Origin: a virus
Length of the DNA stretch: 35,719 nucleotides
Reading direction: 5' to 3' (one strand)
Virus genome (UHGV): UHGV-0071189
Program-made: the position numbers and the translations under genes
Notes under the pieces: generated by a model
Databases searched by the model: none
What the model saw: the letters and a program-made list of their open reading frames with translations, nothing else
What the model was told of the DNA's origin: nothing
Shown: one piece after another, positions 1 to 35,719 of the stretch
Layout of the letters: each line of letters begins with the position of its first letter
How positions within the stretch are numbered: position 1 is the first letter of the stretch

Positions 1-30
1 CAAAGACGAGTAATCTGATCTAACTAAAAA

Positions 31-55
31 GGCCGCTCTGCGGCCTTTTTTCTTT
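31..55. repeat. attL core: 25-bp direct repeat GGCCGCTCTGCGGCCTTTTTTCTTT (contains terminator-like hairpin GGCCGC-TCTG-GCGGCC + T-run)
   Basis: Exact copy at 35665..35689; hairpin plus T-tract seen directly. Confidence 0.7.
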
Positions 56-190
56 CAATAACCAATTGATTTATAATGTTTTATATCTCTTCGTTCCACG
101 ATGTGTCCACATTTAGTGGGGGGAGGGGAGTAAGCCCGCTACATTGTGGGCTTTGTCTTATAGTCTGATCACTGTTTCAAGTCGGTGAGG

Positions 191-230
191 ACACCAAAAA
201 GAAAACCCGCAGTTTTTATGCTGCGGGTTT
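191..230 (-). terminator. Rho-independent terminator (stem 203..212/221..230, T-rich tract on minus strand) ending the hok transcript
   Basis: 10-bp perfect stem AAACCCGCAG/CTGCGGGTTT followed on minus strand by TTCTTTTTGGTGT. Confidence 0.5.
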
Positions 231-314
231 GTTTCATGTCTGTGAGATAGAGTGCCTTATCGACCTTACCCTGGCAACCGATTGACGGGGGATTGCTCCC
301 CCGTCGCGGTTTCC

Positions 315-455
315 TTACTGCTTACACTGTAAGAACGCCGCAAACTCCGCTCCCCAGAAGCTCATCCGTATTTCGCACAGTGAACCGTGCAGCATCCAGA
401 TGATGAGGATTGCCGTCACGCAGAACGTGATGGCCGTAAGCGATTTTTGCGACAT
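315..455 (-). CDS. hok: Hok/Gef-family type I toxin (46 aa, MSQKSLTAITFCVTAILIIWMLHGSLCEIRMSFWGAEFAAFLQCKQ)
   Basis: Own translation of minus strand; single TM segment followed by SLCEIR...E.AAFL.C signature of Hok proteins; GGAG 8 nt upstream of ATG; too short for the supplied ORF track. Confidence 0.7.
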   Translation of the reverse strand: MSQKSLTAITFCVTAILIIWMLHGSLCEIRMSFWGAEFAAFLQCKQ

Positions 456-585
456 AGCACTTGCTCCTTTTCCGGAGAGGCGCTAACCTTTCACTTGTCA
501 AGGTAATGCGGTTAGGGCCTCGGTTAAACAGAGATGTTTTCCGGGGCCTTTCCACATCTGGCCTTCGGGTATTCCCTCCGACCAT
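322..585 (-). CDS. mok-like overlapping reading frame (modulator of hok translation), tentative
   Basis: 87-aa ORF in another frame fully overlapping hok, as in hok/mok/sok loci; no independent sequence support. Confidence 0.3.
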   Translation of the reverse strand: MVGGNTRRPDVERPRKTSLFNRGPNRITLTSERLAPLRKRSKCYVAKIAYGHHVLRDGNPHHLDAARFTVRNTDELLGSGVCGVLTV

Positions 586-645
586 CAGCCGAAAGGCACC
601 CGCGCGTAATCTATCGCTTTTTTGTTAATCCGGCAATTCTGCCTG

Positions 646-906
646 TTAGTTCTGAGGTAAAGGCAAACTCATCTGATTGTTTCCCCTGTGTGAAGCTGGC
701 AGCTCATGCCACGGGATACCTTCTGAAGAGTGAACGGCGGAGGCGTGTTTTGATGTGAATTTATGGAAGGCTTCCAGTGTTGAGAAGCATACGCCGCATT
801 CCAGGTTGTTACACTGGTAATACTTTTGCCGCACGGTGTTTGAGTCATTTTCCGGACGACTTGTGCGGATACGGGCAGATGCGCCACAAAGCGGACAACG
901 GAACAT
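646..906 (-). CDS. ogr: Ogr/Delta-family zinc-finger late gene transcription activator
   Basis: N-terminus MFRCPLCG...YYQCNNLECG matches Ogr C-x2-C...C-x4-C zinc finger; position next to att as in P2. Confidence 0.8.
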   Translation of the reverse strand: MFRCPLCGASARIRTSRPENDSNTVRQKYYQCNNLECGVCFSTLEAFHKFTSKHASAVHSSEGIPWHELPASHRGNNQMSLPLPQN

Positions 907-1138
907 AGAGACCTCCCTTAACGTGGTGCTTCTGTTATTTTAAGTTCTACTAGCTCCGATTCCAACTGACTAAACCGCTTTGAGTTGAGGGGCTGACATT
1001 CTTATTATTCGCTTATCAAAGAATAGCTAGTCAAACCTGATACATTAAAATCAGCACGTTATTTTGATTGTGTGATATCATAACATTATGTTATTAATGC
1101 GTTAAATTGGGATATCTAATTCAGATTGTGAGGTATTT

Positions 1139-2308
1139 ATGGGAAAGAATAGTCAACGTAGGCGAGATAATAAAATTAAGCGAGAAAATGAGAAAAAAAG
1201 AAACTTAGCGGCAAAGATAAATAAAATGTTGTATATAAAGCCTGATATATTTTTTGATGAATCAGGTAATACTGGCGGAAATTTACTCGATCCATTGCAA
1301 CCTGTTTTTACCTTAAGTTCAAGTAGTATTAGTAAACAGGATGCGCTTAAGGCATTAGAACTAACCGGAAGCAAGTCTCCAACAGAAGCCCACTTTAAAA
1401 CTCTTAGACGTAGAAAATCTGGTCAGGATGGCATCATTAGGCTTCTTGAAAGCAAATATGTCAATGAAGAGAATGTTAAAATATACTTGGTCGATAAAAA
1501 ATACATGCTAACAGCAAAGATTGTTGATATTTTGATCGAGACGTGGTGCTCTAATAGAGGAATAGATCTTTATATAAATGGACAGAATCTAGCTCTGTCT
1601 AATGTTTACTATTTCTGTTTCCCTGCTTTCTGTGGGGAGGAAAAAACAGAGGTAATGTATCAGTGTTTTATGAATATGATCAGAAGCCAATCGACTGAGT
1701 CAATTGATGAATTTTACAGGGTAATTGATGAGTTAAAGATATGCTCAAGTGATAAGATATTCACAGATATAATAAACAGAATTAGTATTACCAGAAGCGA
1801 TATTGATGATATATTGGAAGGTGTTGAGAAAAGCACATTAGATCCATCTATACCAAGCCTCTTTAGACACTGTGTAGAATGGGGTAAATTATACCCTAAT
1901 GGTTTTTATATTAAGCATGACGATTCCAAAGCTATTACAGAGAAGAAAGATATTTTTGATAAATTTATGGATATATCAAAAATTACGGAGGCATATGGTT
2001 ATGATCGAAGAAAATTTGAATTGCCAATTAAAGCTCGTTCTTTGACATTCCATTCATCACAAGAGTATCCTCAATTACAAATTGTAGATATAGTAGCAAG
2101 TGCGGCTGCTTATTATGTTAACTGTCTAAAAAGAAATGACTTAGAAGATTATCTCTTTAAAGAACTTCAAAGAATAAAAATAGATAACTATTTTAAAAAT
2201 ATGGCCATTTGGCCTACAACATATGTTACACCTCAAGAATTAGGCACAATTTATACTGGTGGGCGAAACCCTGCAGATGGAGTCGCTGATTATCTTTCTC
2301 AATATTAG
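1139..2308 (+). CDS. AT-rich cargo protein, 389 aa, tentatively DUF3800-like with possible RNase H-like fold; moron between ogr and D
   Basis: N-terminal IFFDESGNTG and C-terminal QLQIVDIVASAA match the DE and QxxD motifs I recall for DUF3800; strongly AT-rich versus backbone; GAGGT RBS; opposite strand to flanking phage genes. Confidence 0.45.
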   Translation: MGKNSQRRRDNKIKRENEKKRNLAAKINKMLYIKPDIFFDESGNTGGNLLDPLQPVFTLSSSSISKQDALKALELTGSKSPTEAHFKTLRRRKSGQDGIIRLLESKYVNEENVKIYLVDKKYMLTAKIVDILIETWCSNRGIDLYINGQNLALSNVYYFCFPAFCGEEKTEVMYQCFMNMIRSQSTESIDEFYRVIDELKICSSDKIFTDIINRISITRSDIDDILEGVEKSTLDPSIPSLFRHCVEWGKLYPNGFYIKHDDSKAITEKKDIFDKFMDISKITEAYGYDRRKFELPIKARSLTFHSSQEYPQLQIVDIVASAAAYYVNCLKRNDLEDYLFKELQRIKIDNYFKNMAIWPTTYVTPQELGTIYTGGRNPADGVADYLSQY

Positions 2309-2330
2309 TAACTGGAGTTTTAATTAATAT

Positions 2331-2350
2331 GGCCGCGTTAGCGGCCTTTC
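2331..2350. terminator. Bidirectional terminator hairpin GGCCGC-GTTA-GCGGCC + TTTC between the cargo gene and D
   Basis: Perfect 6-bp GC stem, 4-nt loop, flanked by A/T-rich sequence; lies between convergent genes. Confidence 0.5.
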
Positions 2351-2399
2351 TAACTATGTTTATTGCTAGTACATATCTGAACTAATACATTTAAGACAT

Positions 2400-3509
2400 T
2401 CACGCTGTTTCTGCTATCCATTCCGGGATTTTTGCCTCAAGCTCAAGCTGCGTGGTAAAGCCGCTGTTATCAATGGTGTGCTCGGCTTTTGCAATAATCC
2501 AGTCCTGATTGTCGATGTCACTTTTGAAGCCTGTCACCGTGCCATGCATTTCGGGATAGAGTTCTGCACGTCCACGCGCCAGCGTGATGGAGAATGATGC
2601 GGCTCCGCGTTGTAGTTGCTGCCACTTTGCCGCCGCTGCGCGTCTTGCTGCCTGCTCGTTCTGATAAGTCTTGCGTAACACAAACACATTGCCTTCCGCG
2701 CCTTCCATATAATCACCTTCACGGCTGCTGCTTTTCTCCTTTTTGGGTTTTGGCGGTTTACGGCGTTTCACGCTGACTTTTTTCTTTTTCCCGTAATTAA
2801 GATCAAGCCAGTAGGCGCGTACCCCCGTATACGCCTCGCGGTCAGCAATACGGAACTGATGGCGATCGCCGCTGCTGCGTGTAATGGCGAACGAGGGCAA
2901 CGGCTGGCCCTGTGCGTTCACGCCACCACCTGGCATGATGAATAACAGATTGCCGCTTTTTACCGTGGTGATTGCGCCCAGCATTTCCGCCATGCGCGTA
3001 AGGAAGGACATATCGCTTTCTTCGGTCTGGTCGGCGTGGTCGATTTCGATATCCATCAGCATTTCGCTGATTTGCGGTTTCAGACCATACCGATGAGCGA
3101 TGGCGGATACCACACGCTCAACGGTCACATCATGCCAGGACACCTCACGTTTAACGTTAAATTCATCCCGAAAATCTGCGCTTCTGGCTGAAACAGTCAG
3201 CCTGTCCGGCGGTCCTTCGTGAGCGATTTCATCAACAATGTAAGTGCCTTTTTCTGTCAGCGGTTCTCCTTTCCAGCCAATGAGAACCGTCAGGCGCGCG
3301 CCCCGTGGCGGTAGCTGCAACTGACCATCCGCATCATCCAGCGTGATGGTGAGCTGGTCCGCCTCAAATCCCCGGTTGTCGGTCAGTGACAGGCTCATCA
3401 GGCGCTCTGCCACGCCTGACAGCGTTTTACCCTCCGCGAGAATATCAAAATCCGGCATTTTCACGGGGTCTGTGCCCTGACTGAGCAATTGCATGGTGCT
3501 GTCGGTCAT
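2400..3509 (-). CDS. D: Tail protein D (gpD, late control/tail hub protein)
   Basis: LSLTDNRGFEADQLTITLDDADGQL matches P2 gpD family; start taken at internal ATG 3509 with GGGAGGGA RBS (ORF track extends to 3641). Confidence 0.8.
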   Translation of the reverse strand: MTDSTMQLLSQGTDPVKMPDFDILAEGKTLSGVAERLMSLSLTDNRGFEADQLTITLDDADGQLQLPPRGARLTVLIGWKGEPLTEKGTYIVDEIAHEGPPDRLTVSARSADFRDEFNVKREVSWHDVTVERVVSAIAHRYGLKPQISEMLMDIEIDHADQTEESDMSFLTRMAEMLGAITTVKSGNLLFIMPGGGVNAQGQPLPSFAITRSSGDRHQFRIADREAYTGVRAYWLDLNYGKKKKVSVKRRKPPKPKKEKSSSREGDYMEGAEGNVFVLRKTYQNEQAARRAAAAKWQQLQRGAASFSITLARGRAELYPEMHGTVTGFKSDIDNQDWIIAKAEHTIDNSGFTTQLELEAKIPEWIAETA

Positions 3510-3666
3510 CTGTTCCCTCCCTGTGCGGCATGGTCGCATGTGCGTGCGGAGGGGGTTACTGCTTTTTGTTGTCGCCGTGGCGGGAGAACGTCGCAGGGGT
3601 GAGATTACGCGCGTGGTGGGTGATGATTGTTGCCGAATCATTTAACGGATACAAGGGGCTGAAGCT

Positions 3667-4851
3667 ATGAGTGAAACTCGTTTTCATGGTGCCCGTGTTA
3701 CGGAAAATACCGACCTGGTAACAGCGATTAACGATGTTGATTCCAGTGTTATCGGTATCGTGGCAACGGCGGATGATGCGGACGCGAAGCTGTTCCCGCT
3801 GAACAAGCCCACACTGCTGACCCGCGTCAATGACGTGCTGGGAAAATGCGGGACAACGGGGACGCTTTATCGTGCGCTTAAGGCCATTGCAGACCAGGTG
3901 AGCACAAAGGTGATCGTCGTTCGCGTGGCTGAACACAAAGAAGAAGACGGAAAGACGCAGGATCAACTGGTTATCGGTGGTTCTGAGGATGACGGCAGCT
4001 ATACGGGGATGTATGCGCTGCTTGTTGCAGAGCAGGATGAAAGCATCGGATACCGTCCGCGTATTCTGGCCGCGCCGGAGCTGGACACGGAGGCTGTAAC
4101 AAAATCCCTGTGCGTGATTGCAGGTAAACTGCGCGCGTTTGTGTATGCCTCATGTTACGGCTGTAACACGATGGCTGAGGCGATTACCTACCGCCAGAAA
4201 TTCAACGAACGTGAGGTGATGCTCTTATGGCCGGACTTCATCGCCTACAACCCGAAAAGTGGCAAAAACGAAACGTTCCCCGCGCCTGCCTATGCGTGCG
4301 GCCTTCGTGCGTACATTGACCATGAGCAGGGATGGCACAAATCATTGTCCAACGTTCCGGTTAAAAATGTGCTGGGGATGTCGAGGCATGTGTTCTGGTC
4401 GTTGCAGGCCGAAGACAGCGATGCCAACAGCCTCAACAACAAAGAAATCACGACCATTATTCGTCGCAACGGGTTCCGCTTCTGGGGCAACCGCACACCG
4501 GAAACGAACGCCTACATCTTTGAGGTGTATACCCGAACCGCACAGGTGCTGGCTGATTCAATTGCGGAAGCGCAGTTTGAAACCATCGACAGTCCACTGA
4601 CGCCTGCGAATGTGAAGGATGTTATCAGTGCCATCAGGGCAAAACTGGATTCGCTGGTTACTGCCGGGAAACTGATTGGTGCGGAGTGCTGGTATGACGT
4701 GGTGGATAACGGCACCACGAATTTACGTCAGGGACGTGTGCGTATTCGCTACAAATATACGCCTGTTCCCCCGCTGGAAGACATGGAGCTTTACCAGACG
4801 TTTACTGATGAATTCTTTGGTCCCGCATTTGCGGTGCTGGGAGGTGCCTGA
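3667..4851 (+). CDS. FI: Tail sheath protein FI
   Basis: FPLNKP, EQGWHKSLSNV, RRNGFRFWGNRT, YTPVPPLE motifs match P2 gpFI; 394 aa. Confidence 0.9.
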   Translation: MSETRFHGARVTENTDLVTAINDVDSSVIGIVATADDADAKLFPLNKPTLLTRVNDVLGKCGTTGTLYRALKAIADQVSTKVIVVRVAEHKEEDGKTQDQLVIGGSEDDGSYTGMYALLVAEQDESIGYRPRILAAPELDTEAVTKSLCVIAGKLRAFVYASCYGCNTMAEAITYRQKFNEREVMLLWPDFIAYNPKSGKNETFPAPAYACGLRAYIDHEQGWHKSLSNVPVKNVLGMSRHVFWSLQAEDSDANSLNNKEITTIIRRNGFRFWGNRTPETNAYIFEVYTRTAQVLADSIAEAQFETIDSPLTPANVKDVISAIRAKLDSLVTAGKLIGAECWYDVVDNGTTNLRQGRVRIRYKYTPVPPLEDMELYQTFTDEFFGPAFAVLGGA

Positions 4852-5363
4852 TGGCTGTACCAAAACATCTTCGCTTTTTTACGTTGTTTGTGGATGGTGA
4901 AAACGAAGTGGGTAAAGTGACATCCGTCACGCCGCCCAAACTGACGCGCAAAACCGACAGCTATCGTGGTGGTGGCATGATGGGGGCGGTAAGTATTGAT
5001 CTCGGTCTGGACGACTCCGCGCTTGATGCGAGTTTTGTCATGGGGGGAGCTGTTCGTGCGCTGTTCCTTAAATATGGCGGCACGATTGACGGCACGCTGC
5101 TGCGTTTTGCGGGTGAATACTACACCGATGCAGAAAGCGATCTGTATGAAATCGAGATGCGTGGGCGTGTGACGGAAATTGATATGGGGGAAGCCAAACA
5201 GGGCGAAGCCACATCACACACTTACGCTGTCAAAAACACCTACTACAAGCTGAGCGTTAACGATCGCCCGCTGTGGGAAATCGACCTGTTGAACCACATC
5301 TACCGGAAGGACGGCAAGGACATTGTGCCTGACCGTATCCGTTCCGCGCTTGGGCTTGGCTGA
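4851..5363 (+). CDS. FII: Tail tube protein FII
   Basis: 170 aa immediately after sheath gene (ATGA-type coupling), size and position of P2 gpFII. Confidence 0.8.
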   Translation: MAVPKHLRFFTLFVDGENEVGKVTSVTPPKLTRKTDSYRGGGMMGAVSIDLGLDDSALDASFVMGGAVRALFLKYGGTIDGTLLRFAGEYYTDAESDLYEIEMRGRVTEIDMGEAKQGEATSHTYAVKNTYYKLSVNDRPLWEIDLLNHIYRKDGKDIVPDRIRSALGLG

Positions 5364-5418
5364 TAAGTAATATGCAGGCTGCGCAGTGCGTCGCCTCTGA
5401 CTGAAAAGGAGACAACTG

Positions 5419-5793
5419 ATGAAAGACATCGATACTGAAACCCGGAATAACACCGTGGCGGATGATGTGACGGCAGGTGAGGATATGACTGTCGAACGTG
5501 GCGTAAAACTGACCCGACCAATTGAGCGTGGTGGCGAAAAAATCACGTATGTGGAGATCACCGGGGCTATTGAGCAGGCTGGATCCCTGCGTGGTCTGTC
5601 GCTGTCTGATGTGCTGAATCTGAAAGCGGATACCATGTTCACGCTGTTGCCTCGCGTGACCTCGCCACGACTGGATGAAGTGATGATTAAAAAAATGTCG
5701 TCACGCGATTTTATTCAGTTGTGCGCTGTGGCTGTAAATTTTATGAGCGAGCCAGACTCTGGCGCGAAGAGCGTGCAGGAGACGGCAGCGTAA
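5419..5793 (+). CDS. E: Tail assembly chaperone E (zero-frame product)
   Basis: GSLRGLSLSDV...LPRVTSP resembles P2 gpE; precedes tape measure gene. Confidence 0.7.
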   Translation: MKDIDTETRNNTVADDVTAGEDMTVERGVKLTRPIERGGEKITYVEITGAIEQAGSLRGLSLSDVLNLKADTMFTLLPRVTSPRLDEVMIKKMSSRDFIQLCAVAVNFMSEPDSGAKSVQETAA

Positions 5794-5957
5794 TCACCCT
5801 GGTGTGCTTTGAGCACATCGAAGATCTGGTGGCGGATATTGCCGCCATTTTTAACTGGTCGCCCGCCGAAATCTTCATGATGACGCCCGGCGAAGTGGTT
5901 AGCTGGCGTGAGCGGGCGGCACTTCGCAGCGGGAATGCAGACAATGAAGACTCTTGA
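5419..5957 (+). CDS. Tail assembly chaperone E+E' made by programmed -1 frameshift (slip at A7 5689..5695 or AAATTTT 5736..5742)
   Basis: -1 frame is open from 5691 and encodes conserved E' C-terminus (VCFEHIEDLV...WRERAALRSGN); two slippery heptamers in the overlap. Confidence 0.55.
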
Positions 5958-8751
5958 CATCCGGGTCGCTTTCAGCGCCGTTGACAGGCTGACCCGGCCT
6001 GCCGAAAACGCCCGCCGCCTGATGGGGCAGTTTGGTGACTCCATCCAGCGAACGCAGGGGGCGATCAAAAATCTCGAGCGTCAGGCGCGTTCATTTGAGC
6101 GCGCCCGTGACGCTGTCAGTAAAGCGGATGCTGGCATATTGAAAGCACGACGCCAGCTTAACGCCCTTAATCAGTTACAACGCACGGGTACAGTGCTCAG
6201 CGAAAAACAACAAAAGCTGATGCAGCAGTTAAGCACCCGGCTTGAACGCCTGAATGAATCGCGCACACGGGAAATTCAGAAAATGCGGGAACTTGGCGGA
6301 GAGCTGAAACGCCACGGCATTTCCCTGACAGGCAGCGATAACACCATCCAGCAGGCCATCAGACGCACCGAACAGTACAACAACCAGCTTGAACGCGAAC
6401 GGCAGGCGCTTGCGCGTGTAACGCGGGCGCGTGAGCGGTATTCGCGCGCGCAGGAAACAGCGGGAAAACTGAAAACAGGTGGTGCGCTGGCAATTGGTGC
6501 GGCAGCGGCGGGCGGCTATGCTGCCGGGCGTTTTTTGCAGCCTGCGATCGGGTTCGGCAAAGAGATGTCCCGCGTTCAGGCACTGACGCGAATCGACAAA
6601 AACAGCCCGCAGTTTAAGGCGCTGCGTGAGCAGGCGTTAAAACTTGGCTCTGAAACACAGTTTACTGCGAGTGATGCCGCCAGTGGGCAGAGCTTTCTGG
6701 CAATGGCTGGGTTTACTCCGCAGGCCATTCAGGCCGCATTGCCCGGTGTTCTTAATATGGCGCTGGCAGGTGGCGTCGAACTCGGCGAGACGGCTGATAT
6801 AGGCTCCAATATCCTCACACAGTTCAACCTGACAGCCGATCAAATGGACCGGGTTGGCGATACGCTGACAGCAGCATTCACCCGGACCAATACTGATTTA
6901 CGCGCGCTGGGCGAAACCATGAAGTATACCGGTCCGGTTGCCGCAAAACTTGGTATCAGTCTTGAAGAAGCGGCGGCCATGGCCGGGATGCTTGCCAATA
7001 ATGGTCTTCGCGGAAGCGATGCTGGTACGGCCATGCGCGCAAGTCTGTCCCGCCTTGCATCACCGCCAAAAGCTGCGGCTGATGCACTGAAAGAGCTGGG
7101 GGTGTCAGTTGCTGACGCCAGAGGCAAAATGCGCCCGATGGAGAATGTGCTGCTTGATCTCTATAAGGCGACACAAAAATACGGACAGGTGGACCAGGTC
7201 TCCTTCTTCAAGGACATCGCCGGAGAAGAGGCGTTCGTTGGTTTGCAGACGCTTGTTGCGGCGGCTGGTTCAGGAGAACTGCAAAAACTGACCAGAGAAT
7301 TGCAGGGGGCAAGGGGAGAGGCCGATCGCGTTGCAAAAGTAATGGCCGATAATCTTGATGGGGACCTGAAAAATCTCGACAGCGCATGGGAAGGTCTTCG
7401 TATTCGCATCAGTGATCTGGTTGACGGTCCGCTGCGTTCTGTCACGCAGTGGCTCACGCGGGTGCTTGAAAAAATCACCTCGCTGGCGCAGGCCCATCCG
7501 GTACTGACGCGCCAGCTACTGATAGCAGGCAGTGCGTTGCTGGCAATGACTGCAACGATTGGCTCGTTGTCGCTGGTTATTGGGGTGCTTTACGGGAAGC
7601 TGGCCACCCTGCGTCTTGGTTTCGACATTCTTACCCGGTCAATGAATGTCATCAGGGTGTTGCCTGCGCTGTGGGGAATGGTGACGGGTTCTGTTTCTTT
7701 GCTGGGAGGCGCTATCGGGGCGCTGTTCAGTCCGGTTGGTCTTATCGTGGCTGCGCTTGCCGGAGCTGCCGTTCTTATCTGGAAATACTGGGATCCCATC
7801 AGGGTATTTTTTGCCGGGGTGTTCAGCGGGATTATGGAAAGGCTGACCCCGTTGCGCGAAACCTTTGAACGGTTTGGTCCTGTTTTTGACGCAATCGGAA
7901 GCGGGATCAGCCAGGTGTTTAACTGGTTTAAATCGCTGCTGTCACCGATGGAGTCCAGCAAGGAAACGCTGGATAAATGTACCAGTGCTGGCGAGATATT
8001 CGGTAACGTTCTTGGCGGTGCGTTACAACTTGTTCTGACACCTGCAAAAATGCTACTGGATACGCTGGCGTGGATACTTGAAAAACTCGGTGTCCTTCCG
8101 GATGAAGCGGAAAGGGCGCGCAAGAAAATCGAAGACGCACAGCGTGCGGCCATTCTTCAGGACAAGGTTGCCTTGCTTCAGGGGGACCTGGCGAAAATCA
8201 ATCCGCCGAAGCCTGTGGAAAATGGCAATGGCACCGGAGGTGATAAACCCAAAGACAACAAACCGCTCACAGACAGCAATACCGGGACGCTACGCAGACT
8301 CAGCAAAATTGCTGATAACACAGGTAAGCTGGTTGATGAGACGAAAAAACGCATTGGCCCCGGCGATATTGTCTTTAAGAACCTGCCCCGCGCACTTGCT
8401 GTTCGTGGGGAGTGGCAGGAGCGGAAGATTGCGCAGGTCAGTAAGCCTGCCCCCGCAATTAATATCACACCCGTGGTCCCGGCTCCGCTGCTTCCGGCGC
8501 TGGTCCCTGTTGTTGCGGCCAGCTCCCGCCCGGTGGCGGAGGCCATACGATCGCCAGTGGCATCAGTTCCTGTAACTTCCCGTAACCGGGAGCCTGTTGC
8601 CTCCGGATTTGGTGGTGAAATTCATGTTCATCTGCATAACGTTGTTACGCAGAATCCCCGCGAACTGGCGAAACTGGTCGGTGAAATGGTCAGGGCAGAA
8701 ATGGAACGGCGCGCCCGTGCCGGGCGTGGCAGTTTTTACGATAAAGATTGA
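5908..8751 (+). CDS. T: Tail tape measure protein T
   Basis: 947-aa protein with coiled-coil N-terminus and Gly/Ala-rich hydrophobic central region, directly after E/E'; GTG start in track, true start may be ATG at 5935 or 5944. Confidence 0.85.
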   Translation: MSGRHFAAGMQTMKTLDIRVAFSAVDRLTRPAENARRLMGQFGDSIQRTQGAIKNLERQARSFERARDAVSKADAGILKARRQLNALNQLQRTGTVLSEKQQKLMQQLSTRLERLNESRTREIQKMRELGGELKRHGISLTGSDNTIQQAIRRTEQYNNQLERERQALARVTRARERYSRAQETAGKLKTGGALAIGAAAAGGYAAGRFLQPAIGFGKEMSRVQALTRIDKNSPQFKALREQALKLGSETQFTASDAASGQSFLAMAGFTPQAIQAALPGVLNMALAGGVELGETADIGSNILTQFNLTADQMDRVGDTLTAAFTRTNTDLRALGETMKYTGPVAAKLGISLEEAAAMAGMLANNGLRGSDAGTAMRASLSRLASPPKAAADALKELGVSVADARGKMRPMENVLLDLYKATQKYGQVDQVSFFKDIAGEEAFVGLQTLVAAAGSGELQKLTRELQGARGEADRVAKVMADNLDGDLKNLDSAWEGLRIRISDLVDGPLRSVTQWLTRVLEKITSLAQAHPVLTRQLLIAGSALLAMTATIGSLSLVIGVLYGKLATLRLGFDILTRSMNVIRVLPALWGMVTGSVSLLGGAIGALFSPVGLIVAALAGAAVLIWKYWDPIRVFFAGVFSGIMERLTPLRETFERFGPVFDAIGSGISQVFNWFKSLLSPMESSKETLDKCTSAGEIFGNVLGGALQLVLTPAKMLLDTLAWILEKLGVLPDEAERARKKIEDAQRAAILQDKVALLQGDLAKINPPKPVENGNGTGGDKPKDNKPLTDSNTGTLRRLSKIADNTGKLVDETKKRIGPGDIVFKNLPRALAVRGEWQERKIAQVSKPAPAINITPVVPAPLLPALVPVVAASSRPVAEAIRSPVASVPVTSRNREPVASGFGGEIHVHLHNVVTQNPRELAKLVGEMVRAEMERRARAGRGSFYDKD

Positions 8752-8757
8752 GGAGTC

Positions 8758-9252
8758 ATGGCTATGATGATGATCTACGGCATGTTTGTTTTTGAGCTGC
8801 GCACGCTGCCGCATCAGCAGTTACAGCAAAACAAAAGCTGGCGGCATGTAAAAAATGAACGCGTTAACCGTTCAGCAAGCTGGCAGTATATCGGTGCAGG
8901 TGATGATCGCATCGTTCTTTCTGGTGTGCTTTATCCTGAAATTACAGGTGGCGAAGTGTCGCTGTCGCTGCTGACCACGCAGGCGTATACAGGACGACCC
9001 TGGCCTTTGATTGATGGTGTCGGGCAGATTTACGGCATGTATGTCCTGACCGGAACGAATACGACCCGTTCCGAGTTTGATCGCTACGGTAAGGCGAAAA
9101 AGATAGAATTTTCACTGACTCTTGAACGCTGTGATGAGGATTTGCGGGAGCGCCTGCAATCCTCATCGTTCAGTGATATGCTGTCCGGCTTCAAAGATAA
9201 GGTGACATCATCTCTTAACAGCGCGGCCAGTTCAGTTAAAGGGCTGTTCTGA
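8758..9252 (+). CDS. U: Tail protein U
   Basis: N-terminus MMMIYGMFVFELRTLPHQQLQ...WRH...VLYPEITGG matches P2 gpU; GAGGAG RBS. Confidence 0.8.
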   Translation: MAMMMIYGMFVFELRTLPHQQLQQNKSWRHVKNERVNRSASWQYIGAGDDRIVLSGVLYPEITGGEVSLSLLTTQAYTGRPWPLIDGVGQIYGMYVLTGTNTTRSEFDRYGKAKKIEFSLTLERCDEDLRERLQSSSFSDMLSGFKDKVTSSLNSAASSVKGLF

Positions 9253-9261
9253 TTTAACACA

Positions 9262-9291
9262 AAAACCGCTAATGGTCAGATTAGCGGTTTT
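9262..9291. terminator. Bidirectional terminator: perfect 12-bp stem AAAACCGCTAAT/ATTAGCGGTTTT, loop GGTCAG, between convergent U and invertase
   Basis: Seen directly; flanked by A-run and T-run; right arm overlaps the invertase stop codon. Confidence 0.6.
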
Positions 9292-9880
9292 CATTTTCCT
9301 GAGTCTGCCCGGTTGTTTCTTCAGTCTGTATATCGCCTACAGGGTGATAACGATAAATCGTCGATGTGCCAATGCCGTAAATTATTGCCAGTTGTTTTCT
9401 GTCGTGCCCGTTTTTGATTAGCCTTGCTATTTGCTCATGCTGTTCTTTTGTCAGCTTCGGTCGACGTCCGCCTGTGCGCCCCCTTGCGCGCGCTGCCGCC
9501 AGCCCGGCCAGTGTACGTTCAACAATTAATTCACGTTCCATTTCAGCCAGGGCACCCATCACGTGGAAGAAAAAACGCCCCATTGGAGAAGATGTGTCTA
9601 TGCTGTCGGTCAGACTGCGAAAATTAATCCCTCGCTCCCGTAGTTCCCCGACGAGAGAAATCAGATGTTTCATGCTTCGCCCGAGGCGATCCAGTTTCCA
9701 GACAACCAGCGTGTCACCTTTTTGAAGGCGCTTTAAAGCGCGTTTTAATCCCGGTCGGTCTGTCTTTGTCCCGCTTAATTTATCTTCAAATATTTGTTCA
9801 CATCCTGCACAAACAAGAGCGTTTCGTTGCAGGTCTGTATTCTGGTCATTTGTTGATACCCTTACATAGCCAATCAGCAC
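9281..9880 (-). CDS. Site-specific DNA invertase, serine recombinase of the Gin/Hin/Cin/Pin family
   Basis: LIGYVRVSTNDQ catalytic-serine motif, resolvase core and C-terminal HTH (GTSTIYRY); start taken at GTG 9880 with GGGAGA RBS (track start TTG 9898). Confidence 0.85.
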   Translation of the reverse strand: MLIGYVRVSTNDQNTDLQRNALVCAGCEQIFEDKLSGTKTDRPGLKRALKRLQKGDTLVVWKLDRLGRSMKHLISLVGELRERGINFRSLTDSIDTSSPMGRFFFHVMGALAEMERELIVERTLAGLAAARARGRTGGRRPKLTKEQHEQIARLIKNGHDRKQLAIIYGIGTSTIYRYHPVGDIQTEETTGQTQENENR

Positions 9881-9934
9881 ACTGAATCTCCCGTCCAAAA
9901 GCGCAAATCATGCCATGCAGGCCAGAAACGGCCA

Positions 9935-9960
9935 TTATTTAAAACCTCGGTTTACGAGAA
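9935..9960. repeat. gix/hix-like recombination site (right boundary of invertible segment), TTATTTAAAACCTCGGTTTACGAGAA
   Basis: Palindromic AAACC-TC-GGTTT core typical of Gin/Hin crossover sites; inverted copy at 12613..12638. Confidence 0.75.
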
Positions 9961-10656
9961 CTCGGCACAAGCGGGGAGAAAATACCGTTACTCAGTACAG
10001 CGAATACCTGGACTAATCGACAAACATTCAGCGGTGGCCTTTCTGGGGAACTGTCCGGCAATGCCGCTACTGCAACAAAGTTGAAAACAGCACGAAAAAT
10101 TGCTGGAGTTGGTTTTGATGGTTCTAGCGATATTTCAATTAGTGCCAAAAATGTCAATGCATTTGCACTCCGACAAACAGGTAATACTGTTAATGGTGAT
10201 ACATCCGTTGGATGGAATTGGGATAGTGGTGCATATAACGCCCTGATTGGTGGTGCATCTGCATTAATTCTTCACTTTAATATAAATGCTGGTAGCTGTC
10301 CTGCCGTACAATTCCGTGTGAATTATAAAAATGGTGGCATTTCCTACAGGTCGGCTCGTGATGGTTATGGGTTTGAATTAGGTTGGTCAGATTTCTATAC
10401 CACGACACGAAAACCTTCAGCGGGAGATGTTGGTGCATATACGCAGGCAGAATGTAACTCAAGGTTTATTACAGGTATTCGCCTTGGCGGCCTGTCATCT
10501 GTTCAGACATGGAATGGTCCCGGCTGGTCTGACAGGTCAGGTTATGTCGTTACGGGTTCAGTTAACGGAAACCGTGATGAATTAATTGATACAACACAGG
10601 CAAGGCCAATTCAGTATTGCATTAATGGGACGTGGTATAACGCGGGGAGTATTTAA
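9949..10656 (+). CDS. Alternative tail-fibre C-terminal coding segment (Hv'), silent in this orientation; no start codon of its own
   Basis: Frame open from just inside the gix site (stop TAA at 9940..9942 lies outside); encodes fibre-like sequence ...NAATATKLKTARKIAGVGFDGSSDIS... Confidence 0.7.
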   Translation, partial: GLRELGTSGEKIPLLSTANTWTNRQTFSGGLSGELSGNAATATKLKTARKIAGVGFDGSSDISISAKNVNAFALRQTGNTVNGDTSVGWNWDSGAYNALIGGASALILHFNINAGSCPAVQFRVNYKNGGISYRSARDGYGFELGWSDFYTTTRKPSAGDVGAYTQAECNSRFITGIRLGGLSSVQTWNGPGWSDRSGYVVTGSVNGNRDELIDTTQARPIQYCINGTWYNAGSI

Positions 10657-10658
10657 CG

Positions 10659-11192
10659 ATGATGCACTTAAAAAACATTACTGCTGGCAACCCTAAAACA
10701 AAAGAGCAATACCAGCTAACAAGGCAATTTAACATCAAATGGCTTTATTCAGATGATGGAAAAAACTGGTATGAGGAACAAAAGAATTTCCAGCCAGACA
10801 CTTTGAAAATGGTCTATGACCATAACGGCGTTATTATTTGTATTGAAAAGGATGTTTCAGCAATTAATCCGGAAGGCGCAAGCGTCGTTGAATTACCTGA
10901 TATTACAGCAAATCGCCGGGCTGATATTTCGGGGAAATGGATGTTCAAAGATGGCGTAGTGATAAAGCGAACTTATACCGAGGAAGAGCAGAGGCAACAA
11001 GCGGAAAATGAAAAGCAAAGCCTGTTGCAACTTGTCAGGGATAAAACCCAGCTATGGGACTCACAGCTACGGCTGGGCATCATTTCCGACGAGAATAAAC
11101 AAAAATTAACCGAGTGGATGCTCTATGCGCAGAAAGTCGAATCTACAGACACCTCCAGCCTGCCAGTAACGTTTCCCGAACAACCAGAATGA
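10659..11192 (+). CDS. Alternative tail fibre assembly protein (Tfa'), paired with the silent fibre tip
   Basis: 177 aa, same family and about half identical to the expressed Tfa at 11221..11748 (shared [28 protein letters not shown]). Confidence 0.8.
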   Translation: MMHLKNITAGNPKTKEQYQLTRQFNIKWLYSDDGKNWYEEQKNFQPDTLKMVYDHNGVIICIEKDVSAINPEGASVVELPDITANRRADISGKWMFKDGVVIKRTYTEEEQRQQAENEKQSLLQLVRDKTQLWDSQLRLGIISDENKQKLTEWMLYAQKVESTDTSSLPVTFPEQPE

Positions 11193-11195
11193 GAG

Positions 11196-11215
11196 AAGGC
11201 CCGATATTGGGCCTT
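11196..11215. terminator. Hairpin AAGGCCC-GATATT-GGGCCTT between the two convergent tfa genes (bidirectional terminator)
   Basis: Perfect 7-bp GC-rich stem between convergent stop codons. Confidence 0.5.
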
Positions 11216-11220
11216 AATTT

Positions 11221-11748
11221 TTACTCAGGCTTTTGTGGCCATTCGGGATTTGCTGTATCCACACGGCTGACCAGAACGCTGTAGCGTTCCCATGACTCCA
11301 GTCGTGTGCGTTCCTCATCCGTCGCCATATTCAGCCTGACAGCGCGTTCCAGTGGCTGAATAACGCTTTCAGCTTCAGAAAGCAACGCGACCTTTTGTGA
11401 TTCGGCCTGTTGTTGCTGTTCGTCTGCTGTATAAATCCGCTTAACCACAGTTCCGTCCTTAAACATCCACTTCCCTGAATCATCGGCACGACGATTGGCT
11501 GTTATATCTGGAATCTCAACGACACTAAAGCCTTCGGGATTAAGCGTTGAGGCATCTTTGGTTATGGCAACAATAATATTATTTTCGTCGTATACAATCT
11601 TTATGGTGTCGTCCTGAAAGTTATTTACTTCCTCATACCAGTTTTTACCGTCTTCGGACCATAACCAGATAACATCAAAATTCTTTGTTAGCTGATATTG
11701 TTCTTTTGTTTTTGGATTTCCGGACTTAATATTTTTTAAATGCTGCAT
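11221..11748 (-). CDS. G: Tail fibre assembly protein G (expressed orientation)
   Basis: 175 aa directly downstream of H; Tfa-family motifs. Confidence 0.85.
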
Positions 11749-11751
11749 AAT

Positions 11752-13902
11752 TTACACCTGTGCGACGTTATACCATGTGCCATTGATGTATTTTTGTATT
11801 GGTCTGAAGATGGCTTCATCATCGCCATCTACTTCACCAATGATTCTTAATCCGGTAATTGCGTGTCCGGCTTTTTCATAACGACCACCACGCGCCATCA
11901 ATTGAACAACACGCGTACCCAGGCGAACATCTTTTACATAGCGTGAATCAAAATTCCCCCAGTTGCTGGGCTGTATCTGACCGTTAACAGAAAATATTAC
12001 CGAGTTATCTGTATTTCGCTGGCTATAGAAATGCCATCCTGCCTCATCGCCTAACTCTGCAACTACTGGACGGGTTGAAGCACCCCATAAATTAAACGTT
12101 GCATTCTTTGTGGAGGTGTTGGAGCTGGATAGCGAGAACTTTTTACTATCACCTGCCTGAATGTTTTTAAAAGCAATAGCAACTCCATTCTGAAAGCGGA
12201 ATACTCGCTGACTATTAGCGTAAACATCCAGAATACCATCACCATTCTGTTTGAATCCGGTGTCATTATCACCAAGAACAATAGAGCTACCACCTAACGC
12301 ATTCGTCGTACCAACTCCAAGACTGCCATTAATGACGGCATTTACCAGAATATTTAGTGCATCCCATTTCAGCGTCATCAGGTCTTTTGTTGTGGTGCTC
12401 TGGCGGCTTCTCCATTTGAAATATTCATTGCCGTTGTCGCCTGTTTCAAACCACATGTATGAATCAGTGTCACCATCAGCATCATTTTTAAATCCAATCT
12501 TCGCCCAGTCAGTATTTCGAATCCAGGCAAGGATTGAGTCATTTTCAAAAGTAAGCCCACCGGACAAGGTATCGCCATTTTTTTGCACGGCGTTACCAGC
12601 CCTGTTTACCGTTTCCTGTAAACCGAGGTATTCGATAACGGCGGCAACGGTCGATTTCGCAAGAATATCCCGCCCGACTTTTGTCAGAGTTGCCAGGCTG
12701 GCGACATCATTCCCCGTAAAATACGGAAACCTGTCTGCCGCAGTAGCAAGCCCGGCCAGCGCCGTCAGGGTGGCATCTTTCGGTTGCTTACCCGCAAGCG
12801 CGTTAGTCATGGTGGTCGCAAAATTCGGGTCGTTGCCCAACGCCGCAGCCAGCTCGTTCAGCGTGTTCAGTGCATCAGGTGACGAATCTACAAGGGCGGC
12901 AATCGCAGCCATAACGAAAGCCGTGCTTGCGATTTGGGTATTATTCGTTCCCTGTCGCGCAGTTGGTGTTGTTGGCGTTCCGGTCAGCGCCGGGCTGTTT
13001 AATGGGGCTTTCTTATTTGTTTCATCCATTACCGCCTTAACCGCTTTCGATGTCGCGGCCAATGTTTCAGACGAGCTGTTGGTGGCACTACTGAGCTGGA
13101 CAATCCCTTTTTGTGCTGTCGTGGCGTCCTGAGCGGTATATTTTGCGTTAGCAAGATCATACGCGGCCTTTACTGCTTTCGGCGTTGCAGCCTGCGTTTC
13201 AGACGTGCTGTTGGTGGCGCTACTGAGCTGGACAAGGCCTTTTCGCGTCGTGCTGGCATCCTGCGCAGTATATTTACCGTTAGCAAGATCATACGCGGCC
13301 TTAACCGCTTTCGGCGTTGCAGCCTGCGTTTCAGACACGCTGTTAGTGGCGCTACTGAGTTGAACAAAGCCTTTTGCGGTCAGCGAGGCGTCCGGGTGAC
13401 GTCGTGACTGTTCATGCTCTTTCAGTTTGTCATCCACGTAATCCACTGTGGCCATCACCATGGTGTTATCCACGGTAAGCGCCACGGTGGCAGTGCTGGA
13501 TACGGTCAGAATGGTGCGAAATGTTTGTGCACGACCGGACCCTTCGGCAACGGCTGGCTTGTAACTTTCGGCAGTATTGCCCACCGCGATTAAATCGCCG
13601 TGCTCATCAAATACACCAATTTCCCGGATCCAGAATCCGCCCGTTTCTGGAGGAATAACCAGCTCTGCAATAATGCGGTTCTGATGTGTTGCGTCCAGGA
13701 TGACGCGATTAACAGTGTGTCGCCACACCTCATGCACCAGACGGGTCTGCTTACTGTCAGGTGTGGGCAATGTACCGCCACCGTCGCCCACGGCCATATG
13801 AGTCAGGCGGACAGGCTTACCATCTGGCGCGGCTGCCTGCGCTAATTTTTTTGCACCCGTATCGGTGATAACGGTTTTAAATTTTCGTGTTGTGGTACTC
13901 AT
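11752..13902 (-). CDS. H: Tail fibre protein H (constant N-terminal part 13902..~12626 plus variable C-terminal part inside the invertible segment)
   Basis: 716 aa; conserved fibre N-terminus; three tandem 39-aa repeats; gix site at codons VIEYLG. Confidence 0.85.
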   Translation of the reverse strand: MSTTTRKFKTVITDTGAKKLAQAAAPDGKPVRLTHMAVGDGGGTLPTPDSKQTRLVHEVWRHTVNRVILDATHQNRIIAELVIPPETGGFWIREIGVFDEHGDLIAVGNTAESYKPAVAEGSGRAQTFRTILTVSSTATVALTVDNTMVMATVDYVDDKLKEHEQSRRHPDASLTAKGFVQLSSATNSVSETQAATPKAVKAAYDLANGKYTAQDASTTRKGLVQLSSATNSTSETQAATPKAVKAAYDLANAKYTAQDATTAQKGIVQLSSATNSSSETLAATSKAVKAVMDETNKKAPLNSPALTGTPTTPTARQGTNNTQIASTAFVMAAIAALVDSSPDALNTLNELAAALGNDPNFATTMTNALAGKQPKDATLTALAGLATAADRFPYFTGNDVASLATLTKVGRDILAKSTVAAVIEYLGLQETVNRAGNAVQKNGDTLSGGLTFENDSILAWIRNTDWAKIGFKNDADGDTDSYMWFETGDNGNEYFKWRSRQSTTTKDLMTLKWDALNILVNAVINGSLGVGTTNALGGSSIVLGDNDTGFKQNGDGILDVYANSQRVFRFQNGVAIAFKNIQAGDSKKFSLSSSNTSTKNATFNLWGASTRPVVAELGDEAGWHFYSQRNTDNSVIFSVNGQIQPSNWGNFDSRYVKDVRLGTRVVQLMARGGRYEKAGHAITGLRIIGEVDGDDEAIFRPIQKYINGTWYNVAQV
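12613..12638. repeat. gix/hix-like recombination site inside H (left boundary of invertible segment), TTCCTGTAAACCGAGGTATTCGATAA
   Basis: Inverted copy of the site at 9935..9960; identical central GTAAACCGAGGT. Confidence 0.75.
13039..13374 (-). repeat. Three tandem 117-bp (39-aa) repeats within H (KG.VQLSSATNS.SETQAATPKAVKAAYDLAN.KYTAQDA)
   Basis: Repeats read directly in the H translation; also produce the repetitive spurious antisense ORF 13111..13407. Confidence 0.75.
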
Positions 13903-13904
13903 GC

Positions 13905-14435
13905 TTAATCGTCCGGATAAATGGTAATGACTTCACCGTCGTAAGTTGCTGCCGCCGCGAAAATATCACCAGGGATCTCCTGAATGATATTCAGCCCTGT
14001 CATGTGGCGGCTGACCGGGCGGGCATCAGCAATCAACCGCTCCATTTCCAGATACATTTCCTCCGTCACGCCACTGTCCAGCGTGCCCACTTCAACGGTA
14101 AATGTTCCCGGTTCTCCGCCGAACTCCCACCACTCAGACACACGAATGAGGTATCCCAGCGGCTCAATGGCCCGGCGCAGTGCGCTGATGGTTCCCTTGT
14201 GTCGGTGTATCAGCCATGCATCACGAATCACCTGTCGTTTTGTCTCTTCCGGCCAGTTGCGATCCCAGCGGTCAACGGAAAATGCCCAGGCGAGATAAGG
14301 CAGCAGGTGCACCGGGCAGGTGTCCGGCGACCACAGCGTGTTGAGGTCTACCGGGATGTCTGTAATGCGCGTTCCGACAGCTTCGGCACAACGCATGAAA
14401 TTGCTGGCTGATGGCGGTAACAGTGAATTACTCAT
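13905..14435 (-). CDS. I: Baseplate/tail protein I
   Basis: Size and position match P2 gpI; start set at internal ATG 14435 with AAGGTGG RBS (track start 14468). Confidence 0.75.
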   Translation of the reverse strand: MSNSLLPPSASNFMRCAEAVGTRITDIPVDLNTLWSPDTCPVHLLPYLAWAFSVDRWDRNWPEETKRQVIRDAWLIHRHKGTISALRRAIEPLGYLIRVSEWWEFGGEPGTFTVEVGTLDSGVTEEMYLEMERLIADARPVSRHMTGLNIIQEIPGDIFAAAATYDGEVITIYPDD

Positions 14436-15324
14436 TACGCCCACCTTCGCTGATGGTGAATGATTCACAGCGCGCCGCCTGTATGTCGCTGATGGCCATA
14501 TTCTGTGTGGGTTCGATTATCTCCACGCGTTGCACGCCGTGTACATGAAGTGCGGCAGCAATGGCGGACAACGCCACGTCCTGACCGATAAGCCCCTGTT
14601 CAGCCAGCCACTTCCTGAATGACGATTCCGCCGCGGCCAGAATAGGTTCGGATTCCGGACCGGGGTAAAAGTACAGTTTTGCATTCAGCCGCCATGTCAC
14701 GATGCTGGCGCTCTGTACGGTCAGGCGGTCGGCCACCGGGCGGGTATCCTCTGCATTCAGAACGGCGCGAACGGTATTAAGCAACGCCTCCGTTGCCGTG
14801 CCGTCGCCTTCAGTGGACAGGATGGAAACCGTCACATTTGCCGGAGACGGACTGATAGCCCGCGCATCACGCACCAGACCGCTGGCGCTGCGGGCAAAAT
14901 ACTCGTATGCACCTGACGGGCCAGCAACACTCAGGCCGTCGTACGCCCGCTGCGCCCGCAGTCTCAGCGAGGTGTCGCTCTCCATCACCGCGTCGGTGGT
15001 ATCCGTTGCCGGAGTGATAACCAGGCGCTTTGTGTTCATATTGCCCGCGAGGTTGTCCAGGTCTGTCCCGGCGCTGTGGCTTAACATGCAGGCGCGTGCA
15101 CCCTCGTTAACCCGCTGGCGTAACAGCATTTCACGAAACGACATGGTTTGAGCGATAACGTTAAGGGGTTCCGATTCCAGCTCCAGCGCGGCGGAAACGG
15201 CTTCACGCTGTTCGGCGGGATAAGCCGCAATCATCATGGCCTTTGTGTCAGCCAGAATTGCTTCAAAGTCAGGCTCCGCGATGATGGCGGGTTCCGGTAA
15301 CTGGGAAAGGTCAACGGCGGGCAT
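14428..15324 (-). CDS. J: Baseplate assembly protein J
   Basis: 298 aa between W and I, matching P2 gpJ size and position. Confidence 0.8.
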   Translation of the reverse strand: MPAVDLSQLPEPAIIAEPDFEAILADTKAMMIAAYPAEQREAVSAALELESEPLNVIAQTMSFREMLLRQRVNEGARACMLSHSAGTDLDNLAGNMNTKRLVITPATDTTDAVMESDTSLRLRAQRAYDGLSVAGPSGAYEYFARSASGLVRDARAISPSPANVTVSILSTEGDGTATEALLNTVRAVLNAEDTRPVADRLTVQSASIVTWRLNAKLYFYPGPESEPILAAAESSFRKWLAEQGLIGQDVALSAIAAALHVHGVQRVEIIEPTQNMAISDIQAARCESFTISEGGRNE

Positions 15325-15327
15325 GAT

Positions 15328-15678
15328 TTACTCCCTCAGCGTGATGGTTAATTCAACATTCTGCATGGTCTGCATGACAGTGCCCGACAGCGTCACCCCG
15401 GCGCGGCCTCCCGCTTTCCAGACAACGTCGATGGCGTCCAGGGCAATGCGGGGTTCCCATCGTGTCAGCGCAATCACGGCAGCACTCATGCATTGCAGAC
15501 GCGTGGTGTTATTCATGGGTTCGTCAATCAAATCAGGCACAAGGCTGCCATATTCCCGTCGCATAACCCGGCTTGCCAGCGGGGTGGTCAGGATGTCCCT
15601 GACTGACTGTTTCAGGTGCTCCGTATCGTTCAGGTTTCCCGTCCCGTCCGGATTCATTCCTGTGTAGCGGGTTGTCAC
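15328..15678 (-). CDS. W: Baseplate protein W (gp25-like)
   Basis: 116 aa, position between V and J as in P2. Confidence 0.8.
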   Translation of the reverse strand: MTTRYTGMNPDGTGNLNDTEHLKQSVRDILTTPLASRVMRREYGSLVPDLIDEPMNNTTRLQCMSAAVIALTRWEPRIALDAIDVVWKAGGRAGVTLSGTVMQTMQNVELTITLRE

Positions 15679-16256
15679 TGCGGGCCTCCTGTCGAATCGC
15701 TGCCGCCTTTCACGCCACCGTGTTTATGCGTATGCACGGTAATGCCGTTTGAGGTGAAGTTGCCGCCGCTGTGCGTGATATTGCCGCTCATCTTTCCTCC
15801 TTTTGTGACGTCAAGCGTCGCTGTTCTCAGAAGGTTTGTGCATTCCACGACGGGCGTATCCAGTTTCACGCTGACGGATGCCTGTAAAGTGGCCGTTTTC
15901 ATGCCGCTGGCACTCAGTGCGCCTGCGTCCGCGTCGTAGCGGAACACCGCGCCATCCGGCGCGCTGACCACGATTTCTTTCAGGCTTTTGCCGGGTGCCG
16001 GACTGGCATCACTCCACAGGCTGCCAATTATCATGGCGGTTTCCGGGTTGCCGCCAATGCAGGCAATTACCACCTGTTCGCCGGGTGATGGCGGCAGCCA
16101 CACATTGAAGGCTCCCGCGCGCGTGGTGTTCCAGCGCAACCAGCCTGTTTCCAGTTCGCCGCTGCGAACGCGCACGCGCCAGGACTTCTCATCAACTTCA
16201 GAGATGATCCCGGTGCGGATGATGTTGCTCAGCAGTCGCATGAGTTCTGCGCTCAC
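15675..16256 (-). CDS. V: Baseplate spike/assembly protein V
   Basis: IRTGIISEVD...VECTNLL...KGGKMSGNITHSGG..HTHKH matches P2 gpV. Confidence 0.85.
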   Translation of the reverse strand: MSAELMRLLSNIIRTGIISEVDEKSWRVRVRSGELETGWLRWNTTRAGAFNVWLPPSPGEQVVIACIGGNPETAMIIGSLWSDASPAPGKSLKEIVVSAPDGAVFRYDADAGALSASGMKTATLQASVSVKLDTPVVECTNLLRTATLDVTKGGKMSGNITHSGGNFTSNGITVHTHKHGGVKGGSDSTGGPQ

Positions 16257-16897
16257 CGTACAGCCTCCGCAATCCGGCCCAGCACCGTGTTATAAATCAG
16301 GCGCTCATCTGCTTGGCTGATACCCAGCAGCTCACGTACCGGGTAATCGGTGAAAATGCCCGGCGCAACCTGATCGCGCTCACCGAACTGATGAACGCGT
16401 GCAATACGTGCGGCCACGCCGCTGTAACCCACCGTCACACCGGAAGCATCTGCACGGGCTTTCAGGTAGCGGGCGGTGCGCAGTTTTACGAACATGGGGA
16501 CGCGCTTTGTGCTGTCCTGGTTGATGCGCCGGGTGCGTATTTCCAGAAAGCGGTCGATGTCATCCCGGTAAAACATGCGGATGCTGTTTTTATCCTCATC
16601 CCACCCGGTGATGGTTCGCCCGTATTTCCCCGTGTCGTGATGCCAGTTTTTCAGCGTGCGTGCTTCGTTATTCCAGATAAAGCGAATGCGCTCCTGTATC
16701 CGGGTTACGCGGCGTCTGCGTGGTGTCCATGCGGTCCCGTCCGGCGCTTTCTGTGACCGGATGCGCGCCTGCTGGGCGCGGCGTAAATCCTGTGCCAGCT
16801 TTCTGGCGATGTTATTGATGGCCTGCTGATTCAGGCTGTCGCGGATGGCCTCAAAGGTTTCATCCACGCGGATGAATGCCTTATCCATCGCTTTCAC
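16253..16897 (-). CDS. Tail completion/virion morphogenesis protein (gpS-like)
   Basis: Position between R and V; 214 aa is larger than P2 gpS, so assignment is by synteny. Confidence 0.55.
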   Translation of the reverse strand: MKAMDKAFIRVDETFEAIRDSLNQQAINNIARKLAQDLRRAQQARIRSQKAPDGTAWTPRRRRVTRIQERIRFIWNNEARTLKNWHHDTGKYGRTITGWDEDKNSIRMFYRDDIDRFLEIRTRRINQDSTKRVPMFVKLRTARYLKARADASGVTVGYSGVAARIARVHQFGERDQVAPGIFTDYPVRELLGISQADERLIYNTVLGRIAEAVR

Positions 16898-17348
16898 CCC
16901 ACGTCACATCCTGGAATACATGCGACCAGTCGCCTTCGGAAGAGGGCAGGCGGGGTTTTGGCTCCGGCAGGTGTTCTGCCTGCGGTGTACCCTGACTGCT
17001 GCGCGTGATGCGAACGCGTTCCCGCAGGGGGAGCGTAAACAGGAGATCGGCGCTGTCATCGTCATTGATAACGGCAGAAAATTTGATGTCCTGATTACGC
17101 TCCGGATTGAGCAACAACTGTGGCTGATTTTCGGATAACCACGCCAGCAGCGGCAGCGTGAGGTCGTCCAGCTCTCCGGCGTAATCCATGACAAACATCA
17201 CCATCTGATAGCGGTAAACAAACGAAGGAGTTTCTCCGGTCGTTTCAATATTGCCGCTCTCCACGAAAATGGTGAATTTTTCCGGGTTGGCCTGACACCA
17301 TCGGCATGAACGGGTCATGGCTTCACGCAGGGAATCAGTTTTCAGCAT
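16881..17348 (-). CDS. R: Tail completion protein R
   Basis: N-terminus MLKTDSLREAMT...LLAWLSENQP resembles P2 gpR; 155 aa. Confidence 0.75.
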   Translation of the reverse strand: MLKTDSLREAMTRSCRWCQANPEKFTIFVESGNIETTGETPSFVYRYQMVMFVMDYAGELDDLTLPLLAWLSENQPQLLLNPERNQDIKFSAVINDDDSADLLFTLPLRERVRITRSSQGTPQAEHLPEPKPRLPSSEGDWSHVFQDVTWGESDG

Positions 17349-17655
17349 GGTTGTTATCCTCGTTGTTCAGTCGTTGCAGCCTGCGCTGTTCCAGTAATTC
17401 AATGGCCCGTTTATCCGCGTTACAGGTTTCCAGTGCATCCAGAAGGCGGTCGCCCCATATACCGAGATTTCCCCATGTGGGAGTATCAGGGAAGGGGGGA
17501 GGCGTTACCGGTATGGTCAGCGTCTGCGGTATAAGCCGGACTGACGGCGCTGGCCGTGGCGCGTTCTGCGTGCCTGCGCAACCTGTCAGTAAAACGAGCG
17601 TCAGGCAAAGCGTGGGCGCATTCATCTTTTGCAATATCGTTGCGTAGCTGTTCAC
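17335..17655 (-). CDS. Rz1/LysC-like o-spanin: proline-rich lipoprotein overlapping the 3' end of Rz in another frame
   Basis: Lipobox LLTGC followed by P-rich stretch; nested/overlapping arrangement typical of P2 lysB/lysC; true start probably the internal ATG at 17625. Confidence 0.6.
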   Translation of the reverse strand: MNSYATILQKMNAPTLCLTLVLLTGCAGTQNAPRPAPSVRLIPQTLTIPVTPPPFPDTPTWGNLGIWGDRLLDALETCNADKRAIELLEQRRLQRLNNEDNNHAEN

Positions 17656-17893
17656 GTCTGGCCTCTCCGTCCTGATTGCGTTGCTGATTTTCCACGCGGA
17701 GTTGCGCCAGCACCTGCTGCATATCCTGTACCCCGGTGCTGATGATATTCAGGGTGTCGACGGTACTTTTCAGGGTGCTGGCCTGCGCTTCGTTTCTGGC
17801 GTTCTCCCGGCCCAGCGACCACGACAGACGCATGGATGTTCCCCATGCGGCAATCAGAAGGAAAGCGACGCCAAGCGTGGGCCAGAGCTTCAT
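17486..17893 (-). CDS. Rz/LysB-like i-spanin
   Basis: N-terminal TM segment then coiled-coil; start ATG 17893 overlaps endolysin stop (ATGA). Confidence 0.65.
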   Translation of the reverse strand: MKLWPTLGVAFLLIAAWGTSMRLSWSLGRENARNEAQASTLKSTVDTLNIISTGVQDMQQVLAQLRVENQQRNQDGEARREQLRNDIAKDECAHALPDARFTDRLRRHAERATASAVSPAYTADADHTGNASPLP

Positions 17894-18282
17894 GCCGGAT
17901 AGGCTCCGTGTGGTAACTGAAAATGCGGTCCGTCTTTCAGGGTCTTCCAGTCGCCGCCCCATTCCACCGGAATATTCAGTTCCCGGCTGGCCTGTCTGAA
18001 TGCGGTTGCGATTTTTTCGTACAGCGGCCATTCCCATGACACCTGGCTGCCGATATAAGCCACAACATCCACGGCATGACCCGTAAGGTGGCGGCTGTTC
18101 ATGGTCTGGCTCTTACCCGTGGCCACCAGTTGCTTCTGGCGGTAACGGCTGCGCAACCCTTCGGTGATACCAAAATCCACTTCCGAGATTTCCAGTGCCC
18201 GCCGGGTCACTTTCACCAGATCAGGATTTACGCCCTGCAAATTCTTTTCGCTCCGGCTGCTGAATTTAAATGTGTTGCTCAT
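17890..18282 (-). CDS. Endolysin, peptidase M15 (L-alanyl-D-glutamate endopeptidase type)
   Basis: SRHLTGHAVDV zinc-binding H-x6-D motif; 130 aa; between holin and spanins. Confidence 0.75.
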   Translation of the reverse strand: MSNTFKFSSRSEKNLQGVNPDLVKVTRRALEISEVDFGITEGLRSRYRQKQLVATGKSQTMNSRHLTGHAVDVVAYIGSQVSWEWPLYEKIATAFRQASRELNIPVEWGGDWKTLKDGPHFQLPHGAYPA

Positions 18283-18617
18283 TCGTCCTTCTCCTTCACC
18301 CTGCGATTAAAGGCCGCAATAACCTTGTCGCGTGCTTTCTCTGCCCCCATAAAACCGATTGATGCGCCGATAAACGTCACAGCATCTTCAGGAAACCCGA
18401 AGAAGCGCAACGACCCGGCCACGGCCATGGCAAGAACGCCGCACGCCAGCGATCCCGTTACGGTCTGAACCAGTGTTCGTCCGTCATAAAGACTCATCAG
18501 CGCGGAAATGCTGACTGCCGCGCCTACTGCATACACCGTTGGCAGGTGGTCAAAGAGCCACGCAATAACCTGCTCTGTGATCCCTGTTTGAATGGTGCTC
18601 ACTGCTACTCCCCCCAC
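18279..18617 (-). CDS. Holin
   Basis: 112-aa membrane protein with TM segments and charged C-terminus immediately upstream of endolysin. Confidence 0.7.
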   Translation of the reverse strand: MGGVAVSTIQTGITEQVIAWLFDHLPTVYAVGAAVSISALMSLYDGRTLVQTVTGSLACGVLAMAVAGSLRFFGFPEDAVTFIGASIGFMGAEKARDKVIAAFNRRVKEKDE

Positions 18618-18805
18618 AACTGAATCATTTCTCGTTTCTTCTTCTTCGGCTCCGGCATCTCCACGTCCTGCCCGGCGTCCAGAAATACCTGCTGACAGAG
18701 TCCGGGGTTAGCATCCAGCACCTTTTCGGTGACGCCCTGCGTCGTGCCGTAGTACCGGAAACAGAGCGAATCCACGGTGTCGCCTTCCAGTGCCTTCACT
18801 TTCAT
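18605..18805 (-). CDS. X: Tail protein X
   Basis: MKVKALEGDTVDSLCFRYYGTT matches P2 gpX start; start ATG overlaps L stop (TGATG). Confidence 0.75.
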   Translation of the reverse strand: MKVKALEGDTVDSLCFRYYGTTQGVTEKVLDANPGLCQQVFLDAGQDVEMPEPKKKKREMIQLWGE

Positions 18806-19308
18806 CAGCACAACTCCGCAAAGATTCGCGGGCGGCACAGAATGTCAGAGATGGCCCAGCTCACATCACGCCACAAATCCGATGTCTGTATATCCAGTGC
18901 GTCCGCCCGGCGGTCGCCCTTGTCCGTTGTGTCTGCATCACGATAACGCTCCAGAATCAGGGCGCGCGTGGCGGTATAAACAGCATTGCGCCAGTGCCAG
19001 AGATTGACGCTTTCTCCGTTAATTACGGGTGCCGGAACATCGGCCAGCGTCTGATGGCCAGCCGCCTGCTGTTCCTGCTGCCATGCTTCCAGCTCGCGGG
19101 TAACGTGTGCCACAGCTCCGGTGGCGGTATGCAGCAGGCGGGAGGTGGTCACGCGCCCCGGCAGTCGTACCGCCAGACGCAGCTCACGCAGCACAATATC
19201 CGGCCAGAATGCACCCGCTGAAATACGGGTATCACCATCATCGGTATCGGTGATGTCGTCCTCTGCGGGTCCGGGGTTGGTTCTGGCAACCATACTCATG
19301 GGGTTCAC
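18805..19308 (-). CDS. L: Head completion/stabilisation protein L
   Basis: 167 aa, position after M as in P2. Confidence 0.8.
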   Translation of the reverse strand: MNPMSMVARTNPGPAEDDITDTDDGDTRISAGAFWPDIVLRELRLAVRLPGRVTTSRLLHTATGAVAHVTRELEAWQQEQQAAGHQTLADVPAPVINGESVNLWHWRNAVYTATRALILERYRDADTTDKGDRRADALDIQTSDLWRDVSWAISDILCRPRIFAELC

Positions 19309-19400
19309 TCCTGAAAAAATCGGGCGGTGGGTGCGCGGTGTAAACGGTCACGGAGTCAAACCGGAACACCGCGCACGCCGCCCGCTGACGGGGTCAGTCG

Positions 19401-20201
19401 TTAACCGCGCTTCGCCTTCTGCGTCGCGGTGGTTTTTCGTGTTGCAGGCTTCTGCGTTATCTTTTTACTTTTGCTGCTTTCGTCCTGCGCCTGCGGTGTG
19501 CTGGCATCTTCTGGTGCGGCTGCGGAATCGGCTTTTTTCAGAGCGCGGGAAAGGGTTGCAATCTCGCGTTTCACACCTGCGTTCGGGTTCAGGTGCATCG
19601 CTTCGCGCAGCAGCTTCAGTGATGAGGCCATGCTGTCCGCATCGGTCAGGCCACGGCGGGCAAAGGCGCACGCCTTGCATAATTTGGCGCGCACTTCGTC
19701 CGGCATGTCCTGGTCGGTGACAATCTCCCGGAGGGTATCCAGTGGTTCGATAAAGGCGGACAAATCCGCGTCGGTATCCGTCCCGGCCTGCGTCAGTACC
19801 GGGTTGCAGATTTCTTCGGTCAGTACCGTAGCAGCAGTACGTCCAAAGTTATCCGGCATGATGAGGTTGTGACGGACCACATATGCACCAATACGCAGCG
19901 CCAGCGGAAGATCGCCGCAGTCAATCGCCCACACCATCAGCGTGGCAATCACTTCATCCTGCTGCCCGCCGTCAGCCTCCAGTGTTCCCTCAATCCAGCC
20001 GGAAAAGTCCGGCAACAACTCTTTTTTGATGGCGGCTTTGGCGCTTCTGGCCTGTACGCCCTTAAGCCGGGCCTGTGCCAGACGCAGACGATACAGCACC
20101 TCTTCATGCGCGGTACGCGCGGCGTGGTCCACGCCTTCATTCGCCCGGCCTGAGCGCTGTGCCATCACGTTCTGCCAGTGTTGCTGTGCAGGAGTAATCA
20201 T
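19401..20201 (-). CDS. M: Terminase small (endonuclease) subunit M
   Basis: 266 aa between N and L; P2 gpM-like. Confidence 0.8.
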   Translation of the reverse strand: MITPAQQHWQNVMAQRSGRANEGVDHAARTAHEEVLYRLRLAQARLKGVQARSAKAAIKKELLPDFSGWIEGTLEADGGQQDEVIATLMVWAIDCGDLPLALRIGAYVVRHNLIMPDNFGRTAATVLTEEICNPVLTQAGTDTDADLSAFIEPLDTLREIVTDQDMPDEVRAKLCKACAFARRGLTDADSMASSLKLLREAMHLNPNAGVKREIATLSRALKKADSAAAPEDASTPQAQDESSKSKKITQKPATRKTTATQKAKRG

Positions 20202-20246
20202 TTTTTCTCTCCGTTACAGGCGGGCATGATGCCCGCCGTGAGTTGA

Positions 20247-21299
20247 TTAGCTGTCGGCGAACTTCAGGCCAGTGACCATCGCGCACTTGCCATAGTCTTC
20301 AACGACATAAGCGTCATTGATGGACTGGTAGGTGGCGATGCGGTTGTATTCCGGTTCGTCTTTCATCAGACGACGCATTGAACCTTTCTGCCAGTAAATC
20401 GACAGGTTGTTGAACGAGGTGATCAGCATCGTTGAATCCGGGAAGAACGGCGCAAGGAACACGCCCAGCCCGCCAATGGTGCGCGATGACAGAATGAGCT
20501 GCCCGGCAAGTAATTCCGCATTGGGATTCTGGCCGCTGATGCTGTTCAGCACGGGCAGACGCAGCGAGTTAAACAGGTTGCGCCCCATAATCACCACGAG
20601 GTCGTCAGCTTCCTTGTGCCATTCATCCAGCAGGGATGAGCGCGCGTCCTGTACCAGTGCATCAGCGTTCGCATACTTACCCGCGTGTGCCACGGTGTTG
20701 TCCATGTTACGGGAGGTCAGCGTCACGTCATTCATAACGCGTTCGCTGGCGTCGGTTCTGATGTGCTCCAGCCACCCCACGTTAACGTCCTGAAGCAACT
20801 TGTTGGTGCTGAAGTTGGACTCATCCGCGTGAGACGTGCCGTTGAAACCGATCATGATGCGGTCAAGTGCCACCTGTCGGGCAATCTGTGCGCTGATGCG
20901 GGACTGAAAATCAGGGTGTGCCGACCAGGCATCAAGCTGCGGATACGAAATAAACGTGTCGTAGTTCACCTGTTCGCACTGGTATTTGCGGTTTTTCAGA
21001 TCAACCACGTTATTCGGGTTACGGCGTTTTGTGCCGTCATAACTGGTATTCGTGCGCGCAATCGGTCCTGTGGTATCCAGGAGGATTTTTTCGCCTTTCT
21101 GGTCGGTCACGCCGATCACGTTAATTCTTTTCGTAAATTCGGTACTTTCCTTTGAGGCGTTTTCAAAACGCTGCTGCACCGCGGGTTCCACGGTAAATCG
21201 CGATACCAGTGCAGAAACCGGGATATTGTTAAGCGACGCCTGCTGCGCCATATAGCAACCCAGCTTGTTGCGGGTAATATCTGACATCACCAGATTCAT
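20247..21299 (-). CDS. N: Major capsid protein N
   Basis: 350 aa; FTVEP..Q motif region resembles P2 gpN precursor. Confidence 0.85.
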   Translation of the reverse strand: MNLVMSDITRNKLGCYMAQQASLNNIPVSALVSRFTVEPAVQQRFENASKESTEFTKRINVIGVTDQKGEKILLDTTGPIARTNTSYDGTKRRNPNNVVDLKNRKYQCEQVNYDTFISYPQLDAWSAHPDFQSRISAQIARQVALDRIMIGFNGTSHADESNFSTNKLLQDVNVGWLEHIRTDASERVMNDVTLTSRNMDNTVAHAGKYANADALVQDARSSLLDEWHKEADDLVVIMGRNLFNSLRLPVLNSISGQNPNAELLAGQLILSSRTIGGLGVFLAPFFPDSTMLITSFNNLSIYWQKGSMRRLMKDEPEYNRIATYQSINDAYVVEDYGKCAMVTGLKFADS

Positions 21300-21322
21300 A
21301 AAAAATTTGCTCCTTTGTCTTA

Positions 21323-22159
21323 TCAGAAGTCAGCCAGCTGGTCGGAGGCTGCACCTGTTGCGGTGAACCGGTTCTGCGGATCGCCGTCCTGCGTGCGCAG
21401 TTTTTCCTTCAGTGCTGCCAGCTCTGTGGTCAGTAAAGTGATTTTCTGGCTGTCCTGCTGATGGCGGGTTTCCAGCACATTAAAACGGTCGATAATGTCG
21501 GCCTGTGACGTTGCGACACCTTCCACCGCTTCCTGAATACGGGAGAAACTGGCGTCATCCGCTTTGCGGCCACGGCCAATAATCCCCATAACGCGGTTAA
21601 ACCACTGGGTGCCTTCTTCCTGACGTTGTTCGGTGAGTTCGATAAGTTCTGACTCCATAGCGGCGGTAAACATCGCCACGTCTCCCTGCTGACAGTTGAA
21701 TGTCATCAGTTGCATACGTTGTTGTGCCGCAAAGGCCAGACGTTCCGTGCCCAGGCTGGCAGGGGTGTCGGTCATTGCCAGCCCGCGCAGGTAAGGGCCT
21801 CCCGTGATGGTTGACTGTGGTTCCAGCTCAATACTGGAGTAAATTTTTTTACCATCGTTAAGCAGGGACATCATGCGAGCGGTCGGCTCAATTTCGGCAT
21901 ACAGCGCCGTGCGACCTGCCAGCGGGCCATCGGTTATGTCTTCGGTGCTCAACCCCACAACATCGCCCATAGCGGAAAACTCGCTACCGGGAAGTGGTGA
22001 CAGGATGTGCTCAATATTCACACGAGCACCATAAACGGACGGGTTATAACTGGTGGCGGCAGCTTTCAGCATGTCGCCGTTGATTTCGCGCCCGTCTGCC
22101 GTTACACCGGAGACAGCCACGCGAAACTTTTTGCGGGATGTCTTTTTTTCATTAGCCAT
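21323..22159 (-). CDS. O: Capsid scaffolding protein O
   Basis: Start placed at internal ATG 22159 with GAGGGG RBS (track start 22192); FRVAVSGVTADGREI matches P2 gpO N-terminus. Confidence 0.8.
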   Translation of the reverse strand: MANEKKTSRKKFRVAVSGVTADGREINGDMLKAAATSYNPSVYGARVNIEHILSPLPGSEFSAMGDVVGLSTEDITDGPLAGRTALYAEIEPTARMMSLLNDGKKIYSSIELEPQSTITGGPYLRGLAMTDTPASLGTERLAFAAQQRMQLMTFNCQQGDVAMFTAAMESELIELTEQRQEEGTQWFNRVMGIIGRGRKADDASFSRIQEAVEGVATSQADIIDRFNVLETRHQQDSQKITLLTTELAALKEKLRTQDGDPQNRFTATGAASDQLADF

Positions 22160-22313
22160 AGTTTTTGCCCCTCTGACTGGTTCTTCAGTCATGATGGCAA
22201 AGCGTAACAGGCTGATACAAAGGGCTTTTGTTGTAAGAAAACGGTCAGAACAGGGGGTTAAGGAGAACAGTTTCGCGCGCGGGTAATCTTCCTGTAATTA
22301 CTCAGGGGGAGCA

Positions 22314-24065
22314 ATGATTCAGGACGCTTTTGTGCGCCAGCGTGCGCGACAACTTTACTGGCAGGGTTATCCGCCCGCAGAAATATCACGTCTGATGGGA
22401 ATAAACCCGAACACGATTTATGCGTGGAAAAAACGCGACCAGTGGGATGAAACGCCACCCGTGCAGCGTGTCACGCAGTCCATCGATGCGCGCCTCATCC
22501 AGCTCACTGAAAAACAGAATAAAACAGGTGGTGACTTCAAGGAAATAGACCTGCTGACCCGGCAGCTTAAAAAACTGCATGATGGCCAGCCGGATGCGAC
22601 GGCCACAGGAAAGAAAGGCCGGGCGAAAAAACTCAAAAATCATTTCACGCCGGAACAGATTGCCGCACTGCGGGAAAAAATCATCAGCAGGCTGGAGTGG
22701 CATCAGCGGGGCTGGTTTGACTCCCTGACCCTTTGCAGGGAAGCCGGGATACGTAACAGGATGATCCTGAAATCCCGACAGATTGGGGCGACCTGGTATT
22801 TTGCACAGGAAGCACTGCTGATGGCGCTGCGTGACGATGTGGCGCAACCTTACCAGCGTAACCAGATTTTTTTGTCTGCGTCGCGTCGTCAGGCGTTCCA
22901 GTTTAAAAGCATTATTCAGAAGGCTGCGGCTGAAGTTGATGTGGAGCTGAAAGGGGGCGATAAAATCATCCTCTCCAACGGCGCAGAGCTGCATTTTCTC
23001 GGCACTTCTGCTGCGTCGGCGCAGTCCTATACGGGCAATTTTTATTTTGATGAATTTTTCTGGGTCAGTCGCTTTGCTGAACTGCGCAAGGTGGCTGGCG
23101 CTATGGCAACCCTCAGCGGACTGCGGCGCACCTACTTCTCCACGCCATCCACCGAAACGCACGAAGCATACGCCTACTGGAACGGCGACCGCTGGAACGA
23201 GAAAAAGGCCACGCATAAACGCCAGCGTTTTTCTGTGGACTGGAAAACGCTGCATAACGGGCTTATCTGCCCTGACCGGACGTGGCGGCAAATTGTCACG
23301 CTGGAAGATGTGGTTAATCACGGCTGGAAACACACCGATATCGACGAAATTCGTGATGAAAACACCGAAGACGAGTTCCTCAATCTCTATATGTGTGAGT
23401 TTGTCCGCGAAGGGGAATCGGCATTTAACCTGAATATCCTGATTGGCTGCGGTGTTGACGGATACGACGACTGGAAAGACTGGAAACCTTTTGCTCCCCG
23501 CCCGATGGGGAATCGTCCGGTATGGATTGGGTATGACGCAAACGGCAGCAGTGGCAACGGCGACAGCGGCGCTGTGTCCGTGGTGGTTCCTCCGGCTGTT
23601 CCTGGTGGCCGTTTTCGAACGGTGGAGACGCGACGCGTTCAGGGGCTGGAGTTTGAAGAACAGGCCAGAGTCATTGAAGATTTCACGTATCGCTACAACG
23701 TGGAACACATCGGCATTGATGTGACGGGCGGGAACGGGGAGGCTGTTTATCAGATAGTGAAACGGTTTTTCCCTGCCGCTATTCCGTACACCTTCACGCT
23801 GTCATCAAAACGGTCGCTGGTACTGAAAATGCTGCAAATAATGCGTGCCGGGCGGTGGGAATACGATCGCGCCGAACGCGAGCTGGTCGCGGCCTTTAAC
23901 GCCGTGCGTAAGGTGAAAACACCGGGCGGCTTTATCACTTACGAAACGGACCGCGCGAGGGGGATCAGCCACGGCGACCTTGCGTGGGCAACCATGCTTG
24001 CTGTCATTAACGAACCAATTGGCGGCGAAGGAGAAAACGAGCGTTTCACGGTTATGGAGTTCTGA
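22314..24065 (+). CDS. P: Terminase large (ATPase) subunit P
   Basis: 583 aa; N-terminal HTH-like segment, central ATPase and C-terminal nuclease regions; divergent from O as in P2. Confidence 0.85.
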   Translation: MIQDAFVRQRARQLYWQGYPPAEISRLMGINPNTIYAWKKRDQWDETPPVQRVTQSIDARLIQLTEKQNKTGGDFKEIDLLTRQLKKLHDGQPDATATGKKGRAKKLKNHFTPEQIAALREKIISRLEWHQRGWFDSLTLCREAGIRNRMILKSRQIGATWYFAQEALLMALRDDVAQPYQRNQIFLSASRRQAFQFKSIIQKAAAEVDVELKGGDKIILSNGAELHFLGTSAASAQSYTGNFYFDEFFWVSRFAELRKVAGAMATLSGLRRTYFSTPSTETHEAYAYWNGDRWNEKKATHKRQRFSVDWKTLHNGLICPDRTWRQIVTLEDVVNHGWKHTDIDEIRDENTEDEFLNLYMCEFVREGESAFNLNILIGCGVDGYDDWKDWKPFAPRPMGNRPVWIGYDANGSSGNGDSGAVSVVVPPAVPGGRFRTVETRRVQGLEFEEQARVIEDFTYRYNVEHIGIDVTGGNGEAVYQIVKRFFPAAIPYTFTLSSKRSLVLKMLQIMRAGRWEYDRAERELVAAFNAVRKVKTPGGFITYETDRARGISHGDLAWATMLAVINEPIGGEGENERFTVMEF

Positions 24066-25111
24066 TGAGCAGAAAAAATAAAAAAGTGCGCATGAGTTCA
24101 CGCATTGATCTCGCTGATGCACTCAGGAAAGAATCGTCGCTCAGCGCATTCACTTTTGATGGTCCTTATCGCCTGACCGGGCATGATTTGCTGGACAATA
24201 TGTACTGTGCTGATAACGGGCGGTGGTATGAAACCCCGGTGGACTGGTACGGTCTGGCAAGAGCCGCCCGGCAAACGTCCTGGCATCAGTCTGCGCTTTA
24301 CTTTAAGCGCAATGTATTGCTCGGTTGCTACATCCCGCACCCGCTGCTTTCCCGGCAGGATTTCTCGGCGCTGGCGCTGGACTGGTTTGTGTTCGGTAAC
24401 GCATTCCTTGAGCTTCGAAGCAATATGCTCGGCGAACCGCTTAAATTACAGCACGCCCTGGCGAAATACATGCGACGCGGAAGCGATCTTGAATCATGGT
24501 GGTATGTGCAGGATGGCAAGGACGCGTTTCAGTTTCGCCCAGGCAAAGTGTGCCACCTGATGAATCCTGACATTAACCAGGAAATCTACGGCATGCCGGA
24601 ATATCTCGGCGCATTACTCTCGGCCAGCCTGTCTCATTCGGCGGACATGTTCAGAAAACTGTATTACGACAACGGATCCCACGCCGGGTGCATCATCTAC
24701 ATCGGTGCAGCGCAGGTAAACCGCGAAAGCATGGACTCCCTGAAAGAAACGCTACAGGGTGCGCGTGGTGGTGGTGCGTTTAAAAACGTGCTCATTCATG
24801 CGCCCAACGGGGGCAAAGAGGGGGTGCAAATTTTGCCGTTCCAGCAGATCGCCGCAAAGGATGAGTTCATGAATGTTAAGGCGGCATCCCGTGATGATGT
24901 GCTGGCTGCGCACCGCGTTCCGCCGCAACTGATGGGGGCGATGCCGGGTGAAAAAAGTGCGTTTGGTGATGTGGAGAAGGCCGCGCGGGTTTACGCAATT
25001 AACGAGCTGATGCCCGTCATGGAGGCCATGAAGCATATCAATGACTGGCTTGGCGAAGAGGTGATCCGATTTAACCCTTACGCACTGTTAGACACCCAGC
25101 CCACATCCTGA
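24065..25111 (+). CDS. Q: Portal (capsid vertex) protein Q
   Basis: 348 aa immediately after P with ATGA overlap; P2 gpQ size and position. Confidence 0.85.
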   Translation: MSRKNKKVRMSSRIDLADALRKESSLSAFTFDGPYRLTGHDLLDNMYCADNGRWYETPVDWYGLARAARQTSWHQSALYFKRNVLLGCYIPHPLLSRQDFSALALDWFVFGNAFLELRSNMLGEPLKLQHALAKYMRRGSDLESWWYVQDGKDAFQFRPGKVCHLMNPDINQEIYGMPEYLGALLSASLSHSADMFRKLYYDNGSHAGCIIYIGAAQVNRESMDSLKETLQGARGGGAFKNVLIHAPNGGKEGVQILPFQQIAAKDEFMNVKAASRDDVLAAHRVPPQLMGAMPGEKSAFGDVEKAARVYAINELMPVMEAMKHINDWLGEEVIRFNPYALLDTQPTS

Positions 25112-25137
25112 CGCGCTTCGCTTGTCTGCTGCTTCGC

Positions 25138-25162
25138 CGGGGCATAAAAAATTTATGCCCCG
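25138..25162. other. Perfect palindrome CGGGGCATAAA-AAA-TTTATGCCCCG downstream of Q (terminator or protein-binding site)
   Basis: 11-bp perfect stem seen directly, 27 bp after Q stop; no T-run, so intrinsic-terminator role uncertain. Confidence 0.4.
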
Positions 25163-25589
25163 ACTCTCCAGCTCCTGTATCAATCAGATAATTTCACGAC
25201 GTCTTCCAGCTTATCGCCATCATCGACGGTCAGGCTCTTACGCAATCCCACTGCGCTGACTGCATGTTCTCGCCGCCTCAGTGCGATTTTGACGGCCTTA
25301 TCTGCTACCCCATCAAATCAAAAGTCCTCACGTCTTTTTCATGCTCAGCGTGAGAAATACAGCCATTCTGTTGTGTCGCTGCGACATCGTTCAGGGGATG
25401 CTATTTACCCCCTGAAACGCGGGCTGTTCCCCCGTCACCTGCGCGCAGAAAAAACGCGTTTTTTTGTGCACGCACGGATCCTTGACGGATCCAGTCGCCA
25501 CGCGGGCCGGAAGGGCAAAAAGTCGTTCAAAAAAATTATGCAAATTTGTGCACTATTGTGCAGATGCTGCGGATTATCTCGAAGCCATA

Positions 25590-25617
25590 TTGTGTATTAG
25601 CAAGTGATATGTATACT
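25590..25617 (+). promoter_or_regulatory. Candidate sigma70 promoter of the cargo operon (-35 TTGTGT, 16-bp spacer, -10 TATACT)
   Basis: Hexamers read directly, about 40 bp upstream of GTG start at 25660; not verified. Confidence 0.3.
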
Positions 25618-25659
25618 TTGCAATGAAGTAGTATAGATGTTTGTTAAGTAAGGTGAATT

Positions 25660-27036
25660 GTGAAAAAAATAGATAAAAAGGATGCAAGAAAACGCTTTTT
25701 ACGTGGTTGGATTCGCTTTTTAAAAGGCGTTGAGAGAAAAAATAAAAGAAGAATTAAATATAAAGCCTATGAAAGGTTACATTTTTCTGACGAAGTAACA
25801 CCAGTGAAAAGTCAGGTGGCTACTTTTATTGAAAGTATTTCATCCGTAAAGAAATATGATACTGCAACTCTTCGTCGCAAAGAAGATAGAATAATAATAC
25901 CTAAATATTTCGATTTGTTTGATCATCCAGAAAAATCTCTTTTGTTTATTCATGGTGTAACTAGATTGATTGCCAGGGGTAAACGTAAATCATATTTGCT
26001 TGATTATACTAAAAATAAAAAGCATTGTTTAGGTGCGGAATGTCTCCTTGGTGTTGCACTGAGCTCAGCCAAACGTCACAATATAAATTTAAAAGATGCT
26101 CAAGTACAACTTAATGGCATTTATCCGAAGGATGAAAAATATTTAGAAATTATTCGTGACATCGGGTTGGTTAAAGAAATAAATAAAGTGACGCCAGGGA
26201 AGGTGCATGATGAAACAGAAAAATCGAAAAAAGATAACCCTAAGAAAAGAATATTCTCTGCTGATAGTATCGGCAAGGAAAATGCGTCTGCATTTGCACA
26301 AGATACCAAAAATAGAATGTCTGAGAAATTCACTAATTATATAAACGAGTGTCTAAGTGATCATCAATTAAAATTAGTTAGCAAGGCAGAAAACCATCTA
26401 ACATCTTGCATGGGCGAATTACTTGATAATGCAGAGAGACATTGTGGGCTTGAGCAGCGTCCGCGTTGGTATTTGAGGGGGTTTGTAAATAATGGCTTAA
26501 AACAGCCAACATGTGAAATAGCTGTTTTTAACTTTGGAAAAACTATTGATGAAACTTTTTCAGGACTTTCTTTAGAACATTATTCATATAACAATCACAT
26601 AATCCCTTATGTGGAAAAACACATAAATAAAAAAGGGATGTTTAGAGAAGGTTTGATTACAGTCGCTGCTTTGCAGGGGCGGGTTAGTTGTAAAAATGAA
26701 ACGGAGACAGATAGTTCTGGTACGGGAACCATTGAACTATTGAAGTTTTTCCAGGATATGCATGATAGTTTAAAAGAACTATCCAAAGAACTAAGTGGAA
26801 ACATCAGAATGTCTTTAATTTCTGGATGCACACATATAAACTTTGATGGTTCTTATAAGTTGAAAAAGCAAACGTTAGATAACCAAAGTGACAAATTCAC
26901 TTATCCATTTAATAATACAGGGCTTGAATCTGAACCAGATCGTACCTATCTTAAGTGTATGCAGAAAGCCCGTTTTCCGGGAGTTATGATTAATATACGT
27001 TTTCCTTTACCGGAAAATGCAACTCAAAGAACCTGA
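25660..27036 (+). CDS. Cargo operon gene 1: 458-aa Lys-rich protein with possible GHKL / anti-sigma-factor-kinase-like ATP-binding motifs
   Basis: GTG start with AAGGTG RBS; ELLDNAERH (N-box-like, about residue 253), NFGKT and SGTGT at G1/G2-like spacing; AT-rich; family assignment is motif-based only. Confidence 0.6.
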   Translation: MKKIDKKDARKRFLRGWIRFLKGVERKNKRRIKYKAYERLHFSDEVTPVKSQVATFIESISSVKKYDTATLRRKEDRIIIPKYFDLFDHPEKSLLFIHGVTRLIARGKRKSYLLDYTKNKKHCLGAECLLGVALSSAKRHNINLKDAQVQLNGIYPKDEKYLEIIRDIGLVKEINKVTPGKVHDETEKSKKDNPKKRIFSADSIGKENASAFAQDTKNRMSEKFTNYINECLSDHQLKLVSKAENHLTSCMGELLDNAERHCGLEQRPRWYLRGFVNNGLKQPTCEIAVFNFGKTIDETFSGLSLEHYSYNNHIIPYVEKHINKKGMFREGLITVAALQGRVSCKNETETDSSGTGTIELLKFFQDMHDSLKELSKELSGNIRMSLISGCTHINFDGSYKLKKQTLDNQSDKFTYPFNNTGLESEPDRTYLKCMQKARFPGVMINIRFPLPENATQRT

Positions 27037-27047
27037 GGAATAGGTAA

Positions 27048-27392
27048 ATGAAAATGGCAAATATTTATATAGATTTCAATAAATTAGTTAAAGATGGCGG
27101 CAAGAAATTATTTGCTGGGCGTGATAATGGTCGCAAGGCATATAGTTTCTTTGGCATAGATCGCTTTACTTTTGATAACAATGATAGGATTTTTCTATCA
27201 ATTCCGAATGGTGTGGTTGTGTCAAGCTCATACTTTTTGGGTATGCTAGAGAATATATTGCCTCTTTTTTCATCTCCGAATGAATTTTATAGCAGAACAT
27301 CTTTAGATGGAGTGAATTATAAAGAAGGAATGCTTTCTGAGCTGGATAGGGCTGTGAGAAGAGGATTACATCGAAATGTTCCGTTCTTCTGA
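27048..27392 (+). CDS. Cargo operon gene 2: 114-aa protein, possible STAS-like (anti-sigma-factor antagonist-like) domain
   Basis: GAGGA RBS overlapping gene 1 stop; RIFLSIPNGVVVSSSYFLGML resembles the DSSG.L phosphorylation loop of STAS proteins; speculative. Confidence 0.55.
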   Translation: MKMANIYIDFNKLVKDGGKKLFAGRDNGRKAYSFFGIDRFTFDNNDRIFLSIPNGVVVSSSYFLGMLENILPLFSSPNEFYSRTSLDGVNYKEGMLSELDRAVRRGLHRNVPFF

Positions 27393-28167
27393 TTTGTGCT
27401 CTGTTTTTAAAATGACAGCATTGCCTGTCATTTTTTTTGTTAATATATCCGCTTGCTCTGCGACATATCCAGAAAGAACCGCGTCTAACATGGATTCGCA
27501 AAATTCAGAGTCTCACGTAATAGAACCAAAGAGTGGAAACATTTTTAATGCTGATATATGCATTGGAAAAAATAGCGATCTAAAATTATGCAATAGTTAT
27601 GAAAGGAAGTTTACACCGCACCTTCTTTATGATAAACCTGATAATTATGTTCTGAATGGATATTACCCCTCAACCTCATCGGGGAATCTCTATAATATCG
27701 TTAGAGTTCCTGAATCAGGACCTGAATGGTACTCTATAGCAATTTCAATTATTGCGCTAATTGCATCTGTAGGAGTTCCTTTGTGGCAGCATTATAAAGG
27801 AAGAAATGAAGCTATAAACGAAGGGTATTGGTTACGAGAAGTTATTCTCCCTAAAATTAATGGATTAGCTTTTGAAGTTACGGAAGATTTTAAGGATGCG
27901 ATGGGGCTTCCCCCTGATGAATTTATATCATTACTAGATAGCCAACTATTTTCAAAGCTTGGGGAGTTAAGGGATTCATTATATCTATTTAAGGGTTTTT
28001 CTAAGTTGGAAAAAGATATTGAGTCACTTGATGGTATCTGTGATTTATTTGAGCAAAAGGTTTCTGATAATATTGATTCATCTATTGATACAAGGATTTC
28101 TGATGTATCAATCTTTCATGCTAGCTTAATAAGGGAGCTCATGAAAATGCATAGAAAAATAGGGTGA
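27376..28167 (+). CDS. Cargo operon gene 3: 263-aa predicted lipoprotein/membrane protein (candidate effector)
   Basis: N-terminal signal peptide with ISAC lipobox; internal hydrophobic helix WYSIAISIIALIASVGVPLW; overlaps gene 2 by 17 nt. Confidence 0.55.
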   Translation: MFRSSDLCSVFKMTALPVIFFVNISACSATYPERTASNMDSQNSESHVIEPKSGNIFNADICIGKNSDLKLCNSYERKFTPHLLYDKPDNYVLNGYYPSTSSGNLYNIVRVPESGPEWYSIAISIIALIASVGVPLWQHYKGRNEAINEGYWLREVILPKINGLAFEVTEDFKDAMGLPPDEFISLLDSQLFSKLGELRDSLYLFKGFSKLEKDIESLDGICDLFEQKVSDNIDSSIDTRISDVSIFHASLIRELMKMHRKIG

Positions 28168-28201
28168 TTGTCTATGTTTAATATATCGAAATAATATTAT
28201 T

Positions 28202-28232
28202 GTTGTGGGTTTGAAAATACCAAGCCCACAAC
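28202..28232. terminator. Imperfect hairpin GTTGTGGGTTTG-loop-CAAGCCCACAAC between the convergent cargo operon and gene A
   Basis: 12-bp stem with one mismatch, seen directly; AT-rich flanks. Confidence 0.35.
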
Positions 28233-28377
28233 CGAAATAATATCAGATTGCTTTTTTTATATAAATAATGTGTTAATGTTATTGCTATTTGCACGTGCAT
28301 GATTAATTGTGTTGAATACTTGTTGTGTCTTGGTTTGTCGACATTGCTTATACTTATTATTAATTTTTACCCATCCA

Positions 28378-31161
28378 CTACTCTTTATTTCTATTGTTTA
28401 ACCAAGACTGTAGAAGGTCAGCTTTGCGGCGTACATGCTTTGTGGTTGCACTGATGCGTTGTGCGTGCTCTGCGTCGCGGATGGCGCGCAGCATGTCAGA
28501 AAGCACGGTAACGGGTGTTTTCATGGTGTTCTGGTCCTGCTGAAGTGTGGATGCCAGGCGTGCGGCGGCTTCAGGGTCTGATGCCCCCAGCTGTGCCAGA
28601 TAGCTGGCGACCGGGTTATGGCGGATCTCCGTGCTGCTTACGCCATGATTACGGCTCAGGCGCTGCCAGAGCTGCGTGATTCGGCTGTCCGGGCGGGTAT
28701 CCGGTTTGCGTACAATTTCAAATCCCTGCGGTGCAATGATGCTGCCGTCAACGTACAGACTGCCGCCCCGTAACAGGTGCTGCATCTGTTGTTCACCGAT
28801 ATGCAGGCCGAGAGATTCAGCAGACTCCCGCCATTCTTTAGCGAGTAATTCGTGGTTATCAGGCAAAGGCCGCTGCTGTTTGCGGCTCTGTGTCCAGCTC
28901 TGCATTTCATCACTGCTGTTTTTTGCCTGTTTGTCACGAAGCGAACGCATCAGCGCCCGGCGTTCGTGCCGTTTCAGTGAGCGCATCCATTCGTTCACTT
29001 CAACGCCGTCAGGGAGCTGCGGCCACGGTGCTGGCCGTTCTTCCGGCTGTTCTGTCCCGTTGTTGTCCGTTTCCTGTACACGGGGACAGTTATTGCCACG
29101 AGTCCAAGGGGCGGCAGGGCCGCCCTGAAGGTCAAAACCATTTTCGCGGGCGCTGTCTTCCGCTTCCGGTTTGCGTCTTACCAGCTTCCAGTTATCCGGA
29201 TGCGTGCATACGCGGGAAGACTCCCCAATGAGCGGCGACCAGATCCCGTAAATCTGTACGCTCTGTTCGCCGTAATCATTCAGCTCATCTGCGAGGTCGT
29301 AGGCGGTGCGAATCAGGTAGTCTTTGCGTGGAACAAGCACGCCACCCTGTTTCTCAATGTAGGTGGCAAAACACCCGGCATCAGCGGCAGCGAGTACCGC
29401 ATCCATTGCGTCATCCTTCAGCCGTTGCGGGCCTTCCGGGTTGCGTGCCATCTGGCTGGCAAGGCGGCGTAGTTCACGCCACACCTGACGGGAGGGGATG
29501 CCAAAGAACTGGAACTGGCGGACCCGGTGAAGGCGCGCCCAGCCGATGGCGCGCTCCACGCTCTCGGCCATTGATTTTCCGGTTTCGTGGTCAACGCGTG
29601 GCTTGCCCGTTTTCGGGTCGATGCCATCTACGGCGCGGCTGTCCAGGTTTTTTCCGATGTAGGTCGCGATATAGCTGGTTGGTGTGCCTTTTGAGCCGTC
29701 GACGTACTCCGCCTTAAAGCGCGGAGTAATATCATTACCCAGCTCGTGGCGGTCTTCCTGAATGGCAATATCGCGGGTGATGGCCACGATGCTGTCGATT
29801 TCTTCCGGATGAGCAAAGACCATCATATGCCAGTGCACGGTGCCGTCATGGTGAGGCTCCACCGTGCGGATGCCATACCAGCGAAGACCGTCGCGGTTCA
29901 GTTTTTTGCGGACTGCCGCAAAAAACGTGTTAACCAGGTAATCGCTGGAGTCGCGCATGGTGGCCCCGTTCCATTTGGGATTCGGATGACCGTTCTCTGT
30001 TGTGGCGTGGTATTTTGACGGGCAGGTGACAGTCAGAAACACCGCTTTGTCGCCACGGGCTTCGGCCAGAAGTTCCAGCCCCTTCATGGTGGCCATCATT
30101 TCTGCCTTACGGTGAACCGGGTTACTTACTCCCGCGTAATACACTGTCTCGAGATCAATCGTGAACCCGTCTTCGTTTTCCAGCATGAAACTTTTCAGGA
30201 AATCGCGTGTTTTCTCGCGCTGTGCGCGAAACTCGCTTAACGCGTCCTGGCTCAGATAGGGCGATGTTTTTCTGGAAACCAGACAGGCGGCGCGGAGTTG
30301 TTCTTCTCTCCACTCGCAACGTAACAGCCACAGTTTGCGTTTCCACCATTCCGCACAGGTCAGGCGAAGGATTGCGCCCGGCAGCAGCTCCGTGTCCGGT
30401 TCGTTCCTCCGGTCTTTGTCTGTTGTCAGTGCGTCATAATGTGGAGGTATGGCGTGCAGGTGTAACGCCATGCGGGCCAGCATCTGATACGCCTTCAGCG
30501 TTACATCCATGGTCAGTTCGCCATCAGTCGCGCCAAAGCCATCGCAGAGTTTTTCGAAGGTGCTGCTGAACATCGCCGCCGTCATGGTGGCCAGCGTCTG
30601 TATCTGGTGTTTGTTGAGCTGCGGCAGGTAAAGCAAATCGTCCAGGCGTTCGCGTCCGGCAAGGGAGCGATAACCCGGTGTCAGCCAGCGGTGATCGGTG
30701 CGGTCCAGACGTTCGAATATTTTGCGCAGGGTTCCGCGCGCGTAGCGTTCAGCCTGCCAGCTCTTTTGGCCTTTCTGGCGATCGGCTTCCTGTTTTTTGC
30801 GCAGGAAAGAGAGGTGGCGGCTCAGAGGTTCACGCAGATAAACGGGAAGCACCTTCAGTGTGGCAAAAGCACGGGCCACCGGGTCTTGTTCTGTTGCCTG
30901 ACGCTTGCTGATGATGCTTTGTGCCAGCTTTTCACGCTGTCCGGCTTCCTCAAGGGATGCCATGAGTTTTTTACCCACGGTGGATTGTGCGAAAAAGGCT
31001 TCCTCCTTCGCTTCCTGTTCTTCCAGAGCCTTTTTGTCTGCCTCAAGGTAGTAACGGATGGCGCGTTGCAGGTCGGTTTCAGTTTCCTGCCTGTGCTCCG
31101 TAAATCTGGCCGGATCAATGGCTGGCCGTGGTTCATTCCAGCTCCATGCAAACTCACTCAT
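28378..31161 (-). CDS. A: Replication initiation protein A (rolling-circle initiator/endonuclease)
   Basis: Large early protein with HWHMMVF and YIATYIGK (Y-x3-Y active-site-like) motifs; start at 31161 overlaps upstream stop (ATGA); track start 31188. Confidence 0.8.
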   Translation of the reverse strand: MSEFAWSWNEPRPAIDPARFTEHRQETETDLQRAIRYYLEADKKALEEQEAKEEAFFAQSTVGKKLMASLEEAGQREKLAQSIISKRQATEQDPVARAFATLKVLPVYLREPLSRHLSFLRKKQEADRQKGQKSWQAERYARGTLRKIFERLDRTDHRWLTPGYRSLAGRERLDDLLYLPQLNKHQIQTLATMTAAMFSSTFEKLCDGFGATDGELTMDVTLKAYQMLARMALHLHAIPPHYDALTTDKDRRNEPDTELLPGAILRLTCAEWWKRKLWLLRCEWREEQLRAACLVSRKTSPYLSQDALSEFRAQREKTRDFLKSFMLENEDGFTIDLETVYYAGVSNPVHRKAEMMATMKGLELLAEARGDKAVFLTVTCPSKYHATTENGHPNPKWNGATMRDSSDYLVNTFFAAVRKKLNRDGLRWYGIRTVEPHHDGTVHWHMMVFAHPEEIDSIVAITRDIAIQEDRHELGNDITPRFKAEYVDGSKGTPTSYIATYIGKNLDSRAVDGIDPKTGKPRVDHETGKSMAESVERAIGWARLHRVRQFQFFGIPSRQVWRELRRLASQMARNPEGPQRLKDDAMDAVLAAADAGCFATYIEKQGGVLVPRKDYLIRTAYDLADELNDYGEQSVQIYGIWSPLIGESSRVCTHPDNWKLVRRKPEAEDSARENGFDLQGGPAAPWTRGNNCPRVQETDNNGTEQPEERPAPWPQLPDGVEVNEWMRSLKRHERRALMRSLRDKQAKNSSDEMQSWTQSRKQQRPLPDNHELLAKEWRESAESLGLHIGEQQMQHLLRGGSLYVDGSIIAPQGFEIVRKPDTRPDSRITQLWQRLSRNHGVSSTEIRHNPVASYLAQLGASDPEAAARLASTLQQDQNTMKTPVTVLSDMLRAIRDAEHAQRISATTKHVRRKADLLQSWLNNRNKE

Positions 31162-31547
31162 GGCTGGTATCCCGTCACGCGCTGCCACTCCTGCGAGAAG
31201 AGGGCAGAAAGGCGGTTAAATTCAGCGGTGTATTCACTCAGCGAGGCACACCCGCCAGCAGTGCGATGCGCCAGCATTGCCGCAAATACGGAGGCCGGGG
31301 AGTCGTAATACGCCAGCAGTGATTCTCCGTGTGGTGTCAGGCAGTGCAACGCCAGCCCGTGTGGTGTGAAGTCCACGCGGTAGCAGTCGTCTACTGTGAA
31401 ATAAAGGGTGTCTGCATTCTCCGGTTTTGTGGTGCGTGCTCTGTTGTCACGACCACGGATGTAGAGATCAAATAATCGCTGAAGAACGGGAGCCAGACGG
31501 GTGTCCTGTGTGCGCACCCATCTTGTGAAGTCATGAGCGTCAATCAT
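31158..31547 (-). CDS. Hypothetical early protein (129 aa)
   Basis: ORF translationally coupled to A; no recognisable motif. Confidence 0.5.
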   Translation of the reverse strand: MIDAHDFTRWVRTQDTRLAPVLQRLFDLYIRGRDNRARTTKPENADTLYFTVDDCYRVDFTPHGLALHCLTPHGESLLAYYDSPASVFAAMLAHRTAGGCASLSEYTAEFNRLSALFSQEWQRVTGYQP

Positions 31548-31655
31548 GCTGCAATTCTCTCTACTAAGGATGTGCGAAGGCTTCCTGCCAAAAAACTCAG
31601 AAGCGGTCGGTTACAGAAATTGGCGTTCTACGAGTAGTTATTGCTGGCTTGAGGT

Positions 31656-31874
31656 TCATTTCTGTTTAATTCCGTGCATGCTGTAGAAGAAATCAAAAGT
31701 GTTATCTATGCGTATCATGAGCTCACGCTGCATCGCTTCTGGTGTTTCTGGTTCACCTGGTGAGCCAACTCCCGCGAAGAAATCACCGATCTCGCTTTGA
31801 ATAAGTGCCTTTAGCGTTGCTGAGGAATTCAGGTGTGTGCGGTGATGTCTGCGAGTGATTCTTCTCCTGCTCAT
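31656..31874 (-). CDS. Hypothetical early protein (72 aa)
   Basis: ORF in early operon; start overlaps upstream stop (ATGA). Confidence 0.45.
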   Translation of the reverse strand: MSRRRITRRHHRTHLNSSATLKALIQSEIGDFFAGVGSPGEPETPEAMQRELMIRIDNTFDFFYSMHGIKQK

Positions 31875-32074
31875 TTACGTGAATCCTGTACCTGTCGGAT
31901 AAGATTCACCCGCGCCACATTAGTGGCGCAGAAGTAAGTACCGTCAGTGAGATAGATGTGGTGTGCATCCTTTTCTGAGCGGTGTTTGTCGATTGTGGTA
32001 ATCAGGCGTTCGTCGACTTCGTATTCACGTCCTCTGGAAGTGAAACGAACGACAGGAAAATGCTTAATTGCCAT
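31871..32074 (-). CDS. Hypothetical early protein (67 aa)
   Basis: ORF in early operon, same strand chain. Confidence 0.45.
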   Translation of the reverse strand: MAIKHFPVVRFTSRGREYEVDERLITTIDKHRSEKDAHHIYLTDGTYFCATNVARVNLIRQVQDSRK

Positions 32075-32161
32075 TACGCCTCCTGGGCGTGTGCGAATAC
32101 CTCCGCGAATGCGGATTGTTTTTACATTTTCTTATTTAACCTAGGGTTTTTATTTGCGCTG

Positions 32162-32275
32162 TTATTCGCCAGTGAAAAAGCGTTCAATCTTTTTTACTGA
32201 ATGAATAATTTGCATAATCCCAATGGCGCAGACCACCGAAATAATCAGAACAAGCCATGAGATAAATATACTCAT
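32162..32275 (-). CDS. Small hydrophobic peptide (37 aa, MSIFISWLVLIISVVCAIGIMQIIHSVKKIERFFTGE)
   Basis: Own translation; start ATG overlaps stop of the upstream 80-aa ORF (ATGA); single predicted TM helix. Confidence 0.3.
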   Translation of the reverse strand: MSIFISWLVLIISVVCAIGIMQIIHSVKKIERFFTGE

Positions 32276-32514
32276 GCAATATTCCCCAGCTTATACGGTT
32301 CAATATGCTCCCCGCATTCTGCGGCACAGATCAGCTCGGAAAGTTCGTTAAGTGCATCCAGATCATCAGCGTAAAAAGCCACGTCATACAGACTCCGGAT
32401 TGCCCTGGTCAATGAGTCACGGGCTGCACGTTCAGCATGAGCACCTGATGCACTTAAGCGAAAATAAAAACGCTCAAGTGCTTTGTTAATGAGAGTTTTA
32501 TATTCTTTGCCCAT
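32272..32514 (-). CDS. Hypothetical early protein (80 aa)
   Basis: ORF in early operon. Confidence 0.5.
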   Translation of the reverse strand: MGKEYKTLINKALERFYFRLSASGAHAERAARDSLTRAIRSLYDVAFYADDLDALNELSELICAAECGEHIEPYKLGNIA

Positions 32515-32525
32515 CGCAACGCCCT

Positions 32526-32804
32526 TTAATCTGCTTTCTGAATTTCAGCTTCTGAATCCATACAAATAATTTCGATATAGGGTTCATCGCCATTAATCTT
32601 ACGTGCTTTTTCAGCTTCGCTAATGATTCCGTGTACAGTCTGGTACGGAAGTTCTACGGTCAGGCGCGTGCCGTTCAGATAAACGTAAGTAGCTGCATTT
32701 TTTTCTGATGGGACAACTCCATCAATAGCTGATGCGCGCAATAACAGTTCACCGCGAAAATCAATAAAACGGATAAATACACCTTGTGCATGCTCTTTGA
32801 TCAT
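32526..32804 (-). CDS. Hypothetical early protein (92 aa from internal ATG with AGGTG RBS)
   Basis: Track ORF 32526..32903 trimmed to the ATG at 32804, which has a good RBS and avoids overlap with the upstream gene. Confidence 0.45.
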   Translation of the reverse strand: MIKEHAQGVFIRFIDFRGELLLRASAIDGVVPSEKNAATYVYLNGTRLTVELPYQTVHGIISEAEKARKINGDEPYIEIICMDSEAEIQKAD

Positions 32805-32814
32805 AACGCACCTG

Positions 32815-33153
32815 TTATAAATCAGTCTGTTTAATAAAACTTTGCCCGCGAAGCAGACGATCAACCGTGCGAAGTGCTTCGTACAATGTGAAATCCTGTC
32901 CAAACTGATTGTCGCCGTTGCTCAGAGCAAAAATGCGGTTTCCGGTAAATGGGTTGCGTTGGCATCTCTGAACCACGATTCCAGCTTTTTCAATCAGCCA
33001 GGTGTGTTCGCCAATTTGTTTTACTGTGTGGCCATCAGGTGTTGCGTGCGTCTCGCTCAGGCTGTAGCGGATGTTGCTGCGTGATGCGTTGGTAGCGAAA
33101 TGGTTAGCGTGGCGTTCTGTTCCGGTACGAAAATTACGGCGTTGCTTCAGCAT
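32815..33153 (-). CDS. Hypothetical early protein (112 aa)
   Basis: ORF in early operon downstream of cox-like gene. Confidence 0.45.
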   Translation of the reverse strand: MLKQRRNFRTGTERHANHFATNASRSNIRYSLSETHATPDGHTVKQIGEHTWLIEKAGIVVQRCQRNPFTGNRIFALSNGDNQFGQDFTLYEALRTVDRLLRGQSFIKQTDL

Positions 33154-33167
33154 AAAATGACACCTCG

Positions 33168-33446
33168 TTATTTTGTCATCTGCACGTATTTCTCTGCGCT
33201 CCTGATTGTTTTCAGGAAAAGAGCGAAAAGATTTACTGTGCGTCTTGAGTTCTTTTCATCTTGGTTGATGGGAATTGAACCTCTGTCAGCCTGTCTTTTC
33301 ACTGTGTTAACAGCTTGGTTGGTACGCTTTGCGTAATCTTTCAGGCTTTCTTCGAGTACCGGTAATCCATGCTCATCGCGGTATGGGTAGAACGCCGCCA
33401 AACGCTCAAAATCCGCTTGCTCGTATGTGTTCAAGAGCTTTGTCAT
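33168..33446 (-). CDS. cox: Cox-like early regulator (excisionase / lysogeny-lysis switch protein)
   Basis: 92 aa (P2 Cox is 91 aa), first gene of the early operon, divergent from repressor C. Confidence 0.6.
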   Translation of the reverse strand: MTKLLNTYEQADFERLAAFYPYRDEHGLPVLEESLKDYAKRTNQAVNTVKRQADRGSIPINQDEKNSRRTVNLFALFLKTIRSAEKYVQMTK

Positions 33447-33482
33447 GATGTGATAACCTGTTCAGTCTGTGGTTATTTGTTG

Positions 33483-33510
33483 CTAAAAGTCGTCTATAGG
33501 CGACTTTTAG
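33483..33510. promoter_or_regulatory. Candidate operator: inverted repeat CTAAAAGTCG-N8-CGACTTTTAG in the divergent cox/C promoter region
   Basis: 10-bp perfect inverted repeat seen directly; a further AGTCGTCT half-site at 33520..33527. Confidence 0.45.
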
Positions 33511-33537
33511 GGTTAATTTAGTCGTCTGGAGACCACC

Positions 33538-33849
33538 ATGTCAAGTGGGTACGAAAAAAAACTGAAAGAGATACGGAAAAGTGAAGGGTTAACTCAAGCT
33601 GAGTTTGCTGATGTTACTGGGATAAATCTCGGAACTATAAAGAATTATGAGAGCGGTAAAAGAGAGGTTGGTTTAAGCGTTGTTGATCGCGTAATTAATT
33701 CTAAGGATTTCGAAAAATACACTATATGGCTTATGACGGGAAAAACAAATGAGGCTGCTGGGCAGATCAGTCCCTCTCTCTCCCCTGATGGGCCAGAAAA
33801 CACATCGTCTTCTCAAAAATCCCGCAAGACTGGTACACAGCCCGGCTAA
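33538..33849 (+). CDS. C: Immunity repressor C (XRE-family HTH)
   Basis: LTQAEFADVTGINLGTIKNYESG helix-turn-helix; 103 aa; upstream of int; GGAGA RBS. Confidence 0.8.
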   Translation: MSSGYEKKLKEIRKSEGLTQAEFADVTGINLGTIKNYESGKREVGLSVVDRVINSKDFEKYTIWLMTGKTNEAAGQISPSLSPDGPENTSSSQKSRKTGTQPG

Positions 33850-33898
33850 TCATGGAACGCTGGGGGCATGGTGGTCTTGTAACGCTGGGGTTTCACGA

Positions 33899-34870
33899 AT
33901 GAGCATAAAATCAATTCCGGGAGGGTATCTTCTTGACATGCGCCCTGAGGGGCGTAAAGGCAAACGCATCCGCAAAAAATTTAAAACGAAATCGGATGCA
34001 GTTTTATATGAGCGGTGGGTGTTGGCGCAACAGCATAACAATGAGTGGAAAGGAAACTCTATTGATCGCCGTCCTCTGTCAGTGCTTATTGACTTGTGGT
34101 GGAAATACCACGGCCAGCTAATGAAGTCAGGGCATAACACGCGCCTTAAATTGCTGCGCTTGAGTGAGGCAATGGATGACCCGTGCGTGCATAAACTTAA
34201 TACAACAATGCTCACCGAGCTACGTGTGTCCAGGATAGAGCAGGGGATACAGCCCAGCACCATAAATCGAGAGATTGGGGCGTTAAGCGCGATGTTTACC
34301 GCACTCATCTCATCCGGCCATTTTCTTAATGATAACCCCGTTCAAGGCCTTAAAGGAATGAAGGTTAACGAGCGTGAAATGGGATATCTGAGTAAGTCTG
34401 AATGTGTTCAGTTGCTGGATGCACTGGCTGAAAATCCCGATGAACGGCTGGCTGTCGAAATCCTTCTGTCGACCGGGGCGCGATGGGGCGAGGTAGCGGC
34501 ACTGGAGCAACGCCGCGTTCTGCATTGTCGAATCACTTTTTCAAAAACGAAGAACAGCAAAAACCGTACCGTTCCTATTTCTGAAAGCCTGTTTGAAAAG
34601 ATCAAAAAACGGGGCGGGAAACTGGTGTTTCCGACGCTGGATTATCCATTGGTTCGCGATGTCATCAAAACGGTCGCACCTGATGTTCCTGACGGCCAGG
34701 CTGTTCATGCGCTGCGCCACACCTTCGCCAGTCATTTCATGATGAACGGCGGCAATATTCTGACGCTCCAGAAAATTCTGGGGCACGCAAAGATTCAGAC
34801 AACGATGATTTATGCCCATCTTGCGCCGGATTACCTGCAGGATGCGGTGAGATTTAATCCAATAGCTTGA
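33899..34870 (+). CDS. int: Tyrosine integrase
   Basis: ARWGE...HALRHTFAS...LGHAKIQTTMIYAHL catalytic motifs; start placed at ATG 33899 downstream of C (track ORF starts 33749). Confidence 0.85.
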   Translation: MSIKSIPGGYLLDMRPEGRKGKRIRKKFKTKSDAVLYERWVLAQQHNNEWKGNSIDRRPLSVLIDLWWKYHGQLMKSGHNTRLKLLRLSEAMDDPCVHKLNTTMLTELRVSRIEQGIQPSTINREIGALSAMFTALISSGHFLNDNPVQGLKGMKVNEREMGYLSKSECVQLLDALAENPDERLAVEILLSTGARWGEVAALEQRRVLHCRITFSKTKNSKNRTVPISESLFEKIKKRGGKLVFPTLDYPLVRDVIKTVAPDVPDGQAVHALRHTFASHFMMNGGNILTLQKILGHAKIQTTMIYAHLAPDYLQDAVRFNPIA

Positions 34871-34880
34871 AGGTAGGAAA

Positions 34881-35264
34881 ATGAAAGATATTGAACATTC
34901 AGGGGACATGGAAAAGAAAAAACGGGAGTTTATTAAAAAACTGGAATCGATAACGCCAAGAGAATTCTTCCGTTTTTTAAATGAAAAAAACGTCACTGTG
35001 GTTTGCCCTGGGTGCGGGCTGAAAGATACCCAGATAACTGCCACTACAGGTAAGTTAAATCTCCAACAACTCCTGGATGGTGAAAAAGGGGAAGAGTTTA
35101 TGACGTACTTCAGGCTTGAACCAGGTCACCCAGGTGATAGTGATGCGAATTATTACTACAAATCTTTTTGTGAGAACTGTGGTTATATAACTATGCATGC
35201 AGTGACTCCGGTATTGAACTGGCTGGGATCGCAAAAAAACCAGGAAGGGTCAGGTGATGAATGA
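34881..35264 (+). CDS. Cargo protein, 127 aa, zinc-ribbon-like (CPGCG ... CENCG)
   Basis: Two CxxC pairs; AGGTAGGA RBS; sits between int and attR. Confidence 0.5.
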   Translation: MKDIEHSGDMEKKKREFIKKLESITPREFFRFLNEKNVTVVCPGCGLKDTQITATTGKLNLQQLLDGEKGEEFMTYFRLEPGHPGDSDANYYYKSFCENCGYITMHAVTPVLNWLGSQKNQEGSGDE

Positions 35265-35556
35265 GTATACTTATATCACGGGTTTTTCCATTCCGTATCC
35301 AGGAGGAATTCAGGTGAGCAATCGCAGAAGTCAGGCAAGTCGTGATGAGTTCGCTCTTGATAGCCGTGTTGCACGAATGGAGTCTGATATCTCATACATC
35401 AAGAGAGATATTGAAGAGCTGAAGAGCGATCTCAAGGATGTGAGAGGCGATATTGATAAGATACGCACAACAGATTTCAGGATCATGTTTGGTGCGTTGA
35501 TTACTACAGCCTTGGGGTTAGCTGGCTTAATGGCGAGAGGTTTTCACTGGATTTAA
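35254..35556 (+). CDS. Cargo protein, 100 aa, coiled-coil with C-terminal TM anchor (XhlA-like architecture)
   Basis: Heptad-like segment DISYIKRDIEELKSDLKDVRGDIDKI followed by hydrophobic FGALITTALGLAGLMA; overlaps upstream gene by 11 nt. Confidence 0.45.
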   Translation: MMNEYTYITGFSIPYPGGIQVSNRRSQASRDEFALDSRVARMESDISYIKRDIEELKSDLKDVRGDIDKIRTTDFRIMFGALITTALGLAGLMARGFHWI

Positions 35557-35664
35557 GATCCACAAAGTGACCACATCTCTGTTATTTGTTGTGGTTGGCT
35601 GTGTTTTTGTGTGTCTGTAAGCCTTTGATAATTATATAACTTATTGATTTTTGTTTGTGTTTAT

Positions 35665-35689
35665 GGCCGCTCTGCGGCCTTTTTTCTTT
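35665..35689. repeat. attR core: second copy of the 25-bp direct repeat
   Basis: Exact match to 31..55. Confidence 0.7.
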
Positions 35690-35719
35690 TCACTGTCGAA
35701 GAGTCACCGTAAAATCAAC

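Follow-up and report, generated by a model that had tools for sequence, protein, structure and literature searches.

A Hok-family toxin gene with a predicted antisense RNA antidote between ogr and the attachment site of a P2-like prophage

In this study, we concluded that the stretch of viral DNA examined (35,719 nucleotides of genome UHGV-0071189, hereafter the window) very probably carries at positions 196-636 a complete hok/sok-type type I toxin–antitoxin (TA) cassette, an accessory unit between ogr and the att site of a P2-like prophage. The presence of a Hok-family type I toxin gene with a predicted antisense RNA antidote was confirmed; the gene is real but had been catalogued before. The evidence consists of the family membership of the encoded peptide, conserved promoters on both strands, covarying RNA helices and the recurrent position of the locus in P2-like prophages.

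The Hok peptide and its place in the prophage

The elements that fix the gene and its surroundings are as follows.

31..55, no strand: left att core, a 25-bp direct repeat GGCCGCTCTGCGGCCTTTTTTCTTT, identical to 35665-35689
315..455, minus strand: hok coding sequence, 46 codons and stop, reading MSQKSLTAITFCVTAILIIWMLHGSLCEIRMSFWGAEFAAFLQCKQ
646..906, minus strand: ogr, encoding the late-gene activator zinc-finger protein (Pfam Ogr_Delta, 52.5 bits)

An earlier reading of the letters alone (the sequence-only reading) had proposed a 46-aa minus-strand peptide with one transmembrane segment and the Hok signature, and this peptide was found at 315..455. Its single hydrophobic stretch spans about residues 5-22, where the Kyte-Doolittle mean over 15 residues reaches 2.55, and the peptide carries the motif SLCEIR...EFAAFLQC. 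The published Hok logo (Escalera-Maurer et al., bioRxiv 10.1101/2025.08.07.668861) describes proteins of about 50 aa with one N-terminal transmembrane helix, in which C-x-T is conserved, together with L-C-E, a C-terminal E and, close to the end, a C or Y. The corresponding residues here are C12-V-T14, L26-C27-E28, E37 and C44. Alignment to Hok/Gef profiles, which the sequence-only reading had suggested as a check, supported the assignment: Pfam PF01848 (HOK_GEF) matched with 29.9 bits against a gathering score of 22 bits (E 4.1e-7, profile positions 5-42 of 42), and PHROG 251 with 80.6 bits. All 67 homologues are named Hok/Gef, and the reading frame is intact at 46 codons in every one of 46 distinct relatives.

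Among curated families, the closest NCBIfam model is HokA (NF007290), the chromosomal E. coli hokA/sokA type, but its 34 bits compare with an equivalog cut-off of 89, so the peptide is HokA-like and not HokA. It shares 39% identity and the pattern MxQK...WM...SLCE...AAFLxC with a HokA-like sequence. The peptide is assigned to Hok cluster 72 in the HokA-like branch, as a predicted single-helix membrane toxin.

The gene itself is an ordinary and already known one. RefSeq annotates it as "Hok/Gef family protein" (WP_000078916.1), and among 5426 complete E. coli genomes 1553, more than a quarter, have a match. In the Hok survey, entry 72_1621 is the identical 46-aa peptide; its clone, LRP137, was according to the text toxic when induced with arabinose and is not one of the three non-toxic constructs of 45, and cluster 72 was rated as highly abundant (Escalera-Maurer et al., bioRxiv 10.1101/2025.08.07.668861). 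That survey treats 72_1621 as a coding sequence only, with Sok, mok, the mRNA structure and the position between ogr and att outside its scope.

The prophage is P2-like (P88/Xuanwuvirus-like) and is inserted behind ihfA in E. coli. The terminator hairpin of ihfA, with its T tract, falls on the att core at 31..55; in strain O104:H4, ihfA is immediately upstream, and the Rfam family STnc540 matches partially at 1-99. The sequence-only reading had placed the locus at the att-proximal end, from attL to ogr; the repeat and ogr bear out this position, whereas "attL" is only a label for the left of the window. The integrase gene (33749-34870) is at the other prophage end from the cassette. The same position, from ogr to att, is common to many P2-like prophages of E. 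coli and Salmonella. Among the best 80 viral contigs with an identical Hok, 74 have ogr less than 1.6 kb upstream; in Salmonella P2-like prophages the order gpD-ogr-hok occurs beside differing host genes, and the viable phages Chuche and P88 carry the cassette. As those 80 loci all encode the identical peptide and offer little diversity, sequence diversity was taken from contigs encoding eight diverged homologues. A search of genome contigs gave six loci, of which three, labelled as a Planococcaceae MAG, Vagococcus and Xanthomonas pisi, have E. coli-like sequence; these contigs are probably contaminants and were used as sequence only.

In phage records the present gene appears as "MokW-like host killing", a label that comes from PHROG 251 and points to hokW-sokW of the Stx2 prophage Sp5/933W, likewise prophage-borne. 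Identity with the published hokW was considered and ruled out, as the cluster and the locus are different: HokW has 51 aa, is HokD-like, begins MKQQKAM and belongs to a lambdoid phage at another position, and the present peptide is 28% identical to the HokW-like entry 35_712. The database label is thus a misnomer, the gene being hok and not mok.

The hok mRNA and its antisense RNA

The elements assigned to the two RNAs are listed here from the hok promoter onwards, with the plus-strand elements last.

608..636, minus strand: putative hok promoter, -35 TTGCCG (636-631), 17-nt spacer, -10 TAGATT (613-608)
196..601, minus strand: predicted full-length hok mRNA, about 405 nt, 5' end GGGUGCC, both ends predicted
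589..601, minus strand: tac-like 5' element, pairing with fbi (250-263) or locally
567..601, minus strand: alternative local 5' hairpin using the same tac nucleotides, formed without the 3' end
464..469, minus strand: hok Shine-Dalgarno AAGGAG, 8 nt before the ATG, with predicted pairing to CUCC 474-477
284..305, minus strand: G+C-rich hairpin directly after the hok stop
250..263, minus strand: fbi-like 3' element complementary to the mRNA 5' end
196..230, minus strand: intrinsic terminator of the hok mRNA
461..489, plus strand: Sok promoter, -35 TTGCTC (461-466), 17-nt spacer, -10 TAACCT (484-489)
497..553, plus strand: predicted Sok RNA, about 57 nt, start placed from the promoter, 3' end approximate

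The hok promoter begins 10 nt past the ogr stop codon, and in the alignment its -10 element, TAGAWT, keeps the same distance from GGGTGCC in diverged loci. A terminator hairpin at 203..230 with a T-tract had been noticed earlier from the letters and was recovered by a terminator scan; on the minus strand, UUUUCUUUUU comes after a stem at 230-203, in which 7 of 10 pairs covary among relatives. The putative mRNA folds with an MFE of -177 kcal/mol (z -7.4 against shuffles) and with its 5' and 3' ends paired.

This end-to-end pairing is the tac/fbi interaction, which the sequence-only reading had proposed to seek by folding the 3' region, and which was found as a covarying pairing of 589-601 with 250-263. 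It was recovered de novo by RNAalifold and is also present in the single-sequence MFE fold. Eleven pairs are formed, four of them with compensatory changes among the 46 distinct relatives, and helices 1 and 2 are 98.8% and 96.7% paired. The covarying pairs join columns 35-38 with 385-389 (UA in 29 and CG in 16 sequences; CG in 30 and GC in 16; GC in 28 and AU in 15; GU in 24, CG in 11 and GC in 6). In the window fbi reads AAGGCACUC, with one G-U pair in place of the consensus G-C. When fbi was removed (fold of 601..262), nucleotides 1-35 adopted the local hairpin, which is kept in all 14 distinct GGGUGCC-bearing 5' variants (-14.8 to -20.1 kcal/mol); each variant was folded separately, in place of a column-wise covariation test, as indels shift the register between lineages. 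The Shine-Dalgarno helix (columns 150-155 with 176-181) is 99.6% paired and encloses the site in both the full and the 3'-shortened folds. In the MFE fold of the 3'-shortened mRNA, the hok Shine-Dalgarno and AUG were still paired, and the activating rearrangement was not reproduced in silico. The hairpin at 284..305 has nine pairs, five with compensatory changes, and is 99% paired; a hairpin occupies the equivalent place in an R1-type locus, and by this analogy the present one is likely to protect the 3' end of the processed hok mRNA. Over the 46 relatives, 96.3% of cells in the conserved structure are paired versus 34-45% in slid controls, 26 pairs are compensatory versus 3-10, and none of 500 shuffles reached the conserved-structure score. 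Together with the Pfam and Rfam matches and the z-score of the mRNA fold, these values place the locus far outside what chance would give.

The sequence-only reading had expected a Sok-like RNA on the plus strand at about 480..600 and had named a search for its promoter as a check. A conserved promoter was located at 461-489 and, behind it, a predicted RNA at about 497-553. The -35 element is antisense to the hok Shine-Dalgarno region, and the promoter is kept in all 49 loci as a -35 element (TTGCTC, TTTACT or a close variant), a 17-nt spacer and TAACCT or TATCCT. The predicted RNA consists of a mostly single-stranded 5' tail (497-515), a hairpin (516-548) and UUUCC; it folds with -24.9 kcal/mol (z -3.7), and the hairpin stem covaries, GC being replaced by AU in seven sequences and CG by UA in two. 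Some features count against the cassette: only three U's follow the Sok stem, and the -10 elements TAGATT of hok and TAACCT of Sok are imperfect, neither promoter being called in a strict consensus scan.

[quoted passage not shown] Both have, in order, the promoter, tac, the Sok terminator hairpin, the antisense Sok promoter over the Shine-Dalgarno, hok, the G+C-rich hairpin, fbi and the terminator; the R1 Sok promoter is homologous and in the same place (TTGCGC, 17 nt, TATCCT). Both also match one Rfam model, the hok/sok leader RF01794, which covers 601..442 of the minus strand end to end (model positions 1-157, E 1.7e-9). The present leader scores 48.4 bits, below the gathering score of 59, and the whole window gave no match at gathering; relatives score 33-52 bits and an R1-type leader 87 bits on the hok strand. 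The R1 locus differs in its carrier, a plasmid rather than a prophage, and in its toxin of 52 instead of 46 aa, which is 30% identical to the present Hok. A further relative is the 46-aa Hok beside lom in Stx/lambdoid phages (933W L0129; entry 72_1589), which belongs to the same cluster 72; the peptides are 74% identical, and the cassettes about 80% identical at the nucleotide level. Its tac, fbi and Sok promoter are all present, but it resides in another phage family, after lom and not ogr, and lacks its own terminator hairpin at the equivalent place, the next gene following directly.

Considering the above results, we propose a model in which the transcripts, their processing and their dependence on RNase III are inferred. 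Judging from the sequence, a sigma-70-type promoter just past the ogr stop codon would give rise to a hok mRNA of about 405 nt. According to the folds, the fresh mRNA would be shut, with tac paired with fbi and with the Shine-Dalgarno and start codon within helices. By analogy with plasmid R1, slow 3' trimming would strip the terminator and fbi, and the 5' end would then flip to the local hairpin, allowing the mRNA to bind ribosomes and Sok. From the plus-strand promoter over the hok Shine-Dalgarno, Sok (about 497-553) would be made as a short and unstable RNA. Its 5' tail is predicted to anneal to the part of the hok leader that precedes the start codon by 41-98 nt, and the resulting duplex would then be destroyed, in characterised relatives by RNase III; in R1, the Sok-hok duplex is cut by this enzyme, and Sok is unstable while the hok mRNA is stable (PMC9841398). 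Once Sok synthesis stops, the stable hok mRNA pool would be translated and Hok would depolarise the inner membrane.

Most chromosomal hok loci of E. coli K-12 are inactive, and the present cassette could in principle be such a relic with no present function. K-12 hokA is split by IS150, with mokA and sokA annotated as pseudogenes; one related copy (L093) has lost its 5' tac element, and the G-U pair in the window arises from a C-to-U change in fbi. We regard this explanation as highly improbable, because in the window the promoters, tac, fbi, helices and reading frame are intact and, with compensatory changes, conserved in E. coli, Salmonella and Klebsiella, toxicity has been reported for the identical peptide, and the cassette travels with the viable phages named above.

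Possible roles in the prophage

The sequence-only reading had suggested an addiction or abortive module, which is plausible. Of the possible roles, we favour an addiction-like one in which the cassette would stabilise the prophage by killing cells that lose it. Since P2-like prophages excise only rarely, there is less need for such a function.

Our second choice is killing upon transcription shut-off by an infecting phage. In such abortive infection, a lytic phage would stop host transcription, Sok would decay and Hok would kill the cell before the phage cycle ends. P2-like phages carry defence genes at variable spots, which speaks for this role, but the PADLOC models gave no match for Hok or the neighbouring cargo. 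The Hok survey mentions a role of Hok in phage defence and reports hok genes to be about four-fold enriched in prophages but not enriched beside defence systems (Escalera-Maurer et al., bioRxiv 10.1101/2025.08.07.668861). Taken together, we consider abortive infection a doubtful candidate.

Another role would be to aid lysis and phage release after prophage induction. The cassette is directly downstream of the late-gene activator ogr, and read-through of late transcription is conceivable. However, the hok mRNA has its own promoter and, to our knowledge, P2-like prophages are generally not SOS-inducible. [quoted passage not shown] As HokW belongs to a different Hok cluster, at 28% identity, and to a lambdoid SOS-inducible phage, we hold a role in lysis to be unlikely for the present cassette.

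The hok leader and mok

In the R1 model, Sok acts through mok, and the sequence-only reading had assigned this part to an overlapping open reading frame.

322..585, minus strand: 87-aa ORF in another frame than hok, present here, not a conserved element

The frame exists as described, but no conservation as mok was found. Its full 87 codons occur in 5 of the 46 distinct sequences and a 70-codon version in 6, most others being closed and without a start, and its product had no match in Pfam, NCBIfam or PHROGs. With neither a family match nor a conserved frame, the ORF was rejected as a real protein, and its annotation as mok is unwarranted.

The wider leader gave a similar picture. Half of the distinct relatives (23/46) lack, in every frame, an upstream ATG, GTG or TTG from which translation would run across the hok start, and such a start lies within the predicted Sok target in only 12 of 46. 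Nor is any leader ORF, with the same start codons and in any frame, conserved in both start and stop among the 46 sequences; the sole recurrent one is the three-codon GTG-AAA-GGT-TAG (36/46), which is without a Shine-Dalgarno. Most alleles have stops in all three frames at most 46 nt upstream of hok, with no start codon after them. The stretch matching the R1 mok start is the most variable part of the locus, and where R1 has its mok ATG, the present cluster has no conserved start codon. The hokA locus also differs, as mokA is annotated with the stop of hokA and is thus an in-frame extension, whereas the present hok frame is closed upstream by TAG at -30 or TAA at -9. A mok gene is characteristic of the R1 model and does not define membership of the Hok family. 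Control of the present cassette is probably independent of a mok reading frame, unlike in R1.

It might still be argued that the allele in the window uses the 87-aa frame, or the shorter version from TTG 501, as a true mok: initiation within the Sok target would let ribosomes run on and free the hok start, as in R1, and Sok would work by blocking this initiation. The frame is indeed open across the hok start from ATG 585, GTG 555 and TTG 501 in the window and its closest relatives (12/46), and TTG 501 is within the predicted Sok target with a GAGG (518-521) upstream. Yet the 16 nt from GAGG to TTG exceed normal Shine-Dalgarno spacing, and the TTG (499-501) is TAA or TAG in 17 other sequences, some of which encode the identical Hok, including phage Chuche and the alleles L002, L006 and L011. 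As read-through starts are absent from so many relatives, start and stop positions vary and no family matches, we think it unlikely that this allele uses a mok.

We tentatively suggest instead that Hok cluster 72 represents a natural mok-less hok/sok variant, a proposal that we see as quite possible but short of probable; a literature search on mok-less hok loci found nothing relevant. The mok step of R1 has no conserved counterpart here, and in a mok-less locus Sok would need to control Hok without blocking a leader ORF. Sok could then act through duplex-triggered decay alone or through a structural switch, and its hypervariable 5' tail would give each copy its own specificity. Such copy-specific tails would account for the coexistence of two to three tandem copies in Salmonella prophages.

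As the peptide is catalogued and reported as toxic and the prophage enrichment is published, the gene carries little weight as a discovery. For cluster 72, the RNA parts (Sok, tac/fbi and the two promoters) now have base-level positions. Furthermore, if the cluster is truly mok-less, it would be an abundant natural system for Sok-type translation control without a leader peptide, and it could show how co-resident hok/sok copies avoid cross-talk.

The hok gene and its published record

The cassette is a real locus whose core was correctly recognised by the sequence-only reading, and it is already known. Its elements, and those of the prophage that carries it, are as follows.

315..455, minus strand: hok ORF, 46 aa, MSQKSLTAITFCVTAILIIWMLHGSLCEIRMSFWGAEFAAFLQCKQ, read from window 170-680
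322..585, minus strand: 87-aa ORF in a frame other than that of hok
636-631 and 613-608, minus strand: hok promoter (-35 TTGCCG, 17 nt, -10 TAGATT), read from sequence
461-466 and 484-489, plus strand: Sok promoter (-35 TTGCTC, 17 nt, -10 TAACCT)
from near G497, plus strand: predicted Sok RNA, ~57 nt, with a mostly single-stranded 5' tail (497-515), a hairpin (516-548) and UUUCC
230-203, minus strand: terminator hairpin, then UUUUCUUUUU, from a terminator scan
646..906, minus strand: ogr (Pfam Ogr_Delta, 52.5 bits)
31-55 and 35665-35689: 25-bp direct repeat (att core), GGCCGCTCTGCGGCCTTTTTTCTTT, bracketing the P2-like prophage
2400-3641: gpD
28378-31188: gpA
33538-33849: HTH repressor-like gene
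33749-34870: integrase

The 46-aa peptide matched Pfam HOK_GEF (PF01848) at 29.9 bits (gathering score 22, E 4.1e-7) and PHROG 251 at 80.6 bits, and has one hydrophobic stretch at residues ~5-22, in agreement with the Hok identity and single transmembrane segment proposed from sequence alone. HokA (NF007290) was the closest curated model, at only 34 bits for a cut-off of 89; identity was 39% to a HokA-like sequence, 30% to R1 Hok and 28% to the HokW-like entry 35_712. The ORF was intact at 46 codons in 46/46 sequences, and the gene, a member of the Hok family, is under purifying constraint. The published hokW of Sp5 was ruled out as its identity, as hokW has 51 aa and starts MKQQKAM. The closest phage paralogue is the 46-aa hok adjoining lom in Stx phages (933W L0129; entry 72_1589), with 74% protein and ~80% DNA identity. 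Found after lom in Stx and lambdoid phages (collected loci L003, 1564-1704, and L107, 2001-2141; 933W L0129), it forms a second, unstudied cassette, distinct from the published hokW-sokW and without its own terminator hairpin.

E. coli O104:H4 outbreak genomes, along with other strains, carry the 551-bp region at 100% identity, and 1553 of 5426 complete E. coli genomes have a match. The RefSeq name of the ORF, which lies downstream of pheS-pheT-ihfA, is "Hok/Gef family protein" (WP_000078916.1). Phage records, among them Chuche, P88, PhiR44_2, Xuanwuvirus P884B11, 500465-2 and Citrobacter phage Shae_phiSM, carry the gene beside an ogr-like regulator as "MokW-like host killing", a label derived from PHROG 251. 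A protein search returned 67 relatives in E. coli, Shigella, Salmonella and Klebsiella oxytoca, nearly all of 46 aa, the named ones all called Hok/Gef. Three collected loci labelled Planococcaceae MAG, Vagococcus sp. and Xanthomonas pisi (L004, L005, L008) carry enterobacterial hok at 72-98% identity and probably represent contamination of those assemblies by E. coli or Salmonella DNA. Escalera-Maurer et al. (bioRxiv 10.1101/2025.08.07.668861), who report that hok is four-fold enriched in prophages, list exactly this peptide in their Table S2 as entry 72_1621 of the "high-abundance cluster" 72, and cloned it as plasmid LRP137. In that study 42 of 45 Hok homologues tested were toxic; 72_1621 is not among the three named non-toxic entries (19_179, 60_1482 and 69_1540) and is therefore toxic according to its text, so that the toxicity test proposed in the sequence-only reading has already been done by others.

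Promoters, Sok RNA and folding of the hok mRNA

The hok promoter starts 10 nt past the ogr stop, and its position predicts a transcript start at G601; diverged loci keep the -10 as TAGAWT, with its spacing to GGGTGCC. The antisense promoter sought on the plus strand lies at 461-489 and recurred in 49/49 loci examined, with a -35 (TTGCTC, TTTACT or a near variant), 17 nt, and TAACCT or TATCCT. An R1-type locus has its counterpart, TTGCGC, 17 nt and TATCCT, in the homologous position, where it runs antisense to the Shine-Dalgarno region of hok. A strict consensus scan called neither promoter, and both assignments therefore rest on conservation and homology; the predicted sense and antisense promoters are shown to be conserved. 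The predicted Sok RNA folds at -24.9 kcal/mol (z -3.7).

Related loci were collected, 50 distinct cassettes were extracted, and 46 distinct mRNA regions were aligned (alignment A2). Unguided RNAalifold on A2 gave long-range pairing of the 5' end (tac, 589-601) with the 3' element (fbi, 250-263), a hairpin corresponding to the Sok terminator of the opposite strand, a helix around the Shine-Dalgarno sequence of hok, base pairs between hok codons 1-5 and an invariant GCGGAGUUUGCGGC in codons 36-40, and a G+C-rich hairpin directly 3' of the stop. When pairs were counted on this structure plus the terminator, 96.3% of cells were paired, against 34-45% in controls with partners slid by 1-3 columns; compensatory change was seen in 26 pairs (controls, 3-10), and none of 500 shuffles reached the observed covariation score. 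All four pairs of the tac/fbi extension covaried (UA 29/CG 16, CG 30/GC 16, GC 28/AU 15, GU 24/CG 11/GC 6).

The 408-nt RNA of the window folded at -177 kcal/mol (z -7.4) with its ends paired, and when cut 5' of fbi its first 35 nt refolded as a local hairpin, which was kept in 14/14 distinct 5' variants bearing the GGGUGCC element. Two mutually exclusive 5'-end pairings are a hallmark of hok mRNAs (summarised in PMC9841398). The mRNA architecture is thus shown to be closed and covarying, with an alternative 5' hairpin; the tac/fbi pairing that folding was expected to reveal was found, and the T-tract terminator noted in the sequence-only reading was also called by the scan. An inactive relic is accordingly unlikely, the elements of the cassette being intact and covarying.

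Rfam RF01794 ("sok") matched 601..442 on the minus strand (model positions 1-157, E 1.7e-9) at 48.4 bits, below its gathering score of 59. At the R1-type locus it scored 87 bits on the hok strand, with a match running from the 5' end of the mRNA as far as the ATG of hok; the model therefore represents the hok leader in sense, and the window match is the equivalent region. Named "sok antitoxin", it is built in hok-sense orientation over the whole leader up to the hok ATG (232-403 in L108, an R1-type plasmid locus; window 442-601), and its matches therefore fall on the toxin strand.

In one Salmonella copy (L093, 2849-3000), situated where a prophage tail-fibre region ends, the 5' tac element has been lost and the remaining cassette kept. 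Many predicted prophage contigs (L014, L016, L020 and many other IMG/VR loci, length 2641) end 3 nt past the hok stop, so that gene-based boundary calls remove the fbi element and terminator.

The upstream reading frame and mok

In R1, mok must be translated as far as the hok Shine-Dalgarno sequence, and the mok start is where Sok acts (PMC9841398). The R1-type locus has an ATG 9 nt past GAGG in the Sok target, whereas the cluster of the window has no conserved counterpart. The 87-aa ORF is present as reported, but its assignment as mok is rejected. Among the 46 sequences no upstream ORF was conserved in both start and stop, 23 had no upstream ATG, GTG or TTG reading through the hok ATG in any frame, and the product matched no family in Pfam, NCBIfam or PHROGs. 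A start inside the Sok target occurred in only 12, as the window's TTG 499-501; 10 others have TAA and 7 have TAG in its place. Alleles with identical Hok, such as that of phage Chuche, lack the frame, and most alleles have stops in all three frames in the 46 nt before hok. What was read as mok is thus a lineage-specific open frame that does not define the cassette, although it may be translated in this allele.

In most alleles the closing stops, equivalent to window 483-501, are TAA or TAG at -46, TGA at -38 and TAG at -30, with no start codon after them; of these the window lacks only the -46 stop, replaced by TTG. The Sok tail and its target (window 497-515; A2 columns ~118-140) vary more than any other stretch of the cassette, which is highly conserved elsewhere, a pattern which suggests copy-specific antisense recognition with no coding constraint there.

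Because the L108 allele is 1 nt shorter than the R1 sequence, its mok start codon (330-403) shares the hok frame, and mok would there extend Hok at its N terminus.

Prophage setting and biological role

The left att core and ogr flank the cassette, and its att-proximal location thus stands; "attL" holds for the core at 31-55 only as a left-of-window label, the integrase being at the other end. The att core coincides in position with the hairpin and T tract that terminate ihfA (window 1-99, 35665-35689; partial Rfam STnc540 match at 1-99), and integration therefore regenerates a terminator at both junctions. In 74/80 viral contigs encoding identical Hok, ogr lies <1.6 kb upstream on the same strand, and the cassette is shown to have a fixed place at the ogr-att junction. 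Salmonella P2-like prophages have gpD-ogr-hok followed directly by different host genes, and hence different integration sites, with one, two or three tandem cassettes. Three follow ogr ~498 bp apart in L100-L102 (hok at 1005, 1503 and 2001), and chromosomal islets carry two (L090/L091, hok at 3001 and 3491/3495); tandem copies differ chiefly in the Sok tail and its target stretch. Elsewhere in the cluster, the gene follows lom in lambdoid phages, occurs close to a relaxase on plasmid-like contigs, or shares a small chromosomal islet with other toxin-antitoxin genes.

Several other genes of the window were noted. A DUF3800 gene (1139-2308, plus strand) lies opposite in strand between ogr and gpD; its GC of 0.30-0.35, against ~0.5-0.55 around it, marks it as a foreign accessory gene, and it had no PADLOC match. 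In O104:H4 an IS5-like ISKpn26 separates it from ogr, an insertion absent from the window. Four plus-strand ORFs just before gpA (25289-28167; 103, 458, 114 and 263 aa) had no Pfam match, nor did the three searched in PADLOC match there; they are classed as cargo. Neither of two small plus-strand ORFs between the integrase and right att core (34881-35556; 127 and 100 aa) matched PADLOC, the first giving only a weak zinc-ribbon hint. Three tandem 132-nt units, 76-82% identical (13034-13393), lie within a 716-aa minus-strand ORF (11752-13902) which, judged solely by size and position, is probably a tail fibre.

By analogy with R1 and hokW-sokW, the stable closed hok mRNA would be slowly trimmed at its 3' end and then refold, and unstable Sok would pair with the hok leader for cleavage of the duplex by RNase III; once Sok synthesis was lost, Hok would be made and the inner membrane depolarised. 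Addiction-like stabilisation of the prophage is the role we favour. Abortive infection is an alternative, as is help with lysis, by analogy with hokW-sokW (PMC8621323). Beyond what was known, this analysis maps Sok, tac/fbi and the promoters at base level, rejects the assignment of the 87-aa ORF as mok, and points to abundant cluster 72 as one that may work without mok.

Follow-up and report, generated by a model that had tools for sequence, protein, structure and literature searches.

An AT-rich gene stands between ogr and D, two genes that phage P88 joins directly, in a virus genome of 35,719 nucleotides (UHGV-0071189; this whole stretch is hereafter the window). Where did this gene come from, and what would it do for its carrier? 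The host element is a P88-like E. coli prophage (Xuanwuvirus, P2 family). It is related to the prophage of O104:H4 2009EL-2071, from which, by comparison of annotations, it differs beyond ~9 kb. The prophage end bears a hok/sok-type module.

The window is collinear with P88 up to position ~948 and again from ~2400. Between these points, 1.45 kb (~949–2399) replaces the ~45 bp separating ogr and D in P88, and the inserted AT-rich segment (949..2399; GC 0.333) is also absent from most E. coli prophages with the same backbone. The list of open reading frames and the annotation place an ogr/Delta-like zinc-finger late activator on its left (646..906, minus strand). The tail or late control gene D lies on its right (2400..3641, minus strand), with a longest open reading frame of 413 aa, annotated at 366 aa in P88. 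The cargo gene is on the plus strand, oriented against the late genes and equipped with its own signals, and the arrangement described in the earlier note, an AT-rich gene separating ogr and D on the opposite strand, is therefore correct. A promoter-like site facing ogr (TTGGAA-N17-TAAAAT; 937..965, minus strand), located by a scan and putatively functional, falls within a left framework of ~70 nt which, in the alignment of left junctions, is common to all occupied slots, whatever the cargo.

The gene itself (1139..2308, plus strand) starts with ATG and encodes 389 aa, 100% identical to RefSeq WP_000517778.1, which already bears the name 'DUF3800 domain-containing protein'. The choice of this ATG is supported by the Lys/Arg-rich N-terminus, nearly invariant at M1, N4, S5 and R9 and kept in homologues down to 42% identity. 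The ribosome-binding site previously claimed for the gene can be read as a Shine-Dalgarno GAGG (1130..1133, plus strand), 5 nt 5' of the ATG, and an upstream alignment shows it conserved as GGAGG in related cassettes. For the promoter, we can offer a consensus guess: a candidate extended -10 element, TG-A-TATCAT (1073..1081, plus strand), appears as TGATATTAT in aligned Klebsiella-type copies, and a scan proposed TTGAGT-N17-TATTAT (980-1008, plus strand) as an alternative candidate. Downstream, the sequence and its fold show a GC hairpin, GGCCGC-GTTA-GCGGCC, with a 6-bp stem and a 4-nt loop, followed by TTTC (2331..2350, stem-loop 2331-2346, plus strand), and this is the probable terminator between the convergent cargo and D genes. 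The hairpin of the terminator noted earlier is thus present but its T-run is weak, and because of this short T-run a consensus terminator scan called 2331..2350 on the minus strand only. Klebsiella-type copies keep the hairpin at the cassette end, with a longer T-run.

How often is the junction filled, and by what? Among 5426 complete genomes, 1458 matched the backbone and 36 carried the cargo (~2.5% of the backbone matches), always adjoining D. In all 36 E. coli genomes the gene is single-copy, and its reading frame is intact at an identity of at least 99.9% across different lineages. Empty slots predominate in the sampled E. coli backbones, and most of the sample is either empty or occupied by another cargo; the gene is thus no fixed component of the P2 family at this site. 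The slot is occupied in ~40% of the sampled prophages, the alternative single-gene cargos including PIN_4, DUF2971, a weak HEPN match, SEC-C, a ParA-like ATPase and unknowns. The DUF2971 cargo matches the PADLOC candidate PDC-S31 (E 6e-27), and no sampled cargo of the slot matched an experimentally validated defence system. The DUF3800 cargo has no homology to the 340-aa cargo of phage 500465-2. The ogr–D junction of P88-like phages is a variable single-gene cargo slot. As it is so often occupied, and in most cases by a protein without known function, it offers a supply of further candidates.

The earlier note had recognised DUF3800 from motifs at both ends of the protein, and this assignment is borne out by profile search: Pfam PF12686 matches with an E value of 3.5e-10 and 41.2 bits against a gathering cut-off of 21, over model positions 2-148 of 149, and no other Pfam family matches the protein. 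Both motifs are in place. The N-terminal IFFDESGNTG occupies residues 37-46, with the predicted metal-binding carboxylates D40-E41 (codons 1256..1261, plus strand) at the end of beta-1. The C-terminal QLQIVDIVASAA occupies residues 312-323 and holds the conserved QxxD as Q314-I-V-D317, at the start of the C-terminal helix (Q312-L-Q314-I-V-D317, codons 2072..2089, plus strand). In 33 sequences with identities down to 24%, D40, E83, E134, D235, D261 and D317 are invariant, while E41 and Q314 are conserved in at least 90%. The invariant D261 lies in H260-D261-D262-S263 (codons 1916..1927, plus strand), at the end of beta-4 in the model. Compared with the Pfam family, with which the protein has the profile match and the two motifs in common, the 149 model positions are here spread over residues 37-325 because a helical domain of ~130 residues has been inserted. 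The clade of the cargo also adds a basic N-terminal helix (residues 1-31, 12 of them K or R; 1139..1231, plus strand), which the model and conservation support and which is specific to a sub-clade of 390-400 aa; most of the wider family begins near query residue 35. This 'long' form of DUF3800 comprises ~1050 clusters at 50% identity. In other collections, the protein matched PHROG 12991, a family without assigned function, and no NCBIfam entry.

An RNase H-like nuclease fold had been suggested from the motifs, and structural comparison agrees with it, the best structural matches of the AF2 model (pLDDT 84.4, pTM 0.82) being RNases H2/H3; nuclease activity itself is predicted. The model places beta-1 at residues 36-42 and helices at 3-31 and 311-331. 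Its sheet order, beta1-3, alpha, beta4, alpha, beta5, and its fold are similar to those of solved RNases H. Between beta-3 and beta-4 of this core, the model and conservation delimit the all-helical insertion (residues ~120-251; 1496..1891, plus strand), which holds the conserved D130, E134 and D235. D40/E41 and D261 terminate strands beta-1 and beta-4, respectively, and D317 is borne by the C-terminal helix, positions that we take to be the DEDD layout of RNase HII, and from topology and conservation the four residues may form one metal-binding site. Foldseek searches of PDB and BFVD returned no significant matches; the top non-significant hits were RNase HII in the PDB and two DUF3800-like phage proteins among viral models. 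A sequence search of the PDB with two profiles gave no match, Pfam RNase_HII did not match at E up to 10, and hhalign against E. coli RnhB (RNase HII) returned a probability of 0.3%. The cargo is thus best modelled as a free-standing 'long' DUF3800 protein with a type-2-RNase-H-like core, a D40/E41...D261...D317 carboxylate set, an inserted helical domain and a basic N-terminal helix.

The origin of the gene can be approached through its relatives. Blastn of the window against related loci delimits a portable cassette of ~1.4 kb (975..2349, plus strand), composed of ~165 nt of upstream region, the open reading frame and the hairpin. It recurs at ~80% identity in Klebsiella, Kosakonia, Enterobacter and Pantoea, and in six of the loci the homology starts at 975-992 and stops at 2349. 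In five other loci the cassette has differing neighbours, which in the Klebsiella, Enterobacter, Pantoea and Kosakonia copies comprise Septu-like genes, McrBC, ApeA-HEPN and a P4-like primase. The homologue loci with examined surroundings have no partner gene in common and no conserved small partner ORF, and comparison of flanks across clades found nothing conserved beyond a promoter and a terminator or attC. The cassette is self-contained and portable. Horizontal acquisition, proposed in the earlier note, is supported on two counts: the GC content is 0.33 against 0.51 (0.332 for the cargo ORF, with GC3 0.26, and 0.513 for the window minus this ORF; gene D has 0.546 and GC3 0.587), and the cassette is found in other genera and in unrelated contexts.

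The relatives of the gene are found almost exclusively in islands of phage defence, in hotspots of phages and satellites and in integron cassettes. A homologue at ssrA is accompanied by a BrxC/BrxD-family-like protein with a DEAD helicase and by a Septu-like AAA ATPase with HNH. Elsewhere, the neighbours are a type IIG restriction-modification system with AAA_13, McrBC, PIN_12 with a P4-like primase, ApeA-HEPN with a helicase and, beside more distant relatives, TIR, CHAT and Hachiman. Two homologues, also more distant, occupy the P2 gpA-portal hotspot, and the Z/fun slot of phage 899 contains a distant DUF3800. Integron cassettes flanked by attC carry further distant relatives in Vibrio, Alteromonas, Halomonas and Shewanella, and six marine relatives have VCR-like or 77-nt attC-like sites; the window copy has no attC directly after its stop and ends in the terminator hairpin. 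Overall, the majority of homologues have defence genes as neighbours in integrons and non-phage islands and do not belong to phage replication modules. In the literature, DUF3800 is listed among the cargo of the main P2 hotspot (Rousset 2022, supplementary file 6). The domain is predicted to adopt an RNase H fold, and links have been described with mobile elements and with the loci of retron type VII, Cas12a2/a3 and Cas13 (PMC7736814, PMC10910872, PMC12669027, PMC13594972).

These settings make the cargo a good candidate for a one-gene antiviral nuclease. The neighbour survey is qualitative, not a statistical enrichment, and the association is circumstantial since hotspots and integrons also house genes unrelated to defence, partition systems and toxins among them. 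The cargo protein matched none of the families of PADLOC-DB v2 at E up to 10, and no experiments on free-standing DUF3800 proteins were found in the searchable literature. Taken together, we favour, with a probability of about 55%, a horizontally acquired one-gene moron in the ogr–D slot, encoding a stand-alone metal-dependent nuclease for prophage-encoded defence. The earlier note had considered a defence or exclusion role plausible; we infer the same, and the context strengthens it. The gene would be transcribed in the lysogen from the cargo's own promoter, and the protein would work without partners as a nuclease dependent on Mg2+/Mn2+. It would be triggered when another phage or mobile element infects the cell, and the nucleic acid cut would most plausibly be RNA or RNA paired with DNA. 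This target could be that of the invader or that of the host, the latter leading to abortive infection. By protecting the lysogen, the prophage would protect itself.

Of the other roles that could be imagined, a toxin survives best, although we regard it as unlikely. The DUF3800 nuclease would then be checked by an unrecognised RNA or small-protein antitoxin and would stabilise the prophage, island or cassette instead of acting against phages. Integron arrays are rich in toxin–antitoxin cassettes, the ~165 nt of non-coding upstream DNA travel with the gene, and a module of the hok/sok type is already present at the prophage end. DUF3800 genes elsewhere are also associated with 11 structured RNA motifs of unknown role (PMC5737381). 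Rfam 15 includes these motifs of Weinberg 2017 as the families DUF3800-I to -XI, drum and skipping-rope, but none of them matched positions 1-4000 of the window at E up to 10, nor any of 16 related loci at gathering score. The flanks likewise differ from clade to clade, and there is no conserved small partner ORF. A structured leader or partner RNA upstream was dropped as a candidate because the 186-nt upstream region folds no more stably than shuffles (z -0.24).

Slightly less probable still is an enzyme of direct benefit to the phage, either an auxiliary RNase H for replication or transcription, removing primers or R-loops, or a counter-defence enzyme destroying nucleic acids of host immunity, such as guide RNAs or retron msDNA. 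A fold of the type-2 RNase H kind would suit such a task. So would the co-occurrence of DUF3800 with CRISPR and retron loci, which depend on RNA or RNA-DNA hybrids as their key molecules (PMC7736814, PMC10910872). A gene confined to ~2.5% of the backbone-matching genomes and replaceable by unrelated genes, however, fits this role poorly, as do its orientation against the late genes, its own signals and the rarity of phage replication modules among the surroundings of its homologues.

Improbable, too, is a selfish mobility enzyme, that is an RNase H-fold nuclease of transposase, resolvase or homing type that would move its own cassette between hotspots. The ends of the cassette are sharp in six contexts, and hairpins of 23-25 nt (TCCGCT...AGCGGAC) bracket the Klebsiella-type copies. 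Hairpins of this type and the junction framework, however, flank unrelated cargos and sit at P2 late operon ends, and they therefore belong to the slots, not to the DUF3800 gene. For the same reason a transposon reading was rejected, as the 'TTTAAG' at both edges is part of the framework common to all cargos. Each of the 36 E. coli genomes holds one copy, and a search of the window for terminal inverted repeats or a target duplication belonging to the cassette gave nothing convincing. Marine relatives owe their movement to integron attC sites, and in structural comparison the protein comes closest to RNases H2/H3, not to transposases. Least credible is an inactive passenger, a decaying or non-expressed remnant without current function in the prophage. 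In its favour, the canonical right-hand hairpin has been lost from the window copy, the left one is degenerate in comparison with Klebsiella-type cassettes, and the terminator T-run is short. Against it, the frame is intact and near-identical in the 36 genomes, which come from different lineages, every invariant residue of the family is retained, and the Shine-Dalgarno and start codon are undamaged.

The favoured reading, a prophage-borne defence nuclease, invites a bolder generalisation, which we hold more tentatively. The 'long' DUF3800 proteins (~360-400 aa) might constitute a new family of one-protein antiviral nucleases. The inserted domain would sense infection and the core would then cut RNA or RNA-DNA hybrids, and P2-like phages, P4-like satellites, genomic islands and integrons would carry such proteins interchangeably. 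If true, this would give DUF3800 its first function and would explain why retron type VII, Cas12a2/a3 and Cas13 systems have taken up the domain as an accessory. The question has some breadth, as DUF3800 is widespread and recurs beside retrons, Cas12a2/a3, Cas13 and orphan structured RNAs without an assigned activity. The present copy is tractable, being a single gene with its own expression signals and clear candidates for catalytic residues, and its host prophage occurs in well-studied E. coli strains, including O104:H4.

Comparison with known systems shows what is common and what is particular here. Structural alignments with type-2 RNases H (RNase HII, HIII and H2A; PDB 1io2, 4py5 and 3puf) give 9-13% identity, and the relationship is undetectable in sequence. 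RNases H lack the large helical insertion and the C-terminal extension of the cargo protein, and the housekeeping enzymes are core genes whereas the cargo is mobile. The accessory proteins of retron type VII, Cas12a2/Cas12a3 (TPR-DUF3800) and Cas13 CASK (Csx32) systems belong to the same domain family as the cargo, and an RNase H fold is predicted for them too. Such accessories have been tied to immunity acting through RNA or RNA-DNA molecules (PMC7736814, PMC10910872, PMC13594972, bioRxiv 10.64898/2026.08.25.746378), and the one study in which Csx32, a CRISPR-associated DUF3800 protein, was purified assigned no activity to it. Neither the cargo gene and its neighbours nor the homologue loci examined contain a reverse transcriptase, cas gene, TPR domain or kinase. 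Having no PADLOC match, the cargo is not close to the retron-linked models; retron-linked members also lack the Q of QxxD (PMC7736814), which the cargo protein has. Finally, the ogr–D slot resembles the known cargo sites of P2-like phages, one (old/tin) between gpA and portal and the other (Z/fun) between tail-fibre genes and sheath (Rousset 2022, PMC9122126; iLund4u preprint 10.1101/2024.10.15.618418), in being a variable slot between conserved genes that takes alternative, mostly single-gene, AT-rich cargo with defence-type domains. The difference lies in the position, here ogr–D in P88-like phages, while relatives of the same cargo occupy the classic hotspots elsewhere.

The junction between the late activator gene ogr and the tail gene D of P88-like phages is a single-gene cargo slot, newly documented here. 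The window starts with the end of ihfA, followed by a P2-family prophage that shares 94-97% backbone identity with P88 and with further members of Xuanwuvirus/Gemsvirus. Its left end carries a Hok-type toxin gene (315..455, -), ogr (646..906, -), the cargo ORF (1139..2308, +), D (2400..3641, -) and, beyond D, the sheath, tube and remaining tail genes (+). The cargo ORF encodes 389 aa, has a GAGG 5 nt upstream of its ATG and is AT-rich: its GC content is 0.33 (GC3 0.26), compared with 0.55 in D and 0.51 in the window outside the ORF. An earlier note had located this gene, its opposite strand, its motifs and a downstream terminator hairpin, and all were borne out: a GC hairpin with a 6-bp stem lies 22 nt 3' of the stop codon. 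However, only TTTC follows the stem and the T-run is weak, making it a weak intrinsic terminator by consensus. The long ATG-proximal start is the real one: residues 1-31 are rich in Lys/Arg, and both this character and part of the sequence are conserved in homologues as far apart as those of Enterobacterales, Vibrio and Halomonas.

From the start of ogr to the stop of D, P88 has about 45 bp where the window holds 1.45 kb (~949-2399). The backbone query matches 1458 of 5426 complete E. coli genomes; the cargo ORF occurs in only 36 of the 5426, at 99.9% identity or more, in single copy and always adjoining D. Evenly spaced rows of the ranked backbone matches comprised about 25 empty slots, 2 with the cargo ORF and some 16 with other content. 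The cargo ORF is not a conserved P2-family gene at this position, an outcome that the earlier note had named as one that would refute it. Besides an IS30 insertion, the alternative content comprises genes for a DUF2971 protein, a PIN protein of 500 aa, an ATPase resembling ParA, a protein with a SEC-C motif, one of 340 aa that weakly matches HEPN, and several unknown ones of 132-478 aa; the IS30 insertion excepted, each slot holds one gene, in either orientation. The DUF2971 cargo matches the PADLOC candidate PDC-S31 (E 6e-27), and none of the sampled cargos matched a validated PADLOC system.

Whatever their cargo, all occupied slots share a framework of about 70 nt next to ogr and 30-90 nt next to D (window 910-1000 and 2370-2400; comparison loci L001, L002 and L066-L072). 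Next to ogr, this framework contains a promoter-like TTGGAr-N17-TArAAT that faces ogr; next to D, it terminates in ...TAATACATYTAAGTTGCTCAC; and 'TCTAAGTT' is present at both edges of occupied slots and in one copy only at the empty P88 site. The pattern fits an exchange of cargos through recombination inside the framework, with empty slots arising by deletion; a site-specific event is the alternative.

A match to sok-like antisense RNA at 442-601 (Rfam RF01794, 48.4 bits, E 6e-9, under the gathering score, 59) overlaps the Hok/Gef-type ORF of 46 aa; the two form a type I toxin-antitoxin module at the extreme prophage end that P88 and relatives have too. D is a single 413-aa ORF here, 366 aa in the P88 annotation, and split in many RefSeq genomes into a 'VgrG/Pvc8 family' protein of 266 aa and a small fragment annotated as a pseudogene, an annotation inconsistency (window versus L005/L065). 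Uncharacterised cargo also fills the gpA-portal hotspot (25289-28167, +), which is the classic P2 old/tin position: it has ORFs of 103, 458, 114 and 263 aa, all four without a match in Pfam or PADLOC. In a related O104:H4 prophage, a ParM-type partition system takes their place. A serine invertase gene (Resolvase + HTH_7; 9281..9898, -) adjoins a tail-fibre assembly gene and a fragment for the C-terminal part of a tail fibre (gp37_C). The region 9281-11192 resembles an invertible switch of host range; in the O104:H4 relative, a serine O-acetyltransferase is found there.

The cargo protein scores 41.2 bits against Pfam DUF3800 (PF12686; cut-off 21), confirming the proposed family, and matches PHROG 12991, of unknown function (E 7e-187); PADLOC and NCBIfam gave nothing. 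For the nuclease fold suggested in the earlier note, the AlphaFold2 model, based on 30 homologues, has high confidence (pLDDT 84.4, pTM 0.82); the top Foldseek names, RNase HII, came without significance, and sequence searches with cargo-protein profiles found no solved structure of a relative. The model has a long N-terminal helix (residues 3-31), strands beta-1 (36-42), beta-2 (56-62) and beta-3 (113-119), an all-helical insertion (~120-251), beta-4 (256-261), beta-5 (299-305) and a long C-terminal helix (311-331). Across 33 sequences, down to 24% identity, D40, G43, E83, K120, E134, D235, W248, D261, P296, S307 and D317 are invariant and E41, D130, S263 and Q314 nearly so. D40/E41 end beta-1, D261 ends beta-4 and D317 lies on the C-terminal helix, which is the DEDD layout of RNase HII; these predicted metal-binding carboxylates would share a single active site.

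An exhaustive HMMER search returned 1050 clusters at 50% identity, 194 of them with E 1e-30 or better. Members are nearly all single-domain proteins of 355-370 aa starting at about query residue 35. It follows that the whole family has the helical insertion and that the basic N-terminal helix is the mark of a 390-400-aa sub-clade. The 'long' free-standing DUF3800 architecture is newly defined here.

The segment 975-2349 comprises ~165 nt of upstream sequence, the ORF and the hairpin; Klebsiella, Kosakonia, Enterobacter and Pantoea have copies of it with ~80% identity, set among quite different neighbours. Homologues accompany a BrxC/BrxD-family-like protein with a DEAD helicase and an AAA ATPase with HNH (Septu-like) in a Klebsiella ssrA island; TIR, CHAT-like and Hachiman genes in an Aeromonas integrase island; MmeI-type R-M and an AAA_13 ATPase on metagenomic contigs, including a Methyloprofundus MAG chromosome; McrBC in K. 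michiganensis; a PIN_12 protein and P4-type primase in Kosakonia; and a tail-protein gene and ApeA-HEPN with a helicase in Pantoea. A Photorhabdus prophage and one IMG/VR contig carry the gene in the gpA-portal hotspot, Shewanella has a lone gene adjoining an IS, and in Alteromonas sp. KUL49 (L038 5938-8353) the family member is followed by a tandem 376-aa DUF3800 paralogue (39.6 bits to PF12686). Marine relatives in Vibrio, Alteromonas, Halomonas and Shewanella have a VCR-like or 77-nt attC-like palindrome directly at the stop codon, and the gene is therefore an integron cassette there (L038 7129-7205; directly 3' of the stop codon in L039, L041 and L043; also L022 and L046). An Alloalcanivorax locus (L035 4035-4122, 11078-11163) has two matches to sRNA-Xcc1, a family linked to integron attC sites.

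A DUF3800 gene is among the main P2 hotspot arrangements of Rousset et al. (PMC9122126). The Z/fun slot of Escherichia phage 899, between tail fibre and sheath, encodes a 461-aa protein, matching nothing in Pfam or PADLOC, then a DUF3800 protein of 348 aa, a distant one (26.3 bits), with a faint match to the PADLOC candidate PDC-M04A (L004 2318-5029); the two may form a two-gene system. A 22-nt hairpin, TCCGCTYYTGRCACRRAGCGGA, absent from the window, lies on both sides of Klebsiella-type DUF3800 cassettes and 3' of a HEPN-like cargo in phage 500465-2 (L006 7790-7812, 9271-9293; L023 7832-7856, 9269-9293; L001 3052-3071). Viral contigs contain this hairpin very often (at least 120 stretches); in 80 IMG/VR loci (L090-L169), 23 have it within or at the edge of the Z/fun interval, 15 showing both flanking genes, two 50 nt past D and one between gpA and portal. 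The hairpin may mark hotspot edges as an element at the ends of late operons.

No partner gene is common to the homologue contexts. Orphan structured RNAs are known near DUF3800 genes (PMC5737381); the DUF3800-associated families, contained in Rfam 15, had no match in window positions 1-4000 (E up to 10) or, at gathering score, in 16 related loci, the region upstream of the cargo ORF folded without unusual structure, and the gene's flanks showed no conservation across clades. A toxin with a hidden antitoxin is a weaker explanation of the gene than a self-sufficient, metal-dependent nuclease acting against phages or other mobile elements, the best-supported model. Also weaker are a self-mobilising nuclease, for a gene found once per genome and beside D in all 36 E. 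coli genomes that carry it, and a phage replication or counter-defence enzyme, for one mostly missing from related prophages. A dead passenger is likewise weaker for a protein with such invariant residues.

Under the nuclease model, the gene would be transcribed in the lysogen from its own promoter and its product would act against phages or other mobile elements as they enter. Candidates for sensing and nucleic-acid binding are the inserted helical domain and the basic N-terminal helix. We give a defence role a probability of roughly 0.55, because relatives lie in P2/P4 hotspots, defence islands and integrons. This survey of relatives is new. The cargo gene offers a practical way into a family that is still uncharacterised. 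RefSeq already holds the family assignment ('DUF3800 domain-containing protein'), and the literature already has both the RNase H-like prediction and the link to mobile elements and defence. Given the resemblance to RNase H2/H3 and the family's ties to retrons, Cas12a2/a3 and Cas13 (PMC7736814, PMC10910872, PMC13594972, PMC12669027), the substrate might, speculatively, be RNA or RNA-DNA hybrids.

What the first reader, a model, noticed from the sequence alone, without database searches (positions are those of the whole stretch)
2400..9291. FI-FII-E-T-U tail block is on the opposite strand to the other late operons and to D, unlike canonical P2
From memory of P2, the V-W-J-I-H-G and FI-FII-E-T-U-D operons are co-oriented and D is the last gene of the F operon. 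Here O..V..H..G and D are all on the minus strand but FI..U (3667..9252) are on the plus strand. FI and D diverge from a 157-bp intergenic region (3510..3666) and U converges on the invertase at a terminator. Inference: an inversion of about 5.6 kb with a breakpoint next to the invertase, or a lineage-specific arrangement; D would need its own late promoter.
Basis: partly seen in the sequence, partly recalled or inferred. Interest (0 to 1): 0.45.

Follow-up and report, generated by a model that had tools for sequence, protein, structure and literature searches.

The report
Inverted tail-gene block, ordinary lineage trait
The tail sheath-to-U gene block of this P2-family prophage really is flipped relative to phage P2, but the flip is an old, fixed trait of a large group of related phages (P88-like and others, present in about a quarter of complete E. 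coli genomes), and gene D appears to have gained its own late promoter by sharing the activator site of the sheath operon.

Summary
Observation confirmed. D (2400-3509) and ogr lie on the minus strand with O..G. FI-FII-E-T-U (3667-9252) lie on the plus strand. A 157-bp D|FI spacer and a bidirectional terminator (9262-9291) bound the block. P2 has all these genes co-oriented.

It is not a misassembly or a recent invertase event. Phages P88, P884B11 and phiSM share the arrangement at 93-96% nt identity. So do 80/80 IMG/VR relatives, 1,355 of 5,426 complete E. coli genomes (none with the P2-type U-D junction), and every genome locus whose D is 58-98% identical, many without an invertase. The inverted set is monophyletic in D, FI, FII and U trees. 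Outgroups are colinear, so this is one old inversion.

The spacer holds one P2-type activator dyad (TGT-N12-AGA, 3570-3587). A -10-like hexamer ends exactly 40 nt beyond the dyad on each side: GATGAT towards FI and GACCAT towards D. This geometry holds in 96% and 89% of 56 distinct relatives and mirrors the mapped P2 pP/pO divergent promoter. The shared Ogr site driving both promoters is inferred, not shown.

Low interest: a known, very common arrangement. I found no paper that describes it.

The parts
646..906 (-). ogr: Ogr/Delta zinc-finger late activator
   Evidence: Pfam Ogr_Delta E=4.7e-14. Co-oriented with D, as in P2.
2400..3509 (-). D: baseplate hub / late control D. Here a separate transcription unit
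   Evidence: Pfam Phage_GPD. 99% identical to a protein cluster with 6,052 members. Start at 3509 with a GGGAGGG Shine-Dalgarno sequence.
3530..3535 (-). Predicted -10 hexamer of the D promoter (GACCAT on the minus strand). Predicted transcription start near 3523
   Evidence: Ends 40 nt beyond the dyad. An nAnnnT hexamer sits at this exact offset in 89% of 56 distinct relatives, against a background of 0.12 or less on this side. Inferred, not mapped.
3537..3549 (.). Alternating C/G-rich run (GCATGTGCGTGCG; a clean (CG)4-5 in relatives) just upstream of the D -10
   Evidence: Conserved 34-42 nt from the dyad centre across the clade. Function unknown.
3570..3587 (.). Candidate Ogr operator: dyad TGT-N12-AGA, one mismatch to the P2 consensus TGT-N12-ACA. 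Proposed to be shared by the D and FI promoters
   Evidence: A dyad with 0-1 mismatch lies 78-88 nt from the FI ATG in 58 of 63 inverted loci, and usually 62-80 nt from the inferred D ATG. The same variant is at the O|P spacer, 22232-22249. Consensus taken from PMC3931495.
3622..3627 (+). Predicted -10 hexamer of the FI (pF-equivalent) promoter, GATGAT. Predicted transcription start near 3634
   Evidence: Ends 40 nt beyond the dyad. Present at this offset in 96% of 56 distinct relatives. In P2 pF the GAAAAT hexamer ends 41 nt beyond the dyad, with the mapped start 7-9 nt further on.
3667..4851 (+). FI: tail sheath
   Evidence: Pfam Phage_sheath_1, Gp18_domIII_N and Phage_sheath_1C.
4851..5363 (+). 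FII: tail tube
   Evidence: Pfam Phage_tube E=2e-45.
5419..5793 (+). E: tail assembly chaperone
   Evidence: Weak Pfam Phage_TAC_7 hit, 20.6 bits, below the 25-bit cut-off. Position matches P2 E.
5691..5957 (+). E' reading frame (-1 relative to E), with a candidate slippery site A AAT TTT at 5736
   Evidence: Open -1 frame overlapping the 3' end of E. The P2 analogue is annotated. Candidate only.
5908..8751 (+). T: tape measure protein. The start may be the ATG at 5935
   Evidence: Pfam PhageMin_Tail E=5e-56. Start candidates listed.
8758..9252 (+). U: tail protein, last gene of the flipped operon
   Evidence: Pfam Phage_P2_GpU E=1.5e-38.
9262..9291 (.). Bidirectional intrinsic terminator between U and the invertase
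   Evidence: 12-bp stem, dG -15.7 kcal/mol, z = -4.1.
9281..9898 (-). Gin/Cin-like serine invertase. A neighbour of the block, not the cause of the flip. The true start is probably the GTG near 9880
   Evidence: Pfam Resolvase + HTH_7. About 92% nt identity to the Mu/D108 gin region. Its crossover sites lie at 9939-9957 and 12617-12635 only.
22232..22249 (.). Second copy of the same architecture: the TGT-N12-AGA dyad between O and P, with flanking -10 hexamers
   Evidence: CATCAT ends 41 nt beyond the dyad on the O side and TAATCT 40 nt on the P side. Given for comparison.

Best explanation
The window is a P88-like (Xuanwuvirus-type) member of the P2 family. An ancestor of a large clade flipped the FI-FII-E/E'-T-U segment together with its late promoter, and the flip became fixed. 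The clade includes Xuanwuvirus, Senquatrovirus, Reginaelenavirus and many prophages of Enterobacterales and Aeromonas.

The flip placed the palindromic Ogr operator of the F promoter back to back with D. In today's genomes one dyad (3570-3587) sits midway between two weak promoters that lack a -35 element:
- One reads FI to U and ends at the bidirectional terminator at 9262-9291.
- The other reads D. In relatives without the DUF3800 insert it probably continues into ogr.

Ogr bound at the single site would activate both promoters, as one site serves the divergent pP and pO promoters in P2.

Shown: the gene order, its distribution and monophyly, and the conserved mirror geometry of dyad and -10 elements. 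Inferred: Ogr binding, the transcription starts (about 3634 plus strand, about 3523 minus strand), and that the event was a single in-place inversion.
For: Arrangement and relatives:
- One colinear 9.6-kb match at 93-96% identity to P884B11, phiSM and P88, with identical gene orientations.
- All 80 IMG/VR loci keep the divergent FI|D junction; none has the P2-type order, though one (L032) is rearranged further downstream.
- 60 of 60 genome loci with D at 58-98% identity are inverted. All 20 loci with D at 49-53% identity are colinear.
- SEN5 and Klebsiella phage Kp4871-3 are inverted. P2, Fels-2, phiCTX, Mannheimia phiMhaA1 and Burkholderia phiX216 are colinear.
- The inverted set is monophyletic in NJ trees of D, FI, FII and U rooted on phiX216.

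Fixation:
- The D|FI junction is present in 1,355 of 5,426 complete E. coli genomes.
- The hypothetical U-D junction is present in 0 of 1,413 genomes that hold both halves.

Viability:
- phiSM is spontaneously active and P88 is inducible (PMC6456863).

Promoter:
- A TGT-N12-ACA dyad with 0-1 mismatch lies at a near-constant distance from the FI start codon and a less constant distance from the inferred D start, while the N12 spacer itself diverges.
- An nAnnnT hexamer ends exactly 40 nt beyond the dyad in 89% of 56 distinct regions on the D side and 96% on the FI side. The background at other offsets is 0.2 or less.
- Colinear relatives have the same dyad 76-83 nt upstream of FI but nothing conserved on the far side.
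- In P2 pP/pO, the dyad is at 3063-3080 and the mapped starts at 3016 and 3127 are each 47 nt beyond a dyad end.
- No full sigma-70 consensus lies in 3510-3666.
- The consensus TGT-N12-ACA is cited from PMC3931495.
Against: - No transcript or binding data exist for this spacer. Ogr dependence of the D promoter is inferred from geometry alone.
- The window's dyad has one mismatch (AGA for ACA).
- A whole-window scan for 'dyad plus -10 on both sides' gives 3 hits, no more than shuffled sequence (mean 3.2). The support comes from where two of the hits lie and from cross-species conservation, not from the count.
- The loci are phylogenetically related, so the conservation percentages are not independent observations.
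- The conserved (CG)n run on the D side is unexplained and could be a site for another factor.
- Trees are simple NJ trees on tblastn-derived sequences, without bootstrap support.
Confidence: 0.8

Rival explanations
1. The block is a recent or still active inversion made by the adjacent Gin-like invertase acting at secondary sites, so its orientation is variable.
For: - A serine invertase gene abuts the block at 9281-9898.
- One IMG/VR relative (L032) shows an aberrant rearrangement that splits T next to a second invertase copy. Rearrangements near invertases therefore do occur.
Against: - gix-like sites occur only at 9939-9957 and 12617-12635.
- Inverted repeats spanning the block are short, 77% matches inside coding sequence.
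- The arrangement is present in relatives without any invertase.
- Fels-2 has an invertase but the P2 orientation.
- 0 of 1,413 E. coli genomes show the flipped junction, against 1,355 with the D|FI junction.
Confidence: 0.02
2. The orientation is an assembly artefact of this window.
For: None found. Read support cannot be examined with these tools.
Against: Both junctions recur in independent complete phage genomes from different laboratories and in over a thousand complete E. coli chromosomes.
Confidence: 0.01
3. The arrangement is real and clade-wide, but D is expressed from an independent promoter that does not use the shared dyad. That promoter could be constitutive, driven by another factor binding the (CG)n run, or driven by a second unrecognised activator site.
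For: - The conserved (CG)4-5 run lies only on the D side.
- The D-side -10 hexamers are weak, with 3-4 of 6 matches.
- There is no experimental evidence of Ogr dependence.
Against: - The mirror geometry is exact: both -10 hexamers end 40 nt from the dyad ends.
- It is identical to P2 pP/pO, where one site serves two mapped starts.
- No sigma-70 -35/-10 pair lies in the spacer.
- A similar (CG)n run also precedes the -10 of the P promoter in the window, so the run is compatible with an Ogr-dependent promoter.
Confidence: 0.13
4. The arrangement arose not by an in-place inversion but by replacement of the FI-U module with a homologous module from another phage, inserted in the opposite orientation.
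For: - P2-family genomes are mosaic. The baseplate J tree does not separate inverted from colinear genomes.
- Other late-operon rearrangements exist: Smp131 (PMC3931495) and relocated T in Mannheimia phiMhaA1.
Against: - D lies outside the block, FI/FII/U lie inside, and all give the same bipartition with similar divergence from P2 (45-53% identity).
- The FI-side promoter keeps the pF geometry and the same operator orientation relative to FI as in colinear relatives. This is what a simple flip predicts.
Confidence: 0.08

Closest known systems
Escherichia phage P88, Xuanwuvirus P884B11 and Citrobacter phage phiSM (genus Xuanwuvirus, Peduoviridae)
   Same: 93-96% nt identity over 2400-12000 in one colinear piece. 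About 96% identity over about 70% of the rest of the window. Identical orientation of ogr, D, FI..U, the invertase and the tail-fibre genes.
   Different: The cargo differs. The window has a DUF3800 gene between D and ogr and a different low-GC three-gene insert between Q and A.
Phage P2 F operon (FI-FII-E-E'-T-U-D) and its promoter pF
   Same: Same genes in the same internal order. Same promoter logic on the FI side: a TGT-N12-ACA-type dyad about 80 nt upstream of FI and a -10 hexamer ending 40-41 nt beyond the dyad.
   Different: In P2, D is the last gene of the operon, overlaps U, and is co-oriented with V..G. Here FI..U is flipped and D is a separate divergent unit. The first 12-18 residues of D are not alignable between the two groups. 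Protein identity to P2 is 32-49% for these genes.
Phage P2 divergent late promoters pP/pO
   Same: One activator site between two divergent late operons. The transcription starts (mapped in P2, predicted here) are each about 47 nt beyond a dyad end. A GC-rich stretch lies upstream of one -10.
   Different: In P2 this design is known only at P|O. In the inverted clade it is present twice, at P|O and at D|FI. The D|FI copy has no experimental support.
Mu G segment / Gin, P1 and P7 C segment / Cin invertible tail-fibre cassettes
   Same: The neighbouring 9939-12635 segment has a Gin-like recombinase, two inverted 26-bp-type crossover sites and alternative fibre-tip and chaperone genes. It is about 92% identical to Mu, D108, P7 and D6.
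   Different: That system flips 2.65 kb of tail-fibre genes. It does not include or flank the FI-U block.

Membership tests
P2-family (Peduoviridae) contractile-tail late module | Sheath FI, tube FII, tape measure T, gpU and gpD homologues clustered together | tested here: met
   Pfam hits above the curated cut-offs for all five. tblastn finds matches to the P2 genes in the same internal order.
P2-family (Peduoviridae) contractile-tail late module | E / E+E' chaperone pair made by a -1 frameshift | tested here: inconclusive
   The E hit to Phage_TAC_7 is below the cut-off (20.6 vs 25 bits). An overlapping -1 frame (5691-5957) and one candidate slippery heptamer at 5736 exist. Frameshifting was not demonstrated.
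P2-family (Peduoviridae) contractile-tail late module | Ogr/Delta-type zinc-finger late activator encoded next to D | tested here: met
   Ogr_Delta E=4.7e-14 at 646-906. It is separated from D here by a 1.2-kb cargo gene but is adjacent to D in most relatives.
Canonical P2 gene order (F operon co-oriented with the V operon, D as last gene) | FI..U and D on the same strand, with U abutting D | tested here: not met
   FI..U are on the plus strand and D on the minus strand. P2, Fels-2, phiCTX, phiX216 and phiMhaA1 meet this feature.
Genus Xuanwuvirus (P88-like) | High nucleotide identity across the genome to P88 / P884B11 (my recollection of the ICTV genus criterion is about 70% over the full length) | tested here: met
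   96% identity over 96% of 2400-12000, and about 96% identity over 57-73% of 12001-35719. The product is about 0.7 or above for P88, phiSM and Chuche. The unmatched remainder is cargo and immunity genes.
P2-type Ogr-dependent late promoter | TGT-N12-ACA dyad centred about 55 nt upstream of the start, a weak -10 and no -35 | tested here: met
   Dyad with one mismatch at 3570-3587. -10 hexamers at 3622-3627 (plus strand) and 3535-3530 (minus strand). No full sigma-70 match in the spacer.
P2-type Ogr-dependent late promoter | Transcription depends on Ogr (or the delta or B activators) and on the RNA polymerase alpha subunit | not testable with these tools
   Needs transcript mapping, reporter assays or binding assays.
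Din-family (Gin/Cin/Hin/Pin) invertible segment | The segment is bounded by two inverted crossover sites recognised by the recombinase | tested here: not met
   This is the result for the FI-U block: no gix-like site lies near 3510-3666 or 9253-9280. The feature is met only for the tail-fibre segment 9939-12635.

The most novel reading that the evidence does not exclude
A single ancient inversion turned the palindromic Ogr operator of the F promoter into a second bidirectional late promoter and split D off as its own Ogr-controlled unit. In most relatives this unit probably also feeds ogr. The change became the defining synapomorphy of a multi-genus branch of Peduoviridae that is now among the commonest prophage types in E. 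coli. It would be a clean natural example of promoter capture by inversion around a symmetric activator site. It would also mean that the textbook count of four P2 late promoters does not hold for a large part of the family: at least P, O, F and D are predicted here, and no separate V promoter was seen between S and V.
Probability: 0.7. Interest if true: 0.35.

Novelty: already known. Interest (0 to 1): 0.22.

Why it matters
The finding matters mainly for housekeeping.

- Annotators and comparative studies that use P2 as the template should expect the F block to be flipped and D to stand alone in P88-like, SEN4-like and Reginaelenavirus-like prophages. These are about 25% of complete E. coli genomes.
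- The cargo hotspot called 'between G and FI' is 'between G and U' in these phages.
- The predicted shared-operator D/FI promoter is a small, directly testable extension of the P2 late-transcription model.
- The flip is a convenient clade marker.

It does not reveal a new kind of system.

Tried and rejected
1. Inverted repeats around the block. Only short 71-85% matches inside coding sequence, at chance level. Rejected as recombination sites.

2. A third gix-like site. None outside the tail-fibre segment.

3. A whole-window scan for 'dyad plus -10 on both sides'. It gave 3 hits against a mean of 3.2 in shuffles, so the count carries no weight. I rely on conservation instead.

4. Exact TGT-N12-ACA in the window. 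Seven hits, none in late intergenic regions. The phage uses an AGA variant.

5. A separate V-operon promoter. S and V overlap, and the only exact dyad nearby (16558) has a -10 on the wrong strand. No V promoter identified.

6. Testing whether the long 413-aa D ORF is real. Only 22 of 57 relatives close the frame before the dyad, which is suggestive but not decisive. The Shine-Dalgarno-preceded ATG is preferred.

7. Literature searches for a description of the flip. Nothing found in the P88, phiSM, P2-diversity or hotspot papers. Subscription-journal papers could not be searched.

8. Fels-2, which I suspected from memory to share the arrangement. It does not.

9. PADLOC, Pfam and NCBIfam on the cargo genes. 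No hits.
Full report
**What is there**

The window is a P2-family prophage drawn in the reverse of the usual P2 map. The ORF list and Pfam scans give the following genes.

| Feature | Coordinates | Strand |
|---|---|---|
| ogr | 646-906 | - |
| Low-GC DUF3800 gene | 1139-2308 | + |
| D | 2400-3509 | - |
| FI | 3667-4851 | + |
| FII | 4851-5363 | + |
| E | 5419-5793 | + |
| T | 5908-8751 | + |
| U | 8758-9252 | + |
| Gin-like serine invertase | 9281 to about 9880 | - |
| Alternative fibre tip and chaperone | 10081-11192 | + |
| G | 11221-11748 | - |
| H | 11752-13902 | - |
| I, J, W, V, S, R ... O | up to about 22159 | - |
| P and Q | 22314-25111 | + |
| Replication gene A | 28378-31188 | - |
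| Integrase | 33749-34870 | + |

- The D|FI spacer is 157 bp, 3510-3666.
- U and the invertase converge on a 12-bp stem-loop with flanking A and T runs at 9262-9291 (dG -15.7 kcal/mol, z = -4.1).
- In the annotated P2 record, V-W-J-I-H-G, FI-FII-E-T-U-D and ogr are all on one strand, and U abuts D.
Relative to P2, exactly FI..U is flipped, and D and ogr keep their place and strand.

**Is it an artefact or a recent event? No.**

- Window 2400-12000 matches Xuanwuvirus P884B11 and Citrobacter phage phiSM at about 96%, and P88 at 93%. P884B11 and phiSM match as one colinear piece and P88 as two joined pieces. The records are annotated with the same orientations.
- phiSM is spontaneously active and P88 is inducible (PMC6456863). 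The arrangement is therefore compatible with a working phage.
- All 80 IMG/VR loci whose D is at least 99% identical have FI divergent from D. About half of them lack an invertase between the fibre genes and U.
- The D|FI junction (3300-3900) is present at over 95% identity in 1,355 of 5,426 complete E. coli genomes.
- The U|invertase junction is present in 631 of those genomes.
- A synthetic query joining the D 5' end to the U 3' end (the P2-type junction) is covered as one piece in 0 of the 1,413 genomes that contain both halves.
- gix-like crossover sites occur only at 9939-9957 and 12617-12635. They bound the 2.65-kb Mu-G-like tail-fibre segment.
- The block is therefore fixed and is not an invertase substrate.

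**How deep does the trait go?**

A scan of one genome per species, using a D-protein profile, returned 80 loci.

- Every locus with D at 58-98% identity to the window has the order U- T- E- FII- FI- D+ ogr+. There are 60 such loci.
- They come from Salmonella, Serratia, Edwardsiella, Erwinia, Pantoea, Kosakonia, Klebsiella, Xenorhabdus, Photorhabdus, Providencia, Morganella, Yersinia and an Aeromonas MAG, among others.
- Every locus with D at 49-53% identity has the P2 order.

Named phages fall as follows.

| Orientation | Phages |
|---|---|
| Inverted | SEN5 (Senquatrovirus), Klebsiella Kp4871-3 (Reginaelenavirus), the Xuanwuvirus phages |
| Colinear | P2, Fels-2, phiCTX, Mannheimia phiMhaA1, Burkholderia phiX216 |

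- In NJ trees of D, FI, FII and U rooted on phiX216, the inverted genomes form one clade. The tree of J, outside the block, does not separate them, which shows the usual mosaicism elsewhere.
- With colinear outgroups, the simplest reading is one old inversion, inherited since.
- In colinear relatives U and D abut or overlap. The first 12-18 residues of D do not align between the two groups. This fits a breakpoint at the U/D boundary and a remade D 5' end.
- The other breakpoint lies upstream of the F promoter, at the cargo hotspot next to the fibre genes. In SEN5, G and U simply converge with no invertase. In Fels-2, an invertase sits at the same hotspot in the P2 orientation.

**How D is expressed (inferred)**

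P2 late promoters share a TGT-N12-ACA dyad bound by Ogr (PMC3931495, citing Christie & Calendar 1985 and Julien & Calendar 1995).

- In P2, one dyad (3063-3080) lies between P and O. The mapped starts at 3016 and 3127 are each 47 nt beyond a dyad end.
- The window's D|FI spacer contains TGTCGCCGTGGCGGGAGA (3570-3587; TGT-N12-AGA).
- The same AGA variant, with the same TTTTGTTGT flank, sits between O and P at 22232-22249.
- Across 63 inverted loci, a dyad with 0-1 mismatch is found in 58. It lies 78-88 nt from the FI ATG and usually 62-80 nt from the inferred D ATG. Its N12 spacer diverges freely.

Anchoring 56 distinct spacers on the dyad gives a sharp result.

| Side | Share with an nAnnnT hexamer ending exactly 40 nt beyond the dyad | Typical hexamers | Window hexamer |
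|---|---|---|---|
| FI | 96% | GATTAT, GATGAT, GAATAT | GATGAT, 3622-3627 |
| D | 89% | AATCAT, GATCCT, GACCAT | GACCAT, 3535-3530 |

- No other offset exceeds 20%.
- P2's mapped pF has GAAAAT ending 41 nt beyond its dyad, with the start 7-9 nt further on.
- Colinear relatives have the same dyad 76-83 nt upstream of FI, but nothing conserved on the far side.
- No complete sigma-70 promoter lies in the spacer.

I therefore propose one Ogr site serving two mirror-image promoters, with starts near 3634 (FI..U) and 3523 (D). This copies the pP/pO design. The proposal rests on comparative geometry only. A loose whole-window scan for the same architecture gives no more hits than shuffled sequence (3 vs 3.2), although two of the three hits are the two divergent late spacers.

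**Comparison with what is known, and novelty**

- The element is a P88-like Peduoviridae prophage.
- The gene order is already present in published, annotated phage genomes and in a quarter of complete E. coli genomes.
- I found no paper in the searchable library that comments on the flip or on a D promoter. Much of the older P2 literature is not searchable here.
- Late-operon rearrangements in the family have been noted elsewhere: Smp131 and T relocated in phiMhaA1.
The only mildly new element is the predicted shared-operator D/FI promoter.

**Verdict**

The invertase link is not supported.
- Interest is low.

Noticed in passing
window 25289-28167 (+): A low-GC (about 35%) insert of three to four co-oriented ORFs: 458 aa at 25660-27036, 114 aa at 27048-27392, 263 aa at 27376-28167, and possibly 103 aa at 25289-25600. 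It lies between portal gene Q and replication gene A, the position of the P2 old/tin defence hotspot. There are no Pfam, NCBIfam or PADLOC hits and only weak PHROG hits of unknown function. The full insert is present in only 9 of 5,426 complete E. coli genomes, annotated each time as three hypothetical proteins. It is a candidate uncharacterised anti-phage cargo.
   Followed up: partly
window 1139-2308 (+): A 389-aa DUF3800 protein (GC about 33%; phrog_12991, function unknown) is inserted in the opposite orientation between D and ogr. Most relatives have D directly followed by ogr. The insert is in 5 of 80 near-identical IMG/VR loci and in 36 complete E. coli genomes, including O104:H4 outbreak strains. 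This is a third, rarer cargo site, and it would interrupt any D-to-ogr read-through.
   Followed up: partly
window 3537-3549 and 22276-22285; loci L086-L146: An alternating (CG)4-5 run lies immediately upstream of the -10 of the D-side promoter in almost every inverted-clade genome. A similar run precedes the -10 of the P promoter in the window. P2 pP has CGCGGGGCGCG at the same place. Its function is unknown.
   Followed up: partly
window 3570-3587 and 22232-22249: Both divergent late spacers of this phage use TGT-N12-AGA rather than ACA, as does a subgroup with D at 77-79% identity. More distant clade members use exact ACA. This may reflect co-variation with the Ogr protein. Not tested.
   Followed up: no
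window 22159-22192 (-): The scaffold gene O probably starts at the ATG at 22159 (MANEKK..., preceded by GAGGGG), not at 22192 as the longest ORF suggests. This matches the P2 gpO N-terminus and leaves room for the O promoter.
   Followed up: partly
L032 (IMGVR_UViG_2654587728_000014) 433-7612: One near-identical relative has T split at about residue 455. The T C-terminal half, U and an invertase are flipped, and a second invertase copy sits next to the break. This is a rare secondary rearrangement or a chimeric assembly.
   Followed up: partly
window 9939-12635: A Mu-G / P1-C-like invertible tail-fibre segment. Inverted crossover sites lie at 9939-9957 and 12617-12635. The 3' part of H plus G is in the expressed orientation and an alternative tip plus chaperone (10081-11192) is on the other strand. 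It is about 92-94% nt identical to Mu, D108, P7 and D6.
   Followed up: partly
window 16253-16260: S and V overlap with no intergenic gap, and no dyad with a correctly oriented -10 lies upstream of V. P2 has orf30, a terminator and pV at this position. O..G may be one long operon here, or the V promoter may be too degenerate to recognise.
   Followed up: partly
L167 (Mannheimia phage phiMhaA1-BAA410) 1-2697: In this colinear outgroup the gene annotated as tape measure T lies upstream of V rather than between E and U. It is a separate example of late-operon rearrangement in the family.
   Followed up: no

Follow-up and report, generated by a model that had tools for sequence, protein, structure and literature searches.

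Comparative genome evidence for a Gin-type tail-fibre inversion switch in a P2-like, P88-type temperate phage of Escherichia coli

The G segment of phage Mu, which is inverted by the invertase Gin, and its counterpart in phage D108 have a layout shared by the locus described here: the constant part of the fibre gene lies outside the segment, while opposed cassettes of fibre tip plus chaperone lie inside. The position of the invertase gene just outside the segment and the 26-bp sites with a central TC are also shared. A serine invertase and inverted sites likewise swap fibre C-termini in the P segment of e14 (Pin), in the C segment of P1 (Cin) and in the P2-like loci of EPEC E2348/69 (Goldberg et al. 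2014, PMC4272514). Clonal EPEC cultures were shown by experiment to contain P2-like prophages whose invertible tail-fibre segments lay in either orientation (PMC4272514), and DNA invertases with inverted neighbouring genes were noted at the Z/fun hotspot of P2 (bioRxiv 10.1101/2024.10.15.618418). The Hin/hix system of Salmonella belongs to the same enzyme family and has the same 26-bp site architecture and Fis/enhancer logic.

The window, i.e. the whole 35,719-nt stretch of viral DNA (UHGV-0071189) analysed here, is a Xuanwuvirus (P88-like, Peduoviridae) prophage. A 5.3-kb test region (8700-14000) was 99.6% identical to the RefSeq genome P88_4B11 and 97.4% identical to Citrobacter phage phiSM. 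In the P88_4B11 record, placed in Peduoviridae, this region bears annotations for a DNA invertase, two tail fiber pieces and a pair of assembly proteins, and in that of phiSM for an invertase plus two assembly proteins. Phage P88 covers only 63% of the test region; therefore, its cassette contents differ. The words 'invertase' and 'inversion' are absent from the P88 host-range paper (PMC5285337), and the phiSM paper lists a predicted invertase but does not describe inversion. Prophages of the P88 type occur widely in E. coli, for example in UTI89, NU14, IHE3034 and O145 strains.

Gene set and order follow the P2 type (Q P / O N M L ... V W J I H G ... FI FII E T U D, gpA, int) apart from a flip of the FI-FII-E-E'-T-U block relative to P2 in this lineage; GpU, GPD, GPA and integrase were recognized in the window by Pfam. 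Because of this flip, the invertase gene lies tail-to-tail with gpU. The placement of the switch at a G-to-FI junction in the initial annotation was therefore wrong, since the invertase abuts gpU and not FI. Inversion at secondary sites was considered as the origin of the flipped block and rejected, as no gix-like site lies between its borders. Inverted repeats of at least 9 nt between 3480-3700 and either 9240-9300 or 9880-9970 were also absent. PADLOC and NCBIfam returned no names for the cargo ORFs in the window.

Two 26-bp gix-type sites in inverted orientation, named in the initial annotation, were recovered at the positions given in Table 1. The left site and the reverse complement of the right site are identical at 21 of 26 positions and share the 12-bp core ACCTCGGTTTAC without a mismatch. 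A degenerate gix pattern allowing up to three mismatches occurred only at these two places in 35.7 kb (0.00 expected from 100 shuffles). In a half-site weight-matrix scan they scored 33.7 and 31.5 and no other match exceeded 12.3, so that a third recombination site, as in a shufflon, is ruled out by both searches. The pair has the site architecture of Fis/enhancer-dependent invertases, namely two inverted 26-bp copies with imperfect 12-bp half-sites around the same non-palindromic core TC/GA. The four half-sites differ mutually and, taken together, from Mu gix (TTATTT, TTATCG, CGAGAA vs TTATCC, CAGGAA); singly, the inner half-site of the right site, GGTTTACAGGAA, is identical in Mu gix and the other three differ. 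The central TC falls within a CTC codon in both copies, as had been pointed out before: on the minus strand it is part of Leu426 of H, and on the plus strand it is part of a CTC at 9946-9948 that is in frame.

Table 1 Features of the invertible tail-fibre locus (window coordinates)
Feature	Position	Strand	Remarks
gpU	8758-9252	+	tail-to-tail with the invertase gene
12-bp perfect hairpin at the gpU/invertase convergence	9262..9291		overlaps the invertase stop codon
Serine DNA invertase gene	9281..9880	-	199 aa, GTG start; Resolvase and HTH_7 domains
Putative Fis-dependent recombinational enhancer (sis)	9771..9880	-	5' part of the invertase CDS; approximate limits
Left gix-type site	9935..9960	+	TTATTTAAAACC / TC / GGTTTACGAGAA; 12-bp half-site / TC (GA) / 12-bp half-site
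Silent tip B	9946-10656	+	no start codon of its own; frame opens just past TAA at 9940-9942
Assembly (chaperone) gene of tip B, U'-like	10659-11192	+	Pfam Caudo_TAP E=4e-37; 97% aa identity to Mu U'
GC-rich hairpin between the convergent assembly genes	11196..11215		T-run on the + strand only
Assembly (chaperone) gene of the expressed tip, G/U-like	11221-11748	-	Pfam Caudo_TAP E=2.5e-36
Tail-fibre gene H, current orientation	11752..13902	-	716 aa
Expressed tip A, 3' part of H, inside the segment	11752-12625	-	
Right gix-type site, within H	12613..12638	-	minus strand TTATCGAATACC / TC / GGTTTACAGGAA
H constant part, outside the segment	12626-13902	-	codons 1-426

The sites bracket 2.68 kb with two opposed, converging cassettes, the contents being as the initial annotation had described them for about 2.7 kb. 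A separate Caudo_TAP chaperone gene lies downstream of each tip, which is the cassette layout of the Mu G segment. In H, Pfam recognized Phage_tail_fib, three Phage_fiber_2 repeats and Gp34_trimer. Residues 429-716 of H are 98% identical to residues 382-669 of P2 H, against 74% identity to P2 H for the constant part; the assembly gene next to tip A shares 97% aa identity with Mu U and 93% with P2 G. On the silent side, the C-terminal 165 aa of tip B are 89% identical to Mu S' and match Pfam gp37_C weakly. From its match to the consensus, the hairpin between the assembly genes is likely a transcription stop, and the one between gpU and the invertase gene is likely a bidirectional terminator.

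Tip B joins H codons 1-426 once the segment is inverted. Inverting 9947-12626 in silico, a check that the initial annotation had proposed, gave an uninterrupted 661-aa H that reads ...VIEYLGLRELGTSGEKIPLL... and replaces the 716-aa form, with no stop and no frameshift. The two forms have a common prefix of 428 aa, and the in-frame fusion of the constant part to the silent tip reads as it had been written beforehand.

The invertase gene lies outside the segment, 54 bp from the left site, and is an intact ORF rather than a pseudogene, in keeping with the position noted for it initially. Its start is likely the GTG at 9880, preceded by GGGAGA, and not the TTG at 9898 of the ORF list; the RefSeq CDS, 600 nt long and named 'DNA invertase' in NC_049391, fits the GTG. 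The protein matches Pfam Resolvase (E=1.4e-50) and HTH_7 (E=4e-13) and the Gin structures 4m6f and 3uj3 (E=1e-99 to 3e-100, with 4m6f at 3e-100). Over its full length it shares 80% identity with Mu Gin, and residues 1-119 contain just one difference. The catalytic Ser9, which aligns with Ser9 of Gin, and Met114 are conserved. In contrast, the C-terminal 63 aa scored 52.6 bits against the DNA-binding domain of Hin and 42.8 bits against that of Gin, and the Hin DNA-binding domain 1hcr matches the C-terminus with E=2.6e-13. Judged by these alignments, the enzyme combines a Gin-like catalytic domain with a DNA-binding domain that is more Hin-like.

The first 110 nt of the invertase CDS are 100% identical to Mu gin, and the Gin recombinational enhancer was reportedly located in the 5' part of gin by Kahmann et al. 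in 1985. By analogy, a corresponding enhancer would lie in the 5' coding part of the invertase gene. In alignments with Gin and Hin, Q150, R153 and L154 of the invertase are the counterparts of the Fis-contact residues Q151, R154 and L155 of Hin, which are conserved in Fis-dependent invertases only (PMC3798978). The change M114V renders Gin Fis-independent (PMC3575834). The switch presumably depends on Fis and the enhancer, and its promoter logic is likewise presumed; a sigma-70 promoter scan yielded fewer matches than shuffled sequence and none close to the invertase start. Because the half-sites differ from Mu gix and the DNA-binding domain has diverged from that of Gin, inversion rates may differ from those of Mu.

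Both orientations exist in public genomes, with breakpoints inside the predicted sites. The initial annotation had named a single orientation together with an invertase pseudogene, or a stop or frameshift at the inverted junction, as results that would speak against a switch; the opposite was observed on each count. The junction of gpU, invertase and tip as in the window was found in 272 complete E. coli genomes, and the junction inverted in silico in 104, the identity reaching 99.7% at best across the full 1,451 bp. NU14 and UTI89 carry the prophage at the same chromosomal place with flanks that are 100% identical. Once flipped at the central dinucleotides, the NU14 locus shows 0 mismatches to that of UTI89 over 7,751 bp. 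Between the two strains, the outer and inner half-sites have changed places in precisely the predicted way, which puts the crossover within ACCTCGGTTTAC. The 661-aa form is the annotated tail fiber protein in UTI89, and both forms of H are annotated across the two strains.

Assemblers can be misled by inverted repeats, and the two orientations might in principle be assembly artefacts. We give this explanation hardly any credence, as the repeats are 26 bp, below any read length, and the inverted form recurs in 104 independent complete genomes with a coherent 661-aa fibre annotation. General, RecA-mediated homologous recombination between the inverted, related cassettes could instead of a site-specific reaction have produced the flip. 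The two assembly genes are inverted with respect to each other and 56% identical in protein (about 70% in DNA), but recombination between them would flip just the short stretch that separates them. The breakpoints in UTI89 and NU14 lie within the 12-bp core of the 26-bp sites, the whole interior is inverted intact, and 12 bp of identity are far short of what RecA requires. This route is thus extremely improbable.

The switch could also be a frozen relic, an ancestral device that no longer flips, the orientations in the databases being old fixed alleles. Relic sites do exist in this phage family, since P2 keeps an orphan gix-like site in H without an invertase; moreover, the half-sites in the window are imperfect and the window-type orientation predominates. 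Against this stand the intact invertase ORF with a catalytic domain nearly identical to that of active Gin, the silent tip and its chaperone gene, which remain open and conserved, and NU14 and UTI89, which differ across 7.75 kb by the flip alone and thereby point to a very recent event. We consider a relic very unlikely. On this comparative evidence from genomes, the switch flips in nature, and its near-identical relatives suggest that it does so in this particular lysogen as well. That the orientation bias of 72:28 across genomes stems from selection acting on the lysogen rather than from neutral flipping is conceivable but improbable.

The reading offered initially, a Mu G-segment-like fibre switch with a Gin/Hin-family invertase in a P2-type phage, is supported by the domains, the DNA identity to Mu, the in-frame junction and the presence of both orientations. 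We assign a probability of about 95% to the explanation that this P2-like temperate E. coli phage (Xuanwuvirus, P88-type) switches its tail fibre by active, site-specific inversion of the Gin type. In the proposed mechanism, invertase dimers would bind the two inverted 26-bp sites, and host Fis on the enhancer, within the 5' invertase coding sequence, would promote a synaptic tetramer. Ser9 would cut both sites at the central TC/GA, one subunit pair would rotate by 180 degrees and the ends would be rejoined, leaving the 2.68-kb segment 9947-12626 flipped. The late V-W-J-I-H operon would supply H codons 1-426 in either orientation. These would continue in one orientation into the P2 H-like tip A (716-aa H), followed by the G/U-like chaperone, and in the other into the Mu S'-like tip B (661-aa H), followed by the U'-like chaperone. 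As H continues into either of two tips, a lysogen population would release virions of two receptor specificities; host-range switching is suggested by the homology of the tips to P2 H and Mu S'.

The element is real but an ordinary textbook switch of the Mu type, and its genes are already annotated in public phage genomes. Its importance hardly extends beyond bookkeeping, although a first-pass reading of raw sequence recognized the invertible fibre switch correctly. A P88-type prophage is predicted to be able to release particles whose fibre tip is of either the P2 type or the Mu G(-) type; host-range experiments with P88-like phages and their engineering should allow for fibre orientation. 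For annotation, the 'hypothetical protein' or 'partial tail protein' next to the invertase of these phages is the silent fibre tip. The invertase, a natural mosaic of Gin catalytic domain and enhancer with a Hin-like DNA-binding domain, is paired with half-sites unlike those of Mu gix and could prefer sites partly orthogonal to those of Gin or Pin of co-resident prophages. We regard this as improbable; if true, several fibre switches per E. coli cell would be controlled separately, without cross-complementing.

Compared with Mu, DNA identity reaches 90-91% over the window positions 9492-9955, 10158-11787 and 12325-12645. Unlike in Mu, the backbone is P2-like, and the constant part of the fibre resembles P2 H, with weak local matches to Mu S over the fibre repeats. 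In its receptor-binding part, the expressed tip shares 98% identity with P2 H but only 46% with Mu S; tip B departs from Mu S' over its first ~70 residues, and the DNA-binding domain of the invertase is diverged and more Hin-like. P2 has the same V-W-J-I-H-G operon (tip A of H 98%, G 93% identical), and its H carries a copy of the right site in the same codon that is identical at 25 of 26 positions. This orphan site is single in P2, however, with neither a second cassette nor an invertase, and past G come Z/fun and then, with no change of strand, FI-D. Identity with the experimentally proven cassettes of EPEC E2348/69 was rejected: those have Pin-type sites (AAACCTTGGTTTGGGAGAA) and segments of ~1.6-2.0 kb, one being a three-site shufflon, whereas Gin-type sites and Mu G-type cassettes are present here. 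The DNA-binding domain of the invertase is closest to that of Salmonella Hin, but Hin flips a promoter, whereas the locus described here exchanges the coding ends of a fibre gene.

The two 26-bp sequences quoted in the initial annotation as inverted recombination sites, one at each end of the invertible segment 9947-12626, occur exactly in the window sequence. The left site and the reverse complement of the right site match at 21 of 26 positions and have a perfect common 12-bp core, ACCTCGGTTTAC; both follow the gix/hix layout of 12 + 2 + 12 with a central TC/GA. A search of the whole window with a degenerate pattern allowing up to three mismatches returned these two sites only (0.00 expected, 100 shuffles), and a generic repeat search returned the same pair. 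Scored with a half-site weight matrix, the two sites reached 33.7 and 31.5 and the next-best 26-mer 12.3. Hence, by pattern search and weight-matrix scan there is no third site in the window, and the segment is not a shufflon.

The central TC is located within a CTC codon, Leu426 of the tail-fibre protein H, and on the other strand an in-frame CTC is present at 9946-9948. Reverse complementing 9947-12626 in silico left the reading frame open and turned the 716-aa H of the native orientation, which ends in the expressed tip A, into a protein of 661 aa. Both forms have 428 residues in common, after which the 661-aa form reads ...VIEYLGLRELGTSGEKIPLL..., the very sequence predicted in the initial annotation for an in-frame fusion of H to the silent tip B.

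Genes and features of the switch region and of the low-GC island
Feature	Coordinates	Strand	Remark
Tape-measure gene	5908-8751	+	ORF map
P2 gpU homologue	8758-9252	+	Pfam Phage_P2_GpU
Perfect hairpin, 12-bp	9262-9291		
Serine recombinase (invertase) gene	9281-9880	-	
Left 26-bp site	9935-9960	+	
Tip B	9946-10656	+	open frame without start codon
Tip B assembly (chaperone) gene	10659-11192	+	Caudo_TAP
GC-rich hairpin	11196-11215		
Tip A chaperone gene	11221-11748	-	second Caudo_TAP gene
Tail-fibre gene H, 716 aa	11752-13902	-	contains right site
Right 26-bp site	12613-12638		within H
P2 I, J, W, V homologues and further genes	from 13905	-	
Low-GC island ORF	25660-27036	+	
Low-GC island ORF	27048-27392	+	
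Low-GC island ORF	27376-28167	+	

Native and inverted junctions were searched for in 5,426 complete E. coli genomes, the inverted one by a 1,451-bp probe consisting of the gpU end, the invertase and the left site, followed by tip A replacing tip B. The native junction was present in 272 genomes (at least 80% coverage) and the inverted junction in 104, the best match being 99.7% identical over the full length. The prophage occupies the same chromosomal position in strain UTI89, which has the inverted form, and in strain NU14, which has the native one; the proteins on either side are identical, and the flanks of the locus are 100% identical. The fibre is annotated with 661 aa in UTI89 and with 716 aa in NU14. 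Their half-sites are swapped exactly as a core crossover predicts, and the NU14 locus flipped at the central dinucleotides equals the UTI89 locus with 0 mismatches over 7,751 bp. These genome counts and the comparison of the two strains make it improbable that the switch is a frozen relic that no longer flips. They likewise make it unlikely that the two orientations come from a RecA-type exchange between the chaperone genes, related as these are, and there is little probability that both orientations are assembly artefacts. The observation of a tail-fibre switch is confirmed.

Within 8700-14000 the RefSeq phage P88_4B11, a Xuanwuvirus of the Peduoviridae, matches the window at 99.6% identity; Citrobacter phage phiSM does so at 97.4%, and phage P88 is similar in part. 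The P88_4B11 record already assigns these genes: one is a DNA invertase, and tail fiber proteins and tail fiber assembly proteins are each represented twice. Within the constant part of H, three tandem 132-bp repeats (13034-13429, minus strand) correspond to 44-aa Phage_fiber_2 units. The matches in phiSM and strain TK3046 span 5,169 bp each, 132 bp below the 5,301-bp query, which would fit a copy-number variation of this fibre-shaft repeat.

The remaining window encodes P2-type terminase, portal, capsid, lysis, baseplate, gpD, gpA, repressor and integrase proteins and, judged by this gene content, represents a complete-looking P2-like prophage. In P2 the gene order is H, G, Z/fun, FI, FII, E, T, U, D, on a single strand except Z/fun, whereas the FI-FII-E-E'-T-U block of the window (3667-9252, plus strand) is on the strand opposite to H, with D (2400-3509, minus strand) on the strand of H. 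Therefore, the switch is located between G and the 3′ end of gpU and not at the G-to-FI junction, where it had been placed initially; this detail excepted, the interpretation as a Mu G-segment-like switch with a Gin/Hin-family invertase is supported. The flipped FI-U block, which runs from the sheath and tube genes through the tape measure to U, is also found in P88_4B11 and in the UTI89 prophage, and a search of its borders for gix-like sites and inverted repeats found none.

The low-GC island (25660-28167) has a GC content of 35-36%, compared to about 55% in the backbone, and is flanked by portal gene Q and replication gene A, where P2 has its old/tin cargo hotspot. Its three ORFs had no match in Pfam, PADLOC or NCBIfam, and the homologues of the 458-aa protein, from Enterobacterales and Aeromonas, are all "hypothetical". 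Possibly, the island is a cargo or defence cassette that has yet to be characterised. Beyond gpD, an ORF with a DUF3800 domain (1139-2308, plus strand) has 33% GC; as P88_4B11 carries other genes there (MokW-like, hypothetical), this position is a second variable cargo spot.

Translation of the invertase probably starts at GTG 9880 following GGGAGA, rather than at TTG 9898 of the ORF list, yielding the Gin N-terminus MLIGYVRVST... and a length that agrees with the 600-nt RefSeq CDS. The 199-aa protein matches Resolvase (E=1.4e-50), HTH_7 (E=4e-13) and the Gin crystal structures (E=1e-99 to 3e-100). The first 110 nt of its CDS are 100% identical to Mu gin, whose 5′ stretch houses the enhancer to which Fis binds in the Gin system (Kahmann et al. 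1985), and from this we infer that a putative Fis-bound enhancer is retained in the 5′ coding part. Residues 1-119 differ from Mu Gin at a single position, with the nucleophile Ser9 and Met114 kept; Gin M114V is Fis-independent (PMC3575834). Q150, R153 and L154 are retained as well, the Hin counterparts of which are proposed Fis contacts conserved only among Fis-dependent invertases (PMC3798978). Divergence from Mu Gin begins at about residue 120, nucleotide homology to Mu gin ends near 9492, and the C-terminal DNA-binding domain scores 52.6 bits against Hin versus 42.8 bits against Gin. The invertase is a mosaic, with a DNA-binding part (9281-9520, minus strand, codons about 120-199) that is nearer to Hin and further from Gin. 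The sites show a parallel difference, as three half-sites out of four deviate from Mu gix.

At the protein level, tip A (H 429-716) is 98% identical to P2 H 382-669 and 46% to Mu S, and its chaperone 97% to Mu U and 93% to P2 G. The C-terminal 165 aa of tip B are 89% identical to Mu S' and its chaperone 97% to Mu U'. DNA identity to Mu is 90-91% at 9492-9955, 10158-11787 and 12325-12645. The element is a mosaic in which P2 H-G genes are combined with a 5′ portion of Mu gin and the Mu G(-) cassette. As background, the P2-type receptor is the LPS core, as in E. coli C and K-12, and Mu G(-) hosts include Citrobacter freundii, Shigella sonnei and Enterobacter cloacae.

The tail-fibre switch is already known: its kind is textbook, and the exact element has been deposited and annotated. 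What seems to be missing from the papers searched is an explicit account of flipping in Xuanwuvirus; the P88 host-range paper (PMC5285337) does not mention the invertase. At the P2 Z/fun hotspot, DNA invertases with inverted neighbouring genes have been noted (bioRxiv 10.1101/2024.10.15.618418). In P2-like prophages of EPEC, sequencing and PCR revealed invertible tail-fibre segments of which both orientations coexist in clonal cultures (Goldberg et al. 2014, PMC4272514), but those segments are shorter and have Pin-type sites. P2 itself lacks the invertase and the second cassette, yet its H contains a lone orphan gix-like site, TTATCGAATATCTCGGTTTACAGGAA, at about 10377-10402 (minus strand of P2), in the same codon and identical to the right site of the window at 25 of 26 positions. 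In mechanism the switch belongs with the Gin, Hin, Cin and Pin invertases, and it has the architecture of the Mu G segment.

Follow-up and report, generated by a model that had tools for sequence, protein, structure and literature searches.

Kinase and STAS operons described so far

The closest characterised relative of the cassette analysed here is VapKSC (Chambers et al., EMBO J 2026, PMC13373217), the only relevant paper we found in the literature on STAS plus kinase defence systems. VapKSC consists of the kinase VapK, the STAS antitoxin VapS and the PIN toxin VapC; VapK phosphorylates VapS, whereupon the VapC toxin is released, and protection amounts to about 2 logs (PMC13373217). CapK and CapS are regulators of CBASS and Bub operons: CapS is phosphorylated on a conserved Ser and CapK is activated by ssDNA, a cue inferred for VapK as well, and the authors remark that VapKSC answers a general DNA-damage signal (PMC13373217).

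The window, i.e. the whole stretch of 35,719 nucleotides from the virus genome UHGV-0071189, contains an operon of three genes flanked by the portal gene (Q) and the replication gene (A). The genes and their flanks are:

22314-24065: terminase, upstream of the operon
24065-25111: portal (gene Q), upstream of the operon
25660-27036, plus strand: gene 1, 458 aa, GTG start, Shine-Dalgarno AAGGTG at 25649-25654; kinase-like protein
27048-27392, plus strand: gene 2, 114 aa, probable STAS-like (DUF4325-related) partner or substrate, 39 homologue clusters
27376-28167, plus strand: gene 3, 263 aa, membrane protein and candidate effector; lipoprotein-type signal, periplasmic segment (variable), TM helix, four-helix bundle in the cytoplasm
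28378-31188, minus strand: replication endonuclease gpA (gene A), convergent, downstream of gene 3

VapKSC and the cassette have the same order, a STAS plus GHKL kinase followed by a (here probable) STAS-type protein of ~115 aa with a conserved Ser and then by the (here candidate) effector, and both are found on mobile elements or in defence-island contexts. The kinase of the cassette exceeds VapK by ~150 aa and has a basic extension at its N-terminus; it has Asn in place of the G1-box Asp of VapK and does not keep its ssDNA-stacking aromatic residue, F54 of VapK being aligned with the variable position K121 of gene 1. VapS scores 2.7e-17 on DUF4325, a STAS-like Pfam family, whereas gene 2 is too divergent to reach the threshold. 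The third gene of VapKSC codes for a PIN nuclease, and PIN genes are present in the Deinococcus and Rahnella vapKSC loci; the cassette ends instead in a bitopic membrane protein that carries a four-helix bundle. Relatives of VapK were obtained from one locus in a genome scan and from two in a plasmid search.

A version of the cassette is already on record as P2-hotspot system 19, labelled HATPase_c and DUF4325, with 155 occurrences (Rousset et al. 2022, Table S5B, PMC9122126). It belongs to the same family, as its first two proteins are 70-75% identical to those of genes 1 and 2 and its third protein has a signal peptide and one TM helix, and Table S5A holds the exact accessions of genes 1 and 2 of this window (PMC9122126). 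System 19 is a catalogue entry with HHpred labels, absent from Table S2; it was listed, not cloned, tested or discussed (PMC9122126). The preliminary description, which took the operon for a candidate undescribed system and recognised no similarity to named ones, thus went too far: a 70%-identical version is catalogued, the kinase is homologous to VapK and gene 2 resembles VapS weakly.

P4-hotspot system 69 (HATPase_c and DUF4325 plus a TM protein; Rousset Table S1B) is likewise built of three parts, the third being a small TM protein. Its kinase scored 16.1 bits with the gene 1 profile (≤4.5 for 100 shuffles) and reached an E-value of 0.0014 in hhalign. The G1 box of the system 69 kinase is however canonical (DxGxG), the STAS partner scores above the DUF4325 threshold (2.5e-14), the third protein lacks the WxRxxIxP motif described below, and the system occupies the satellite hotspot instead of that of P2. 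P2 Old, Tin and Rst_3HP share the Q-A slot with the cassette and show no sequence similarity to it, and PADLOC gave no match for the proteins of the cassette. Rst_3HP ('hp + hp + hp') likewise has three 'hypothetical' genes; identity with this validated system was ruled out, as a comparison by eye showed the pFR109 proteins to have other lengths and other sequences, and none of the three proteins of the cassette turned up among the tested systems when the Rousset tables were searched with peptides.

An AT-rich operon in the P2 hotspot

The GC content is 0.33-0.36 across 25501-28500 and 0.52-0.60 on both sides (composition scan). The GAGGA ribosome-binding site of gene 2 encloses the stop codon of gene 1 (TGA, 27034-27036), and a stretch of 17 nt (27376-27392) belongs to both gene 2 and gene 3. 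In both respects, an AT-rich operon in a GC-richer backbone and tight packing, the preliminary description was accurate. Judged by sequence conservation, the three ORFs are real genes and not chance reading frames, because homologues at 35-77% identity occur in other genera and the gene order is the same at 27 of 28 independent loci. This order of kinase, a protein of 103-119 aa and a third protein is kept down to ~21% kinase identity, and a TM helix was detected in the third protein at 26 of the 27 loci having a third gene.

The Q-to-A slot coincides with the P2 old/tin defence hotspot described in the literature, from which three of eight additional cloned systems gave protection (PMC9122126); the preliminary description had named this hotspot. 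As cargo of the hotspot does, the operon forms a variable, AT-rich insert flanked in P2-like phages by Q (portal) and A (replication). The P2 cos 19-mer was absent from the window with up to 3 mismatches allowed, so that the cos region is here a presumed one. The slot is variable: of 5426 complete E. coli genomes, 1107 have its flank, but the cassette family is present in only 33 of these. P2-like phages with a portal just 50-70% identical have the cassette in the same slot. Distant copies have type III R-M genes and integrases as neighbours. One cassette variant adjoins ParM/StbA genes.

These surroundings bear on whether the cassette acts primarily against phages. It may instead be an addiction or stress module resembling toxin-antitoxin systems, by which the prophage is stabilised, or serve lysogenic conversion by acting on the host envelope. 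Some cargo of the P2 hotspot is not defensive, for example the partition systems carried by about a quarter of loci, or cytolethal distending toxin, and only three of the eight additional cloned systems gave protection (Rousset et al. 2022, PMC9122126). The variant next to ParM/StbA and the response of VapKSC to a general DNA-damage signal would fit such a role too. On the other hand, the related VapKSC operon protects against phage, R-M genes adjoin distant copies, and presence in the slots is patchy; we consider a primarily non-defensive role unlikely.

A search with the kinase profile matched no fewer than 1,359 clusters (50% identity). Every copy is annotated as 'hypothetical protein' in RefSeq, and PHROGs gave matches to only two families of 'unknown function'. 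Direct scans of the three proteins against Pfam and NCBIfam gave no match, nor did PADLOC-DB v2.0.0 (including Old, Tin, PARIS and candidate PDC systems) at E-values up to 0.1. The three proteins are not among the entries in the accessible part of the DefensePredictor paper and its supplements, and tblastn with gene 1 against 50,697 deposited phage genomes yielded zero matches. A GHKL match in a Vibrio paper turned out to be an unrelated Shedu variant.

The kinase-like protein and its probable STAS-like partner

The motifs of genes 1 and 2 discussed in this section are the following:

25882-26274, plus strand: STAS-like domain of gene 1, approx. aa 75-205
26416-26442, plus strand: N box ELLDNAERH (E253, N257, H261), aligned with E156/N160/H164 of VapK
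26530-26544, plus strand: variant G1 box NFGKT, with Asn291 where the canonical Asp stands, aligned with D190-F-G-V-G of VapK
26719-26730, plus strand: G2 box GTGT (G354, G356; within SGTGT), aligned with G237/G239 of VapK
27222-27230, plus strand: Ser59-Ser60-Ser61 of gene 2, Ser61 being the predicted phospho-acceptor

Gene 1 combines STAS and GHKL parts and is of the VapK/CapK/SpoIIAB type. Its N-terminus forms a basic helix (aa 6-35), which is followed by the STAS-like domain and by a SpoIIAB/RsbW-like GHKL domain (~aa 215-450). The protein has the Bergerat fold of the GHKL ATPase/kinase superfamily and matches the SpoIIAB/RsbW type structurally; in the AF2 model (pLDDT 84) the N-terminus is a single long helix. 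The earlier assignment to kinase-type proteins holds as far as the GHKL part is concerned, while the protein's own STAS-like domain had been overlooked. Its relation to VapK was found by hhalign (probability 90%, E 1.6e-6, 281 columns across STAS and GHKL) in a comparison of a gene 1 profile of 189 sequences with a VapK alignment of three, which was the sole significant comparison; against the single VapK sequence the profile gave a non-significant E of 0.09, and HMM scores lay inside the shuffle range. PDB chains were matched neither by the gene 1 sequence nor by its profile in sequence searches.

SpoIIAB-type kinases show an E-x3-N-x3-H spacing, and the N box of gene 1 has the same. All of 189 relatives keep E253 and N257, the catalytic Glu and the Mg-binding Asn of the N box, and 188 have H261; G354 and G356 of the G-x-G-x motif in the G2 box (ATP lid) and Q339 are likewise invariant. 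The G1 box, by contrast, departs from the canonical D-x-G-x-G, in which the Asp contacts adenine: of the 189 relatives 169 begin it with N, 15 with S and 3 with D, G293 is invariant and the second Gly is replaced by T or S. The three motifs named in the preliminary description are hence all present, but the deviation of the G1 box had been missed. In GyrB and Hsp90, which are other GHKL proteins, loss of the G1-box Asp abolishes ATP binding. Because the adenine-contacting Asp is Asn or Ser in 184 of 189 relatives and such a change has this effect elsewhere in the superfamily, an ATP-dependent kinase activity of gene 1 is uncertain.

Gene 2 is probably a STAS-like protein distantly related to DUF4325, with a short conserved tail only past the STAS part. 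Its sequence link to DUF4325 and VapS is weak (E 0.005-0.15 overall): matches to DUF4325 were sub-threshold and occurred in three of ten distant relatives, hhalign with VapS and P4 STAS proteins gave E-values of 0.012-0.13, and the profile against VapS alone gave a non-significant 0.15 with HMM scores inside the shuffle range. The PDB yielded a weak match only, to the antagonist TM1081 (E 0.21). DUF4325 in the label of system 19 presumably refers to a homologue 75% identical to gene 2 (PMC9122126). The loop VSSSYFLG with its SSS triplet is invariant in close relatives, and across 18 diverse loci Ser61 alone of the triplet is invariant; in weak alignments it falls on S48 of VapS, the SpoIIAA-type phosphosite and the Ser of TM1081. 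The loop that had earlier been likened to the STAS phosphorylation loop hence holds the invariant Ser61; the STAS identity of gene 2 is weakly supported.

The layout of these two proteins also recalls CapK-CapS, a STAS plus GHKL kinase and then a STAS protein, and genes 1 and 2 could on this shared architecture be taken for a transcriptional regulator of that type, turning on a neighbouring immune operon after DNA damage. CapS however represses transcription through a C-terminal wHTH and CapK has an N-terminal HTH, whereas gene 2 has just 114 aa and no winged-helix DNA-binding domain and the N-terminus of gene 1 is a single basic helix. The output of the cassette is a dedicated third gene, not an operon: downstream lies only the linked membrane protein gene, and then the convergent gpA. 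Because wHTH and HTH are both missing, we reject identity with CapKS regulators, and consider this reading highly improbable. From SpoIIAB-SpoIIAA and RsbW-RsbV the cassette differs in having neither a sigma factor partner nor a phosphatase gene, in the kinase's own STAS-like domain and in being mobile prophage cargo.

The membrane protein and a possible mode of action

Gene 3 is a bitopic inner-membrane protein with the following elements:

27445-27456, plus strand: lipobox I-S-A-C (Cys27), Cys27 being invariant in 15 close homologues
27724-27801, plus strand: TM helix, aa 117-142, from hydropathy and AF2 helix
27826-27852, plus strand: juxtamembrane YWLREVILP, an instance of the motif [FY]Wx[RK]xx[ILVF]xP, which 14 of 18 diverse loci have behind the TM helix

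A lipoprotein signal and an internal TM helix had been noted before, and both were recovered. The signal follows the lipobox pattern [LVI][ASTVI][GAS]C, so that a lipoprotein is predicted; a signal peptide is also given for protein 3 of the homologous system (Phobius; PMC9122126). The Cys27 lipobox is missing in distant relatives. Conservation is confined to the TM helix, the WxRxxIxP motif and the cytoplasmic four-helix bundle, the periplasmic part being the most variable region. Because the third genes have the juxtamembrane motif in common we regard them as one homologous family, and because distant relatives such as L002 lack the periplasmic segment and keep TM helix and bundle, the conserved business end is cytoplasmic. 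No PIN match and no recognisable toxic domain was found in gene 3, and the four-helix bundle matches no known family.

By analogy with VapKSC, we give a probability of about 0.5 to the cassette being a three-component stress or phage sensor with a membrane effector that works by abortive infection and is carried as cargo by a P2-like prophage in its cos-proximal hotspot. In the uninfected cell, the cytoplasmic bundle of gene 3 would be kept inactive by the gene 2 protein. An infection cue, possibly ssDNA as for CapK, would switch on the gene 1 kinase, whose very basic N-terminal helix would suit nucleic-acid binding, and the activated kinase would phosphorylate Ser61 of gene 2. The phosphorylated protein might then release the gene 3 protein, leading to oligomerisation and to damage or depolarisation of the inner membrane, and the infected cell would be halted ahead of phage release.

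The same three proteins may be wired differently, with gene 3, through its lipid-anchored periplasmic segment and its TM helix, as a sensor of envelope perturbation during phage adsorption or injection, gene 2 as a partner-switching antagonist and gene 1 as the output, which would phosphorylate targets of host or phage or, in the manner of an anti-sigma factor, sequester a partner, and is possibly non-catalytic. Classical SpoIIAB and RsbW act through partner sequestration as well as phosphorylation, and gene 1 is their structural match; the change of the G1 Asp to Asn in most relatives would fit an altered or lost ATP-dependent activity, the high variability of the periplasmic part would be expected under diversifying selection, and gene 3 has no toxic domain. 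Yet some distant relatives (L002) do without the periplasmic segment, and all 189 sequences have kept catalytic Glu, Mg-binding Asn and both G2 glycines, which argues for nucleotide chemistry. Moreover, a sigma factor or other output gene is not linked, and in the sole characterised relative the third gene is the effector. We regard this wiring as improbable and prefer gene 3 as the candidate effector.

If the cassette defends, the kinase-STAS switch known from CapKS and VapKSC would serve generally as a modular trigger that can be wired to differing killing devices, the device here being a membrane protein without known relatives, and prophages would trade this trigger via the P2 hotspot. A wider proposal, to which we give less credence, is that of a large unannotated immune family in which the sensor kinase, VapK-like but rewired in its nucleotide pocket (with another nucleotide or mode of action possible), would control a new single-pass membrane effector through a phosphorylated STAS partner, the conserved RNA hairpin gating effector synthesis in addition. 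Naming the family would annotate many genomes, and the near-universal exchange of Asp for Asn in the nucleotide pocket raises the biochemical question of which nucleotide, if any, is bound. As a candidate effector, gene 3 offers a new and simple membrane-acting module for study.

Three putative regulatory elements accompany the genes:

25590-25617, plus strand: possible weak promoter, -35 TTGTGT (25590-25595), 16-nt spacer, -10 TATACT (25612-25617), read by eye
28202-28232, no strand assigned: inverted repeat GTTGTGGG / CCCACAAC between the convergent gene 3 and gpA, possible terminator, read by eye
27408-27443, plus strand: hairpin (27408-27435) with U-run, enclosing the in-frame ATG of gene 3 Met13; match of the terminator scan

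The promoter is of low confidence because a consensus scan of the plus strand upstream of gene 1 found no site, and so is the inverted repeat as a terminator, because the terminator scan did not retain it. For the hairpin near the start of gene 3 there is evidence of conservation: in an alignment of seven diverged loci 94.8% of cells were paired, and compensatory pairs numbered 4 against 0.8 in shuffles (1/500). It is possibly an attenuator or translational-coupling element, which may hold effector synthesis low or couple it to translation of gene 2.

The three-gene cassette and its slot

Three ORFs make up the cassette, at exactly the positions assigned to them in the preliminary description:

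25660-27036, + strand: gene 1, 458 aa, GTG start with AAGGTG upstream of the start
27048-27392, + strand: gene 2, 114 aa
27376-28167, + strand: gene 3, 263 aa

GC content is 0.33-0.36 over 25501-28500 versus 0.52-0.60 on either side, which bears out an AT-rich cassette in a GC-richer backbone. Tight packing, also described before, was seen again: gene 2 has a GAGGA ribosome-binding site that contains the gene 1 stop codon, and it shares 17 nt with gene 3. Terminase and portal genes are located upstream and the replication endonuclease gene gpA downstream, in convergent orientation. Of 5426 complete E. coli genomes, 1107 have this flank; 9 genomes carry the exact cassette and 24 others a version with 71% identity. 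The cassette family is thus present in only 33 of the 1107 flank-bearing genomes. Every inspected E. coli copy is positioned between portal and gpA, and all three genes are annotated as 'hypothetical protein' every time. Since the cassette occurs in few flank-bearing genomes and at this position in each inspected copy, the Q-to-A slot is variable and the cassette is cargo.

The Q-to-A region was defined as the P2 old/tin defence hotspot by Rousset et al. 2022 (PMC9122126), matching what the preliminary description had said of the tin/old locus. The cassette family is already catalogued in that study: the window's own accessions are present in Table S5A, and Table S5B lists system 19 of the P2 hotspot ('HATPase_c' and 'DUF4325') with 155 occurrences, a signal peptide and one TM helix in protein 3, and no note. 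A similar trio is given as system 69 of the P4 hotspot. The cassette is absent from the tested set of the same study, and identity with its validated 'hp + hp + hp' system was considered and rejected, as the two are unrelated. A role outside defence, either TA-like or a conversion function, is one of the main rival readings, which we regard as unlikely.

To examine linkage of the three genes we used 28 metagenome and IMG/VR loci with kinase identities from 100% down to ~21%. In 27 of these the gene order is kinase, small protein (103-119 aa), third protein (180-315 aa), and in 26 of the 27 a TM helix was detected in the third protein. The family to which the cassette belongs is large and unannotated. 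At kinase identities of 50-100%, copies are mostly located between portal and gpA homologues, and this slot is occupied even at portal identities as low as 50-70% and a gpA identity of ~30%; type III R-M genes and integrases adjoin more distant copies. In a further comparison locus from E. coli 23CRST027 (L034, 2840-8182), a third cassette variant is accompanied in the hotspot by ParM/StbA-type partition genes and two further small ORFs, so a single slot can hold several cargo modules side by side.

Just upstream of a possible gene 1 promoter, a direct repeat TTGTGCA-N4-TTGTGCA at 25548-25566 could be an operator or could have arisen by chance in a short stretch. A 51-aa hydrophobic ORF (28299-28454, + strand) in the AT-rich spacer past gene 3 overlaps the gpA 3' end; it was found in identical locus copies only and is probably not a gene.

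Gene 1 and its relation to VapK

Gene 1 gave no matches in Pfam, NCBIfam, PADLOC or PDB sequence searches. An AlphaFold2 model based on 39 homologues predicts a kinase fold with confidence (pLDDT 84, pTM 0.84), and a profile search yielded 1,359 clusters at 50% identity; most of the best 150 measure ~400-500 aa, and a few are shorter fragments. Among 189 relatives the catalytic positions are as follows:

E253 and N257, N box: invariant
291, canonical G1-box Asp position: N in 169, S in 15, D in 3, other in 2
G293, G1 box: invariant
Q339, ATP-lid region: invariant
G354 and G356, G2 box: invariant

The G1-box variant N291-T295 is encoded at 26530-26544, and the other catalytic motifs are all invariant in this set. 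As the canonical G1-box Asp of other GHKL proteins contacts adenine, its replacement at position 291 stands out as a peculiarity of the family as a whole.

The closest characterised systems are CapK-CapS, regulators of CBASS/Bub operons, and VapKSC (Chambers et al. 2026, PMC13373217). CapK (HTH-STAS-GHKL), once activated by ssDNA, phosphorylates CapS (STAS-wHTH). The vapKSC operon has three genes: VapK phosphorylates VapS at Ser48, which frees the PIN toxin VapC, and protection against phage Bas42 amounts to ~2 logs (PMC13373217). That the cassette is a regulator of the CapKS type is highly improbable, because the HTH domains are absent from it. VapK and VapS sequences were taken from the AF3 files of PMC13373217, and homologues from Rahnella and Deinococcus were added. 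Alignment of the 189-sequence gene 1 profile to VapK with hhalign (probability 90%, E 1.6e-6) spans 281 columns and both domains with the N, G1 and G2 boxes in register, and shows that the kinases are homologous; single-sequence comparisons of gene 1 with VapK reached no significance. The system 69 kinase scored 16.1 bits against the gene 1 profile versus ≤4.5 for shuffles and, judged by sequence, is an intermediate between gene 1 and VapK. Both VapK and this kinase keep DxGxG, in contrast to the gene 1 family with mostly Asn at position 291, and VapK Phe54, proposed to stack with ssDNA, aligns with the variable K121 of gene 1. With its listing as system 19 and a kinase homologous to VapK, the cassette can no longer be called undescribed or without similarity to named systems, as it had been.

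On Deinococcus gobiensis plasmid P5 (locus L035) a complete vapKSC-type operon at 2333-4179, annotated as ATP-binding protein, STAS-like domain protein and PIN domain protein, comes after an HTH regulator and has GIY-YIG nuclease genes nearby. It extends VapKSC to Deinococcota plasmids.

Genes 2 and 3 and the proposed mechanism

Close relatives of gene 2 have LFAGRxNG, VSSSYFLGxLE and the tail RAVxRGLxxNxPFF in common, and when 18 diverse loci are compared, Ser61, the third serine, is the only one of the triplet that never varies. Ser61 aligns with VapS Ser48 (hhalign, E 0.012-0.13), with the serine of the antagonist TM1081 (weak PDB profile match, E 0.21) and presumably with SpoIIAA Ser58 when anchored on 'LG' of helix 2. 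Pfam DUF4325 ('STAS-like domain') gave sub-threshold matches only, in just 3 of 10 distant relatives; the system holding a 75%-identical homologue was labelled 'HATPase_c' and 'DUF4325' by Rousset et al. 2022 (PMC9122126). Gene 2 is probably STAS-like. The loop likened earlier to a phosphorylation loop holds the invariant Ser61, a predicted phospho-acceptor whose alignments with known phosphosites are weak.

The lipoprotein signal and internal TM helix reported for gene 3 were recovered in 15 close homologues: all have a lipobox whose Cys27 is invariant, then a variable ~90-aa segment, VPESGPEW, the TM helix and a C-terminal half that is conserved. Directly after the TM helix the motif [FY]Wx[RK]xx[ILVF]xP was found in 14 of 18 diverse loci, so the third genes are homologous and their conserved part is cytoplasmic; in gene 3 the cytoplasmic domain spans aa 143-263. 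The periplasmic segment is wholly absent from some relatives. A rewired circuit, with this membrane protein as sensor, is another of the main rival readings and appears improbable to us.

In its parts and gene order the cassette resembles VapKSC; the one exception is the effector, a PIN nuclease there and, as a candidate, a membrane protein here. On this likeness our reading, with a probability of roughly one half, is a system of the abortive-infection type in which phosphorylation releases a membrane effector. A cue would lead the kinase to phosphorylate the gene 2 protein, which would otherwise contact the gene 3 protein and release it on phosphorylation; membrane damage by the latter would then provide defence. 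The kinase-STAS module with membrane effector of the preliminary description holds for the most part: kinase fold and homology, the invariant serine, elements of membrane topology, gene linkage and the hotspot setting are all shown, and the STAS link of gene 2 is weak.

A terminator scan detected one further element:

27408-27443, + strand: hairpin (11 pairs) and U-run within the gene 3 5' end, enclosing the in-frame ATG of Met13

The hairpin is kept in 7 diverged loci with 94.8% of cells paired, and 4 pairs show compensatory changes versus 0.8 expected (1 of 500 shuffles). This conservation is suggestive only, as it comes from 7 sequences and may stem from the coding role of these bases. The hairpin may act as a transcription attenuator into the effector gene or in translational coupling to gene 2.

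Other low-GC regions of the window

A second low-GC cargo island (1001-2500, GC 0.33-0.36) contains a single ORF of 389 aa (1139-2308, + strand), which matches Pfam DUF3800 (E 3.5e-10) and has no PADLOC match. By eye, we take its neighbours to be Ogr-like (646-906, - strand) and gpD-like (2400-3641, - strand). The ORF could serve the prophage as a further accessory or defence gene. A lower-GC stretch at 10081-11748 carries a tail-fibre C-terminal fragment (gp37_C) and two tail-fibre assembly genes (Caudo_TAP) in opposite orientations, a layout that resembles a switchable host-range cassette.

Follow-up and report, generated by a model that had tools for sequence, protein, structure and literature searches.

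A variable two-gene cassette between the integrase gene and attachment site of a P2-like Escherichia coli prophage encodes a zinc-ribbon-like protein and a coiled-coil membrane protein and is a candidate phage-exclusion system

The DNA analysed here (UHGV-0071189, 35,719 nt, referred to below as the window) represents a complete P2-like Escherichia coli prophage situated between ihfA and btuC, in the terminator. The 5' edge of the window is the 3' end of ihfA (...KDE*, read straight from the sequence), and btuC follows directly after the 3' edge in the closest genomes. An exact direct repeat of 25 nt, GGCCGCTCTGCGGCCTTTTTTCTTT, was found on the + strand at 31–55 (attL core) and 35665–35689 (attR core), the former being the ihfA transcription terminator hairpin that is duplicated upon integration and the latter likewise consisting of a GC hairpin and T-run. 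This repeat bears out the attR proposed in the initial annotation of the locus. An Rfam scan of the window returned no match.

The right end of the prophage carries a series of four genes on the + strand. It is opened by a P2 C-type immunity repressor gene of the HTH_3 type (33538–33849; Pfam HTH_3 at 2e-10, PHROG 147 at 1.3e-35), in the same position relative to int as the C gene of P2, followed by a tyrosine integrase gene (33899–34870; Pfam Int_N at 1.5e-28 and Phage_integrase at 7.8e-20), for which RefSeq gives a start at 33938. Between int and attR, and co-oriented with int as originally annotated, lie two small genes: ORF1 (34881–35264), predicted to encode an acidic, cytoplasmic zinc-ribbon protein of 127 aa from an uncharacterised family, and ORF2 (35257–35556), encoding a 99-aa protein in which the peptide FSIPYPGG at the N-terminus is combined with a coiled coil and a predicted C-terminal transmembrane (TM) anchor. 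The attP arm occupies the 108 nt on the + strand from the ORF2 stop to the attR core (35557–35664), and was identical in alignment across the four cassette variants described below.

A putative arm-type Int site, GTGACCACAT, was located within this arm at 35567–35576. The only other match of the motif in the window was GTGTCCACAT at 103–112, beside attL, against a chance expectation of 0.11 matches, so that both are plausible candidates for arm-type Int sites. The two genes therefore belong to the phage genome, with int on one side and the attP arm on the other. For P2 itself (NC_001895), the earlier statement that the attachment site lies directly downstream of int proved correct, with the attP core ~79 nt from the int stop and no intervening gene; the Cox and Int arm sites of P2 overlap the 3' end of int.

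ORF1 starts 10 nt past the int stop, with a Shine–Dalgarno-like sequence, AGGTAGGA, in the gap, and overlaps ORF2 by 8 nt (ATGAATGA) such that the ORF2 ATG overlaps the ORF1 stop. ORF2 had been annotated as a 100-aa protein starting from a GTG at 35254. The gene itself stands, whereas its start is better placed at the ATG at 35257, which has a Shine–Dalgarno-like GGAAGGG 7 nt upstream, is used by RefSeq and begins an N-terminal stretch conserved among homologues. The presence of the degenerate N-terminal motif GFSIPYPGG supports this long form. A downstream GTG at 35314, with an AGGAGG Shine–Dalgarno sequence and giving an 80-aa product in one NCBI record, was rejected as the main start because the conserved aromatic-Pro-Gly-Gly motif falls in the 19 residues upstream of it; use of both starts (ATG 35257 and GTG 35314) is possible. 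Neither gene is a chance reading frame, as homologues of the two proteins are conserved side by side in different genera.

The GC content of the ORF1–ORF2 module was 42.5 %, whereas int, the window and the structural genes had 49.1, 50.5 and 53.7 %, respectively. The module is thus AT-richer than the backbone, as had been noted, though the C repressor gene nearby is just as AT-rich (42.3 %). All four genes of the series are on the same strand, with a junction of 10 nt between int and ORF1 and an overlap between ORF1 and ORF2, and the att core hairpin was the only terminator-like site found on the + strand downstream of C, int, ORF1 and ORF2. Since no terminator-like site precedes the att core, a single C-int-ORF1-ORF2 transcript in the lysogen is the simplest reading, and co-transcription of the four genes is inferred from this layout.

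The two CxxC pairs described for ORF1 are present as CPGC (residues 42–45) and CENC (residues 97–100), and the four cysteines are invariant, together with Trp114, in 54 aligned members with identities down to ~20 %. The same alignment contains two further conserved motifs, VTPxxFxxFLxxKGV and PVLxW. The overall layout is an N-terminal helical hairpin, a four-cysteine ribbon and a C-terminal helix bearing the invariant tryptophan; the structural model is that of a soluble alpha/beta zinc ribbon, and the protein has a pI of 5.4 and is without a hydrophobic segment. Close homologues, 58–99 % identical, were found in Escherichia, Salmonella, Serratia, Raoultella and Aeromonas. When 1.8 billion representative proteins were searched with a profile, 86 family members were retrieved at E≤0.001, and the protein matched PHROG 4293, of unknown function, at 1.6e-16. 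No family in Pfam, NCBIfam or PADLOC was matched at or above threshold. Scores against named zinc-ribbon families were all below the curated cut-offs (Zn_Ribbon_TF, 19.1 against 29 bits; YnfU, 19.8 against 36; Lar, 15.1 against 39.6), and a profile search of the PDB gave nothing specific and no matching solved fold. The initial description as zinc ribbon-like is therefore upheld for the architecture and not for membership of any known zinc-ribbon family.

For ORF2, a coiled-coil region is followed by a C-terminal hydrophobic segment with its hydropathy maximum at residues 74–92. Its family, comprising 37 clusters by sequence search and 80 loci in alpha-, beta- and gammaproteobacterial genomes, shares a heptad-rich helix preceding the invariant C-terminal motif DFRxxFGAxxxxxLGLAGxxAxGFxW. 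ORF2 had been likened to XhlA. The layout of coiled coil and C-terminal TM segment agrees with that comparison, but the match to Pfam XhlA (PF10779) over residues 36–88 was 18.2 bits (E 0.003), below the gathering cut-off of 34.7, and 14 of 26 ORF2-family members matched the same profile at E≤0.01, the best at 7.9e-7. At the level of sequence this is a distant resemblance rather than membership. No match was obtained to PADLOC or to the CCDC90-like family, and a profile search of the PDB returned generic coiled coils only.

This integrase occurred at an identity of at least 95 % in 299 of 5426 complete E. coli genomes. The integrase alignments ended at int positions 962–972, i.e. at the stop codon, and four types of cassette were recognized when DNA beyond it was sampled. 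Cassette a, consisting of the ORF1 and ORF2 of the window, was present in 17 genomes; cassette b, a single gene for a soluble 131-aa protein with no ORF1-family gene, in 158; cassette c, encoding 120-aa and 145-aa proteins, in 86; and cassette d, encoding 166-aa and 145-aa proteins, the second labelled ‘DUF1640’ by RefSeq, in 23 at full length and 39 with any match. As these counts sum to ~300, the int–attR interval is essentially never empty, and ORF1–ORF2 is one allele at a hypervariable locus, not something inserted into an otherwise empty site. Homology between variants ended within the last three int codons and resumed 1–3 nt past the stop of the second gene, and the arm and core downstream were common to all four. 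Such exact shared boundaries are the pattern expected of cassette exchange by recombination in conserved flanks. The original proposal of an accessory module is thus well supported and can be sharpened, the module being one of four cassettes that replace each other between the same boundaries.

Three of the four cassettes (a, c and d) share the same basic composition of an ORF1-family zinc-ribbon protein and a coiled-coil, C-terminally anchored membrane protein. The first genes of c and d scored 63 and 124 bits between them against the ORF1-family HMM and matched ORF1 by blastp at 7e-9 and 5e-17. The second genes of c and d encode coiled-coil proteins with a hydropathy maximum at the extreme C-terminus, and were related to each other (3.5e-15) and faintly to ORF2.

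The same pair was found well beyond these E. coli prophages. The order C-int-ORF1-ORF2-att was present in P2-like prophages of Raoultella (at two different att sites), Klebsiella and Serratia, and the Aeromonas order was C, a 267-aa gene, ORF1, ORF2, int and att, the pair having shifted inside the operon to a place between repressor and int. In Salmonella phage SPN3UB, the pair (gp24/gp25) occupies an accessory (moron) island flanked by tail genes and the tape measure gene, beside immunity genes for Arc-like repressors and Ant. A megablast of the int–att region against GenBank phages returned one partial integrase match only. Among viral contigs found via an ORF1 subfamily, ~73 of 80 had an abutting or overlapping downstream gene for a protein of 93–140 aa, with a (D/R)FPxH-GGGG motif at the N-terminus, a linker rich in glycine, a coiled coil and a TM segment at the C-terminus; the GFSIPYPGG of the window ORF2 is a degenerate form of this motif. 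In the other direction, 78 genome loci found via ORF2, spanning alpha-, beta- and gammaproteobacteria, included 22 with an abutting upstream ORF1-like or zinc-ribbon-like protein, 20 of these having two CxxC pairs and 2 a variant ribbon. Relatives of ORF2 with a different upstream neighbour, a small helical protein rather than a zinc ribbon, were found in Mu-like phages, downstream of a repressor-like HTH gene and one to two genes upstream of a holin and SLT endolysin, and in one further prophage after an S24 repressor-like gene.

The surroundings of chromosomal copies were mixed. Their Pfam neighbours were heterogeneous, with plain metabolic genes included, and repressor, integrase and Ant matches recurred among them. 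In several species of Pseudomonas, the pair is found at a single fixed place in the chromosome, beside housekeeping oxidoreductases. A defence-island signal was looked for around the chromosomal copies, and known defence genes were not enriched.

In a comparison of 33 distinct ORF1–ORF2 pairs, ORF1 identity was correlated far more closely with that of the partner's N-terminal peptide (Spearman 0.67) than with that of its coiled-coil/TM part (Spearman 0.27), values that are descriptive only, because pairwise comparisons are not independent. Among the 18 locus pairs in which ORF1 was >80 % identical, N-terminal peptides averaged 78 % identity and the remainders 45 %, with the remainder <40 % identical in 11; at least five types of unrelated TM tail were present. 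The co-inheritance of ORF1 with the N-terminal peptide, set against the divergence of the coiled-coil/TM part, places the recombination breaks inside the second gene, past the glycine linker. The N-terminal peptide of the partner is likely to be an ORF1-docking element, although simple physical linkage could also explain the co-inheritance, as ORF1 and the peptide are adjacent in the DNA.

Taken together, the obligatory pairing of the genes, their placement in or beside lysogeny modules, the allelic replacement and the domain shuffling suggest a possible anti-phage complex expressed in the lysogen at the inner membrane. Our preferred reading, held tentatively and at somewhat less than even chances, is that the lysogen expresses ORF1 and ORF2 as a pair acting in phage exclusion or abortive infection, with a RexAB-like build. 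The two genes constitute an accessory (moron) cassette that a P2-like prophage carries in the interval from int to the attP arm, and that the lysogen would transcribe together with the C repressor and int, with translation of ORF2 coupled to that of ORF1 through the 8-nt overlap. The C-terminal helix would anchor ORF2 in the inner membrane, leaving the coiled coil in the cytoplasm, and the soluble acidic zinc-ribbon protein ORF1 would dock on ORF2, for which the short aromatic/Pro-Gly peptide at the ORF2 N-terminus is the most likely site. The resulting complex may act as an exclusion device on the cytoplasmic side of the membrane, with a build like that of RexA/RexB or of gp43/gp44 of Gordonia phage CarolAnn. 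Within it, ORF1 would serve as sensor or adaptor that senses or binds a product of the infecting phage. ORF2, as a distant XhlA relative and either effector or anchor, would then disturb the membrane (abortive infection) or block genome entry. The membrane topology, the contact between the two proteins and the anti-phage role are all inferred from sequence and predicted features.

Superinfection exclusion or abortive infection had been the guess offered with the first annotation, and it fits the position in the repressor–integrase unit, the swapping of cassettes and the modular shuffling. In its favour, the recurrent repressor, integrase and Ant neighbours and the occurrence of ORF2 relatives after repressor-like genes indicate a link to lysogeny, and both the defence hotspot reported at the int–att interval and the CarolAnn precedent, described below, count on the same side. 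Against it, no PADLOC model is matched, known defence genes are not enriched around chromosomal copies, the fixed Pseudomonas locus looks more like a cellular function than mobile defence, and the variety of TM tails means that the membrane part could be a mere anchor rather than an effector. The best match of ORF1 in PADLOC-DB v2.0.0 was PDC-M14A, at a non-significant E of 0.01 over 17 residues, and the sibling cassettes gave coiled-coil noise only against PADLOC.

Four other explanations were considered. In the first, to which we assign a small probability, the pair would be a toxin–antitoxin or addiction module that stabilizes the prophage or locus without phage sensing, with ORF2 as a membrane-damaging toxin and ORF1 as its protein antitoxin. 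Two small overlapping genes with a soluble acidic partner upstream would suit such a module, as would the stand-alone chromosomal copies, the hok-like toxin already present at the other end of the prophage, and the different small upstream proteins that accompany the ORF2 family by lineage, in the manner of toxins with varied antitoxins. However, ORF1 is without a recognizable DNA-binding or antitoxin domain, no known toxin family is matched, and the swapping of unrelated TM types while ORF1 stays constant would be odd for a specific lock. Pfam and NCBIfam searches gave neither the toxin domain nor the DNA-binding antitoxin domain of a type II system, and no fold match was obtained. The boundary between toxin–antitoxin and abortive-infection systems is itself blurred, so this reading overlaps with the exclusion reading.

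It is similarly improbable that the cassette is a moron acting on host physiology, in which a tail-anchored coiled-coil protein of the inner membrane, ElaB/YqjD-like in architecture, and a zinc ribbon would alter how the lysogen tolerates stress, or its ribosome or membrane physiology, and would play no part against phages. The C-tail-anchored architecture, the fixed chromosomal locus beside metabolic genes in several Pseudomonas species and the lack of linkage to known defence genes are consistent with it. The proteins had no sequence match to DUF883/ElaB-type families, however, and fast cassette replacement with domain shuffling is more typical of conflict genes.

A role in lysis is slightly less probable again. 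ORF2 would in that case assist the phage's own holin in the manner of XhlA, with ORF1 regulating it to time lysis after induction. The XhlA matches in 14 of 26 ORF2-family members at E≤0.01 (best 8e-7) and the Mu-like relatives one to two genes upstream of a holin and SLT endolysin both argue for this, and in PBSX, XhlA is required together with the holin XhlB and the endolysin XlyA for lysis (PMC5589764). The pair is nevertheless in the repressor–integrase unit, ~16 kb from the P2-type lysis gene position and on the opposite strand; that position was taken from the collinear relative L106, in which holin, endolysin and a DUF2570 protein are annotated. The window ORF2 is also below the XhlA cut-off (18.2 against 34.7 bits), and more than half of the sibling prophages carry the unrelated single soluble 131-aa protein instead, so that lysis does not require the cassette.

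Finally, it is very improbable that ORF1 assists the adjacent integrase, as a zinc-ribbon factor for directionality or as a helper: ORF1 is directly downstream of int and the cassette directly upstream of the attP arm, but int, arm and core are identical beside wholly different cassettes, cassette b is without any ORF1-family gene, the obligatory partner of ORF1 is a membrane protein, the SPN3UB pair is among tail genes far from int, and P2-type phages use Cox for directionality (NC_001895 annotation). The presence of cassette b in most siblings, the identical int and arm, and the ~16 kb separating the pair from the lysis position weaken the lysis and recombination readings together.

Profile and structure searches of the two proteins gave no Pfam, NCBIfam or PADLOC family at threshold and no solved fold, and the genes did not prove to be conserved P2-family genes with a known function. 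Literature searches by the RefSeq accessions of either protein found no paper; searches combining XhlA with defence, DUF1640 with phage, or zinc ribbon with superinfection exclusion found no description of the gene pair; and a search on phage members of DUF1640 found no function. The pair is a candidate two-gene exclusion system within prophage hotspot cargo.

Should the pair exclude phages, it would be a compact (~680 bp) and very common two-gene addition to the defence repertoire. The cassettes would then form a natural allelic series, three related and one unrelated in an otherwise identical backbone, and an unusually clean setting in which to map determinants of specificity. The retention of ORF1 and the N-terminal peptide alongside exchange of the coiled coil and TM tail suggests natural recombination between sensor and effector. 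A broader proposal, which we regard as doubtful, is that the pair founds a widespread, unrecognized class of temperate-phage immunity, in which a zinc-ribbon sensor sits on the N-terminal peptide of a tail-anchored partner, the coiled-coil/TM end is exchanged between lineages and homologous recombination at the int–att junction replaces whole cassettes, changing exclusion specificity. If the function is not defence, the pair would still be a membrane-associated module conserved among temperate phages of Proteobacteria, connecting XhlA/DUF1640-type tail-anchored proteins to a new zinc-ribbon family. Hotspot candidates are common; the allelic series and clear modular architecture make this one unusually tractable.

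Comparison with known families places each protein at some distance from its nearest counterparts. Lar restriction alleviation proteins, YnfU and TFIIB-type ribbons have, like ORF1, a four-cysteine ribbon with two CxxC knuckles, but the matches of ORF1 to them were short, below cut-off and confined to one knuckle, and the conserved helices of ORF1 (VTPxxFxxFL and PVLxW) are additional to those families. XhlA of the Bacillus prophage PBSX (PF10779) is likewise small, with a coiled coil towards the N-terminus and a TM segment at the C-terminus, and its weak profile similarity to ORF2 covers both parts; in contrast to ORF2, which follows int in a lysogeny unit and has a zinc-ribbon partner, XhlA adjoins holin and endolysin genes and is without such a partner. 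In the DUF1640/CCDC90-like group, the second protein of cassette d, labelled DUF1640 by RefSeq, has a coiled coil and C-terminal TM segment like ORF2 but scored 26.5 bits, short of the Pfam cut-off of 33.5.

Systems of the RexAB and Sbash type pair one membrane protein with one cytoplasmic protein. Hydropathy, pI and the ORF1 model predict the same division for the pair studied here. In lambda (RexA/RexB), CarolAnn (gp43/gp44) and mycobacteriophage Sbash (gp30/gp31), the two prophage genes share their expression with the repressor, as the gene layout would predict for ORF1 and ORF2. ORF2 has a single predicted C-terminal TM helix, whereas RexB is polytopic and channel-like, and no sequence or fold similarity was found between ORF1–ORF2 and the RexA/RexB, CarolAnn or Sbash pairs. 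The CarolAnn study describes gp43/gp44 as repressor-co-expressed prophage genes giving a heterotypic, abortive-infection-like defence against unrelated phages (PMC6426606). As to location, a minor defence hotspot has been reported at the int–att interval of P2-like prophages, where 3 % of P2 defence systems are found (PMC13586616, NAR 2026), so that the site itself is not new; the hotspot study counts known defence systems, and the ORF1–ORF2 cassette matches none of these. The cassette nonetheless has the features of hotspot cargo, being placed between int and att with the attP arm retained and its content variable beside shared core genes, and at the P2 hotspot, as with the four cassettes described here, cargo varies between otherwise near-identical prophages (PMC13586616).

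Cargo at the int-attR junction was found to differ among related prophages. The commonest cassette there, cassette b, is carried by E. coli O104:H4 as well as by 157 further genomes and encodes a single soluble protein of 131 aa (2986–3381 in the E. coli O104:H4 locus L107). This protein had no Pfam or PADLOC match and no homology to ORF1 or ORF2, the gene pair occupying the junction in the window. In the Aeromonas hydrophila P2-like prophage (L005), a 267-aa gene (5188–5991) lies with the repressor on one side and the ORF1-ORF2 pair on the other. Its product has a weak precomputed Flk_N match, which was absent from the Pfam scan in the present analysis; Flk is a C-tail-anchored membrane protein.

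At the opposite end of the window, a 46-aa type I toxin gene of the Hok/Gef family was identified on the minus strand (315–455; Pfam HOK_GEF, 4e-7, exceeding the cut-off), with attL on one side and ogr on the other. An Rfam scan of the window returned no Sok-type RNA at gathering score. With this hok-like gene near attL, the prophage therefore has predicted small, membrane-active cargo next to each of its two att sites.

A gene for a 389-aa DUF3800 protein (1139–2308, plus strand) is AT-rich at 33 % GC and forms an insertion separating ogr (646–906) from gpD (2400–3641), on the opposite strand to both, which are on the minus strand. The protein had no PADLOC match, and the gene looks like further cargo of the prophage. 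Four co-oriented ORFs of 103, 458, 114 and 263 aa (25289–28167, plus strand, 36 % GC) are flanked by the portal and replication endonuclease genes, an interval known in P2 as its classical defence hotspot, tin/old. Pfam and PADLOC gave no match for any of the four, and the block may represent another uncharacterised system.

In the tail-fibre region, a serine invertase gene with Resolvase and HTH_7 domains (9281–9898, minus strand) adjoins plus-strand sequence (10081–11192) that encodes an alternative C-terminal segment of the tail fibre and a tail-fibre assembly protein; the G/H genes are on the opposite (minus) strand. Inverted repeats of 40 nt occur at 10603–10642 and 11766–11805, and the arrangement within 9281–11805 looks like an invertible host-range segment. 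Three tandem 132-nt repeats (13034–13393), 76–82 % identical, lie inside the 716-aa tail-fibre ORF on the minus strand.

The tail block comprising sheath, tube, E, tape measure and U (3667–9252) is on the plus strand, opposite to gpD and the G/H...O genes. Compared with the P2 gene order, the FI-U block therefore has the reverse orientation at an unchanged position. The related prophage of strain F344 has the same orientation of tail block versus G/H genes, so the inverted tail block looks like a feature of the lineage.
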